Below, piece by piece: positions 1 through 43,959 of a DNA stretch of 43,959 nt. The stretch's first letter is position 1. The number at the start of each line of letters is the position of its first letter. Where the stretch lies: UHGV virus genome UHGV-1376934. One strand, given 5' to 3'. The DNA is from a virus. The position numbers and the translations under genes are program-made. The notes under the pieces are model-generated. The model saw only the letters and a program-made list of their open reading frames with translations, ran no database searches and was not told the origin of the DNA.

Positions 1-20
1 ATAATATTGTTTATGGGAAG
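1..20 (+). repeat. 20-bp core repeat ATAATATTGTTTATGGGAAG, copy 1 (direct).
   Basis: Identical to 43925-43944 and to the reverse complement of 731-750 (19 of 20 match). Confidence 0.8.
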
Positions 21-398
21 AGCATTTTTGGCGTTTCCGGAAATGTGCGGAAGTATGCGAGTATAACAAAAACCCTTACATCATCTACCGGTAAAGTCAA
101 TTTTACGGGAGGTGATTGCTCCATATATGCTTATTATGTGAGTATTAGCAATATTGGATTCACACCCCTCTATGCATCAATTGTAGGTGAACACGCTGAT
201 TACACCCCTATTCATGGAGGAGGAGATGGATGGGGGTTTGCTTATGCTGAAAGAAGCAACCGAAGTAGTTATGGAACCCAATTTTTATATTGGCTCAATG
301 GAGGATATTATTCCTTAAACTCCAGCTTGGTAAGACTCCCAGCGGGCTCAATAAACGGGGGAAGAAATATGACAGTTAAAGTATTTGGTTACTATTAA
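1..398 (+). CDS. Tail-fibre-like variable C-terminal cassette A. It is 5'-partial: the reading frame is open from the window edge and in frame from nt 3, giving N-I-V-Y-G-K-S-I-F-G-V-S-G-N-V-R-K-Y-A...
   Basis: ORF 45..398 has no stop upstream to the window edge. Its N-terminal junction peptide NIVYGKSIFGV(S/A)GNVRKYA matches cassette B and the 3' end of the gene at 43684. It ends ...FGYY*. Confidence 0.5.
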   Translation, partial: NIVYGKSIFGVSGNVRKYASITKTLTSSTGKVNFTGGDCSIYAYYVSISNIGFTPLYASIVGEHADYTPIHGGGDGWGFAYAERSNRSSYGTQFLYWLNGGYYSLNSSLVRLPAGSINGGRNMTVKVFGYY

Positions 399-750
399 TA
401 ATATCCGGCGACACAGTACCAGACAGTACCATTTTCAATACAAGGTAAGACAGCATTAGTACTATTTACATGCCAAGCACCACTCATATTAAAATCAAAT
501 CGGTAACCCCCTCCGGCACAGTGGGCAGGATTACCAGACCAAAATCCCACTAGGGCACCATCTGTCCAGGCAATACACGATACATTAAACCCTGTTGGTA
601 TTGTCGCCTTATACATTGACCTTCCAGGGTCATATCCAGCACTGATAGAGATGCTTGCAGTACCAGAGGATGATACGGTACTGTTTTTCATGGCATACTT
701 GCGTACATTGCCAGCCACACCAAATATAGACTTCCCATAAACAATAGTAT
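395..750 (-). CDS. Tail-fibre-like variable C-terminal cassette B, in inverted orientation. It has no ATG or RBS of its own upstream of the conserved junction, so it is probably expressed only after recombination onto the constant region.
   Basis: The minus-strand frame is open from 769 down to 395. The translation D-T-I-V-Y-G-K-S-I-F-G-V-A-G-N-V-R-K-Y-A... matches the cassette A junction. It ends ...AGYY*, converging on cassette A at the palindrome TATTAATA. The only start candidate is GTG at 718, with no convincing SD. Confidence 0.45.
731..750 (-). repeat. 20-bp core repeat, inverted copy (ATACTATTGTTTATGGGAAG on the minus strand).
   Basis: Reverse complement of 731-750 matches 1-20 at 19 of 20 positions. 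It lies exactly at the constant/variable junction of cassette B. Confidence 0.8.
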
Positions 751-826
751 CGTAAGATAGGAAACATACCTATACTTGAAACCATCATTGATAAACAGTA
801 TATCACAAAGAAAGGAATGATGAAAC

Positions 827-1171
827 ATGAAAGCATTAGTAATCTATGACGACACCGGCCGTATATGGACGATTGTCTACGGTGAGGAACAGGTTCCCCA
901 GGGCCTGCAGTGCATATGGGTGGACATCCCCGATGGTGCACAGCTGGACCATATTAATGTGACGGATGAGGACAACCCGCAGCCAGTCTTTAGTTATCTG
1001 CCTGAATCAGATATTGGACGTCTGCAGGAACAGGTGGTAAGTCTGGGGGACCAACTCACAGAGGCACAGTTGGCGCTTACCGAGCAGTATGAGGCCAATC
1101 TGGCGCTGGCTGAAGAGATAACCAACACTCAGATGGCACTGACAGAAATCTATGAAGGAATGGAGGTGTAA
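827..1171 (+). CDS. Hypothetical phage protein, 114 aa, acidic. It sits in the XkdW-like position between the fibre and holin.
   Basis: ATG is preceded by aaagaaagga. Coding strand and position sit in the late/tail-fibre region. Confidence 0.55.
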   Translation: MKALVIYDDTGRIWTIVYGEEQVPQGLQCIWVDIPDGAQLDHINVTDEDNPQPVFSYLPESDIGRLQEQVVSLGDQLTEAQLALTEQYEANLALAEEITNTQMALTEIYEGMEV

Positions 1172-1174
1172 GGT

Positions 1175-1288
1175 ATGGCGAGCTATATGGCAACTGTGTA
1201 TGCGGACCTTATCCGCAAGGGCAGGAAAACGATTGAACAGGTCCCAGAGAAATTAAGGGCGGAAGTCGAGGCGGCACTCAATGCTTAG
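1175..1288 (+). CDS. XkdX-like small phage protein, 37 aa.
   Basis: ggaggtg RBS 6 nt upstream of ATG. Protein MASYMATVYADLIRKGRKTIEQVPEKLRAEVEAALNA shares the motif KG(R/K)KT..QVP with the next gene. Confidence 0.5.
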   Translation: MASYMATVYADLIRKGRKTIEQVPEKLRAEVEAALNA

Positions 1289-1328
1289 ACTGCTGCTCTT
1301 TTTATTATTGAGAAAGGAGGCAGACACC

Positions 1329-1457
1329 ATGGCAGTCATTTATGCAACCCTGATTGTAAAGGGGAGAAAGACATTCGGGCAGGTCCCGGATAAAATTAAG
1401 GACCAGGTGCGCCAGGTACTGGTTGACTTGGAATGTGAAGAACTGATTACAGAGTAG
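1329..1457 (+). CDS. XkdX-like small phage protein, 42 aa, tandem paralog of 1175..1288.
   Basis: gaaaggagg RBS. Protein MAVIYATLIVKGRKTFGQVPDKIKDQVRQVLVDLECEELITE. Confidence 0.5.
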   Translation: MAVIYATLIVKGRKTFGQVPDKIKDQVRQVLVDLECEELITE

Positions 1458-1466
1458 GTGAGGTAC

Positions 1467-1895
1467 ATGAAAATGAAGAAAGATATTATATGCGCTATTA
1501 CTGGTATGGCCGCAGCGGCGGGAGTAAAGCTTTTTGGTGGCTGGACTCCGACACTGAGTATCGTGCTCATACTTATGGGACTGGACCTGATAGCGGGATT
1601 CCTGGTGGCCGTGGTGTTTAAAAAGTCACCAAAATCAGAGAGCGGTGCGGCCAGTTCAAATGCCATGCTTAAAGGACTGTGCAAGAAGTTCATGATGGTG
1701 TGTCTATTGGCGGTAGCCCATCAGCTTGATGTGGCCCTGGGGGTGGATTACATTATGCTGGCAGCTACATATGGATTTATCGCAAATGAGGCATTGTCGA
1801 TTGTGGAGAATGCCGGACTCATGGGTATTGTCAAATCCGATGTTATAGTGAATGCCATTGAAGTGTTAAAAGGAAAATCGCAGAAAACAGAGTAA
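1467..1895 (+). CDS. Holin of the phiLC3 / toxin-secretion (TcdE-like) family, about 142 aa with three predicted TM segments.
   Basis: Hydrophobic segments AITGMAAAAG, LSIVLILMGLDLIAGFLVAVV and FMMVCLLAVA, with a charged C-terminus. aggtgagg is upstream of ATG 1467. The ORF track offers an alternative GTG start at 1458. Confidence 0.7.
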   Translation: MKMKKDIICAITGMAAAAGVKLFGGWTPTLSIVLILMGLDLIAGFLVAVVFKKSPKSESGAASSNAMLKGLCKKFMMVCLLAVAHQLDVALGVDYIMLAATYGFIANEALSIVENAGLMGIVKSDVIVNAIEVLKGKSQKTE

Positions 1896-1927
1896 TTGCG
1901 ATATCGCAACAGCAGAAAGGCAATGCC

Positions 1928-2272
1928 ATGAGGACATTAAGATTCAAAGTATCCGGCCAGGAGCTAATAAGGGCTCCTGGCTGTGATTTTAGTAACATAA
2001 TTGCCGGTACATCCGGCTACCTGCAGGCGGCGTTTGAGTTCGGCCCGGACTGGGACGGGACTGTCCGGGTGGCGGCCTTCTATCCGTACTTGCAGTCCCA
2101 GGAGGTTGGCAGACTGATAACAGACGGTGTCTGCATTGTCCCGGATGAGGTGACGGCCTATGACACATTTAAAATCGGGGTGGTTGGCCAGCATGAGAAT
2201 GGCCAGAGGATTACCACCAATCTGATTACGATTAAGCAGGAGAGGGGGAGTGGACAGGCATGGCAACAGTAA
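1928..2272 (+). CDS. Hypothetical phage protein, 114 aa.
   Basis: ORF on the coding strand of the late operon, overlapping the start of the next gene. Confidence 0.5.
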   Translation: MRTLRFKVSGQELIRAPGCDFSNIIAGTSGYLQAAFEFGPDWDGTVRVAAFYPYLQSQEVGRLITDGVCIVPDEVTAYDTFKIGVVGQHENGQRITTNLITIKQERGSGQAWQQ

Positions 2273-4179
2273 ATGAAATACTGGCAGCACAGGCATATGC
2301 AGCTGTTGACGAGGCATGGACCAAGGATAATAATTACCCATCCTTCCATCTGTACGTGGAGCTGGAGTATGTTCCGGTCACCAACAAGCGCATTGCGGAT
2401 TTCAACGACCAGATATCTGTGCGTGGCGAGGAAAATGCTCAGTTCGTGGGCTTCCAGCTGCCGCGGTACGATGACGGCCTGGACCTTACCGTCCAGCGCC
2501 TGTATATCCACTACCAGACGGTCCATGGGGGTGGGGACAGCGTACCCTGCAATGTGTCCTGGTCGGACAATTATGTCAGGATGTGCTGGCAGGTACCGGC
2601 ACAGGCAACTCAGGAACCTGGGTCAATCCAGATGATGATATATGCGACCGGCACTGACAGTGTAGGTGAGTGGACCATTTGGAAGACCCTGCCGGCAACG
2701 TATGATATCCATGACGGACTGGAAATCGGAGGAGGCATCCTGGAACCAGACCCGTCTTGGTATGAACAGTTCGTGCAGCAGATGGAATCCAGGGTAACCA
2801 CTGCCCAGGGATACGCCAATGACGCCCAGGCCAGTAAGACAGCCGCCTCCGGTTCTGCCACGGCTGCCGCTGAGTCTGCTGCTGCATCCGCCAAGGCATT
2901 GGAGGATAACAAGGCCTACGTGGAGTCTCAGAAGGATACCTTTGTGGGCTACAACAAGCGTGAGACCGACCTCAAGTACGCCAATGCTCTCATAGGCTCC
3001 GCGTCCGGAACCGAACGGGTCAGTATAGAGGATGCGTGGGAGGCCCCAATACCCGGCCTGGAGATAGCCGGGAGGAGCGAGCAGGGAGCTGACCCCAGCC
3101 CGGATAATCCGCAGGAGATTGTGAGTACGGATGTCACAGCGGTGAGGGTGACGGGAGCGCAGGTTTTGCCATATCCATATAAGGATACTACAAAAACCGA
3201 AAATGGAATTACCTTTACAGACCTTGGTGATGGGGGAATTAAAGTTACCGGAACCTCTACAGCCACATATGCAACTTTCATGCTTAAGCGTATTACAGAT
3301 GATGTGATTCTTCCGCCGGGCATATACGCAAAAAATGCGCCCATTGAATCTGGATTGTTTTTTAATATAAACAGATATAAAAATGGCGCATATGACACAA
3401 CAATTGTGGCCTCCAATGTTAATACTTTCGATACATCATCATGGGATTACACCCAATATGAATATCAGATAATCTTGCAAGTTAGAGATGCCGGAGTAAC
3501 ATTAAACACAACGTTTTATCCAATGATTAATCAGTCCAAAACCGCGCACATCTCCCTCACGGAGCCGTTGCATGGCATCGGGGATGCAAGGGACCATATC
3601 ACATGCCGGGATGGTGTGTGGGGAATTGAAAGAAGAAGGAATTTAGCGGAATATAATGGCATAACAAATCGTGTGGAATCGTTTATTGCATCCTGGGATG
3701 AACGGTATCCAGGTTTTGCACACTGTAATTTGACTAAAATGGATGACTGGTTAGTAGGACAAAAAAATTTCATGTCTGATTTATTTGCTTGCACCACAGA
3801 AGACAATCGAAATTTTAGCAACACGGAATTATCATGTCACACATCAAATAACGGATTACAGTTATTTTTATCTTTTGATTTGGCAGGAATTATTAATGCT
3901 GACGATACTGCAACACGCATCACAAAAGTTAATACTTGGATACAATCCCATAATTTCACGGTTGAGTATGATAAAGCTATCGCTACTTGGACACCCCTCC
4001 CAGCCGATACCCAAGCAGCCCTTAATGCCTTGACCACCTACAAAGGCCAGACAACTATCATGGTGACGGCAGATGGGACGGAACCGGATGTGGGGCTGGA
4101 GTATGTGCAGGATACCAGGGCGGTGGTAGCAGATTTACAGGCGCAGATTGACGCGATTAGAAATGGAGGTACGACATGA
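2260..4179 (+). CDS. Putative tail/baseplate receptor-binding-like structural protein, 639 aa. The N-terminal domain is followed by an Ala-rich coiled segment. The gene is mosaic, with a low-GC block at about 3150-4030.
   Basis: Ala-rich segment AAAESAAASAKALEDNKAYVESQ is typical of BppU-like fibre/baseplate proteins. The gene lies between holin and endolysin. A sharp compositional shift inside the gene is visible by eye. Confidence 0.55.
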   Translation: MATVNEILAAQAYAAVDEAWTKDNNYPSFHLYVELEYVPVTNKRIADFNDQISVRGEENAQFVGFQLPRYDDGLDLTVQRLYIHYQTVHGGGDSVPCNVSWSDNYVRMCWQVPAQATQEPGSIQMMIYATGTDSVGEWTIWKTLPATYDIHDGLEIGGGILEPDPSWYEQFVQQMESRVTTAQGYANDAQASKTAASGSATAAAESAAASAKALEDNKAYVESQKDTFVGYNKRETDLKYANALIGSASGTERVSIEDAWEAPIPGLEIAGRSEQGADPSPDNPQEIVSTDVTAVRVTGAQVLPYPYKDTTKTENGITFTDLGDGGIKVTGTSTATYATFMLKRITDDVILPPGIYAKNAPIESGLFFNINRYKNGAYDTTIVASNVNTFDTSSWDYTQYEYQIILQVRDAGVTLNTTFYPMINQSKTAHISLTEPLHGIGDARDHITCRDGVWGIERRRNLAEYNGITNRVESFIASWDERYPGFAHCNLTKMDDWLVGQKNFMSDLFACTTEDNRNFSNTELSCHTSNNGLQLFLSFDLAGIINADDTATRITKVNTWIQSHNFTVEYDKAIATWTPLPADTQAALNALTTYKGQTTIMVTADGTEPDVGLEYVQDTRAVVADLQAQIDAIRNGGTT

Positions 4180-4949
4180 GTAAGACAGCATTAGGATTAA
4201 TTCAGCATTGCAAGGACAAGCTGGGCACACCCTATGTCTACGGCGCCAAAGGCGAGGTCCTTACCCGGGCCATCCTGGACAGACTTGCCCGGGAGAACCC
4301 AGGTACATACACATCAACTTATAAGGCTAAGGCGGCCAGGTACATAGGCCAGCGCTGCACGGACTGCTCCGGCCTCATCAGCTGGTACACCGGGTGCATC
4401 CGCGGCAGCTACAACTACCATGACACAGCCGTGGAGCGGGTAGGCATCGACCACCTGAATGAGTCCATGGTCGGCTGGGCGGTCTGGAAGCCGGGCCACA
4501 TCGGGGTGTACATAGGTGATGGATACTGCATTGAGGCCAAAGGCATCAATTATGGGACCATCAAGTCCAGAGTGACCGCCACACCCTGGCAGAAGGTGCT
4601 TAAGCTGTGCGACATAGATTACAATCCGGTACAGGTGAAATATGCCCAGGGGTTTCAGCCGGCGGCAGACGGGCAGCGCTGGTGGTATCAGTTTGCAGAT
4701 GGCAGCTATGCGGCCAACGGTTGGTACTGGCTCCGGGAGGCCACGGATGGAACCTGTGGTTGGTATCTGTTTGATATTGCGGGATATATGCTAACAGGTT
4801 ATCAAACAGATGCATCAGGTGAGAGTTTTTTGCTTTGTCCAGTCAAGGGCAGTGACGAGGGTAAGTGCATGATTACGGATGCCAGGGGAGTGCTCCGGAT
4901 TGCCGAAGAGTATGACATGATTAACCGGCGGTACGTGTTTGAGTGGTAA
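4176..4949 (+). CDS. Endolysin: NlpC/P60-family cysteine peptidase domain plus C-terminal cell-wall-binding repeats.
   Basis: Catalytic-type motifs CTDCSGLISW and GHIGVYIGDG. Aromatic repeats GWYWLREATDGTCGWYLFDIAGYMLTGY. Start overlaps the upstream stop (ATGA). Confidence 0.8.
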   Translation: MSKTALGLIQHCKDKLGTPYVYGAKGEVLTRAILDRLARENPGTYTSTYKAKAARYIGQRCTDCSGLISWYTGCIRGSYNYHDTAVERVGIDHLNESMVGWAVWKPGHIGVYIGDGYCIEAKGINYGTIKSRVTATPWQKVLKLCDIDYNPVQVKYAQGFQPAADGQRWWYQFADGSYAANGWYWLREATDGTCGWYLFDIAGYMLTGYQTDASGESFLLCPVKGSDEGKCMITDARGVLRIAEEYDMINRRYVFEW

Positions 4950-5027
4950 GGCATAATATACCATAATTTACCAGGACAAACCCTGCTTTGAAAGGCGTAC
5001 AATGGCCTTGAAAGGAGGCGCATAAAG

Positions 5028-5213
5028 ATGGATGGAAAGCGGAACGATGAACCGCCAGAACCGGCGGAAAAATACTCGGATGAAGAACTGCTAAAAGAAT
5101 TTGAAGCAGTCAAACGCATGACCGTCCCCTTACCCATCCCGGACCCGAAGCCGGATGAATTTGAGACCATCTGGAAACGGATTCAGGATGAGAAGGAGAA
5201 AGAAGAGAAGTGA
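5028..5213 (+). CDS. Small acidic hypothetical protein, 61 aa.
   Basis: RBS gaaaggagg before ATG. Followed by a GC-rich hairpin. Confidence 0.45.
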   Translation: MDGKRNDEPPEPAEKYSDEELLKEFEAVKRMTVPLPIPDPKPDEFETIWKRIQDEKEKEEK

Positions 5214-5219
5214 GTGATA

Positions 5220-5249
5220 GGCGGGTGCCGGAATGTGACCGGGCCCGCC
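5220..5249. terminator. GC-rich hairpin GGCGGGTGCCGG-aatgtga-CCGGGCCCGCC between the convergent small ORF and the integrase gene. Candidate bidirectional terminator.
   Basis: Stem of about 10 bp, directly after the stop at 5213. A weak T-run follows on the plus strand. Confidence 0.45.
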
Positions 5250-5260
5250 TAAATAATGGC

Positions 5261-5288
5261 TGACAATAATCTAAAATTATGCTATAAT
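5261..5288 (+). promoter_or_regulatory. Sigma-70-like promoter: TGACAA, 16-nt spacer, TGcTATAAT (extended -10). It points rightward, antisense to the 3' end of the integrase gene.
   Basis: The -35/-10 hexamers and TGn motif were read directly. Downstream is a short hairpin GGAACcgcaGTTCC (5308-5321) followed by TTATTT. Confidence 0.4.
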
Positions 5289-5343
5289 CAAATCAGTAAA
5301 AGCCTTCGGAACCGCAGTTCCAGGGGCTTATTTACCATCATAT

Positions 5344-5377
5344 GTTATTGACATCCGGAGGGCCGGATTGTAATAAC
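5344..5377. other. Imperfect 34-bp palindrome GTTATTGACATCCGG-AGGG-CCGGATTGTAATAAC abutting the integrase stop codon. Candidate attachment-site core or regulatory site.
   Basis: 12 of 15 arm positions are complementary around a 4-nt centre. It lies immediately 3' of the large serine recombinase gene. Confidence 0.3.
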
Positions 5378-6841
5378 CTATGATATATAAAAGTGAATAT
5401 ATAAATGCCCCTTTTTGCGGTCAAAAACAATGTCCTTGACAATTTTACGGAGGGCATTTCCTTTTGTTTCATAATCTATATTTGAGTCTGAAATGATTTC
5501 GTGTACATGAGCAACCTGACGCATGACATCCTCTTTGCTGGGGACTACGTCAGGAGCCTGTTCGGCCTGACGATGCAGCCGTTCTGCATCAGCCATGAGT
5601 TCCTCCCGCTCTGATTTAAGGCGGAGCTTATTCTGCTTATATTCCTCCAGCGTGTCTATCTCATTCTCATAAGCCTCCCTGATGCGCCGTTCCTTGACTT
5701 CCAGGTGCGCCAGGGCCTCCTGGATGGCAACTTCTTCTGCATTGACGGTATCATTGGTTTTCCGGATGTATTCATATTCCAATTCATTTGTTGCCAGAAC
5801 TTCCTCCAGTGATTCAATCACAGCCTTCTCCGCCAGTCGGACTGACAGACAGCAGGAACCTTCATGGAATCCCTTGGCATATTTCCAGCACTGGAAGAAG
5901 TCAGGACGTTTCTTCTGGTCGTTGGAGCGGTTATAACCAAGGCTGCTGCCGCACACGCTGCATTTCAACATGCCGGACAGCCAATGGGCGTTGCTGGAAA
6001 CTTCACGGCGTTTCTGAGGGCGGTACTCTTTTTCGAGCCGCTTCTGGACATCGTCAAAGATGGACGTAATGGATGTTCGAATCTCATGTGTCCCTTGAAA
6101 TGTGTATCCGTTCCATACTACTTCCCCAATATAGAAACGATTAGTAAGAATACGGTTAATTCCACGGCGGTCGAACCGATTGCCGCGGCGGGTTCGATAT
6201 CCCTTTGAGTTAGTAGCCCTGGCCGTGGCGGTCATATCCTTGCCACTATGGTATGTTTGGAAGATATATTCCACGATGGCGTAGGATTTTTCATCAACAA
6301 TGAAAGGCTTGCCTTCTCCTACAGCTCGGTAGCCAAGGCAGGGAGTGGACTGATATCCTTCGCGGAGAGCCTTTTCAGTCATGCCGCGGATTACTTCACC
6401 AGAGAGGTTGATGGAATAGTATTCATCAAACCATTCAATGATGGTCTCAATCAGCCGGCCGAACATGCCTTCCATGATTGGCTCAGACACGCTCTTGATT
6501 TCCACGCCACATTTTTTTCGAAGGATGCCCTTGTAAAAGGTACTTTCCTCCTGGTTTCTGGCGAACCGAGAGAACTTCCAAAGATATAACCGCTTGAATG
6601 GTGCAGGCCGTTGCGATTTCGCAAAGGCAATCATGCGCTGGAACTCAGGCCGGTTATCTGCCTTCCGGCCAGATATCCCCTTCTTTTCGATGAATATGTA
6701 TTCTTTCGGGATTATAAAGCCATCTGCTTTGGCCGCATCCATGATGACGCGAATCTGGGCGTCCGGGGACAGCTCCGTCTGGTCATCTGTGCTGACGCGG
6801 ACGTAGGCGGCGCCGATTTCCAGGGTGGTTGGTGTGGTCAT
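5378..6841 (-). CDS. Large serine recombinase (phage integrase). It has a resolvase-type N-terminal catalytic domain, a recombinase domain and a zinc ribbon.
   Basis: N-terminus AAYVRVSTDDQ carries the catalytic Ser motif. Cys cluster CSVCGSSL...C...C. C-terminal coiled coil. 487 aa. Adjacent to the repressor module. Confidence 0.85.
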   Translation of the reverse strand: MTTPTTLEIGAAYVRVSTDDQTELSPDAQIRVIMDAAKADGFIIPKEYIFIEKKGISGRKADNRPEFQRMIAFAKSQRPAPFKRLYLWKFSRFARNQEESTFYKGILRKKCGVEIKSVSEPIMEGMFGRLIETIIEWFDEYYSINLSGEVIRGMTEKALREGYQSTPCLGYRAVGEGKPFIVDEKSYAIVEYIFQTYHSGKDMTATARATNSKGYRTRRGNRFDRRGINRILTNRFYIGEVVWNGYTFQGTHEIRTSITSIFDDVQKRLEKEYRPQKRREVSSNAHWLSGMLKCSVCGSSLGYNRSNDQKKRPDFFQCWKYAKGFHEGSCCLSVRLAEKAVIESLEEVLATNELEYEYIRKTNDTVNAEEVAIQEALAHLEVKERRIREAYENEIDTLEEYKQNKLRLKSEREELMADAERLHRQAEQAPDVVPSKEDVMRQVAHVHEIISDSNIDYETKGNALRKIVKDIVFDRKKGHLYIHFYIS

Positions 6842-7042
6842 TATATCATCTCCTTTGTTATAACCATATGAAAAATGGATATAAAAAATACGCCCCTTGC
6901 CAGGACGCTTCAGGAATGATATAATTTAGGTGTTCAAGCTAAATATATCTGCTGGAGCAGTCCGGCAAGAGAGTTATGTTAAAAGTCATTCCTGCGCCAA
7001 CAGGGGTGGCTTTTTGCGTATGCGGTTTAACAAGCTGTGAAA

Positions 7043-7762
7043 CTAAAATGTGTGGGCTTGATTTAGATATACCTCATAGCTATCATAATCAACATCATAA
7101 GGAGATGCTTTTTCGGTAACCGTTTTACCAGCCTCAACATTAGCAATATCCTGCGGATAATCTACATGAGCAATGTCATTACCCTTATAGTAGACCACGA
7201 TATATTCGATTTCATCAATGGAGACACTGTCATTATTTGTTATTTCAATGATTATACCGTCTTCACCTTGGTTTGAGGAAACAGACACTTTATCAGCATG
7301 GTTCTGGTATGATGGATAGCAATTTAATTTAATATCACTGTTTATCTCAAAGTCGTCATACTCTGGGGGGGCACTTAACTTTGAAACAACCGTGCTACCT
7401 GGTAAAACCATGTCGTGCCCATCATCGGCTGTATCTATCGTGTTTCCTGAACCGTTTTTGTAGTTAATCTGGACACTCAATTCATCAATTGTAGTATTGC
7501 TATTATTAGTTATAAATAGGCAAACCTCACCGTCAAGCGTTTTTTGAGGCGTTATTTCTAATTGCGCCTTTATAGCGTCTGGGTCATCCTCGCTTTTGGT
7601 GGCGATGGTCTCACTCGTAGCAACGCCCTTGGAAGTTTCACTTGGATTTTCTGAGGCCGTTTGCGCAGATGCTACTGGTTCAGCAGTAGTATGCTCCGCT
7701 TTCCCTCCACAAGCGGTCATCATGCTAATTGCTAACGCAGTTGTAATAATGATTTTTTTCAT
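7043..7762 (-). CDS. Lipoprotein, 239 aa, between integrase and repressor (Ltp/Sie-like position). Has an internal two-domain repeat.
   Basis: Signal peptide plus lipobox MKKIIITTALAISMMTAC. RBS agagga. Repeated segments ITNNSNTTIDELSVQINYKNGSGN and ITNNDSVSIDEIEYIVVYYKGND. The gene is AT-rich. Confidence 0.65.
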   Translation of the reverse strand: MKKIIITTALAISMMTACGGKAEHTTAEPVASAQTASENPSETSKGVATSETIATKSEDDPDAIKAQLEITPQKTLDGEVCLFITNNSNTTIDELSVQINYKNGSGNTIDTADDGHDMVLPGSTVVSKLSAPPEYDDFEINSDIKLNCYPSYQNHADKVSVSSNQGEDGIIIEITNNDSVSIDEIEYIVVYYKGNDIAHVDYPQDIANVEAGKTVTEKASPYDVDYDSYEVYLNQAHTF

Positions 7763-7838
7763 ATACTTTTCCTCTTTTCTTTTATTTATTAGGCTATGAG
7801 CCTTCAAATTAATAACGTTTTTTGTGAGAATTTCCCCC

Positions 7839-8813
7839 TTAATCCATAAGTTTACCAATTACTTTACCCATACATACAACATTATCTTCTTCATGAATGG
7901 GGATATTAGGATATTCACCATTCTGGGAGATAAGCTCATTTTTTCCAAGTTCTTTGATAAAAGCGCTTCCATTTACAACGAACACCCCGATATCTCCTAC
8001 TTGCATTTCCATATTCTGACTAACCAAAGCAATATCACCGTCAATAAAACTGGGTTCCATGCTGTCGCCATTTACATCAAGAGCAAAGTCTGCGCCGTGA
8101 TATTCGGGAATATCAGGCAGTTCTATTTCATCTTCCGCTTCATTGCCTAATATAAAAATACCGGTTCCGGCAGACACACCGCCGCGGTAGTAGGGGATAA
8201 CAAACAGGCCAGTATTATATTTAGGTTGAAACTCTATAATAGTTGAGCTTCCTATATTTTTTGCATTAGTATCTTGATATTCTGGTATCTTAGTTAGTAA
8301 GGTTACCTGCTCAAGAGCCTTATCTTGTCCAGCGCTGTTTAATAAGCCGAAACTGCCAAGCAGCTGTCTTACTCTTTCTCTTTCATATAAATCAGATATT
8401 TTACGATGAAGGCCATTGAAAGCTTTGGCTGCTCTTTCCGTCACTATAGGCAATTCTTCTTTGATAGCCTCATGTTCTTCTTTGGTTAAATCGTAATCAT
8501 TGTTCAATAATTTTTCTAATGCAGAGTTGAAGGGACAGTCATCGGGCGTTGTGGGAAAATTTAAAGAACGGCGCCCCATTGGAACATCATAGCCCATAAG
8601 CCAGGTTTCAGACACACCTAACGCCAGCGCTAACACTGTAAGTTTCTCCTGCCCGGGTGACACTTTTCCAGAAACATATTGAGATAAATCGTTTCTTCCT
8701 AATTTAACATCAAATTGTTTGCAAAAAGGTTCTGCACGTCTCAATATATCCGCTTGCCGTAACTCATATCGATTCATTGCCTCCTTTAATCTGTCGGCTG
8801 TTGTTGCTTTCAT
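7839..8813 (-). CDS. CI-like repressor: XRE-family HTH plus a C-terminal S24 (LexA-like) peptidase domain.
   Basis: HTH region QEKLTVLALALGVSETWL. S24 motif GDSMEPSFIDGDIALV with a downstream Lys (FIKELGK). RBS gagaggtg before ATG 8813. Divergent from cro. Confidence 0.8.
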   Translation of the reverse strand: MKATTADRLKEAMNRYELRQADILRRAEPFCKQFDVKLGRNDLSQYVSGKVSPGQEKLTVLALALGVSETWLMGYDVPMGRRSLNFPTTPDDCPFNSALEKLLNNDYDLTKEEHEAIKEELPIVTERAAKAFNGLHRKISDLYERERVRQLLGSFGLLNSAGQDKALEQVTLLTKIPEYQDTNAKNIGSSTIIEFQPKYNTGLFVIPYYRGGVSAGTGIFILGNEAEDEIELPDIPEYHGADFALDVNGDSMEPSFIDGDIALVSQNMEMQVGDIGVFVVNGSAFIKELGKNELISQNGEYPNIPIHEEDNVVCMGKVIGKLMD

Positions 8814-8849
8814 GATGCACCTCTCTTTCATATAGCATTGTATCATGAA

Positions 8850-8949
8850 TTGAACAAAAGTTCAAGATAAACATTCAAAATAGTTGAACATATCTATTGA
8901 CAAGAAAACACCATAATGTTAAGATAAGTGTGTTCAATTAAATTGAGCA
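8850..8949. promoter_or_regulatory. Genetic-switch region between cI and cro. It contains operator palindromes TTGAACAAAAGTTCAA (8850-8865), a half-site TTGAACA (8884-8890) and TGTTCAATTAAATTGAGCA (8931-8949). The rightward promoter is TTGACA-17-TAAGAT (8897-8925).
   Basis: Repeats and hexamers read directly. They lie in the divergent intergenic region between the repressor and the Cro-like gene. Confidence 0.6.
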
Positions 8950-8973
8950 AATGCAAAAGGAGGTGAAGCTTTT

Positions 8974-9198
8974 ATGACATATGATTACAGTAAATTAAAG
9001 GGAAGGATAGTCGAAAAGTTCGGAAAACAGCAATCCTTTGCCGTGGCAATGGGATGGTCTGAAAGAACGTGCTCTTTAAAGTTAAGTAATCAAGTTTTTT
9101 GGAAACAGCCGGAAATATCTTTGGCATCACAATTACTGGACATAGACAGGCAATACATACAAGATTATTTTTTTGTGCAGTGTGTTCAATGTAATTGA
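8974..9198 (+). CDS. Cro-like small HTH regulator, 74 aa.
   Basis: aaaaggaggtg RBS. Divergent from the CI-like gene. Motif VAMGWSERTCSLKLSN is HTH-like. Confidence 0.65.
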   Translation: MTYDYSKLKGRIVEKFGKQQSFAVAMGWSERTCSLKLSNQVFWKQPEISLASQLLDIDRQYIQDYFFVQCVQCN

Positions 9199-9201
9199 AC
9201 A
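9183..9201. promoter_or_regulatory. Perfect operator-like palindrome TGTTCAATGTAATTGAACA downstream of cro. The half-site is the same as in the switch region.
   Basis: 7-bp arms with a 5-nt spacer. The TTGAACA/TGTTCAA motif is shared with 8850-8949. Confidence 0.5.
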
Positions 9202-9220
9202 AAAAAGGAGGACACACAGA

Positions 9221-9559
9221 ATGACTGATTTAGAATATCGGTTAATTAAAGAAGCAGTAAAACAGGAAGTGCTTCAGGAAATGAAAAGCAGTGAGATGCG
9301 GAAAAGGGACTCTTTTCTTAAAGAGGTAAGGAAAAAACAGCATGTCATATTTGATGAGTATTTTCCTGGCCTATATCAGACAGATGCAGGAAGATATTGG
9401 CGGACAAAAGAGGCGATTACAAAACTCACCAATCTGTGCCGTTTTAGAATGAGTTACGGTAGCGCGTGGGATGCCTCAATTAATTCAGAGGTAGAAGCAG
9501 AAAGTGCCATTAACACATACACTGAAATCTGTGCGCTGGCAGCGAAACTGATTGGATGA
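9221..9559 (+). CDS. Hypothetical early protein, 112 aa.
   Basis: aaggagg RBS before ATG 9221. Confidence 0.55.
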   Translation: MTDLEYRLIKEAVKQEVLQEMKSSEMRKRDSFLKEVRKKQHVIFDEYFPGLYQTDAGRYWRTKEAITKLTNLCRFRMSYGSAWDASINSEVEAESAINTYTEICALAAKLIG

Positions 9560-9579
9560 CAAAGGAGGATATACATAAC

Positions 9580-10422
9580 ATGAACGAGATTAAAGTAACA
9601 GGAAAACAGGAGTTCATGGGATTGGTTATCCCGGTGGTACTCGGAGGATTTGGAGATAGAAAGAAGTGCATTTCGGATAAAACCATCGCTGAGATACATG
9701 GGATAACCAGTAGTGACGTAAGAAAGGCAGTGGGGAGGAACACATCCAGATTTCAAGAGGGGATTGATTTAATGGACTTAAAAAGCCCGTCACCATATGA
9801 CGACCTCTTGATTTCGCTAGGATATAGTAAGCAGCAGATAATTCAGGCCGAACACATCTATATATTATCGGAACGCGGTTATGCAAAGCTGATTAAGATT
9901 ATGGATACGGACCTTGCCTGGAAAGTTCACGATAAACTGATGGACGAGTATTTCGAGCTCCGGGACGAAAAAGTAAAGATGGATAACCTGTCCCCAGAGC
10001 TCCGCCTTCTTATCAACATGGAAATGGAACAGAAGCGACAGGCGGCAGTGCTGGCAGAAGTTAAGGAAGCCAACCAGAAAAATGCTGACCGGATAGAAAG
10101 CATCCGGGACGTAGTATCACTGGACACCACATCGTGGCGGGATGATACACGGAACCTCATTAATAAGATAGCCCAGGAGTTGGGGGGCGGAACAGCTTTT
10201 CAGCAGGTACGGGCAGAAAGTTACGAGCTCTTGGAAAAGCGGATGGGTGTGAGCTTGAAACAGCGCCTTACCAATAAACGCAGACGCATGGCAGACGAGG
10301 GTGTGTGTAAATCCAAGAGGGACAGGTTATCACAGGCGGACATCATAGCGGAGGATAAGAAACTGATTGAGGGTTATACCGCGATTGTAAAAGAAATGGC
10401 CATCAAATACGGGGTAGCGTAG
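9580..10422 (+). CDS. ORF6N-domain antirepressor-like protein, 280 aa.
   Basis: N-terminal segment ...DKTIAEIHGITSSDVRKAVGRNTSRFQEGIDL resembles the ORF6N RN..RF.EG motif. aaaggagg RBS. Confidence 0.5.
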   Translation: MNEIKVTGKQEFMGLVIPVVLGGFGDRKKCISDKTIAEIHGITSSDVRKAVGRNTSRFQEGIDLMDLKSPSPYDDLLISLGYSKQQIIQAEHIYILSERGYAKLIKIMDTDLAWKVHDKLMDEYFELRDEKVKMDNLSPELRLLINMEMEQKRQAAVLAEVKEANQKNADRIESIRDVVSLDTTSWRDDTRNLINKIAQELGGGTAFQQVRAESYELLEKRMGVSLKQRLTNKRRRMADEGVCKSKRDRLSQADIIAEDKKLIEGYTAIVKEMAIKYGVA

Positions 10423-10424
10423 GA

Positions 10425-10610
10425 ATGGAGGTACATATCAACACGACATGCAAGACATGCCGGCATAGCCAGTGCCCGGAACGGACACGGTGGTATCCGT
10501 GTAAGGACTGTGAGAGGAAGGAAACAAGTACAACCGGTACCGCATACAATCTACCAGAGAGGGGTGGTGATAGTGCAAAAATTACAGGTGTTCAATTTCA
10601 TAGAAATTGA
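10425..10610 (+). CDS. Small Cys-rich (zinc-ribbon-like) protein, 61 aa.
   Basis: CKTCRHSQCPE...CKDCERKE gives two CxxC pairs. Confidence 0.35.
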   Translation: MEVHINTTCKTCRHSQCPERTRWYPCKDCERKETSTTGTAYNLPERGGDSAKITGVQFHRN

Positions 10611-10725
10611 TGGCCAGGATGTTCCAATAGAATCGCTGACGGACGAAGAAAAACGACGCATTGCCTATGCGTTGCAGGACAACTTGATGATACCGCTGGG
10701 ATTCAGGCGGAAGAAGACCGCCTAA
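10573..10725 (+). CDS. Small hypothetical protein, about 50 aa, GTG start.
   Basis: gaggggtggtg SD-like sequence before GTG. The coding-looking C-terminus is DEEKRRIAYALQDNLMIPLGF. Confidence 0.3.
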   Translation: MQKLQVFNFIEIDGQDVPIESLTDEEKRRIAYALQDNLMIPLGFRRKKTA

Positions 10726-10768
10726 GGGCGGTCAGAGTGGACAAGCATATGAAAGGAGGGACAAGTCA

Positions 10769-10945
10769 TTGAGAGCTAAGACATTCGCAGAACACCGTAT
10801 CCGACAGTACCTGGATGTGGTTTACCCAGGGCTGGATGGGCACATGGAAACTGTCAACGCGCATGAGGTCATAGTCACTGACATCAATGGTGACAAAATC
10901 CGTGTGGCGTATGACAGAGGGGAGGTGTATGAAGTTGAGATGTAG
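10769..10945 (+). CDS. Small hypothetical protein, 58 aa, TTG start. It is antisense to a longer, low-complexity minus-strand ORF.
   Basis: Strong RBS aaaggaggg 8 nt upstream of TTG. Reading frame LRAKTFAEHRIRQYLDVVYPGLDGHMETVNAHEVIVTDINGDKIRVAYDRGEVYEVEM. Confidence 0.3.
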   Translation: MRAKTFAEHRIRQYLDVVYPGLDGHMETVNAHEVIVTDINGDKIRVAYDRGEVYEVEM

Positions 10946-11069
10946 CGATGACAGGGACGAGCATCCTTTAATGACGGCAACGAGATGGATTATCATAGCA
11001 TCTTTTTGGATGTTCGGAATGGTGGGTGCAGCAACGGCAGTTATGGCGCTGGCCATGGGCGTACTGTAA
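10929..11069 (+). CDS. Small membrane protein, 46 aa.
   Basis: gaggggagg before ATG. Hydrophobic C-terminus WIIIASFWMFGMVGAATAVMALAMGVL. Confidence 0.3.
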   Translation: MKLRCSDDRDEHPLMTATRWIIIASFWMFGMVGAATAVMALAMGVL

Positions 11070-11081
11070 GAGGAGGCAGCC

Positions 11082-11216
11082 ATGGAGTCAGTGACATGCC
11101 GGAGCTGCCGGTACCGGAACCGATGTATGGAGTACAGCCGGATGATTCCGTGCCGGTCGTACAAAAAATGGACCCCAGACGGGTGGAGCCGTCCGAAGTC
11201 CAGGCAATTAAAATAA
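11082..11216 (+). CDS. Small Cys-rich protein, 44 aa.
   Basis: aagaggagg RBS 5 nt before ATG. Sequence MESVTCRSCRYRNRCMEYSRMIPC... Confidence 0.3.
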   Translation: MESVTCRSCRYRNRCMEYSRMIPCRSYKKWTPDGWSRPKSRQLK

Positions 11217-11239
11217 TCACACCCTTATCATAAGGGATT

Positions 11240-11611
11240 ATGGAGGAAAAATCAATGACTAAAGGAATAATACAGACAGAATTCGATGGAGCGTTAGTCC
11301 GCACGACAGAGATTGAGGAGAGCGATGTTGTCTTTGTGGTAGCCGCCAAGAGGGGAGGGGAATCCCTCACTGATTCGGACTGGACAGTACAGAACATTGC
11401 CCGGATTGATGGCGCGAACAGGAAGGAGCTTATCGAACTTCTGGTGGGCTTCATTAAGGAAATCCTAACCAACATATGCGACGGGAAACCAACGGAATCA
11501 GCAGATGCCATGAAACTGTTCCTTAGACGCTTGGATAGCCAGACGGATAAGTATATACTGGAACACTTCCACGAGATTATGGCTGGGAAGGAGTCTGGCC
11601 ATGGAAGATAG
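11240..11611 (+). CDS. Hypothetical early protein, 123 aa.
   Basis: tggaggaaaa RBS. Clean ORF on the early coding strand. Confidence 0.55.
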   Translation: MEEKSMTKGIIQTEFDGALVRTTEIEESDVVFVVAAKRGGESLTDSDWTVQNIARIDGANRKELIELLVGFIKEILTNICDGKPTESADAMKLFLRRLDSQTDKYILEHFHEIMAGKESGHGR

Positions 11612-11753
11612 GTATCGCCGTATGTGGCTCCTCTACCGGGAACGGATGGCCCGCCGGGCAGGCGAGGCAGCCAGTACAGAGAAAAAGGAGATGTATGATT
11701 GGGTGCTGGAGGAGACAGCACTGATAGAAGCGGAGGTGTTCCTGGAGGAATGA
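11601..11753 (+). CDS. Small hypothetical protein, 50 aa.
   Basis: Overlaps the end of the upstream gene and the start of the downstream gene (translational coupling pattern). Confidence 0.3.
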   Translation: MEDRYRRMWLLYRERMARRAGEAASTEKKEMYDWVLEETALIEAEVFLEE

Positions 11754-11911
11754 AACAGATATTGATTGACCGGACGGAACTGCTGGGAAGGATAATTGCG
11801 ATTGAATCCGGATGCCTGGACGTGAAGTCACGTTCCGTAATCCAGCAGATTAAGGAAACCATCCTGCGTCTGCCAACAAAGGAACAGAAAGGGGATGCAG
11901 ACCATGGATGA
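11750..11911 (+). CDS. Small hypothetical protein, 53 aa.
   Basis: ctggagga before ATG 11750. ATGA-type overlap with the upstream gene. Confidence 0.35.
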   Translation: MKQILIDRTELLGRIIAIESGCLDVKSRSVIQQIKETILRLPTKEQKGDADHG

Positions 11912-12101
11912 TGGGAAGATACATATCCCGGCCAGAAAAAGGCAGCCGGTCCAGGATGGGCAGCCTGTGGTCAAGCTCACACAGGAGGCATACAATGCTC
12001 TGGTTGAGATATATAACGAGAGCCAGCTGTCCATGAAGCAGATAGCAAGCCTCATCATCATGCAGAGCCTGGACCGCATCGTGTATGACAAGGAGGGTTA
12101 A
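11895..12101 (+). CDS. Hypothetical protein, 68 aa.
   Basis: ORF on the coding strand immediately preceding Erf. Confidence 0.45.
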   Translation: MQTMDDGKIHIPARKRQPVQDGQPVVKLTQEAYNALVEIYNESQLSMKQIASLIIMQSLDRIVYDKEG

Positions 12102-12103
12102 CC

Positions 12104-12838
12104 ATGAACGTATATGAGAAACTACAGCATGTCCAGTCCGGTCTGAAAGCTCCGAAGAACCAGTACAACAAGTTCGGGAACTACCATTACAGGAACTGTG
12201 AGGACATCCAGGAGGCGGCCAAGCCCCTCCTGCAGGAGGTCAAGGCAGCGCTGGTGGTCGGAGACGAACTGGTCATGATAGGAGAACGGTATTACATCAG
12301 GGCCACGGCCCGGTTCGTGGATTGTGAATCCGGCGAGACAGTGGAGAACACGGCCTATGCAAGGGAGGAACAGGAAAAGAAGGGCATGGATGTGTCACAG
12401 GTGACAGGGAGCACCAGCAGTTATGCCAGGAAATATGCATTAAATGGTCTGTTCTGCATTGACGACGTGAAGGATGCGGACAACCAGGACAATACTGCCG
12501 GTAAGGCCCAGGCAGCCGGAAAGGGAACCAGGGATAATACGAAGCCAGCCGGGAAGACGAAGGCAGGTAAGGGAACGGATGTAGGAGCGGGGCAGACAAC
12601 AGCTCCGGCAGAAGAGGGAGATAAGGCAGCACCAACAGGGGCAGGGATGGTCACCAAGGCCATGATTGCGTCCATCACGTCCCTGATAGAAAAGTACAGC
12701 TCCAAAGGGCTTAAGATGGAGAAAATTCTTAAGATGTACCAGATTAAAGATATCGTGGAGATGACCGTGGACCAGTACAGGGACTGTATGGACAAGCTCA
12801 AATTGTACGAGAAGGCAGATAAGGAGGGGGCAGCGTGA
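12104..12838 (+). CDS. ERF-family single-strand annealing protein (recombinase).
   Basis: N-terminal signature LKAPKNQYNKFGNYHYRNCEDIQEAAKPLL resembles the ERF family. Followed by an unstructured Gly/Ala/Lys-rich tail. Immediately upstream of ssb. Confidence 0.65.
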   Translation: MNVYEKLQHVQSGLKAPKNQYNKFGNYHYRNCEDIQEAAKPLLQEVKAALVVGDELVMIGERYYIRATARFVDCESGETVENTAYAREEQEKKGMDVSQVTGSTSSYARKYALNGLFCIDDVKDADNQDNTAGKAQAAGKGTRDNTKPAGKTKAGKGTDVGAGQTTAPAEEGDKAAPTGAGMVTKAMIASITSLIEKYSSKGLKMEKILKMYQIKDIVEMTVDQYRDCMDKLKLYEKADKEGAA

Positions 12839-13263
12839 ACAGTGTGCAGTTAGTAGGAAGGCTGACCAGGGACCCGGAAGTGAGGTATTCAGATGGAGGC
12901 TCCACCGTGGCCAAATTTACCCTGGCAGTAGACCGGCGGTTTAAGAAAGATGGCGGAGATGATGCGGATTTTATTTCTTGTGTTGCGTTCGGAAAGACGG
13001 CCGAATTCCTGGAAAAATGGTTCCGGAAGGGACAGCGCCTGGGATTGACCGGCCGCATCCAGACCGGTTCCTATGTTAACCAGGAGGGGACCAAGGTCTA
13101 TACCACCAATGTAGTAGTGGAAAATGTGGAGTTTGTGGATAGTAAGGGGGCATCTGCAGAAAATGACGGACCGCAGCAGCATCCTACGCCTACAAGTGCC
13201 ATTGGTGATGGCTTCATGAACATCCCGGATGGAGTGGAGGATGATGGTCTGCCCTTTAATTGA
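12835..13263 (+). CDS. ssb: Single-stranded DNA-binding protein (SSB).
   Basis: OB-fold N-terminus NSVQLVGRLTRDPEVRYSDGGSTVAKFTLAVDRRF. The acidic C-terminal tail ends DDGLPFN (SSB tip motif). Confidence 0.85.
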   Translation: MNSVQLVGRLTRDPEVRYSDGGSTVAKFTLAVDRRFKKDGGDDADFISCVAFGKTAEFLEKWFRKGQRLGLTGRIQTGSYVNQEGTKVYTTNVVVENVEFVDSKGASAENDGPQQHPTPTSAIGDGFMNIPDGVEDDGLPFN

Positions 13264-13787
13264 CCAGAGGTGATTACTTGAACATACAGATTGACAGCCG
13301 AGAGAAGGCCCGCGCCATCCAGAAGATTGTGGCGGAGTTTGACCGCCAGGGCGTGGACCATTTCGTATCAAAATTATATGTCGGGGATTATATGAACTAT
13401 GATAATCCCCGTTTGATTATAGACAGGAAACAGAACCTGACGGAGCTCTGCAGCAATGTCTGCCAGGGACATAACCGTTTCCGGGATGAGATGCTGAGGG
13501 CCCAGGAGCACGGAATCAGCATGATTATCCTGTGCGAGCATGGCAAGGGGGTGGAGTGTCTGGAGGACGTAATCTGGTGGGATAACCCGCGCCGGCATAA
13601 ACGCTTCCAGGACCAAAAGACAGGACGGTGGATAGAAAGGGAGACCAATGCGACCACTGGGGATAAACTGTATAAGATTCTGTGTACCTTCCAGCGCAAG
13701 TATGGATGCCGGTTCCTGTTCTGCGAAAAGAAGGATACCGGTAAACGGATAATTGAGCTGCTGGGCGGTGATGGCCATGACCAGTGA
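13260..13787 (+). CDS. ERCC4-type (XPF/Mus81-like) nuclease-domain protein.
   Basis: Motifs IQIDSREK ... YVGDY ... IDRKQNLTEL resemble the ERCC4 nuclease core. Located in the replication/recombination module. Confidence 0.5.
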   Translation: MTRGDYLNIQIDSREKARAIQKIVAEFDRQGVDHFVSKLYVGDYMNYDNPRLIIDRKQNLTELCSNVCQGHNRFRDEMLRAQEHGISMIILCEHGKGVECLEDVIWWDNPRRHKRFQDQKTGRWIERETNATTGDKLYKILCTFQRKYGCRFLFCEKKDTGKRIIELLGGDGHDQ

Positions 13788-14268
13788 GGAGATTAAGGCA
13801 GCCTACAGCATGAGGGATGTGGTGGAACGGTATGGTTTCCAGCCAAACCGCGCCGGTTTCATCCATTGCCCATTCCACGGCGGTGACCGGGAGCCATCCT
13901 TAAAGGTGTATGACCGTGACTTTCATTGCCATGCCTGCGGCGCCCATGGTGACATCTTTGATTTTATCATAATGATGGATGAGGTCTCCTTCAAGGAGGC
14001 ATTCATGAGCCTTGGCGGGGAATATCAGAAGCCTACATTTTCCAGCCGGCTGGCGGTTTACCGGGCGCAGAAACAGCGCGCGATGCGCCAGAAGGAGGCG
14101 GAGCGAGAGCGGGAGAAGCGCAGGCTGAACAATATGCTTATAAGTATCTACAGGGCCTATATGGAGCGCTCTGAGCCCCTGAGTGATGTCTGGTGTGATT
14201 GTTATAACGCCCTGCAGTACCAGCTCTATGTACAGGCAGGATTATGCGGATTGGAAGCGAGGTGGTAG
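13777..14268 (+). CDS. CHC2 zinc-finger (DnaG-primase-type Zn-binding) protein.
   Basis: CPFHGGDREPSLKVY...FHCHACGAHGDIFDF is the CHC2 signature. The ORF track shows alternative upstream starts at 13753 and 13771. Confidence 0.6.
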   Translation: MTSEEIKAAYSMRDVVERYGFQPNRAGFIHCPFHGGDREPSLKVYDRDFHCHACGAHGDIFDFIIMMDEVSFKEAFMSLGGEYQKPTFSSRLAVYRAQKQRAMRQKEAEREREKRRLNNMLISIYRAYMERSEPLSDVWCDCYNALQYQLYVQAGLCGLEARW

Positions 14269-14269
14269 C

Positions 14270-16150
14270 ATGGTGCCGTTGAAGGAGCTGACGGCCGAGA
14301 CAGTATTGTCGGATGATGTGCTGACAGAGGTATTTGACCAGGAGGACGAGCTGTACAAGTCAAGGCTGCTGCTGTCGCTGGAGGACCGGGCCGGGGAGCT
14401 GGGGGTAAAGAAGAAGTTCCAGGAACTGGTCAAGGCCTATAAACGTGTGGAGCGGGAGATGCGGCGCCGGGAACGGGATAAGAAAAGCCAGCCCTGCACG
14501 CTGGAGCAATGGACCAATTTTGAAGGACCCTATAACCGGATGCAGTGCAAGGAGTGGATTGCCGGCGAGGGAGGTATATTCCTCCAGAATCCCACCACGG
14601 GATATACGGACATCCTGGCCTGCTACCATCCCATTCTGCCAGTGGAACGCCTGCGTAACCTGGAGACCGGTGAGGAGCAGATAAAACTGGCCTACAAGAG
14701 GAATGGCCGTTGGGATGAACTCATCGTGCCCAAAACAATGGTGACATCCGCCAACAAGATTGTGAGCCTGTCCGGACGGGGGATTGCAGTCACCAGCGAG
14801 AATGCAAAATATCTGGTACGTTATCTGGCCGATGTAGAAAACGCGAATGAGGAACATATCGCGGTGCAGTATTCCACATCGAAACTGGGTTGGGTCAGAG
14901 GAGGATTCCTGCCTTACGACACGGACATTGTGTTTGATGGGGATGTGCGGTTCCGCCAGATAGCGGAGAGTATAGGGCCTTCCGGCAACCGGAATAAGTG
15001 GTACGAGCATGTAGTGCAACTGCGCAGTCGGGGGAGGATGGAAGTTAAATTTATGTTGGCAGCATCGTTTTCCAGTGTGTTGGTGCAGCCCCTGGGAGGA
15101 TTGCCATACTTTGTGGACCTCTGGGGCGAAACGGAAGGAGGAAAGACTGTGGACCTGATGCTGGCGGCATCTGTATGGGCAGACCCGGATGAAAGCGCCT
15201 ATATCAAAGACTACAAGGGAACAGAGGTTGGCCTGGAGGCCATCTGTGACCTGCTGAATAACCTTCCCCTTATCCTGGATGATTCCAGCAAGAAGAACCG
15301 GAAGATAGAGGATAATTTCGAAGGTCTGGTCTATGACCTGTGTTCGGGGAAGGGGAAGACACGTTCCAATAAGGAACTGGGATTAAACCGGGAAAACCAC
15401 TGGAAGAACTGTATTCTGACCAATGGGGAACGGCCTTTAAGCTCTTATGTGACCCAGGGAGGCGCCATCAACCGCATCCTGGAGATTGAATGCGGTGAGC
15501 GTGTGTTTGAGGACCCGGGGTACACTGCAGAACTGGTAAAGCATAATTATGGCTATGCAGGACAGGAATTTGTGGATGTCGTTAAGAACATTGGCGTGGA
15601 CTGTATCCGAGAAATACAGCAGGGTTTCCTGCGACAGCTGGCAGATGATGAAAAGATGCAGAAGCAAAGCCTGTCCCTGTCCATCGTTCTGACAGCTGAC
15701 AAACTGGCAACGGATTATCTATTTAAGGATGCCCATTACATAAGCCTGGATGAGGCCAGGGAGGTCCTGATAGACCGCAATGAACTTTCTGATAATGAGA
15801 GATGTTACCAATTCGTCCTGGACAAGGTGGCCATGAATCCGGCCAGGTTTGATAACAAGGTGGAGAACGTGGAAAAGTGGGGCACGATTGAGAATGGATA
15901 TGCCATCATCTACACCACGGCTTTTACGGCGCTATGCAAGGAAGGCGGCTTTTCGCGTACATCGTTCTTGTCTTGGGCGAACAGGAAAGGCGTCATCCAA
16001 GTGGAAGGGAACGGAAAACGGATGGATAAGGTGAAGAGCTTCAACGGAAATAAAATCCGGTGTATCTTCCTGAAACTGAACGATAACACGGATAAGGATG
16101 GATTTGTGAAGGTGGACGATGATAGTCAGGAACGGCTTCCATTCAACTGA
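14270..16150 (+). CDS. Primase-helicase-type P-loop NTPase (DUF927/VirE, P4-alpha-C-terminus-like replication protein).
   Basis: Walker A GETEGGKT. Large ORF after the CHC2 zinc-finger gene. gaggtgg RBS before ATG 14270. Confidence 0.65.
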   Translation: MVPLKELTAETVLSDDVLTEVFDQEDELYKSRLLLSLEDRAGELGVKKKFQELVKAYKRVEREMRRRERDKKSQPCTLEQWTNFEGPYNRMQCKEWIAGEGGIFLQNPTTGYTDILACYHPILPVERLRNLETGEEQIKLAYKRNGRWDELIVPKTMVTSANKIVSLSGRGIAVTSENAKYLVRYLADVENANEEHIAVQYSTSKLGWVRGGFLPYDTDIVFDGDVRFRQIAESIGPSGNRNKWYEHVVQLRSRGRMEVKFMLAASFSSVLVQPLGGLPYFVDLWGETEGGKTVDLMLAASVWADPDESAYIKDYKGTEVGLEAICDLLNNLPLILDDSSKKNRKIEDNFEGLVYDLCSGKGKTRSNKELGLNRENHWKNCILTNGERPLSSYVTQGGAINRILEIECGERVFEDPGYTAELVKHNYGYAGQEFVDVVKNIGVDCIREIQQGFLRQLADDEKMQKQSLSLSIVLTADKLATDYLFKDAHYISLDEAREVLIDRNELSDNERCYQFVLDKVAMNPARFDNKVENVEKWGTIENGYAIIYTTAFTALCKEGGFSRTSFLSWANRKGVIQVEGNGKRMDKVKSFNGNKIRCIFLKLNDNTDKDGFVKVDDDSQERLPFN

Positions 16151-16440
16151 TGGGAACCATAGAGTAACCAAGACATGGTTACCGCAAAAAGCTAGGTTCT
16201 ATGCGGGTTTGCAGACTTATTTAAGGGGAGTAACCAAGGAACCACTAAAAACACGCACCTATATACAGAAAAAAATATTTTATGTACATGTTGATATAAA
16301 AAATGCCTCGCGCGTAAGGAAACCTAAAAAATATGGTTACTTTGGTTACCGTAGTCCATAAAGCCTTATTCTATGAGGGTTTGAGCGGTATCCAGTGAGG
16401 CGAAACAGATGGTTACGGGAACCATAAAAAAGGTTACTCA
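16150..16440. repeat. Iteron-rich non-coding region. Candidate phage origin of replication.
   Basis: Multiple GGTTAC/GTAACC units (16165, 16177, 16231, 16335, 16344, 16411, 16432). GGGAACCAT occurs twice. TTCTATG(C/A)GGGTTTG occurs twice (16196, 16368). Central AT-rich stretch at 16261-16300. Directly downstream of the primase-helicase gene. Confidence 0.5.
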
Positions 16441-16451
16441 GGGTGAATTGT

Positions 16452-16736
16452 ATGACAAATAAGGAAATATCAAGCATATTTAATGAAACTTACAATCAAT
16501 TTTGGATGAAGTGGCGTGATAACGTTCCATCAAGGGGCTCAATGGAGTGGGATATCCTGCAGGGCGAAGCCTATATCATCAAGCTGAGGCATGGCACACG
16601 CCTGGTCAGAAAGTGGGAAGGCCCTGTCCCAACCATGGAGGAGGAACCGGTGGCGGCGCCGATTGTCAACTGGTTCATGGATGAGCTGGAGGACAGGGAA
16701 CGGGAGAAATATGGGAAGGAGCGTCATGGCGATTAA
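16452..16736 (+). CDS. Hypothetical protein, 94 aa.
   Basis: gggtga SD-like sequence before ATG 16452. Confidence 0.45.
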   Translation: MTNKEISSIFNETYNQFWMKWRDNVPSRGSMEWDILQGEAYIIKLRHGTRLVRKWEGPVPTMEEEPVAAPIVNWFMDELEDREREKYGKERHGD

Positions 16737-16899
16737 GGCAAAAGAAAAAAAACAGCCGAAATCCCCGGTCTACATCTGCAGCCAGTGCGGGCAGGAGATA
16801 AGCGGGGACCATGTATATATCAAGACCAGGCGGCGGACGGAGCTGCACATACACTTCGGATGCATGCCGGTAGGAAGGAGAAGAGAAGATGAAGGTTAG
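16726..16899 (+). CDS. Small zinc-ribbon-like protein, 57 aa.
   Basis: CSQCGQE...HIHFGC. Overlaps neighbours in a coupled arrangement. Confidence 0.35.
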   Translation: MAIKAKEKKQPKSPVYICSQCGQEISGDHVYIKTRRRTELHIHFGCMPVGRRREDEG

Positions 16900-17440
16900 G
16901 ATATCAATGCCAGGAGCATGTATGGTGATGGACATGGAGGAGGGCCAGGCACGGATGACGTTCCACAAGATGGCAGAGTTAATGTGGTTGATTGGTGAAA
17001 AGAGCCATAAGCCGGCGGAAGAAGCAGATATGGAACCAGAAGAGGTTCCGGAACCGGTGAGAGAAGTCTATCCAGGCCAGAAGAAACAGGAGGCTGAGAC
17101 AGTGATGGAAACTGGGGTTCCAGAAAAGGAAAACGAAGAACCGGCGCCTAAAATTATCTCCGCAGGGTATGGAGGATATCTGTACATGAAATGCTCTGCC
17201 TGTGGAAAGACCAGGGGCTTCTGTGCCAAGACGCGGCTGAATCATTACCGGTGTGAATGTGGGGCCGTAACGAGGATGGAAAGTATGGTCCCTCTGTATA
17301 TGAGATGTGAGTGCGGAAGACAGGCCAGGTATCTGACCAATATGACAGAGGATGAATTTGACATAACCTGCTATGACTGTGGGGCGCCGGTGGCAGTGCG
17401 GTGGAACGATAAGAAGGGGCAGTATGAGCCGATGTGCTGA
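16889..17440 (+). CDS. Cys-rich protein with multiple zinc-ribbon motifs, 183 aa.
   Basis: CSACGKT...CECG...CECGRQ...CYDCGAP give four CxxC pairs. Acidic linker. Confidence 0.5.
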   Translation: MKVRISMPGACMVMDMEEGQARMTFHKMAELMWLIGEKSHKPAEEADMEPEEVPEPVREVYPGQKKQEAETVMETGVPEKENEEPAPKIISAGYGGYLYMKCSACGKTRGFCAKTRLNHYRCECGAVTRMESMVPLYMRCECGRQARYLTNMTEDEFDITCYDCGAPVAVRWNDKKGQYEPMC

Positions 17441-19449
17441 TGGAGGGGAAGCCAATGGATGAAGTAATGCAGTGGTATGAACGTGACATGACCCTCGAGC
17501 AGGCCATGGACGGCATAGAGACCAACATGCGGTCATCAGTCAGGAACTACATAGCGGTTGGGTTTTACCTAAAGGCCATCCGGGACAGAAAACTCTTCCA
17601 GGAGGCTGGATATAAGAATTTTGAGGAATTCGTCCGTGACAAATACGACCGCGATAAAGGATGGGCCAGCCGATGCATCAAGGTCAATGACCAGCTGAGT
17701 AAGGACGGGAACAGCCCCGTCCTGGCGGAAGGGTATAGGGATTACAGTGTCTCACAACTGGTAGAACTGGCGTATCTGACCGAAGAACAGCGGACTCTGG
17801 CCAATCCGGATATGACAGTGAAGCAGCTGCAGGCTATTCGGAAGCCGGAACCTCAGCTGGAAAAGGAAGTTGTGACATTACAACCGGAGCTGAAGGAACA
17901 TGAGGGAGAGCTGAGAGAAAAAGTTGTAACATCACAACTGGATGAAGGAGCTGAAAAAGAGCCGGAAGTAATACATTTCACTGCTGGAAACAGAACGATA
18001 GACAATGCTTATGGAGCTACTATTGCCGCGGTTGTAGGAGCATACCTGGATGCCGGATATGCTAGACCCGAAAAAGAGTGTGAAGTTATTGCTTTTGGAC
18101 TATCATACAAAGTTCTTAAACGACAGGACGTTACAGTTTTTTACACGGATTTGGGACGGACCGTATTCGACGTAGAAAATACCCGTCTGGAGGAAGAATA
18201 CCAATTCCGACACAGAATAAAGCCAGAGCCGGCCCCGCAGGATGAAGAACCAGAGCCTGAGCCGGAACTACCAAAGACAGAGCAGACCCAGTTAGAGAAG
18301 TCCGGTAAGTGCATCCACCGGCCAGAATTTGACTGCACCCTGGAGGAGGCCCATAAGCTCATCCCGGGAACTGGGGAGGACTGCAGCCGGATGTGCTGCT
18401 GGGAATGCATCAGGCGCGGTGACTGTGAGTTGGAATGTTACAGTTCACAGCGGCGCCCGGAACATCTGGAACCTCCAAAGGCAGAGCCGGATTGTCAATC
18501 ACTGGATGCTGCGGATGTGCAGCAGGTGAAAACAGCCATCCCTTCCCAGGAGGAATGTATTCTGGACTTCTATCAGCATCACATGTCCATGCCGTGTGCG
18601 CAGGCCGTCAATGACAGGAATGCGAAACTGCTGAGGCAGGAGCTGATAATCAATCACGGGGAACCCCATAACAGCGGGTCAACGGAGTACGGCTTTTATC
18701 AATGCGGCCCGGAACGGATTCATTTTCAGGATAATATGTGCGAGACATTTCTGAGCTTGACCTGGGGTAAGTACGTAAAGGAATTACTCAACCTCTTGGG
18801 AAGTGCTGAGGATGAGGCATCTGAACATGAAAACGATGTCCCCGATATGCCAGAATGCCAGGAACCCGTGATTGATGGTGAATTCACGGAGATTCCAGAA
18901 ACGGAGGAGGACATCCAGGACCCGGAGGAACCCATGACCGAGCTGCAGATTGCCCGGGATGAACTGGAACGTGCAAAAAAACTGCTTAATGCCGGACTGG
19001 GATGCGGGGTGGACGAAAACGACACCCATATCCGCCGGCTGAAAATAAAGGTTTGCGCCCTGGCCAGCTATGTGTGCGATTTGGATGACATCGTGAATCC
19101 GCCGCCGCAGCCAGAGCAGCCGGAACTGCCGGTGCTTAAGAACAATGACCAACGGGCTGCCTTCGTGGATGCATATGAGATGTGGCCGTTATGGATTGAG
19201 ACGAAACAGACCGGAGAGCGGTACTATCGGTATGACCTGGAGGACGGGACCAGCATGGTGGTCAAGGTATACCACGCAAGGATGTTTGGTGGGTACAAGG
19301 ATGGGAGCTATGAGGCCCAATATTATGATGGCTACGGCCGGCATGAGTACTATCTGCTGCGGGATGGGAAGTTATTCCGGGATTGTGAGACGAACAGGGG
19401 GTTATTGATTGAGAAACTGAAAGAGATTCAGAAGGTGAAGAAAGGATAG
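17440..19449 (+). CDS. Large hypothetical early/middle protein, about 670 aa. It has acidic Pro/Glu-rich linkers, a C-terminal Cys cluster and an internal imperfect tandem repeat at about 17850-17960.
   Basis: Long ORF on the coding strand. The start overlaps the upstream stop (ATGA at 17440). The ORF track offers GTG 17434. Confidence 0.55.
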   Translation: MEGKPMDEVMQWYERDMTLEQAMDGIETNMRSSVRNYIAVGFYLKAIRDRKLFQEAGYKNFEEFVRDKYDRDKGWASRCIKVNDQLSKDGNSPVLAEGYRDYSVSQLVELAYLTEEQRTLANPDMTVKQLQAIRKPEPQLEKEVVTLQPELKEHEGELREKVVTSQLDEGAEKEPEVIHFTAGNRTIDNAYGATIAAVVGAYLDAGYARPEKECEVIAFGLSYKVLKRQDVTVFYTDLGRTVFDVENTRLEEEYQFRHRIKPEPAPQDEEPEPEPELPKTEQTQLEKSGKCIHRPEFDCTLEEAHKLIPGTGEDCSRMCCWECIRRGDCELECYSSQRRPEHLEPPKAEPDCQSLDAADVQQVKTAIPSQEECILDFYQHHMSMPCAQAVNDRNAKLLRQELIINHGEPHNSGSTEYGFYQCGPERIHFQDNMCETFLSLTWGKYVKELLNLLGSAEDEASEHENDVPDMPECQEPVIDGEFTEIPETEEDIQDPEEPMTELQIARDELERAKKLLNAGLGCGVDENDTHIRRLKIKVCALASYVCDLDDIVNPPPQPEQPELPVLKNNDQRAAFVDAYEMWPLWIETKQTGERYYRYDLEDGTSMVVKVYHARMFGGYKDGSYEAQYYDGYGRHEYYLLRDGKLFRDCETNRGLLIEKLKEIQKVKKG

Positions 19450-19457
19450 GATGTACA

Positions 19458-20093
19458 ATGTCAGAAAAAATGATTGAAAACAACAAAGTAAGTGTAATTG
19501 GTGGGATTGTATCGGAATTTACCTTTAGCCATGAAGCTTTTGGAGAAGGCTTTTATCTGGTGGATGCTGCTGTGAAGCGGCTCAGTGGCCAGGCGGATAC
19601 CCTGCCGTTAATGGTGTCAGAGCGTCTGCTGGATGTGCACCGGGATTATTCCGGTGATACGATGGAGGCCATTGGCCAGTTCCATTCCTACAACCGCCAT
19701 GAGGGCGCCAGAAACCGCCTGGAGCTGTCCGTTTTTGTCCGGGAGGTCCGTTTCATGGAGGAATTTACAGATTATACAAAGACAAATCAGATATCCCTGG
19801 ATGGCTACCTTTGTAAGCCGCCGGTTTATCGCAGGACTCCCCTGGGACGTGAGATAGCGGATATCCTTCTGGCCGTCAACCGGCCGTATGGCAAGTCTGA
19901 TTACATACCTTGCATCAGCTGGGGCCGGAATGCCCGGTATGTAACTAGTCTTGAGGTGGGGACTAGGGTGAGGACATGGGGCCGGGTACAGAGTAGGGAA
20001 TATGTGAAGCAACTAAGTGAGACTGAGTGTGAGAAACGGATTGCGTATGAGGTCTCAATCAGCAGACTGGAGGAGGTTAAGGATTATGTTTGA
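19458..20093 (+). CDS. SSB-like OB-fold protein, a second ssDNA-binding paralog, 211 aa.
   Basis: N-terminus NKVSVIGGIVSEFTF and C-terminal segment SDYIPCISWGRNARYV...GTRVRTWGRVQSREY resemble SSB beta-strand patterns. Confidence 0.4.
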   Translation: MSEKMIENNKVSVIGGIVSEFTFSHEAFGEGFYLVDAAVKRLSGQADTLPLMVSERLLDVHRDYSGDTMEAIGQFHSYNRHEGARNRLELSVFVREVRFMEEFTDYTKTNQISLDGYLCKPPVYRRTPLGREIADILLAVNRPYGKSDYIPCISWGRNARYVTSLEVGTRVRTWGRVQSREYVKQLSETECEKRIAYEVSISRLEEVKDYV

Positions 20094-20262
20094 GAAACAG
20101 ATTGATATGATAGAGGCCTTGCGGCAGGACGTGATAAGGCAGATGTAGACGTACCAGAAAGGATGCCATTTTCCAATCAAGCCCTAGGTGAATTTATCTG
20201 GCGGTCAACTTGCCAATTAACAGTGTGGAATTCGTGGATTGGATAGTCAACAAAATAAGAAG

Positions 20263-20279
20263 GTTATCGGCTTAGGCAG
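20263..20279 (+). repeat. Left arm of a 17-bp inverted repeat, GTTATCGGCTTAGGCAG.
   Basis: Reverse complement of 20479-20495 (CTGCCTAAACCGATAAC), 16 of 17 matching. Confidence 0.7.
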
Positions 20280-20441
20280 ACTGGCATACCATTGCCAACG
20301 ACCCAGCTAATACTAAAAGATACTAATACAGTAAAAAAGGCTGAAATAACATTATACATTGGCCTCACTCCTTTAAGTGAATCGCTAAATGATAGAAATA
20401 AACTTGCGATAACAAGGAAAACAAAAATAGGAAATGTATTA

Positions 20442-20495
20442 GCTAAGTGCATGGATTCGAACCATGTAGGGTCTACCACTGCCTAAACCGATAAC
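20442..20495 (-). other. tRNA-derived fragment on the minus strand. It has a D-loop-like GCAGTGGTAGA, T-arm CATGG-TTCGAAT-CCATG and acceptor-3' CACTTAGC. It is fused to the right arm of the inverted repeat. It is not a complete tRNA.
   Basis: Minus-strand sequence GTTATCGGTTTAGGCAGTGGTAGACCCTACATGGTTCGAATCCATGCACTTAGC contains the canonical T-loop GGTTCGAATCC with a perfect 5-bp T-stem. No matching 5' acceptor strand or anticodon arm was found. Confidence 0.45.
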
Positions 20496-20567
20496 GTTTA
20501 TATATTAACATATTGTGATAAAAATTGCAATAACACTGATATTTTCAATATAAAGGGAGGTGTCCGA

Positions 20568-20786
20568 TTGAGGATAAGAGGCAGTAAGCAGTCCAAGGTC
20601 AACCGCATCGACCGCAGCAAGGCTCTGGCGGCCCAGGCAGACGAGGCCGTAAAGGAGCGCATCCGGACGGCGCCGGCCTACATGTATACCAGCCTGTGTC
20701 CAGTTCCGGAGTTGCGCCGGCCGCCGAAGGGAGTGATACGGTATCATGAGACACTGCTACATAGACAACGGGCGTCACGGGTGTGA
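20568..20786 (+). CDS. Small basic hypothetical protein, 72 aa, TTG start.
   Basis: aagggagg RBS 7 nt before TTG 20568. Confidence 0.4.
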   Translation: MRIRGSKQSKVNRIDRSKALAAQADEAVKERIRTAPAYMYTSLCPVPELRRPPKGVIRYHETLLHRQRASRV

Positions 20787-20866
20787 TGGCCAGAGGACCA
20801 ACAAGGGCAGGATACGGTACGGGTGCTGGTCATGTCCGTATCTGGATGCGGGAGGAGGTGATGCCG

Positions 20867-21334
20867 ATGGACAAAGACATTCTAGTGGTGTATGCGGATG
20901 CCAGGGCCAGGATAAGGCTGGTGCGGGAACAGACGGAGAAGAAGCGCCGTAGGCTTGAGAAGCTGGAGCAGAAGGGAGTACGGGTATCGGATTCCGTGTC
21001 CTGCGGAAAGAGGGGAAAGAAATCGCTGGCAACTGTGAGGATTACGGGATACCCAGTTCCTGAACATGACAGAGCCAAAAGAGAATATGAGAAGCAGTAT
21101 AGCAATTTGATGCGAGAGGAACAAGAGCTTCTGGAGCTTCAGACACAGGTGGAGGAGTACATATCCGGTTTGGATGATATTGAGATACGCAATATAATGA
21201 CTCTGTATTATGTGGAGGACATGACCTGGATACAGGTGGCGCACGGCATGAACCGGATATATCAGAGCAAGAACCGGTGTTATACAGATAGCAGTTGCAG
21301 GCAGAAACATGATAGATTTTTAGACAAATTATAA
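20867..21334 (+). CDS. Putative late-gene transcriptional activator (ArpU/DUF1492-like, sigma-70 region-4-like HTH), about 155 aa.
   Basis: C-terminal segment IEIRNIMTLYYVEDMTWIQVAHGMNRIYQS resembles sigma region 4 / HTH. Positioned just upstream of the packaging module. ggaggaggtga SD. Confidence 0.45.
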   Translation: MDKDILVVYADARARIRLVREQTEKKRRRLEKLEQKGVRVSDSVSCGKRGKKSLATVRITGYPVPEHDRAKREYEKQYSNLMREEQELLELQTQVEEYISGLDDIEIRNIMTLYYVEDMTWIQVAHGMNRIYQSKNRCYTDSSCRQKHDRFLDKL

Positions 21335-21597
21335 AAACGGCGGTTTTGGCGGTTTTTATGTGGTAATATTTAAGCTGGAAGTGGTGTAAAAGCCGCTTTC
21401 AATCCTCCCCCATTATAAGCAACGGCCGCTAGGTATCATAGCCTGGTGGCTGACTAACCGGTATTGTGTAATCCCTCATAAGACAGACCTGTACTTTCAC
21501 GGGACAATGCCGCAGGGTATGCAAGCGGTGAGGTATCTGGTTTTATCCCCCGTGACGTTTTCCAGATACATAGATTGATTTTCTCCTTTGGATTAGT

Positions 21598-21630
21598 CCC
21601 TGCCAGTGCGGCGGGGGCTTTTCTTTTGTC
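21598..21630 (+). terminator. Rho-independent terminator: CCCTGCC-agtgc-GGCGGGG followed by CTTTTCTTTTGTC.
   Basis: 7-bp stem (one G-U wobble) and a U-rich tail, read directly. Confidence 0.55.
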
Positions 21631-21672
21631 GGATTTTGATGTATGATGGAAGAAAAAGTTGGGGAGGATTCA

Positions 21673-22314
21673 ATGGATAGAAAAAGTTTTATGAGAAACT
21701 ATTGGATGTATTATCTTATGCTGGAAGAAAGATTTATTCAATCTACAAGATATATAGAACCAGTAGAGGATAATGAGGAAGTATATTCACTTGAATATGT
21801 AAATCAGCTTCAGGCAATTGGATCGGAAATTGATGTATTGATGAAAGTAATATGCAATATTTCTCAAAGCGCACGCAAAACAATAGCTGATTATTATCCA
21901 ATAATTGTCCATAAAATACCAAACATTACAACATATCGAGTAAGATGTTATAATTTTGAGTTTAAACCGTTTGAAACGTGGCTACAGGCCCAACCGTCAC
22001 AAAGTTTGTTTTGGTGGGATGCGTATAACCAAATAAAGCACGGTCGTGTAGAAAAATTCAAGTTTGCAAATATGAAGGTTGTAATGTATGCATTATCGGC
22101 ATTGTGTTTATTGGAATTGCTCTATTTAAAAGAGATAGTAAAAAATCAACAGCTTTTAGATAGGCCAGATAGAGAATCAGAAATTTTTAGATTTCCAGAC
22201 ATTAATTATCAATATATAAATGTTGGAGGGGGACTTATTCTCGAAATGAGAAGTTCTCAGAAAGATGATCCGGCGGAAGTTGATACCCTTATATTGGATG
22301 GGGGAAGCTTGTAG
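21673..22314 (+). CDS. Hypothetical protein of 213 aa in an AT-rich moron. Possible defence or abortive-infection cargo, function unknown.
   Basis: ggggagga RBS before ATG 21673. Its codon composition is strongly AT-rich and differs from the surrounding phage genes. Flanked by a terminator upstream and a convergent minus-strand operon downstream. Confidence 0.6.
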   Translation: MDRKSFMRNYWMYYLMLEERFIQSTRYIEPVEDNEEVYSLEYVNQLQAIGSEIDVLMKVICNISQSARKTIADYYPIIVHKIPNITTYRVRCYNFEFKPFETWLQAQPSQSLFWWDAYNQIKHGRVEKFKFANMKVVMYALSALCLLELLYLKEIVKNQQLLDRPDRESEIFRFPDINYQYINVGGGLILEMRSSQKDDPAEVDTLILDGGSL

Positions 22315-22378
22315 AACTTTGAGGGGCCGCCTCCGGACGGCCCTTTTCATACCCCAAAACAAACAAAGAAAAGGCAGC

Positions 22379-22570
22379 CTAATCGGCCGCCTCATCCTCA
22401 GAAATGAAAGTGTTTATAAATTTTTTGATTTCCGTTGTGGGAGTGGTTCCTAGCTCGTCGCATTTGGCTTTGAATGCCTCTAGGACATCAGGCTTTAGGT
22501 CGAGAGGGAAACGAACATATTTGGTGCGCAGGTGTTTTTGCTGAGACGCATATTTCTTTTCTTCTGGCAT
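22379..22570 (-). CDS. Ribbon-helix-helix (CopG/antitoxin-like) small DNA-binding protein, 63 aa.
   Basis: aaggaggcc RBS. Predicted beta-strand TKYVRFPLDL, then helices DVLEAFKAKCDELG and TTEIKKFINTFI. Confidence 0.5.
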   Translation of the reverse strand: MPEEKKYASQQKHLRTKYVRFPLDLKPDVLEAFKAKCDELGTTPTTEIKKFINTFISEDEAAD

Positions 22571-22581
22571 GATAGGCCTCC

Positions 22582-22674
22582 TTAAAATAAGAGTTTGATT
22601 AAACCAATGACAATGATAATTAGCCAAAGGATGGAAACAATAAGATGGAATAGGTTTTTTACATTTCTTCTCAT
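22582..22674 (-). CDS. Small hydrophobic peptide, 30 aa (MRRNVKNLFHLIVSILWLIIIVIGLIKLLF). Type-I-toxin-like or TM peptide.
   Basis: Basic N-terminus plus a single TM helix. Its stop overlaps the RBS of the RHH gene. No clear SD of its own. Confidence 0.3.
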   Translation of the reverse strand: MRRNVKNLFHLIVSILWLIIIVIGLIKLLF

Positions 22675-22733
22675 ATTGTTTTTAGAATGGATATGTGTTA
22701 TATTTTAGGTGGGGAGGTTTCCCTCCCCTTTGG

Positions 22734-22847
22734 TTAGCGGATACTCTCTACAATCATTTTAATGACTGCTATGAGAGTTCCAATTTCTAAGGCAAGCTGT
22801 GTAAGTGCTCGAACCACTTTTATTAGCTTGCCTATTTGTTTATCCAT
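22734..22847 (-). CDS. Small amphipathic/hydrophobic peptide, 37 aa (MDKQIGKLIKVVRALTQLALEIGTLIAVIKMIVESIR).
   Basis: Strong RBS gaaaggaggtgatacgga before ATG. Followed by a perfect hairpin GGGGAGG-tttc-CCTCCCC (22711-22728). Confidence 0.45.
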   Translation of the reverse strand: MDKQIGKLIKVVRALTQLALEIGTLIAVIKMIVESIR

Positions 22848-22987
22848 TCCGTATCACCTCCTTTCTATGATTTAATTATAGCATATACGTACGTATATGT
22901 CAAGCAAAATATAGATATTTATAAGATTTTTTGCATCTGCGGATACCTGCAGGTGCTTTTATTATGCCATAACAAGAGGTGGTGATT

Positions 22988-23704
22988 ATGCCAAGACCCA
23001 GGAGCCCTAACAGGGACAAAGCACTGCAGCTATGGCTGGACAGTGGGCGGAAACGCCAGTTGAAAGATATAGCTGCTGAGTTGCAGGTATCAGAAGAACA
23101 GATTCGTAAATGGAAAAATCAAGATAAGTGGGATAAAGTAACGTTACCAAATGCAAAAGGTAACGTTACTAATCATAAAGGGGCTCCTGTAGGTAATCAA
23201 AATGCTGTTGGCCATGGGGCGCCGAAACAGAATAAGAACGCAGAAAAATACGGTTTCTTTAGTAAGTACCTACCTGAGGAGACCGTTTCCATTATCCAGG
23301 AGATGCCCACGGACCCGCTGGACATCCTTTGGGACCAGGTGCAGATAGCCTATGCTGCCATCATCCGGGCACAGTCCATCATGTATGTGAGGGACCAGAA
23401 GGATGTGACCATCACTAAGATAGGCCAGAAGGACGGCGAGACAGTCACGGAGGAGCGTTGGGAGGTGCAGCAGGCCTGGGACAAGCAGGGCAACTTCCTG
23501 CAGGCGCAGGCCCGGGCCCAGAAGACGCTGGAGGGGCTTATCAAACAGTATGATGAACTCCTGCATAAAAACTGGGAACTGGCCAGCGAGGAGCAGAAGG
23601 CGCGGATAGCACAGATGAGGGCCCAGACAGATAAGCTTACTGGGAACAACCAGGAGCTGGAGGATATGGACGGGATAGAGGGGGATATCTATGGCAGTAG
23701 CTAA
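22988..23704 (+). CDS. terS: Terminase small subunit.
   Basis: N-terminal HTH-like segment RDKALQLWLDSGRKRQLKDIAAELQVSEEQIRKWK. Coiled-coil C-terminus. Directly upstream of the large terminase. agaggtggtga RBS. Confidence 0.7.
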   Translation: MPRPRSPNRDKALQLWLDSGRKRQLKDIAAELQVSEEQIRKWKNQDKWDKVTLPNAKGNVTNHKGAPVGNQNAVGHGAPKQNKNAEKYGFFSKYLPEETVSIIQEMPTDPLDILWDQVQIAYAAIIRAQSIMYVRDQKDVTITKIGQKDGETVTEERWEVQQAWDKQGNFLQAQARAQKTLEGLIKQYDELLHKNWELASEEQKARIAQMRAQTDKLTGNNQELEDMDGIEGDIYGSS

Positions 23705-25070
23705 TCGGTTCACCAGGAAAAGGACCATTCCTTTTAATTTCTCTGAAAAGCATAAGGAGTACATCCGCAAGTGCGAGGCCAACATGTATAACGTGGCCGA
23801 GGGGGCCGTCCGTGCAGGCAAGACGGTTGACAACGTGTTTGCCTTTGCACATGAGCTTAAGACTACACCGGACCGTATTCACCTGGCTACCGGTTCCACG
23901 ATGGCCAATGCAAAGCTTAACATTGGGGATGCCAATGGCTTTGGGCTTGAATGGATATTCCGGGGACAGTGCCATTGGGGGAAGTACAAGGATAACGAAG
24001 CTCTGTTTGTCAAGGGTCCGGATACCAGGTGGAAGCAAAGGATAATCATCTTTGCTGGCGCCGCCAAGGAAGACAGCTATAAGAAAATCCGTGGAAACTC
24101 CTATGGCATGTGGATTGCAACGGAAATCAACCTGCATCATGACAACACCATCAAGGAGGCATTCAACCGTCAGCTGGCTGCCCGTCGGTTGAAAGTGTTC
24201 TGGGACCTTAACCCGGACAATCCGCGTGCGCCAATCTACTCAGATTACATAGATAAGTACCAGGCCCAGGCCGATGTGGGTGACTTCCCTGGCGGATACA
24301 ACTACATGCACTGTACCATCTATGACAACATCAACATCTCCCAGGAGCGTCTGAGGGAGGTTGAGAGCAGGTACGACAAGAACAGCATCTGGTACCTGCG
24401 GGACATCAAGGGGATGCGTGTGGTGGCCAATGGGCTCATCTACCGCCGGTTTGCGGATGATACAAGTACCAAGCAATACACGTTCCGCCTGTCTGATAAG
24501 CCCAAGGATATCATGGAGATTATCCTGGGGATTGACTTTGGCGGCAGTGGTTCCGGCCATGCTTTCACGGCCACAGCCATCACCAGGGGATACCATAACG
24601 TAGCTGTCCTGGCATCGGAATGGATTGGCTGCAAGGACGAGAAGGGGAACCAGATAGAGATTGACCCAGAAATGCTGGGGACCATGTTCTGTAACTTCTG
24701 CCAGAAGATTATCAGCAGGTACGGGTACATTACAACGGTCTATGCAGACAGTGCAGAGCAGACGCTGATATCTGGCATCCGAAGTAGTCTGCGTAAACAT
24801 GGATTTGGATGGGTGCGTGTAGAAAATGCACTGAAAACTGAAATTAATGACAGGATTAACGCCACCGCCATACTGATGGCGCAGGGGCGTTTTTACTATG
24901 TCCGGGGAGAGTGTCAGAGCCTTGTGGATGCCCTAAGTACAGCGGTGTGGGACCCAAAGGAATTGACGAAGAACGTCCGGTTAGATGATGGTACAAGCGA
25001 TATTGACAGCCTGGACAGCTTTGAGTATACATTTGAACGGCAGATTAGCAGACTCATAAAGTATGGATAG
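23691..25070 (+). CDS. terL: Terminase large subunit.
   Basis: Walker A GAVRAGKT near the N-terminus. 459 aa. Overlaps terS. Followed by the portal gene. Confidence 0.8.
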   Translation: MAVANRFTRKRTIPFNFSEKHKEYIRKCEANMYNVAEGAVRAGKTVDNVFAFAHELKTTPDRIHLATGSTMANAKLNIGDANGFGLEWIFRGQCHWGKYKDNEALFVKGPDTRWKQRIIIFAGAAKEDSYKKIRGNSYGMWIATEINLHHDNTIKEAFNRQLAARRLKVFWDLNPDNPRAPIYSDYIDKYQAQADVGDFPGGYNYMHCTIYDNINISQERLREVESRYDKNSIWYLRDIKGMRVVANGLIYRRFADDTSTKQYTFRLSDKPKDIMEIILGIDFGGSGSGHAFTATAITRGYHNVAVLASEWIGCKDEKGNQIEIDPEMLGTMFCNFCQKIISRYGYITTVYADSAEQTLISGIRSSLRKHGFGWVRVENALKTEINDRINATAILMAQGRFYYVRGECQSLVDALSTAVWDPKELTKNVRLDDGTSDIDSLDSFEYTFERQISRLIKYG

Positions 25071-25084
25071 GAGGTGAGGGGAAG

Positions 25085-26464
25085 ATGAGATTCACCAAGA
25101 TGTTGGACTTAATTACGAATGTCTTGAATAAGGATGCGGACACGCAGGTGGATGTGTGCCTGACATCCCAGATGGCGGACCGGATTGAACTGTGGACAAG
25201 AATGTACGAGAACCGGTCCCCGTGGGTCAATGGAAAGGATGTGCTCAGTGCCAGCCTTGCCCCGGCCATCGCCTCTGAGATTGCGCGTCTGGTGACGCTG
25301 GAACTTAAGTCAGAGGTGACAGGTGGGCCAGCGGCGGATTACCTGAATGGACAATATCAGCGTAAGGTGCTTAAGGACCTGCGCCGGTATGTGGAGTACG
25401 GCTGCGCGAAAGGTGGCTTGGTCATGAAGCCGTACATCACTCGGCAGGGGATTGAGGTACAGTTTGTACAGGCGGACTGTTTCTTCCCATTGTCTTTTGA
25501 CAGTTCCGGACGGATTATACAGTGTGTGTTCACGGAGCAGTTCCGTAAAGGGCAGAAGATATATACCAGGCTGGAGATACACACGCTGCAGGGGAGCCGG
25601 GTACACATCACCAACCGTGCGTTTGTGGCCACCAATGATTACAGCCTTGGCAGTGAGGTGACTGTAAGCTCCATTGACAGATGGTCGGAACTGGTTCCGG
25701 AACTGTCCCTGGAGGGTGCGGACCGGTTGCTGTTCGGATACTTTAAGGTCCCTCTGGCCAATGCGGATGATTCTGACAGCCCCCTGGGGGTATCCGTGTA
25801 CTCCAGGGCCATCGGGCTCATCCGGGAAGCGGACCGCCGGTATTCCAATATCTGCTGGGAGTATGAGGGTACACAGCTGGCCGTGCATATAGCGTCATCG
25901 TTGCTTAAGTACAACCAGGCCCGGGATAAGTTTGAGTACCCTGGAGGTCACGAGCGGTTATACCGGGATGTGGAATATAATACTGGAGCTGCAGATAAGC
26001 CATTCATTGATACATTCAGCCCAGAGATTCGAGATACAGCTTTATTTAATGGATTCAACAACCAGCTAAAACTGGTGGAATTCAACTGTAACCTGGCTTA
26101 CGGTACTTTGTCGGACCCGCAGAGCGTGGATAAGACCGCCACTGAGATTAAAACCAGCCGGCAGCGCTCCTATGTGATGGTGTCCGATACCCAGATGGCA
26201 TTACAGGATGCCCTGGAGGACCTGGTGTATGCCATGGGCTTCTGGGCGGCACTGTATGGGCTTATTCCAGCCGGAAGTGATTATGAGGTATCATCTGACT
26301 GGGATGACAGCGTGATAATGGATGCCGAGACTGAACGGCAGACTGACCGGGCAGATGTGGCTATGGGGGCACTCAATCTGTGGGAGTATAGAATGAAATG
26401 GATGGGGGAAACGGAAGAACAGGCAAAAGCAATGATACCTGACCCCGCATTGGTAGACGAATAA
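25085..26464 (+). CDS. Portal protein.
   Basis: 459-aa ORF immediately after terL and before the head morphogenesis genes (synteny). No internal contradiction. Confidence 0.7.
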   Translation: MRFTKMLDLITNVLNKDADTQVDVCLTSQMADRIELWTRMYENRSPWVNGKDVLSASLAPAIASEIARLVTLELKSEVTGGPAADYLNGQYQRKVLKDLRRYVEYGCAKGGLVMKPYITRQGIEVQFVQADCFFPLSFDSSGRIIQCVFTEQFRKGQKIYTRLEIHTLQGSRVHITNRAFVATNDYSLGSEVTVSSIDRWSELVPELSLEGADRLLFGYFKVPLANADDSDSPLGVSVYSRAIGLIREADRRYSNICWEYEGTQLAVHIASSLLKYNQARDKFEYPGGHERLYRDVEYNTGAADKPFIDTFSPEIRDTALFNGFNNQLKLVEFNCNLAYGTLSDPQSVDKTATEIKTSRQRSYVMVSDTQMALQDALEDLVYAMGFWAALYGLIPAGSDYEVSSDWDDSVIMDAETERQTDRADVAMGALNLWEYRMKWMGETEEQAKAMIPDPALVDE

Positions 26465-26471
26465 AAAGCGC

Positions 26472-26512
26472 TTGACTTGTTGCATGTAACATGATATAAC
26501 TGTTACATGCAA
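26472..26512 (+). promoter_or_regulatory. Promoter TTGACT-17-TATAAC embedded in a perfect 12-bp inverted repeat TTGCATGTAACA-n9-TGTTACATGCAA. Operator-like. The ATG of the next gene lies inside the right arm.
   Basis: Hexamers and palindrome read directly at 26472-26512. Confidence 0.45.
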
Positions 26513-26701
26513 CAGGAGGTGAGAACGATAGCTGAACATAGCAGAGCTGATTATTTCAAAGAACGCCGCGAGAAATACAAAGCGTTCCATGTTGAAGTTG
26601 AAAGAGAGAAAATGGAGGCTTTTGAAAATAAACTTCACATGAAAAAACAGACAAAAAAAGAATGGCTTGATGAAAAAATCAGTGAAGAAATAAAAAAATA
26701 A
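26507..26701 (+). CDS. Small charged hypothetical protein, 64 aa. Possibly a leaderless transcript.
   Basis: ORF begins within the palindrome and promoter. AT-rich. Confidence 0.35.
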   Translation: MQQEVRTIAEHSRADYFKERREKYKAFHVEVEREKMEAFENKLHMKKQTKKEWLDEKISEEIKK

Positions 26702-26823
26702 GGAATTCCGCCCCTACCAAAGTTTGGAATCCCTTATTGACACTTAGAAGTTTCCTTCCATGAAATATCATATCATGGATTGAGACTTCTTTCAAGAACC
26801 TAATTTTGAAAGGAGTTTTTATT

Positions 26824-27036
26824 ATGGCAAGAGTAAAGAAAACCATGCAGTTAATTGAGAAATCTATTGGACGAATCAATAATAATTATGATATGTGTAC
26901 AGAGAATATAGAGGATATAAGAAAAGCAAGTCGAGATTTCTACGATTTAATTTGTTATGGATTTCGGTTTGGCTATATGCAGGGTATGAAAGCCACCAAA
27001 GCAGAAATGGAGAAGGGCGGTGCTGTGAATGGGTAA
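26824..27036 (+). CDS. Small hypothetical protein, 70 aa.
   Basis: aaaggag RBS before ATG 26824. Confidence 0.4.
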   Translation: MARVKKTMQLIEKSIGRINNNYDMCTENIEDIRKASRDFYDLICYGFRFGYMQGMKATKAEMEKGGAVNG

Positions 27037-27667
27037 GATGATAGATTTGACAGGGCAACGCTTTGGACGATGGACAGTTCTTGAATATGTTGGATACGAA
27101 AAAGGGGTGATGTGGAGATGCAAATGTGATTGTGGAACTGAAAGGAATGTTCGTTCAGACCATTTGCGATATGGAAAAACTATATCCTGCGGGTGTTTCA
27201 GAGCAGAAGTAACAGCTAAAGAAACGGGAAAGAAAATTCAAAAACATGGTATGTGGAATACTAGATTATATCATATTTGGCAGAGGATGAAGCAACGATG
27301 TAGTCCATCTTGTCCTAAACATGAAATCCATAATTATTATGATAAAGGAATTAGAGTTTGTGCTGAATGGGAAAGTGGTTTTGAATTATTCATGAATTGG
27401 GCATTATGTAATGGATATAAAGAGAATCTTTCCATAGACAGAATTGACGGAAATAAGAATTATGAACCATCAAATTGCAGGTGGGCAACAGCAAGGGAAC
27501 AAACTAATAATCGGCGGAATACGTATTTTGTAGAGTACAAGGGGAAAACGAAAGCCTTAACAGATTGGGCAGATGTATTAAAAATCGCTCCATCCACACT
27601 TAGTAATAGATTAAGACGAGGGATGTCTGTAGAAGATGCGTTTGAAAGACCAGTTAAGAAAAAATAA
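27029..27667 (+). CDS. HNH (HNH_3-type) homing-endonuclease-like protein inserted between portal and minor head genes.
   Basis: SIDRIDGNKNYEPSNCRWATAREQTNNRR matches the HNH_3 pattern. Upstream Cys cluster CKCDCG...SCGC. The gene is AT-rich relative to its neighbours. Confidence 0.6.
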   Translation: MGKMIDLTGQRFGRWTVLEYVGYEKGVMWRCKCDCGTERNVRSDHLRYGKTISCGCFRAEVTAKETGKKIQKHGMWNTRLYHIWQRMKQRCSPSCPKHEIHNYYDKGIRVCAEWESGFELFMNWALCNGYKENLSIDRIDGNKNYEPSNCRWATAREQTNNRRNTYFVEYKGKTKALTDWADVLKIAPSTLSNRLRRGMSVEDAFERPVKKK

Positions 27668-27734
27668 TAGCAGAGTAAAAACACATTGTTCCGGCGGTGT
27701 GTTTTTTCTTTTGTATTGACAGAGGAGTGATGCC

Positions 27735-29471
27735 ATGACGCCTGAGGAATTGGAAAAACTGCCAAAGCCATTAGAACGCACCATGACGGACCTTGAACTG
27801 TCTATCATGGATGAAATCATACAGCGCATCAAGGAGGCCGCACAGATTACTCCAGTCATTGACTGGCTGCTGGTCAGGATGGATGCCATTGGTAAGAGCC
27901 GTAGCAGCATCAGACAGATGATTGGCAAGGCCCTGGAAAAGACGGACCTGCAGGTGGATGACATCTATGAGCAGGCAGCGCGGTCTGATTATATCCGCAA
28001 TAAAGCAATCTATGAGGCTGCCGGCAGGGACTATCTGTCTTATAAGGATAACCAATGGCTCCGGCAGGTTGTGGACGCTGCCAGGAGGCAGACTAAGGAC
28101 AGTCTGAGGCCCTTGGAAAACATTACCCAGACCACGGGCTTCAACGTGCCGATGGGCGGCGGCAGGAAAGTGTTTACACCGATGTCCGAATACCTGGAGC
28201 GCAGTCTGGACAAGGCCATGCTGGGAATCACCACTGGCACCAGGACATATAGCCAGGCTATAGGTGAGGTGATTGACGAGATGACGGCCAGCGGCATCCG
28301 GACAGTGGATTATGCATCCGGGAAGTCTGACCGCATCGAGGTGGCAGCCAGGCGTGCGGTAATGACCGGTGTGGCCCAGATGACGGATAAAGTCAACGAA
28401 AAGAACATGGAGGAACTACAGACAGATTACTGTGAAGTAGACTGGCACATGGGCGCCAGGAACACCGGGACCGGATATCTCAATCATCAATCGTGGCAGG
28501 GTCGCGTGTATTCTTCGGAGGAGATGCGGACAATCTGTGGAAAAGGACAGATGTTAGGTTTTGGGGGAATCAACTGCTACCATATAGCCTTCGTATTCAT
28601 CCCAGGTATATCCAAACGTAAGTACACGGATGAGTGGCTGGCGGAGCAGAACCAACGGGAAAATGAGAAGAAACCTTTTCATGGCAGAGAGTACGACACC
28701 TATTCGGCCCTGCAGTATCAGCGCCGACTGGAGCGTACTATCCGGAAGCAGAAGCAGGATGTGGAGCTTTTGGAAAAGGCCGGAGCAGATAAGGAGGATA
28801 TTACGGCGGCTAAGTGCCGGCTGAGGTTGACCAATAAGACTTATGTGGATTTTTCTAAGGAGATGGGCCTGCGGCAACAGCGGGAGAGACTGAAGATTCC
28901 AAAACTGACCGATGGCAGGCTATTGGATAAAAACCGTATAAAACTTCCAGATGAGATTATGTCAGTCAAAGGGATGACAGAAGATGAACGTATCCGCATT
29001 GAAAAAACCATAACGGTAATGCAGAAAAAATATGACATCCGGATTGGGGAAATATCAGTAGAATCAATGGGAGTGAAAGAAAAGGGAACATATTTCATTT
29101 CTGGTCCATACATGGACGGAAAGAACCTAAAAATGGCACTGGTAATTAACAGGGATATTGATTATACTGGTATTGACAAAAGGATAGGAGAAGGATATGG
29201 TTCAGGCTATCTTGCTGCTAGAAATCTGGAAGATAGCGTTAAACATGAATTGGCTCACGTGATGACCTTTCAGGGATGTAATACCTACGAAGAATATCAG
29301 GCACTAAAAGAAAAAATACCGTTCATACCGGGCATTTCAGGATATGCTGATAAATGTAAAGATGGAACGGAATCGCTGGCAGAAGCTTTTGTAAAAATGC
29401 AAAACGGAGAAAAGGTACCATTGAAGGCCAGAATGCTTGTTAATAAATATATTGGGAGGTGGAAAAGTTAA
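27735..29471 (+). CDS. Minor head protein of the MuF / SPP1 gp7 family. It has a low-GC C-terminal extension carrying an HExxH motif (toxin-like or peptidase-like domain).
   Basis: N-terminal two-thirds is MuF-like and follows the portal. C-terminal region about 28900-29471 is AT-rich and contains KHELAHVM. Confidence 0.65.
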   Translation: MTPEELEKLPKPLERTMTDLELSIMDEIIQRIKEAAQITPVIDWLLVRMDAIGKSRSSIRQMIGKALEKTDLQVDDIYEQAARSDYIRNKAIYEAAGRDYLSYKDNQWLRQVVDAARRQTKDSLRPLENITQTTGFNVPMGGGRKVFTPMSEYLERSLDKAMLGITTGTRTYSQAIGEVIDEMTASGIRTVDYASGKSDRIEVAARRAVMTGVAQMTDKVNEKNMEELQTDYCEVDWHMGARNTGTGYLNHQSWQGRVYSSEEMRTICGKGQMLGFGGINCYHIAFVFIPGISKRKYTDEWLAEQNQRENEKKPFHGREYDTYSALQYQRRLERTIRKQKQDVELLEKAGADKEDITAAKCRLRLTNKTYVDFSKEMGLRQQRERLKIPKLTDGRLLDKNRIKLPDEIMSVKGMTEDERIRIEKTITVMQKKYDIRIGEISVESMGVKEKGTYFISGPYMDGKNLKMALVINRDIDYTGIDKRIGEGYGSGYLAARNLEDSVKHELAHVMTFQGCNTYEEYQALKEKIPFIPGISGYADKCKDGTESLAEAFVKMQNGEKVPLKARMLVNKYIGRWKS

Positions 29472-29692
29472 TGCTGAAATTGCCAAATTGTGATTTTTGC
29501 CAATATTATTTGGATAACAACAAAAGTAAAGTTTGCTGTCAGGCGTTTCCACAAGGAGTCCCATTAGAGGTGATGGTAAAAGCAGAGCCCGGGGTCGAGT
29601 GTGCTCCAGGATATACCTTTTTAGAAAGGAAAGATGATAAAGTTTACGAAGAACCACCAGAAAACGGATTGTATAGTAGAATATTAAGATAA
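29471..29692 (+). CDS. Small Cys-rich protein, 73 aa, immediately downstream of the MuF extension (immunity-like position).
   Basis: gggaggtgg RBS. TAATG overlap with MuF. CDFC...CC...C. AT-rich. Confidence 0.45.
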   Translation: MLKLPNCDFCQYYLDNNKSKVCCQAFPQGVPLEVMVKAEPGVECAPGYTFLERKDDKVYEEPPENGLYSRILR

Positions 29693-29811
29693 ACACCATC
29701 GGTCAGTAAATGGCAGGTGGTATTTTTATACCCAAATTTGCCCGGAACGGCGTAAAACTACCACCACAAGGGACGCGACCCCGTAGAAAAGCGTAGTGAG
29801 AAAGGAGCAGT

Positions 29812-30345
29812 ATGAAACGTAAATTTTTAGAGGACATGGGCCTGGCCAAGGAGCAGGTGGACAGCATCATGGCTGAGAACGGGAATGACATTGAAGCTGT
29901 CAAGCAGGAGAGGGATACATACAAGACCCAGCTTTCCACGGCGCAGTCTACCCTTAAGAGCTTTGAGGGGGTCAATATATCGGAACTTCAGGGGAAGATA
30001 CAGACCTTGACCACAGACTTGGCCAACAAGGACGCCGAGTACCAGAAGCAGCTGGCAGAGCGGGATTTTAACGACCTGCTGAAGACTACCGCAGAAGGGT
30101 TTAAGCCCAGGGATATTAAGGCAGTTATGCCCTTTTTGGATGTGGAGAAACTCAAGGGGAGCAAGAACCAGGAAACAGATATCAAGGCTGCCTTGGAAGC
30201 CGTTAAGAAGGATAAGGGTTATCTGTTTCAGGACGTCAGTATTCCCCGGGTGGTTGCGCCTACTCCTGGGCCTGGTGGTGAGAAAACAGATGACACAAGG
30301 ACACAAGCAAACAATGCCCTGAGAAGTATTCTGGGCAGAGAATAA
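29812..30345 (+). CDS. Scaffolding protein.
   Basis: Coiled-coil, acidic 177-aa protein directly upstream of the major capsid gene. gaaaggagcag RBS. Confidence 0.65.
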   Translation: MKRKFLEDMGLAKEQVDSIMAENGNDIEAVKQERDTYKTQLSTAQSTLKSFEGVNISELQGKIQTLTTDLANKDAEYQKQLAERDFNDLLKTTAEGFKPRDIKAVMPFLDVEKLKGSKNQETDIKAALEAVKKDKGYLFQDVSIPRVVAPTPGPGGEKTDDTRTQANNALRSILGRE

Positions 30346-30356
30346 GGAGGTAAATT

Positions 30357-31544
30357 ATGCCAGTAAATATTACAAGCAGGGCCGACGCGGAGGCCATCAT
30401 CCGCGAACAGGTCATATCAACCATTTTCCAGGATGCACCGAAGCAGTCCACATTCATGTCCCTGGCACGGAAGCTGCCGAACATGACAAGTAACCAGACC
30501 CGGATGCGGGTGCTTGACTTCCTGCCGACTGCATATTGGGTGGACGGTGATACCGGGATGAAACAGACCACCAGGCAGGCCTGGGATAACGTATTCATTG
30601 AGGCTGCGGAGCTGGCAGTCATCGTGCCGATTCCTGAGGCAGTTCTGGATGATGCAGAGTTCGACATTTTCGGTGAGATTACACCGCGGGTCAACGAGGC
30701 AATTGGCCAGCGCGTGGACAGTGCGATTATTTTCGGCGTGAACCGCCCGCGTAACTGGCAGAATGACATCATCACGCTGGCCAGGCAGGCGGGTAATAAC
30801 GTGGCTGTAGGTTCCAGTCCGGATTATTATAACCTGCTCCTGGGTGAGGGCGGCGTCATTTCCAAGGTTGAGGAAGATGGGTTTATGGCAACCGGTGCGC
30901 TGGCTGCCATGACCATGAGGGCAAAACTGAGGGGCATTCGCGCAGAGGACGGCAGTCTCATCTTCAAATCTGATATGCAGGGTTCCACGAATTACGCGCT
31001 GGATGGGGCGCCCATGTACTTTCCGCAGAACGGCGCCTATGACAACACCATTGCGCAGCTGATTGTGGGCGATTTCAAGCAGGCGGTATATTCCATCCGC
31101 CAGGATGTGACGGTGAAGATTCTTGACCAGGGCGTCATCCAGGACCCGACAACGAAGGAAATCGTCTACAACCTGGCGCAGCAGGATATGGTTGCCCTGC
31201 GTATCGTATTTCGGATGGGGTGGGCACTGCCTAACCCGGCAACCAGGATGGACGAGGACCGCGTAGGCTGTCCATTTGCATACCTGGAGCCGACAAGCCC
31301 AGCTGTTACCCAGAAGGTTACCTTTACGGTTAAGGACAACGCCGAAACCCCAGCAGCTATTGATGGGGCAATTGTAGACGTGAATGGTTCCAGGGTTAAG
31401 ACAGACGCGTCCGGCGTGGCGGAGTTCAACCTGCGGGCAGGGACATATCCAGCGAAGATTAAGAAGTCAGGCTACAGCCAGGTTACCGAGAACGTGACCG
31501 TAGCAGATGTGGCAGTGACAAAGGATGTAACCCTGGTTAAGTAG
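30357..31544 (+). CDS. Major capsid protein with a C-terminal Ig-like decoration domain.
   Basis: 395 aa after the scaffold gene. C-terminal segment VTFTVKDNAETPAAIDGAIVDVNGSRVKTDASGVAEFNLRAGTYPAKI is an Ig-like / carboxypeptidase-regulatory-like fold pattern. aaggagg RBS. Confidence 0.7.
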   Translation: MPVNITSRADAEAIIREQVISTIFQDAPKQSTFMSLARKLPNMTSNQTRMRVLDFLPTAYWVDGDTGMKQTTRQAWDNVFIEAAELAVIVPIPEAVLDDAEFDIFGEITPRVNEAIGQRVDSAIIFGVNRPRNWQNDIITLARQAGNNVAVGSSPDYYNLLLGEGGVISKVEEDGFMATGALAAMTMRAKLRGIRAEDGSLIFKSDMQGSTNYALDGAPMYFPQNGAYDNTIAQLIVGDFKQAVYSIRQDVTVKILDQGVIQDPTTKEIVYNLAQQDMVALRIVFRMGWALPNPATRMDEDRVGCPFAYLEPTSPAVTQKVTFTVKDNAETPAAIDGAIVDVNGSRVKTDASGVAEFNLRAGTYPAKIKKSGYSQVTENVTVADVAVTKDVTLVK

Positions 31545-31560
31545 TAAGGAGGCCAAAACG

Positions 31561-31932
31561 ATGCAGGCTTACGCAGATGAAATGTACTATATCAACGATT
31601 ACCTGAAGGGGAGGAAGCCGGTCATCACAACTGGCTTCCATTTTTATGTCAGGTCAGCCAGCCAGGTCATTGACCGGTATACATTCAACCGCCTGAAGGA
31701 TGTGGTAGAAATCCCAGATGAGGTACAGATGTGCTGCTGTGAACTGGCCGAGTCTGAGTACTGCAGAGAGAAACAGCAGAAGGAATCTGGAGGGAAGGTA
31801 TCTGAGAAGATTGGGACTTATTCGGTCAGCTTCGGAAGCGTACAAGAATCGGCGCAGGCCACAGCCAAGGAACAGCGTAGCATTGTCATGAAATGGCTGG
31901 AAGATACCGGCCTGTGTTACCAGGGGGTGTGA
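31561..31932 (+). CDS. Head-tail connector protein (gp6-like).
   Basis: Position and size within the head-tail joining gene series. Confidence 0.5.
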   Translation: MQAYADEMYYINDYLKGRKPVITTGFHFYVRSASQVIDRYTFNRLKDVVEIPDEVQMCCCELAESEYCREKQQKESGGKVSEKIGTYSVSFGSVQESAQATAKEQRSIVMKWLEDTGLCYQGV

Positions 31933-31933
31933 T

Positions 31934-32314
31934 ATGTATACCAATGCAGATGTGACGCTGTACTTGTACAGCAAGGATGGGAAGGTGGAGAAGTACACCA
32001 GGATGTCCATAGAGGGCGTGTACTGGGAGGATGTGAGGCAGTCCACCTATCTTAAGACTGGCCAGCGGGACGGCACATCCGTCCTCCTGGTCATCCCACT
32101 GGAAAGTCTGGACGGTCCCATAAAACTGACACAGGGTAAGGACCTGGCTGTCAAGGGCATCATTGAGGATGAGATAGACTGCAGCAGCCAGGAGGCCATG
32201 TCGAAGTCTTTGACGGCCCTTAAGGCGGCCCATGGATTCCTGACAGTGGTCACGGTAGATGAACGGCTGTATGGCAGCGAGTCCGTGCAGCATTATGAGC
32301 TGGCTTGTAAGTAG
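31934..32314 (+). CDS. Head closure / head-tail adaptor protein.
   Basis: Synteny. Tightly packed ORF. Confidence 0.45.
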   Translation: MYTNADVTLYLYSKDGKVEKYTRMSIEGVYWEDVRQSTYLKTGQRDGTSVLLVIPLESLDGPIKLTQGKDLAVKGIIEDEIDCSSQEAMSKSLTALKAAHGFLTVVTVDERLYGSESVQHYELACK

Positions 32315-32325
32315 GAGATGAGACT

Positions 32326-32751
32326 ATGAAGGTGGAATTCAACATCAGCACTGCGGAAACCATCAAAAGAAACCACGGCTTACAACCTGAAGGGCCCGTG
32401 CAGAAACTGGTAGACAGTGAGGCCATGCGGTATATGAGCGACTACATGCCGCGCAGACAGGCAGGGGAGCTGGAGCATATGATGGTCATGGCTACGGTAA
32501 TTGGCTCCGGCCAGATTGACATACCTGGTCCTTATGCGCATTATTTGCATGAGGGCATTTTATACGTGTCCCCGACAACGGGTAGTGCTTGGGCCAAAGA
32601 GAATGAAATCAAGGTTCCCACAGACCGGGAGTTGACCTATGCCGGCGCCCCTATGCGGGGCAAGAAGTGGTTTGACCGCATGAAGGCCGACCATAAGGAT
32701 GATATACTGCAGGCGGCCCAAGCCCTGGTAAATAGAGGAGGGAAGGTATGA
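32326..32751 (+). CDS. HK97 gp10-like tail-component protein.
   Basis: Synteny. Confidence 0.45.
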   Translation: MKVEFNISTAETIKRNHGLQPEGPVQKLVDSEAMRYMSDYMPRRQAGELEHMMVMATVIGSGQIDIPGPYAHYLHEGILYVSPTTGSAWAKENEIKVPTDRELTYAGAPMRGKKWFDRMKADHKDDILQAAQALVNRGGKV

Positions 32752-33197
32752 CAATCATAGATTTTATGCGCCAGAAACTGACAGAGTATCCGAAGATATC
32801 GGAGTTCCTGGTTGATGGAGATATCCATGTGGATTTCACGGAGCCGGGCTCCAGTTATGGCCTGTCCAGCAATGGGGACAGCCTTGTCAAGGAGGACATG
32901 CTGGGGAACCAGACCCGGCGCCACAACTTTGCTATGTACGCAGTGGTACCGTCCTTTACGGATTACTGCCGGCTGGCCAATAGCAATTTTTTGTTGGAGC
33001 TGGGGTACTGGCTGGAGCAGCTGCCCGAAGAGGGTGGCCTTACTGCCAATATCGGAGGACAGGAGCTGGAAGCAAGGTTCCTGAAGGCAATCACATCCAA
33101 CGCAATGGCCATGCAGCCCATGGGAGAGACAGTTAACGATGGAATCCTGTACCAGATACAGATACAGGTGACCTACAAAATAGAAAGCGAGGTATAA
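32748..33197 (+). CDS. Tail completion protein.
   Basis: Synteny. ATGA overlap with the upstream gene. Confidence 0.45.
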   Translation: MTIIDFMRQKLTEYPKISEFLVDGDIHVDFTEPGSSYGLSSNGDSLVKEDMLGNQTRRHNFAMYAVVPSFTDYCRLANSNFLLELGYWLEQLPEEGGLTANIGGQELEARFLKAITSNAMAMQPMGETVNDGILYQIQIQVTYKIESEV

Positions 33198-33199
33198 CC

Positions 33200-33736
33200 A
33201 TGCATAAAATGCAGTTACAGCTGTTTGCGGAATTAATCCCTGCGGCTGGAAAGATTAAAAGGAAATGGATGGCACATTATATCGATGCAGCCCTCCCATC
33301 CGCCAATAAGGCTGATTATAGCCGCCTGGGGAAGGACCTGGAGGAGTACATCGTGGAGATGAACGCCAACGTGGAGACAAGGAACAACATATGGGGGGAG
33401 ACGTCCGTAAACCTGGACAGCTACCAGCCCCAGGCATCCACAGACCCGTACTATGCCGAGATTGGGGAGCCATTGTTTGACCGCTTGCAGGGGATTGTGG
33501 ATGAGCGTCAGACGCTGGATGATTTAAAAACCAGTGTGGTGGAGGTTCATCTGTGGGACCCGGTTGAGGCGGCAGACGGCACATACGTGGCTTACAAAGA
33601 GGATGCAATCATTGAGGTATCCAGCTATGGCGGAGATACTACAGGGTACCAGATTCCATTCAACGTGCACCACACCGGAAACCGGGTTAAGGGTAAGTTT
33701 GTACTTGCGACAAAGACGTTTACAGCAGATGCATGA
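33200..33736 (+). CDS. Major tail protein (siphovirus type).
   Basis: 178 aa, directly before the chaperone pair and tape measure. No sheath gene present. Confidence 0.6.
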   Translation: MHKMQLQLFAELIPAAGKIKRKWMAHYIDAALPSANKADYSRLGKDLEEYIVEMNANVETRNNIWGETSVNLDSYQPQASTDPYYAEIGEPLFDRLQGIVDERQTLDDLKTSVVEVHLWDPVEAADGTYVAYKEDAIIEVSSYGGDTTGYQIPFNVHHTGNRVKGKFVLATKTFTADA

Positions 33737-33797
33737 AGAGCAATGCCGGCGGCCGATTCTGTGCCGCTGGCAGTCAAAGAAGAGGAGGTAATATCAG

Positions 33798-34247
33798 ATG
33801 GCGAAAAAAATGAAGAGTCTGTTATTTGATGACGGCTATGAGAGCTTTGCGGTAAATGACGACCCGACCCGGATTATCCGGTTTAACCCGGCGGACCCGG
33901 AAATCATCAACCGCGTGCTGGATGTGCAAAGACATTTCAAGGATTACAGTCCCCCGGAGGGTATAGAACTGAACCCGGACGGGACCCCTAAAAGCGATAT
34001 GGAAAGGGACGGTGCATACGTGGCTGAGTTCTCCGGGGAGATGCGTAAGGCGTTCAACGGCATCTTCCTGTCAGATGTATATGACACGATTTTCGCGGGG
34101 CAATCCCCTTTATGTATTGTTGGCCAGAAATACCTGTATGAAGGGGTACTGGATGGCCTGCTTGTGCTGATGCGGCCAGCTGTCGAGGAATACAGTAGAA
34201 AGAACCGAGAAAAGTCCATGAAGTATCTGGAGGATATAGAAAAATGA
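33798..34247 (+). CDS. Tail assembly chaperone (gpG-like).
   Basis: Acidic 149-aa protein between the major tail protein and tape measure. aggaggtaatatcag RBS. Confidence 0.55.
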   Translation: MAKKMKSLLFDDGYESFAVNDDPTRIIRFNPADPEIINRVLDVQRHFKDYSPPEGIELNPDGTPKSDMERDGAYVAEFSGEMRKAFNGIFLSDVYDTIFAGQSPLCIVGQKYLYEGVLDGLLVLMRPAVEEYSRKNREKSMKYLEDIEK

Positions 34248-34807
34248 TTGGCCGGTTACCAACCAGCCTTGATGTGGGCGGGGTAAGATATCCCATTGAA
34301 ACAGATTACCGGAACATACTTGTTTTCCTGGCTGCCTGTTCCGACCCGGAGCTTTCGGCCCCGGAGAAGCTGGAAATCCTCATGAAACGGTTATACAGGG
34401 ATGGATTTGGGCAGATACCTCAGGAATATCTGGAGGAAGCTATCCTACAGGCCAAGTGGTTCGTGGACTGCGGCCAGGAGGAGGACGATAAGAAGCCGGC
34501 CCGGAAGGTGATGGACTGGGAGCAGGATGAGCCCATTTTGTTCCCGGCAATCAATAAGGTTGCGGGGATGGAAACCAGGGCGGCCCCATACATCCACTGG
34601 TGGACCTTTTCTGGATATTTCATGGAGATAGAAGAGGGTACCTTTTCCACGGTTCTGGGCATCAGGCAGAAGAAAGCCAAGGGTAAGAAGCTGGAGAAGT
34701 GGGAACAGGAGTTTTACCGCAACAACAAGAAACTCTGCGACATCCGGAAACGGTATACCGAAGAGGAACAGGCGGAGATTGATTATTGGAATAACTTATT
34801 GGGTTAA
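34244..34807 (+). CDS. Tail assembly chaperone, second ORF (gpT-like), in the -1 frame relative to the upstream chaperone.
   Basis: Overlaps the upstream gene at GAAAAATGA. -1 frame relationship. Confidence 0.5.
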   Translation: MIGRLPTSLDVGGVRYPIETDYRNILVFLAACSDPELSAPEKLEILMKRLYRDGFGQIPQEYLEEAILQAKWFVDCGQEEDDKKPARKVMDWEQDEPILFPAINKVAGMETRAAPYIHWWTFSGYFMEIEEGTFSTVLGIRQKKAKGKKLEKWEQEFYRNNKKLCDIRKRYTEEEQAEIDYWNNLLG

Positions 34808-34833
34808 GACGCTAGACGGGCGTCTTATTTTTA
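34806..34833 (+). terminator. Rho-independent terminator AAGACGC-tagacgg-GCGTCTT followed by ATTTTTAT.
   Basis: Perfect 7-bp stem plus T-run, read directly. Confidence 0.55.
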
Positions 34834-34855
34834 TGCCTGGACAGGAGGTGATTGT

Positions 34856-37800
34856 ATGGCAGCAGATGGCAGTCTGAGATTTGATACAAAAATAAATACG
34901 GATGGCTTCGAGGATGGGGTAAGTTCCATAAGGAAGGCAGCTGACCGGTGCGCAAAAGCACTTGAAGCGGCTGGTCAAAGTGCGAATGAGGCGTTCAACA
35001 AATCTACCAGGATTTCATCCCTTGAGAACCAAATTGTACAGACCGAAGAGAAGATACGGAGTCTTGTGTCTGAAATGGAAAAGATGGAGGGAACAAGCGT
35101 CCCGACAGAAGAATATAGGGAACTGTCTGGCCTGGTGGAAAAGACCCAGCTTAAACTGGATGGACTTCTGGACAGACAGGCTAAAATGGAGAGCCAGGGC
35201 GTAAAGCATAACTCATCCCGATGGAAGAGCCTGCAGTATGATATTGACGAAACAACCAGGAAGCTGGATACATACAAAGCCGAGCTGCAGGACACTGTGG
35301 ACCGCGACCGGGCATTTACCTCCGGACAGGAAAGCGCCTCGTATGAAAAGAAGGCTGCCGCACTTGATGGACTGAATAACCGCCTATATGTACAGAAACA
35401 GCGCTTGATAGAACTGATTGAAAAGGAAGGCAGTGCGGCGGATGAGGCAATCAGGCTGAGGGAGATTGCGGAGAATGCCCAGGTAAGCAGCCAGAGGATT
35501 GTTGACCTGAACAAGCGTCTGCAGGAACTGAAAGCACGCCAGAAGGAGCTGCAGTCATCAGGTATTGGTCTGGGGCATCAGGAGTACGACAGTAATGCTG
35601 CTGAAATCGCCCAGATTAATTCAGAATTAAAGGATTATCAGAAATTACTGACGGATACCGGACATGAAACAAGAAAGTTTTCCAAAACAATCCAATCCGC
35701 ATTTTTAAAAGCTGCAAGCGCGGTTGGTAATTTTGCAAAAAGTATTGGTCGAGGTCTGGCCAATAAGGCTAAACAGGCAGTATCCAGCTTGAAGGGCCTG
35801 GGGAAGTCTTCCAACAACGTCAGCAAGAGCATCCTGAAACTATCAAATATGTTTAAGCTCATGCTTATCCGCATGGCGATGAGGGCGGCCATCCAAGGAG
35901 TTAAGGAGGGTATGCAGAACCTGGTGCAGTATTCGGACAGCGCGAACCAGTCCATGTCCGGACTGATGACCAACATGACCTACCTTAAAAATAGTTTTGC
36001 GGCGGCGTTCGCACCCATTCTGTCCTATGTGGCTCCGGTACTTAATACTCTGATTAACCTGCTGGCTACAGCGGTGAGTTATATCAACCAGTTCTTTTCT
36101 GCATTGGGAGGCGGGAGTACATACATCCGGGCCAAAAAGGCCAATGAAGATTATGCAGCCAGTCTTAAAAAGACAGGAGGGGCTGCGAGTGCAGCCGGTA
36201 AAGAGGCCAAGAAAGCCCTGGCTCCATTTGATGACCTTGTACAGATACAGCAGCAGGGCGCGGATGCATCCGGAGGCGGAGGAGGCGGAGCCAGCCCATC
36301 AGATATGTTTGAGACTGTCGGTATAGACAAGGGAATCAGCGATTTTGCCAACCGGCTGAAGGAGATGTTCGCAGCTGGGGATTGGGAAGGAATCGGCCAG
36401 TTGATTGGCCAGAAAATCAATGAAGCAGTACAGAGTTTCACACAGTTTATCAGCTGGGATAACATTGGGGCGCAGATAACTGCATTCGTGACAGCCTTCA
36501 CGACCATGTTCAACAGCCTGGTTGCAACGATTGACTGGTATGCCATCGGCATCATGTTTGGTACCGGCATCAACACCCTGGCCAATACCCTATATCTGTT
36601 ACTCACGCAGATTGACTGGTTCATGCTGGGAAATGCTCTATCGCAAAGTCTTATGGGAATGGTTAATACGGTAGAGTGGGGACTTGTGGGAGCTACTATT
36701 GGGGCTTATTTCCAGGCGCAGATATCCGGTCTGCTGGGATTTATCGTTGGGACTGACTGGGGAGCTATCGGGGCTGCCCTTGCTACCTGCCTCATGGGCA
36801 TTGCGGGGGCAATAGACTGGGTACAGTTTGGATATCTTATAGCTGCGGGGCTTAACGGGGCTTTCGCTCTGCTCCTGGAATTTGCATCCACGTTTGACTG
36901 GACGGAGTTTGGCAATAAGGTGGCAACAGGCATCAGCACATTTTTCCAGACATTCCAGTGGGCGCAGGCCGGAGAGGCCTTGAGCACATTTGTCATTGGT
37001 ATCCTGGACTTTTTGATTACCGTGGTACAGGAGACTGACTGGGCATCCTTCGTGCAGGGCATTGTTGACTGCATTGAGGCAGTGGACTGGATTGGTCTTG
37101 CGGGGAAGATTTACACGTTGTTGTACTCTGCTCTGGGTGTTGCCTTTGGTGCTCTGGCTAACTTCATTGGGACCCTGATAGCGGACGGGTTCGCGGCGGC
37201 GAAGGACTACTTTAACGGCAAGATAGAGGAGTGCGGCGGCAATGTGTGGGAGGGCATGCTTAAGGGCATAACAGACGCTGCCAAGGGCGTGGTCACTTGG
37301 ATTAAGACCAATGTCGTAGACCCGTTTGTAAACGGTGTGAAGGCAGGGTTTGGCATCCATAGCCCGTCAACGGTCATGGCCGGGATGGGGCAGTATCTTT
37401 GGGATGGATTCTGCAACGGCGTCAAGGAGTTCTTCTCCAACCCGGTTGGCTTCATAAAGGCCAACATCACAGACCCGTTCGTGAATGGTATCAAGAGCCT
37501 GCTGGGAATCCACAGCCCATCAACAGTGCTGTCCGGCATAGGTTCCAACACCGTGGCCGGGTTTAACCAGGGTGTGACAAATGAGCAGGCAGCTTCCCAG
37601 GGCGTGATACAGTCCTGGGCGTCCGGCGTAGCCAGCTGGTTTGCCAACAAGTTTGGAATCAGCACCGGGGACTCCACGGAGGCCCGTCAGTGGGCGACAA
37701 GTATCCTGTCCGGATTTAACAATTCGGTCAGCAAGAACTATACGAAGTCCCAGACAGTCATGGAGACCTGGGCAGAGAATGTCAGGAAGTGGTTCGTGGG

Positions 37801-38593
37801 AGCGGATGAGGTGCAGGGCGTGAATGAGTTATCCTGGGCGAAGTTTGCGGACCTTATTATCCAGGCATTCAAGGTCAAAATTGAGGGAAGCCATGTTGAA
37901 ACACAGGCACCAATGGAAACCTGGGCTAAAAATGTGCGTGAATGGTTCTGGGGCGATAGCGACCCGGAGGGCACCGGCGGGATGTATAAGGCATTTTACG
38001 GCATGGCCAGACGCATCAACGAAGGTTTCGCCAATGGAATATCTGACTTTGCGTATATGGCCAAGAACGCCATCAGGAAGTGGGCCCGCGAGGCCATGGA
38101 AGCAGCGGAGGAAGAATTTGACATCAATTCCCCGTCCAAGGAGTTTTACGGTATTGCGGAGTATGTGGTGCGCGGATTTAATAACGGCATTAGTGCTATG
38201 GCGGCATCATCCCGAAGCATAGTCCAGAAATGGCTGGATGGTGTCATGGATGTGTTTAACGGTGTGGAGATGCAGCTGCCTATCGGTATCAACATCCCGA
38301 ACGCAGCATCCTACCTGCCCAGGATGGCCAGCGGAACCGTTGTGCCGCCAAGGGCAGGTGAAATGTCCGCAAGCATGAGGAACACGGCAGGATATGGCCA
38401 GGAGGAGACTTTAAGCGCTTTGATTGCTGAGATGAATGAAAGGATAAGCCGTTTGGAGTCTGAGGGTAACAGGCCGATTCAGATTGTACTGAAAGTGACA
38501 GGGAGTCTGGCGGCAATGGTACGGTTGCTTAAACCAGAACTTGACAAAGAGGCAGCGCGCAAGGGCGTAAGTCTGGTAATTGTAGGAGGTTGA
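34856..38593 (+). CDS. Tail tape measure protein.
   Basis: 1245 aa. N-terminal coiled coil. Central hydrophobic/Gly-rich core. Repeated ...GIHSPSTV... motifs. Position after the chaperones. Confidence 0.85.
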   Translation: MAADGSLRFDTKINTDGFEDGVSSIRKAADRCAKALEAAGQSANEAFNKSTRISSLENQIVQTEEKIRSLVSEMEKMEGTSVPTEEYRELSGLVEKTQLKLDGLLDRQAKMESQGVKHNSSRWKSLQYDIDETTRKLDTYKAELQDTVDRDRAFTSGQESASYEKKAAALDGLNNRLYVQKQRLIELIEKEGSAADEAIRLREIAENAQVSSQRIVDLNKRLQELKARQKELQSSGIGLGHQEYDSNAAEIAQINSELKDYQKLLTDTGHETRKFSKTIQSAFLKAASAVGNFAKSIGRGLANKAKQAVSSLKGLGKSSNNVSKSILKLSNMFKLMLIRMAMRAAIQGVKEGMQNLVQYSDSANQSMSGLMTNMTYLKNSFAAAFAPILSYVAPVLNTLINLLATAVSYINQFFSALGGGSTYIRAKKANEDYAASLKKTGGAASAAGKEAKKALAPFDDLVQIQQQGADASGGGGGGASPSDMFETVGIDKGISDFANRLKEMFAAGDWEGIGQLIGQKINEAVQSFTQFISWDNIGAQITAFVTAFTTMFNSLVATIDWYAIGIMFGTGINTLANTLYLLLTQIDWFMLGNALSQSLMGMVNTVEWGLVGATIGAYFQAQISGLLGFIVGTDWGAIGAALATCLMGIAGAIDWVQFGYLIAAGLNGAFALLLEFASTFDWTEFGNKVATGISTFFQTFQWAQAGEALSTFVIGILDFLITVVQETDWASFVQGIVDCIEAVDWIGLAGKIYTLLYSALGVAFGALANFIGTLIADGFAAAKDYFNGKIEECGGNVWEGMLKGITDAAKGVVTWIKTNVVDPFVNGVKAGFGIHSPSTVMAGMGQYLWDGFCNGVKEFFSNPVGFIKANITDPFVNGIKSLLGIHSPSTVLSGIGSNTVAGFNQGVTNEQAASQGVIQSWASGVASWFANKFGISTGDSTEARQWATSILSGFNNSVSKNYTKSQTVMETWAENVRKWFVGADEVQGVNELSWAKFADLIIQAFKVKIEGSHVETQAPMETWAKNVREWFWGDSDPEGTGGMYKAFYGMARRINEGFANGISDFAYMAKNAIRKWAREAMEAAEEEFDINSPSKEFYGIAEYVVRGFNNGISAMAASSRSIVQKWLDGVMDVFNGVEMQLPIGINIPNAASYLPRMASGTVVPPRAGEMSASMRNTAGYGQEETLSALIAEMNERISRLESEGNRPIQIVLKVTGSLAAMVRLLKPELDKEAARKGVSLVIVGG

Positions 38594-38594
38594 T

Positions 38595-38993
38595 ATGGGT
38601 AGTGTATTTTTGATGGACGGCAAGGCCTATAACGTTGAGGTAGAGAAGGATTCGCTGGAACGGAGTTTTGCCGTTACGGATTCAGAGCAGTCTGGACGTG
38701 CCATGGATTACAACATGGACAGGGACATCATAGGTACCTTCTACAACTACACAATGAAAATTTACCCCAAGATGGACGACCTAGCATCCTATGATGCGTT
38801 TTACAACATCATATCCGACCCAAACTACGCGAGCCATGAGATGACCTTTCCCTATGGCCAGGAGACATTGACCTTCCAGGCTTACGTCAGCCAGGGTAAG
38901 GATAAGCTGCGGATACGAAACGGTAAAAACATATGGGGTATGGATGGGCTGTCCCTGAATTTTACAGCAATGGAACCACAGAGGAGGCGGTAA
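38595..38993 (+). CDS. Small tail tip component (Dit-like position), 132 aa.
   Basis: Immediately after the tape measure. ggaggttgat RBS. Confidence 0.45.
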   Translation: MGSVFLMDGKAYNVEVEKDSLERSFAVTDSEQSGRAMDYNMDRDIIGTFYNYTMKIYPKMDDLASYDAFYNIISDPNYASHEMTFPYGQETLTFQAYVSQGKDKLRIRNGKNIWGMDGLSLNFTAMEPQRRR

Positions 38994-38996
38994 GCG

Positions 38997-41093
38997 GTGA
39001 AGTGGGATGTAAGGGTAGAGACCAATGGACAGCAGCCGTACTCATCTGTGGACGACCTGTCCAGCCTTGAACAAAATATGCCTCCATTTGCTTACTGTTT
39101 GCCCAGATATGCCAAGATGGATGGCACATATAGTAATACGCCGGACATGGTGGAGCAGGGGCAGAAGGGATATATCAGCACGGCGCTCAGCGGCCCTGAG
39201 GGAGTCTTTGAAACACCGCCAATGATTATAGTGACATTTGACCGGTTAAAGACCAGCAATGGTGTATCTGTGGTATGCAACCGGACATCCGGGGATTACG
39301 CCAGCAAACTTAAGATTGCCTGGTACAAGGATTCCGGACTGGTCCAGGAACAGGATTTCAGCCCGGATGGAGTGGAATATTTCTGCCGGGCTAAGGTACC
39401 GCTCTTCAACCAACTGGTGATTACCTTCCTGGAGACAAACCGTCCATACCGTTATCTCTGGCTGTCGGTGCTTAAGAACCAGCGGATGACAGACGCCGGT
39501 GGCCTTAAGATTGTCTATGATGACATTGCCTTGGGGGCTGCAGAGGATAACGAGGTCATATCGGATGACAAGGATTATTACGTAGACCTGCAGGACCTGA
39601 AGGCAGGTGTGGAGTTTCCGGACTATGCCATGTGTCTCCCGAGATATGCCAAGATGGATGGAGGGTATATCAACGCACCGGATGCCTTGGATGATATGGG
39701 ATACGTAAGTGACAGTATATCTGACAGAAATGGAATTTTTGCGAATCCCCCAGCATTGATATTCACGTTCGGGCAGAATTATTCCAGTGTTGGGATAACT
39801 TTGGCGTTTAATGATTATTCTGGAGATTATTGCAGCAAGGTCAACATCAGATGGTACCGGGATGATACCCTGCTGGCTGACCGGATTTACCATCCGGATG
39901 CTGGCAGCTATTTCTGCTACGGAATCGTAGATTATTACAACAAGGTGGTCATTACCTTCCAGGAGACCAGCAAGCCATACCGGAACGTATTCCTGACCGG
40001 GATAACCTGGGGACTCATCCGTGTGTTCAAGGATAATGAGATTGACGATATCAACTGTCTGATGGAGCTGAATCCGATATCCGAAGAGGTAAGCATCAAT
40101 ACCATGGACTACACCATCCGCAGCAAGTCAGAATATGCGTTTGAGTTTCAAAAACGGCAGAAGCAGACGCTATATTTTGACGAGGCAATCATGGGGATTT
40201 TTTATCTGAAAGATGGGAAGCAGCTGGGGGCAAAGCGGTATTCCGTGGAGACTCAGGATGCTGTGGGAATTCTGGATAATAACCAGTTCATGGGCGGTGT
40301 GTATGACGATGCCCTGGTATCAGACATCCTGGCCAGTATCATGGCCGGGGAGGGTATCACATACTTCCTGGATGACTCCTATGTAGATGCGAGGGTAAGT
40401 GGGTACCTACCAATATGTACCAAGCGCGTGGCTCTGCAGCAACTGGCCTTTGCAATCGGTGCCCTGGTAGATACCAGTTACGACCGGCAGCTTTACATAT
40501 ACCCACAGCAGACCGGGGTCACTGGTGAGTTTACGGCCAGGGATATCCGGCTGGGACTATCGGTGGAACACAGTGACATCATAACCGGCATCCGGCTGTA
40601 TGTACACAGCTATACCCAGGGAACGGAATCCGCGCAACTGTATAAGGGGACCCTGGACGGCAACACGAAGATAGAGTTTTCAGAACCTTACTACAGTCTG
40701 TCTGTTACCGGCGGGACCCTTGGGGAGCATGGAGACAATTATGCCTGCATAACTGGCACAGGTAAAGAGGTGGTACTGACCGGGCTTAAGTATAACCACA
40801 GCACAGCTATGCTACTGACAGAAAACCCAAAGATTACTCAGAATAAGAACATTGCCGAAGTTAAGGAGGCAACTCTGGTAACAGCTGCTAATGCCCAGGA
40901 AGTTCTGGACAGGGTATATAGCTATTACAGTAGCAATGAAATCATCAGCTTTCGGGCAGCCATCAACGACCAGGAGCTGGGAAACCGTGTGAATGTATCT
41001 ACTGGTTTCCGGGGGACAATGACAGGCAATATCACGAAGCTGGATTTTAAGTTCAGTCGAAGGAAGATTACAGCGGAGGTGACAGTGAGGTGA
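38997..41093 (+). CDS. Tail tip / tail-associated protein, 698 aa, with a tandemly duplicated N-terminal domain.
   Basis: Two paralogous ~130-aa segments. Both begin ...CLPRYAKMDG(T/G)Y... and end ...(V/I)ITF(L/Q)ET(N/S)(R/K)PYR.... Confidence 0.55.
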   Translation: MKWDVRVETNGQQPYSSVDDLSSLEQNMPPFAYCLPRYAKMDGTYSNTPDMVEQGQKGYISTALSGPEGVFETPPMIIVTFDRLKTSNGVSVVCNRTSGDYASKLKIAWYKDSGLVQEQDFSPDGVEYFCRAKVPLFNQLVITFLETNRPYRYLWLSVLKNQRMTDAGGLKIVYDDIALGAAEDNEVISDDKDYYVDLQDLKAGVEFPDYAMCLPRYAKMDGGYINAPDALDDMGYVSDSISDRNGIFANPPALIFTFGQNYSSVGITLAFNDYSGDYCSKVNIRWYRDDTLLADRIYHPDAGSYFCYGIVDYYNKVVITFQETSKPYRNVFLTGITWGLIRVFKDNEIDDINCLMELNPISEEVSINTMDYTIRSKSEYAFEFQKRQKQTLYFDEAIMGIFYLKDGKQLGAKRYSVETQDAVGILDNNQFMGGVYDDALVSDILASIMAGEGITYFLDDSYVDARVSGYLPICTKRVALQQLAFAIGALVDTSYDRQLYIYPQQTGVTGEFTARDIRLGLSVEHSDIITGIRLYVHSYTQGTESAQLYKGTLDGNTKIEFSEPYYSLSVTGGTLGEHGDNYACITGTGKEVVLTGLKYNHSTAMLLTENPKITQNKNIAEVKEATLVTAANAQEVLDRVYSYYSSNEIISFRAAINDQELGNRVNVSTGFRGTMTGNITKLDFKFSRRKITAEVTVR

Positions 41094-41503
41094 GTACGGT
41101 ATTAGATACATTGATTACTGACAGGACAGCGGCAGACCTTGCGGCAGACCTGGATAAGGTCTATGCGGATTATATTTGTTTAAACCGGGTGGAGGAGGCC
41201 TGTGCGCTTTTGGCAGAGCGTCTGGGGGTAATCATTCAAACGAAAGAATGGAAGATGGAGGATTTTCGGACCGACACAGAGATGACCAGATTACTGAGCA
41301 ACATAAAGGCGCTTCGTTCAGCCTACTATGTCAAGGCCAGTACGCCAGCCAGCCCGGCGAAGATAACGTATGGCAGTATCTATCAGGCAAACGATATCGA
41401 ACAGATACTCAAGGACCTGGGGGATATGTATGACAGCATGGTAAGTGGCCAGCAGCGCCTGGCGTTTAGGCTGGGCATGAGGGTAATAGGAAACAGGAGG
41501 TAA
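41090..41503 (+). CDS. Hypothetical tail protein, 137 aa.
   Basis: Synteny. ATGA overlap. Confidence 0.45.
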   Translation: MSTVLDTLITDRTAADLAADLDKVYADYICLNRVEEACALLAERLGVIIQTKEWKMEDFRTDTEMTRLLSNIKALRSAYYVKASTPASPAKITYGSIYQANDIEQILKDLGDMYDSMVSGQQRLAFRLGMRVIGNRR

Positions 41504-41505
41504 GA

Positions 41506-41949
41506 ATGGCATTAAAAACAGATTACAAGGCAGATGTGTTCGAGGGCAACCGGAAGTATCTGATAAGCCAGGATGGGGAAGGAAAGTCGGAAATCCAGGA
41601 TGTGACTGTATATAGTCAGGAAGGCGATGTTTTCGGGCCAGACGACATTAATCTTACCAACAAGGCAGTAAACGCCCTGAACCATGTTGTTTCCGTCTCA
41701 CTTCCGGTATCCGGATGGAGTGTGGCGGCTCCATACACCCAGACTGTATCAGTAGAGGGGCTGACAGCGGAGGACAGCCCCATTCTGGTAAAGGTGATTG
41801 CGGACGGAGCGACACCGGAGCAGGTGAAAGCGTATAACAAAGCATTCGGGATGATTGACGATGGAGACACGGCAGATGGACAGGCAACATTTAAATGTTA
41901 CAATAAGAAGCCCACGATTGACATGACCGTAGGCTTGAAAGGAGTGTAA
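41506..41949 (+). CDS. Hypothetical tail protein, 147 aa.
   Basis: Synteny. Confidence 0.45.
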   Translation: MALKTDYKADVFEGNRKYLISQDGEGKSEIQDVTVYSQEGDVFGPDDINLTNKAVNALNHVVSVSLPVSGWSVAAPYTQTVSVEGLTAEDSPILVKVIADGATPEQVKAYNKAFGMIDDGDTADGQATFKCYNKKPTIDMTVGLKGV

Positions 41950-41955
41950 AGATAG

Positions 41956-43212
41956 ATGGGAGAAATATTGATGACAGGCGGGAGCGGAGGCGGAACTGGA
42001 AGTGACGAGTGCACAGCCACGCTGGACCATGTACTGGCTGGAGAGACTGCGGTCACATCGGACAGTAATGACGAACCGGGCATCGGACGAATGACGGTCA
42101 ACAGTATAATGTCTTTTAGTGTAGCGCCGTATTCTGGGCGGCGCGTATTAGTAAAATGGCAGAATCCAAACCCCACTCCAGGGAAACCATTTGGTGGGGT
42201 TATCGTTAAATGTATGGCAGGCAGATATCCAGCATGGAATGAACCTGATGCCAACCTTGCCGCGGGATATGCTGGAGTTGGTAGTAATACAGCTCCGGGT
42301 GGTTGGTCACAGGTATTTATGGATATGCCAAATCTCAATACCTTATATTATTTTACATGTTTTGGATATGCAACAACAAGCTTTGGAGATATATGGAGTC
42401 CGGTATATGACCCAGCAACTATCAAGCAAGCAACTGTAGCCACTGGTGGAGTGCAAAATATTACAATTACTGGTACACAGGTATATACAATACCAGATGG
42501 ATTCAGCACTATTGATGTATTCTGTGTTGGGGGTGGAGGTAATGGCAGTGAAGTATCAAGAAATCTTTCATCAACAAACCCATTACATGGCGGAGCTGGA
42601 GGCGGTGGTGGGTATACAAATACTGCCAAAGGTGTACATGTAACTCCTGGACAACAAATAGCCGCTACTGTAGGTGGTGCTTGCGCCGCAACTTCATTTG
42701 GAAATATCTGCTCTGCTGGTGGCGGACAGTCTGGTATAGTGGTTGGCGCCTCAAGAGTGCAGGGAGGAAATGGAGGTTCCGGCGGTGGCGGAGACGGTGA
42801 CGCATGGGGGTATGCCTATCGAAATGGTGGTAGTGGTGGACAAGACGGTGGGAATGGTAGACCTGGAGGAGGAACTGGAGAATATGCATCACAAACATTA
42901 AATCCTGGAACTGGTCAGGGTAGAACCACAAGAGCATTTGGTGAAGCTGGTAATACACTATATTCTGGTGGTGGTGGTTCCGGTAGTGGGTACTGGCAAA
43001 GTGGTAGTTCATCAGAAGGACACTATTGGACCGGTTATTATGGCGGAGTTGGAGGGGCTGGCGGAGGAGGAAATCCAGCTACTAATGGTGGAGCAGGTAC
43101 TGGTGGAGGTGGCGGCGGCCAGAATAGACCATATGGTGACCAATCATATAGACCATACTGTGGACCAGTTGGATACGGTGGCTCAGGAGTAATATTGTTA
43201 AGACTATATTAA
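41956..43212 (+). CDS. Glycine-rich tail-fibre-like protein, 418 aa.
   Basis: Long GGxGG-rich C-terminal half (GGNGGSGGGGDGDAWGY...). Position at the end of the tail module. Confidence 0.6.
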   Translation: MGEILMTGGSGGGTGSDECTATLDHVLAGETAVTSDSNDEPGIGRMTVNSIMSFSVAPYSGRRVLVKWQNPNPTPGKPFGGVIVKCMAGRYPAWNEPDANLAAGYAGVGSNTAPGGWSQVFMDMPNLNTLYYFTCFGYATTSFGDIWSPVYDPATIKQATVATGGVQNITITGTQVYTIPDGFSTIDVFCVGGGGNGSEVSRNLSSTNPLHGGAGGGGGYTNTAKGVHVTPGQQIAATVGGACAATSFGNICSAGGGQSGIVVGASRVQGGNGGSGGGGDGDAWGYAYRNGGSGGQDGGNGRPGGGTGEYASQTLNPGTGQGRTTRAFGEAGNTLYSGGGGSGSGYWQSGSSSEGHYWTGYYGGVGGAGGGGNPATNGGAGTGGGGGGQNRPYGDQSYRPYCGPVGYGGSGVILLRLY

Positions 43213-43230
43213 GTAAGGAGGATGTAAATT

Positions 43231-43536
43231 ATGGTAGCACATGAAGTATACGCATTGGTGCATGATGAAACAATCAGGGATGTTTGTGTTGCATATAGCT
43301 ATGAAGATGCAAACAGGGTTGCAAGGATTGTATATGGTGATACTGCATTTGCCGTTGATTGCATGCAGTACGTTTGTGAGAGGAATGACAAGTATATCAA
43401 TGGTGTATTCCTTAAGGCTGACGGTGTTACAGTAATTGACAGATTGCCAACTGACAAGGAAGAGATCCAGCAGCTAAGGGCAGATAATGCCCAACTTACA
43501 GTGGCTATGGCAGATATCATTGGAGGTGCAGTGTGA
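43231..43536 (+). CDS. Hypothetical protein, 101 aa.
   Basis: aaggaggatg RBS. Confidence 0.5.
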   Translation: MVAHEVYALVHDETIRDVCVAYSYEDANRVARIVYGDTAFAVDCMQYVCERNDKYINGVFLKADGVTVIDRLPTDKEEIQQLRADNAQLTVAMADIIGGAV

Positions 43537-43691
43537 TGAATGAAATATTTAAAGCGATAGTTATTAAGGGGCTCATAATAAGGAAGAATCAAGGAGAGGA
43601 GCCGGCAGACATCCTGGAAGGTTACAGGAACCTGACAAAAGGCGAGAAGGTCGAGATACTGGCGGTCTTGGAAAGGAGCAGTAATGGGTAA
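43536..43691 (+). CDS. Small hypothetical protein, 51 aa.
   Basis: ggaggtg SD 7 nt before ATG. ATG overlaps the upstream TGA. Confidence 0.4.
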   Translation: MNEIFKAIVIKGLIIRKNQGEEPADILEGYRNLTKGEKVEILAVLERSSNG

Positions 43692-43959
43692 GATATGGAT
43701 ACCGGGAGGCGGTGATGGCGCGGACCTGGATGTGATAACAGCAGCGGAATCGGATGTACGAAAAGGGAAAATGATTGTAGATAAGGACGGAAATCCATTG
43801 ACTGGAATCATGGCAGAGATAGCCGCTAAGACTTACACGCCAGGGACATCTAACCAGGTTATTGCGGCTAATCAGTTCCTGGCCGGGGCACAGACTATTA
43901 AGGGGGATGGAAACCTAAATGCAAATAATATTGTTTATGGGAAGCTTGTTTTTAGAGTC
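43684..43959 (+). CDS. Tail-fibre-like protein, constant N-terminal part. It is 3'-partial: it runs off the window edge. It ends ...GDGNLNANNIVYGK followed by the 20-bp core and the start of a third variable cassette (LVFRV...).
   Basis: ATG at 43684 with the frame open to the window end. The junction peptide NNIVYGK is identical to the junctions at the left end of the window. Confidence 0.6.
   Translation, partial: MGKIWIPGGGDGADLDVITAAESDVRKGKMIVDKDGNPLTGIMAEIAAKTYTPGTSNQVIAANQFLAGAQTIKGDGNLNANNIVYGKLVFRV
43925..43944 (+). repeat. 20-bp core repeat, copy 3 (direct), at the end of the constant part of the tail-fibre-like gene.
   Basis: Exact 20/20 match to 1-20. The downstream 15 nt (cttgtttttagagtc, encoding LVFRV) differ from cassettes A and B, implying a third cassette. 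Confidence 0.8.

What the first reader, a model, noticed from the sequence alone, without database searches (positions are those of the whole stretch)
1..760. Shufflon-like switchable C-terminus of a tail-fibre-like protein: promoterless cassettes A (+) and B (inverted) share a 20-bp core and a conserved junction peptide
Three copies of ATA(A/C)TATTGTTTATGGGAAG occur: 1-20 (+), 43925-43944 (+) and 731-750 (inverted). Each sits exactly where the reading frame encodes ...IVYGK.

The right-end copy terminates the constant N-terminal part of a gene. The two left-end copies each open into a different approximately 115-125-aa C-terminal module. Both modules begin SIFGV(S/A)GNVRKYA and end GYY*. Cassettes A and B converge tail to tail on the palindrome TATTAATA.

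Cassette B has no ATG or RBS ahead of the conserved junction (the minus frame is closed by TAG at 770-772). It looks designed to be expressed only after site-specific inversion onto the constant part, like Mu G / P1 C segments or R64 shufflons.

Similarity between A and B extends about 60 nt beyond the identical core and then vanishes, as expected for host-range cassettes. No small invertase or Rci-like recombinase is visible in the window. The large serine recombinase at 5378-6841 is the only recombinase present.
Basis: seen in the sequence. Interest (0 to 1): 0.8.

Follow-up and report, generated by a model that had tools for sequence, protein, structure and literature searches.

The report
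Four-state invertible phage tail-fibre switch
A gut-bacterium virus carries a flip-able DNA segment that swaps the tip of a tail protein between two versions, and a movable 35-base spacer can also switch the gene off; no flipping enzyme sits next to it, and the flip sites look like the bacterial chromosome's own Xer/dif recombination site.

Summary
Three copies of ATA(A/C)TATTGTTTATGGGAAG lie at 43925-43944(+), 1-20(+) and 731-750(-). None is expected by chance.

Near-identical phages in public assemblies carry the 710-bp segment between the cores in both orientations. In-frame const+A (212 aa) and const+B (198 aa) proteins both exist.

Two points were missed.
- The "third cassette C" is only a 15-bp spacer (U). 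The window ends are contiguous as const-c1-U-c2-A.
- The 35-bp U+core unit puts cassette A out of frame, so the window shows an OFF state (113-aa stub, stop at 64-66).

All four predicted isomers (ON-A, ON-B, OFF-A, OFF-B) occur, even with the window's own U allele. All three cores therefore recombine.

Strand exchange maps to the 6-7 bp TATTGT(T). Other lineages keep the arms ATA(A/C)...TTATGGGAAG but carry different 6-bp spacers, always matched between partner sites. The conserved arm is 10/11 identical to the XerC-side arm of Firmicutes dif.

The phage encodes no tyrosine recombinase or small invertase, only a large serine integrase. No recombinase lies within 10 kb in the annotated neighbourhoods of six relatives.

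Best reading: a site-specific inversion switch run in trans by a host Xer-family recombinase. That last step is inferred, not shown.

The parts
43684..43944 (+). Constant N-terminal coding part of the tail-fibre-like gene (87 codons, MGKIW...NANNIVYGK). ATG at 43684 behind RBS GGAAAGGAG (43670-43678). Its last 20 nt are core c1.
   Evidence: Translation. It is 100% identical in L052, L261 and L270. Homologues sit at the tail-fibre position after Baseplate_J / Tail_P2_I / Mu_Gp48 in myoviruses.
43925..43944 (+). Core c1 (ATAA|TATTGT|TTATGGGAAG), the outer recombination site on the constant side.
   Evidence: Used as a crossover site in the ON/OFF isomers.
43945..43959 (+). Spacer U (CTTGTTTTTAGAGTC), 15 bp. 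With one core it forms a 35-bp unit that shifts the reading frame.
   Evidence: Found between two cores, on either side of the invertible segment, in 0, 1 or 2 copies in relatives. Three alleles are known. No other copy in the window.
1..20 (+). Core c2, the inner recombination site. Contiguous with 43959 in the real molecule.
   Evidence: The c1-U-c2 arrangement is seen uninterrupted in L011, L071, L261, L264, L268 and L273.
21..398 (+). Cassette A: 125 codons plus stop (SIFGVSGNVRKYA...VFGYY*). It has no start of its own.
   Evidence: The in-frame fusion is P0001 (97% identical, 212 aa). AlphaFold model: all-beta C-terminal domain, mean pLDDT 81.
395..730 (-). Cassette B: 111 codons plus stop (SIFGVAGNVRKYA...VAGYY*), inverted, with no start of its own.
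   Evidence: The in-frame fusion is P0003 (198 aa). Model pLDDT 80.
731..750 (-). Core c3 (ATAC|TATTGT|TTATGGGAAG on the minus strand), the recombination site next to the right flank.
   Evidence: The A/C difference at core position 4 always stays with the flank.
393..400 (.). Tail-to-tail junction of the two cassettes. The stop codons overlap inside the palindrome TATTAATA.
   Evidence: and ORF ends.
64..66 (+). TAA that ends the frame-shifted constant ORF in the window's arrangement. The OFF-A product is 113 aa: const + LVFRVIILFMGRAFLAFPEMCGSMRV.
   Evidence: The equivalent OFF-B stub is present in public protein sets as P0125 (112 aa).
751..826 (.). Fixed right flank (non-coding) between c3 and the next gene. 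The minus-strand frame into cassette B is closed by TAG at 770-772.
   Evidence: The flank is conserved in all isomers.
827..1171 (+). 114-aa gene that always follows the module.
   Evidence: tblastn. No Pfam hit. Also present in relatives that lack an inverted cassette.
43533..43691 (+). 52-aa ORF overlapping the start of the constant part. It travels with the module across different phage backbones.
   Evidence: 77-98% identical where the upstream Gly-rich gene is only 39-57% identical. No Pfam hit.
5378..6841 (-). Large serine recombinase (Resolvase + Recombinase + Zn_ribbon_recom), the probable integrase. It is the only site-specific recombinase in the genome and is a candidate invertase, but not the favoured one.
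   Evidence: It lies next to the S24/HTH repressor at 7839-8846. Its relatives in IMG/VR are on contigs other than the module-bearing ones.

Best explanation
The window is a whole temperate phage genome of about 44 kb from a Lachnospiraceae (Enterocloster-type) host. It has been opened inside a DNA inversion switch in its last tail gene.

**Layout.** The gene has a fixed 87-codon N-terminal part ending in a 20-bp core. Downstream lies one 710-bp invertible segment with two promoterless C-terminal cassettes, A and B, tail to tail. The segment is bounded by the same core in inverted orientation.

**A/B switching.** Site-specific recombination inside the core flips the segment. Either A (212-aa protein) or B (198-aa protein) is then fused in frame. 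The C-terminal domains are different beta-sandwich tips, most likely receptor-binding.

**ON/OFF switching.** This lineage also carries an extra core plus a 15-bp spacer (a 35-bp unit). The unit can lie on the constant side, where the gene is out of frame and makes a stub of about 113 aa (OFF). It can also lie on the far side, where it is harmless (ON). Any plus-oriented core can recombine with any minus-oriented core, so the locus cycles among four states: ON-A, ON-B, OFF-A and OFF-B. The window is OFF-A.

**Site architecture.** Each site reads ATA(A/C) | 6-bp spacer | TTATGGGAAG. Exchange occurs within the spacer.

**Shown:** the sites, the isomers, the frame consequences and the position of exchange.

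**Inferred:**
- the enzyme is a tyrosine recombinase of the Xer family supplied in trans by the host, acting on a dif-like site;
- the tips set host range;
- switching happens mainly in the lysogen.
For: **Isomers**
- Public contigs parsed, counting each contig once (L220, L222, L242 and L248 are re-fetches of contigs already counted):

| State | Contigs |
|---|---|
| ON-A, U on the far side | 8 |
| ON-B | 4 |
| OFF-A | 6 (plus 2 partial) |
| OFF-B | 2 |
| Two U units | 3 |
| No U unit | 6 |

- All four states occur with the window's own U allele: window OFF-A, L261 OFF-B, L270 ON-B, L052 ON-A. In these, const is 100% and the A-B segment 99.4% identical.
- L039 and L076 are inversion isomers: the segment is 649/656 identical as reverse complement.
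- A third lineage is also seen in both orientations (L276 vs L309).
- The products exist: P0001, P0003 and the OFF stub P0125.

**Signs of mixtures within a sample**
- The chimeric hairpin contig L079 carries both const-A' and const-B' joints.
- Contigs stop exactly at the core (L050 from an isolate genome, L016, L274), as does the window itself.

**Position of exchange**
- Core position 4 (A/C) stays with the flank.
- The T/A variant two bases into TTATGG travels with the cassette.
- This leaves only TATTGT(T) for the exchange.

**Site architecture**
- Five lineages keep ATA(A/C) and TTA(T/C)GGGAAG but use spacers TATTGT, TATACT, TATTCT or TGTACT. The spacer is always matched between the partners of one phage.
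- Five of six relatives without an inverted partner use other codons at the junction.

**Likeness to dif**
- The conserved arm read on the other strand, ACTTCCCATAA, is 10/11 identical to the XerC-side arm ACTTCC(T/G)ATAA of Firmicutes dif. A 6-bp spacer and TTAT follow (Kono 2011 Table S1).
- A PWM built from 19 Firmicutes dif sites ranks c1 and c3 first and second in the 44-kb genome.
- With a sub-model (XerC arm + TTAT), c1, c2 and c3 are the top three: 21.3, 20.4 and 17.8 bits. The shuffle maxima average 14.8.

**No linked enzyme**
- The window has no Phage_integrase or small Resolvase gene.
- The Pfam-annotated +-10-kb neighbourhoods of six relatives carry no recombinase domain. Two of the six are relatives without an inverted partner.
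- The same module sits in siphovirus and myovirus tails.

**Precedents**
- C. difficile RecV is an unlinked XerC/D-family invertase (PMC2784873).
- Acinetobacter pXerC/D pairs with identical spacers give reversible inversions (PMC9947245).
- A recombinase-less tail-gene inversion occurs in bifidophages (PMC6109161).

**Tail-fibre role**
- The gene is the last tail gene, just before the lysis genes.
- BFVD hits are annotated 'Tail protein' (E 9e-8).
Against: - No read-level data were available. Switching inside one clone is inferred from assemblies.
- No recombinase has been identified. The host's own dif site and its Xer paralogues could not be examined.
- With the full 28-bp dif PWM, the core scores (11.4 and 7.6 bits) do not exceed the maxima of shuffled sequence (mean 9.1, 95th percentile 14.7).
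- The sub-model that does exceed them was chosen after seeing the site.
- The outer half of the would-be XerD arm is not conserved (5-7 of 11).
- Part of the arm's conservation is imposed by the conserved peptide YGK.
- The lineages compared are related, so the codon argument is not a set of independent trials.
- Whether OFF states are useful or simply tolerated is unknown. Close relatives without U exist (L181, L271, L039, L076).
- Receptor binding by the cassettes is unproven. Fold matches are weak: no Foldseek PDB hit below E 0.06.
Confidence: 0.6

Rival explanations
1. The phage's own large serine recombinase (5378-6841) both integrates the phage and flips the tail-fibre segment.
For: - It is the only site-specific recombinase in the complete genome.
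- In the circular form it lies only 4.6 kb from the switch.
- A 2-bp serine-type crossover inside TATTGT(T) would also fit the mapping.
Against: - The same sites and module occur in other phage backbones, siphoviruses and myoviruses. These have different downstream regions and no Resolvase-domain gene within 10 kb.
- Relatives of this recombinase in IMG/VR lie on contigs other than those carrying the module.
- Large serine integrases recombine unlike attP and attB sites with dyad-symmetric half-sites, and reversal needs a directionality factor (established knowledge). Here like sites recombine reversibly and have one conserved arm only.
- No core-like sequence lies near the integrase gene.
Confidence: 0.12
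2. The inversions are occasional homologous recombination events (host RecA or the phage ERF/SSB system) between the short inverted repeats, not a dedicated site-specific reaction.
For: - The phage encodes ERF (12104-12838), SSB and an ERCC4-type nuclease.
- In the window lineage the repeats share 16-20 identical bases, inside an 86-nt, 72% similar stretch.
Against: - In the L039/L076 lineage the partners share only 7 + 8 identical bases around a mismatch. Both orientations still occur, and the exchange falls in the 7-bp block.
- Every exchange in about 40 contigs lies in the same few bases.
- The arms are conserved at synonymous positions across lineages while the spacers co-vary between partners.
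- Relatives without a partner lose the sequence.
Confidence: 0.08
3. An unrecognised phage-encoded invertase among the genes of unknown function does the job. Candidates are the 271-aa lysogeny-module protein at 7043-7858 and the 671-aa protein at 17434-19449.
For: Several window proteins have no Pfam, PHROG or PDB sequence match.
Against: - None of these genes was found next to the module in other backbones.
- Tyrosine and serine recombinase domains are normally easy to detect with Pfam.
- The module moves between unrelated tail types without any linked gene beyond the 52-aa and 114-aa ORFs.
Confidence: 0.1
4. Nothing switches today. The arrangements are fixed strain variants, or assembly artefacts at a repeat, and the 35-bp unit is a neutral scar.
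For: - All evidence comes from consensus assemblies.
- Some public contigs may be re-assemblies of the same samples.
- Close relatives lack U (L181, L271), so U is dispensable.
Against: - Four isomers occur on an otherwise 99-100% identical background.
- Three lineages are each found in both orientations.
- A hairpin chimera and contig breaks lie exactly at the core, including in an isolate genome.
- A 20-bp repeat is too short to confuse assemblers that use longer k-mers.
- The spacer U is a unique sequence that an artefact would not create.
Confidence: 0.06

Closest known systems
Phage Mu G segment / Gin, P1 C segment / Cin, e14 Pin, p15B Min (serine-invertase tail-fibre switches of enterobacterial phages)
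   Same: A constant N-terminal tail-fibre part is fused by inversion to alternative C-terminal parts held tail to tail in one invertible segment. The crossover sites lie inside the coding sequence. The presumed purpose is host-range alternation.
   Different: - No adjacent small serine invertase.
- No hix/gix-type 26-bp dyad site.
- No second gene (U/U') in the segment.
- The sites have one conserved arm and a 6-bp matched spacer.
- An extra 35-bp site unit adds OFF states.
- The host is a Gram-positive anaerobe.
Rin shufflon, and the second recombinase-less tail-gene inversion, of Bifidobacterium prophages (PMC6109161)
   Same: - Gut Gram-positive prophages.
- A constant RBP N-terminus plus C-terminal cassettes of about 100 aa.
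- Short asymmetric crossover sites inside the gene, with a tyrosine-type mechanism proposed.
- The second bifidophage system also has two gene segments, a very short repeat and no flanking recombinase, and its authors proposed an invertase supplied in trans.
   Different: - Rin has its own adjacent tyrosine invertase and 3-5 cassettes.
- The site sequences are unrelated (TTCCCTAACCC and CAGGGTTA).
- Neither system has a frame-shifting site unit.
- Neither has been linked to dif-like sites.
R64 shufflon / Rci
   Same: The recombination sites are asymmetric: a conserved spacer plus one conserved arm, with the other arm free. They lie inside a gene whose C-terminus is exchanged. The enzyme is a tyrosine recombinase (established knowledge).
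   Different: - Only one invertible segment here, rather than four.
- No rci gene.
- The target is a phage tail protein, not the PilV adhesin.
- Sequence similarity to sfx was not tested.
Xer/dif recombination and its exploitation: Acinetobacter plasmid pXerC/D (pdif) modules, IMEX elements such as CTX phage, C. difficile RecV
   Same: - An 11-6-11 layout with ...ATAA | 6 bp | TTAT....
- One arm is 10/11 identical to the Firmicutes dif XerC-side arm.
- Active partner sites share the same 6-bp spacer, as reported for pXerC/D pairs that invert.
- The recombinase is unlinked to the target, as for RecV.
   Different: - Here the sites lie inside a phage structural gene and drive protein-tip switching.
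- The XerD-side arm is poorly conserved.
- No Xer protein has been shown to act on these sites.
- The host's own dif site was not available for comparison.
Gene-altering programmed inversions surveyed across bacteria (Milman et al. 2023, PMC9881135)
   Same: This is the same general class. 'Tail fiber protein' and 'phage tail protein' are among the enriched targets, and prophage tail-fibre loci were confirmed with long reads. Loci without a nearby recombinase were noted.
   Different: The confirmed tail-fibre cases listed there carry COG5301 or are Mu-like. Neither this protein family nor the 35-bp ON/OFF unit is described there.

Membership tests
Gin/Cin/Pin/Min-type serine-invertase tail-fibre inversion systems | Constant N-terminal fibre part plus alternative C-terminal parts within an invertible segment | tested here: met
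Gin/Cin/Pin/Min-type serine-invertase tail-fibre inversion systems | Small (about 190 aa) Resolvase-family invertase gene next to or inside the segment | tested here: not met
   The only Resolvase domain is in the 487-aa large serine recombinase 4.6 kb away. None is found in the annotated +-10-kb neighbourhoods of relatives.
Gin/Cin/Pin/Min-type serine-invertase tail-fibre inversion systems | 26-bp dyad-symmetric hix/gix/cix crossover sites (…AAACC NN GGTTT…) | tested here: not met
   The pattern scan gives chance-level hits, none at the cores. No dyad beyond ATAA/TTAT.
Gin/Cin/Pin/Min-type serine-invertase tail-fibre inversion systems | Fis-dependent recombinational enhancer | not testable with these tools
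   There is no model for such an element in a Clostridia host.
Shufflon (R64/Rci type; Rin type) | Several invertible segments, or three or more cassettes, separated by repeated sites, giving many arrangements | tested here: not met
   One 710-bp segment with two cassettes. The extra sites flank only a 15-bp spacer.
Shufflon (R64/Rci type; Rin type) | Dedicated tyrosine recombinase gene (rci / rin) adjacent to the cassettes | tested here: not met
   No PF00589 hit in the window or in the neighbourhoods of relatives.
Shufflon (R64/Rci type; Rin type) | Asymmetric sites: conserved spacer and one conserved arm, lying inside the coding sequence | tested here: met
   The right arm TTATGGGAAG is conserved. 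The left arm is conserved only in ATA(A/C).
Xer/dif-type (XerC/XerD-family tyrosine recombinase) core site | Two roughly 11-bp arms around a 6-8 bp central region, with inner ATAA ... TTAT | tested here: met
   All sites in five lineages read ATA(A/C) | N6 | TTA(T/C)GGGAAG. Compared with the dif sites listed in Kono 2011 Table S1.
Xer/dif-type (XerC/XerD-family tyrosine recombinase) core site | Statistically significant match to dif over the whole 28 bp | tested here: inconclusive
   c1 and c3 are the two best full-PWM hits in the genome, but their scores fall within shuffle maxima. The sub-model (XerC arm + TTAT) exceeds the shuffles for c1 and c2. The XerD-side arm matches only 5-7 of 11.
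Xer/dif-type (XerC/XerD-family tyrosine recombinase) core site | Strand exchange confined to the central region, and central regions identical between partners | tested here: met
   Polymorphisms bracket the exchange to TATTGT(T). The spacers differ between lineages but match within each phage.
Xer/dif-type (XerC/XerD-family tyrosine recombinase) core site | Catalysis by XerC/XerD or a Xer-family paralogue of the host | not testable with these tools
   No host genome or read data were accessible.
Large serine recombinase attP x attB reaction | Two unlike sites (attP, attB), giving attL and attR hybrids that need a directionality factor to revert | tested here: not met
   All sites are of one type and all products are again substrates: four interconvertible isomers.
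Diversity-generating retroelement (the other common way phages vary tail-fibre tips) | Reverse transcriptase plus template and variable repeats | tested here: not met
   No RT domain in the window proteins scanned. No long direct repeat pair involves the cassettes.

The most novel reading that the evidence does not exclude
Phages of gut Lachnospiraceae have planted mimics of the chromosomal dif site inside a tail-fibre gene. The host's housekeeping Xer machinery (XerC/XerD themselves, or a close paralogue) would then flip the receptor-binding tip for them, with no phage-encoded invertase.

A movable 35-bp site-plus-spacer unit would turn the two-way tip switch into a four-state switch with a real OFF position. 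That OFF position would be selected for, not merely tolerated.

Because the module needs nothing but the sites, it moves freely between siphovirus and myovirus tails.
Probability: 0.3. Interest if true: 0.8.

Novelty: new variant of a known kind. Interest (0 to 1): 0.62.

Why it matters
**What is known and what differs.** Invertible tail-fibre tips are textbook for Mu and P1 and have been reported in bifidophages. In those systems the invertase sits beside the switch. Three features differ here:
- The switch is a bare pair, or trio, of short sites with no linked enzyme.
- The sites look like the host's chromosome-dimer resolution site.
- One extra 35-bp unit adds an OFF position to the A/B choice.

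**If a host Xer-family enzyme is responsible.**
- This would be a new way for phages to exploit Xer recombination, beyond integration.
- It would explain how such a module can hop between unrelated tail types.

**Practical consequences.**
- The locus breaks assemblies.
- It makes gene callers report truncated "proteins" such as P0125.
- Host-range prediction for abundant human-gut prophages of Enterocloster and relatives depends on which isomer happened to be assembled.

**Testability.** The natural series of isomers already pins the exchange to 6-7 bp, so the mechanism can be tested directly with a cloned switch.

Tried and rejected
- **Annotated phage genomes.** Only the 101-aa ORF upstream (43231-43536) matches Enterocloster bolteae phages. 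These lack the switch.
- **A linked recombinase.**
  - Pfam and PHROG scans covered about 50 window proteins.
  - PDB sequence searches of the 271-aa and 671-aa unknowns found nothing.
  - Loci centred on the lysin gene show what lies downstream of the module in other backbones: ArdA-like genes, a methyltransferase or host genes, but no recombinase.
- **Co-occurrence of the large serine recombinase with the module.** Its 68 IMG/VR relatives are on other contigs. The test is weak, because that search needs shared peptide words and many contigs are fragments.
- **Hin/Gin-type site.** Rejected.
- **Origin of spacer U.** There is no other copy in the genome. U resembles a cassette start in only 8 of 15 bases, so a diverged 35-bp tandem duplication is a guess. 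L051 does show such a unit duplicated in tandem.
- **Programmed frameshifting to rescue the OFF state.** Rejected by reading the frames in the sequence. The required frame contains TAG inside U in the window allele, and the other frame hits TAA.
- **Independent expression of cassette B.** No start codon and no promoter-like site.
- **Host dif.** Kono 2011 lists no Lachnospiraceae, so the host's own dif could not be compared.
- **Other hits of the 16-mer in IMG/VR.** They belong to an unrelated prophage family and are coincidental.
Full report
**1. The observation**

The 20-mer ATA(A/C)TATTGTTTATGGGAAG occurs three times in the window: 1-20 (+), 43925-43944 (+) and 731-750 (-). No further copy appears even with three mismatches allowed, and none appears in 100 shuffles. 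The copies at 1-20 and 731-750 head an imperfect inverted repeat of 86 nt (72% complementary).

In frame, each copy reads (N/T)IVYGK.
- The right-end copy closes an 87-codon ORF that starts at ATG 43684 behind a good ribosome-binding site.
- The copy at 1-20 opens into 125 codons ending GYY* at 398 (cassette A).
- The inverted copy opens into 111 codons ending GYY* at 395 (cassette B).
- The two stop codons overlap inside TATTAATA (393-400).
- Cassette B has no start codon. Its frame is closed by TAG at 770-772, and no promoter-like site lies upstream on that strand.

**2. The setting**

The window is a complete temperate phage genome.

| Module | Coordinates | Calls |
|---|---|---|
| Lysis genes (CD1375-like peptide, holin, NlpC/P60-like) | 1175-4949 | 14, 93 |
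| Large serine recombinase | 5378-6841 (-) | 14 |
| S24/HTH repressor | 7839-8846 (-) | 14 |
| ERF, SSB, ERCC4 nuclease, primase | 12104-16150 | 20 |
| Small terminase, portal, HNH, capsid genes | 22979-31544 | 21, 37 |
| Tape measure | 34856-38593 | 4 (long ORF and position only; no Pfam hit) |
| Glycine-rich tail protein | 41956-43212 | 14 |

The gene in question is the last tail gene, just before the lysis genes. Relatives come from Enterocloster and other Lachnospiraceae genomes and from human-gut metagenomes.

**3. The window ends abut, and "cassette C" is a spacer**

A scan of IMG/VR for the core found contigs with two to four cores at fixed spacings of 35 and 726 bp. Read out, they all share one plan: a constant part, a core, and a 710-bp segment carrying A and B tail to tail. 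An inverted core and a fixed right flank follow.

Most also carry one extra unit made of a 15-bp spacer (U) plus a core. Three alleles of U were seen: CCTGTTTTTAGAGCC, CCTGTTTTAAGAGCC and the window's CTTGTTTTTAGAGTC.

The window's last 35 bases are core + U, and its first 20 are the next core. Const-core-U-core-A is contiguous in L011, L071, L264, L268 and L273. With the window's own U allele it is contiguous in L261.

That the window starts exactly at a core, and that several public contigs stop exactly at one (L016, L050, L274), is what an assembler does when a sample holds more than one arrangement.

**4. Natural isomers show the switch working**

After orienting every contig with the constant part on the left, one search gives the following tally. 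Each contig is counted once (L220, L222, L242 and L248 are re-fetches of contigs already counted).

| State | Arrangement | Contigs |
|---|---|---|
| ON-A | const-core-A, U on the far side | 8 |
| ON-B | const-core-B, U on the far side | 4 |
| OFF-A | const-core-U-core-A | 6 (plus 2 partial) |
| OFF-B | const-core-U-core-B | 2 |
| Two U units | — | 3 |
| No U unit | — | 6 |

- All four states occur on the window's own genetic background: window OFF-A, L261 OFF-B, L270 ON-B and L052 ON-A. Among these, const is 100% identical and the A-B segment 99.4% identical, in one orientation or the other.
- A sister lineage gives a clean isomer pair. The L039 segment is 649/656 identical to the reverse complement of the L076 segment.
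- A more distant lineage (P0059/P0098) is also found both ways (L276 vs L309).
- L079 is a hairpin chimera carrying both const-A' and const-B' joints. This is expected if both were present in that sample.
- Both in-frame fusion proteins are in public protein sets: P0001 (212 aa) and P0003 (198 aa).

This is strong comparative evidence for recurrent, reversible inversion. It is not a read-level demonstration within one clone.

**5. The 35-bp unit makes OFF states**

Thirty-five is not a multiple of three. With U on the constant side, the ORF runs const-LVFRV and then out of frame to TAA at 64-66, giving a 113-aa stub. The equivalent OFF-B stub is in public sets as P0125 (112 aa).

Rescue by frameshifting is unlikely. 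In the window allele the needed frame contains TAG within U, and the other frame meets TAA.

Each transition needs a different pair of cores:
- moving between OFF-A and OFF-B needs the inner core;
- moving between ON and OFF needs the outer core;
- moving between ON-A and ON-B, with U on the far side, needs the displaced inner core.

The observed states therefore show that all three cores are active. Two tandem units (L051) and one unit on each side (L074, L262) fit slippage or unequal exchange followed by inversion.

About half of the U-bearing assemblies are OFF. That is what free interconversion in a silent prophage would give. Whether OFF is useful or merely tolerated is open, since close relatives lack U (L181, L271).

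**6. Where and how the strands are exchanged**

Two polymorphisms bracket the exchange.
- Core position 4 is A next to const and next to U, but C next to the right flank. This holds in every isomer.
- In the L039/L076 lineage, the second base of TTATGG is T with one cassette and A with the other, whichever side the cassette is on.

The exchange is therefore within TATTGT(T).

Across lineages the sites read ATA(A/C) | N6 | TTA(T/C)GGGAAG. The spacers are:
- TATTGT in the window type and L081;
- TATACT in the P0059 type;
- TATTCT in L281;
- TGTACT in L283.

The spacer is always the same in the two partners of one phage. Five of six relatives without an inverted partner spell the same peptide region with other codons or residues.

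Conserved arms, a free but matched 6-bp centre, and exchange inside that centre are the signature of a tyrosine-recombinase core site.

In the L039/L076 pair the partners share only 7 + 8 identical bases. This argues against homology-driven recombination.

**7. The sites resemble dif**

Read on the other strand, the conserved arm is (A)CTTCCCATAA, followed by six bases and TTAT. Firmicutes dif sites read ACTTCC(T/G)ATAA-TATATA-TTATGTAAACT. I checked the B. subtilis and S. aureus sequences in Kono et al. 2011. The match to the XerC-side arm is 10/11.

A position weight matrix built from 19 Firmicutes dif sites gives the following.
- c1 and c3 are the best and second-best hits in the whole 44-kb genome.
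- Their scores are still within the range of shuffled sequence.
- A sub-model (XerC arm plus TTAT) puts c1, c2 and c3 in the top three places, at 21.3, 20.4 and 17.8 bits. The shuffle maxima have mean 14.8 and 95th percentile 18.3.
- That sub-model was chosen after the fact. The XerD-side arm is poor (5-7 of 11).

I therefore call the sites dif-like, not dif.

**8. Who does it**

- The genome has no tyrosine recombinase and no small invertase. It has only the large serine integrase.
- The module also sits in other siphoviruses and in myoviruses, after Baseplate_J / Tail_P2_I / Mu_Gp48.
- In the Pfam-annotated ±10-kb neighbourhoods of six relatives, no gene carries a Phage_integrase or Resolvase domain. 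Two of those six are relatives without an inverted partner.
- Downstream of the module, other backbones have different genes or host DNA.
- Relatives of the window's integrase lie on other contigs.

An enzyme common to all these elements is most simply a host one. There are precedents:
- RecV of C. difficile is a XerC/D-family invertase unlinked to its targets.
- Acinetobacter pXerC/D pairs with identical spacers invert reversibly.
- A bifidophage tail-gene inversion has no flanking recombinase.

My estimates:

| Candidate enzyme | Probability |
|---|---|
| Host Xer-family tyrosine recombinase acting in trans | about 0.45-0.5 |
| The housekeeping XerC/XerD pair itself | about 0.3 |
| The phage's large serine recombinase | about 0.12 |
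| An unrecognised phage enzyme | about 0.1 |

**9. What the protein is**

- AlphaFold models of const+A and const+B have mean pLDDT 81 and 80. Each has an extended N-terminal part and an all-beta C-terminal domain.
- Foldseek finds gut-virus proteins annotated "Tail protein" (E 9e-8) but nothing significant in the PDB.
- The constant unit is a repeat found up to 12 times in long proteins. The family has 5150 representatives at E ≤ 1e-3.

From gene position, architecture and these weak matches, a tail fibre or receptor-binding protein with an exchangeable tip is the reasonable reading. Receptor binding itself is inferred.

**10. Comparison and novelty**

The system works like Mu G/Gin and P1 C/Cin. 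It fails their membership tests: no small serine invertase and no hix-like sites. It also fails the tests for a shufflon: one segment and no rci or rin gene.

The closest described cases are the bifidophage Rin shufflon and, especially, the second bifidophage inversion without a recombinase. The general class of gene-altering inversions in prophage tail fibres has been surveyed.

I found no report of this family, of dif-like sites in a tail-fibre switch, or of a site-plus-spacer unit that adds OFF states. This is within a library that does not cover subscription journals.

I rate it a new variant of a known kind.

Noticed in passing
window 43684-43950 region; proteins P0121-P0133: The constant N-terminal unit (about residues 10-99) is a repeat. 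It occurs 3-12 times in tandem in proteins of up to 1,695 aa. The family has 5,150 cluster representatives at E <= 1e-3. It has no Pfam model (PHROG hit only E 7e-4).
   Followed up: partly
L276-L280, L281-L284: The identical 231-aa protein P0059 and its inverted partner cassette sit at the end of quite different tails: siphovirus-type, P2-like and PBSX/Mu-like myovirus baseplates. The switch module is exchanged horizontally between tail types.
   Followed up: partly
L283:10745 and 11485; L284:7673 and 8413: In this lineage the inverted partner core carries one extra T (ATAA TGTACT T TTATGGGAAG). Inversion would therefore join the cassette out of frame. This may be a second, independent way of producing an OFF state, or a decaying switch.
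   Followed up: no
L182:10243-10258 (protein P0002): A close relative keeps the exact core but has no inverted partner. An acyltransferase gene follows on the other strand. It is a solo site, perhaps left after loss of the second cassette.
   Followed up: no
L262:8538-8873 (-), L268:3308-3853 (-): ORFs with a Spo0A C-terminal DNA-binding domain lie directly after the phage lysin gene in two module-bearing prophages. In L268 they are followed by host genes (Mn catalase, ABC transporter). This is either a phage-borne Spo0A-like regulator or a prophage sitting at or in spo0A.
   Followed up: no
L222:12362-19897: A module-bearing contig carries three consecutive ArdA-like anti-restriction genes and a Dam-type methyltransferase downstream of the lysis genes. 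The window has its integrase at that position.
   Followed up: no
L276:13116-14749: An IS200/IS605 element (Y1 transposase plus OrfB/TnpB) is inserted just after the lysis genes of one module-bearing phage.
   Followed up: no
window 39096-39145 / 39633-39682 and 39407-39451 / 39938-39982: The 698-aa tail gene at 38997-41093 has an internal duplication with a period of about 535 bp (76-78% identity). It has no Pfam hit.
   Followed up: no
window 30357-31544: The major capsid protein carries a C-terminal CarboxypepD_reg / Ig-like decoration domain (residues 324-393).
   Followed up: no
window 12835-13263 and 19458-20093: There are two SSB-family genes in one phage genome. The second has an N-terminal extension of about 110 aa of unknown function.
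   Followed up: no
L002-L073, many loci: The 16-mer TATTGTTTATGGGAAG also occurs once, next to a terminator-like hairpin, in a large family of unrelated prophages from isolate genomes. The context TGCGCTTTCCAAATCAATG... is identical throughout. This is a coincidental match, not a recombination site pair.
   Followed up: yes
window 43945-43959 with 1-6: The spacer U gives the inner core a better dyad than the other sites have: CCATAA | TATTGT | TTATGG, with 6-bp perfect inverted arms. It might therefore be the preferred site.
   Followed up: no
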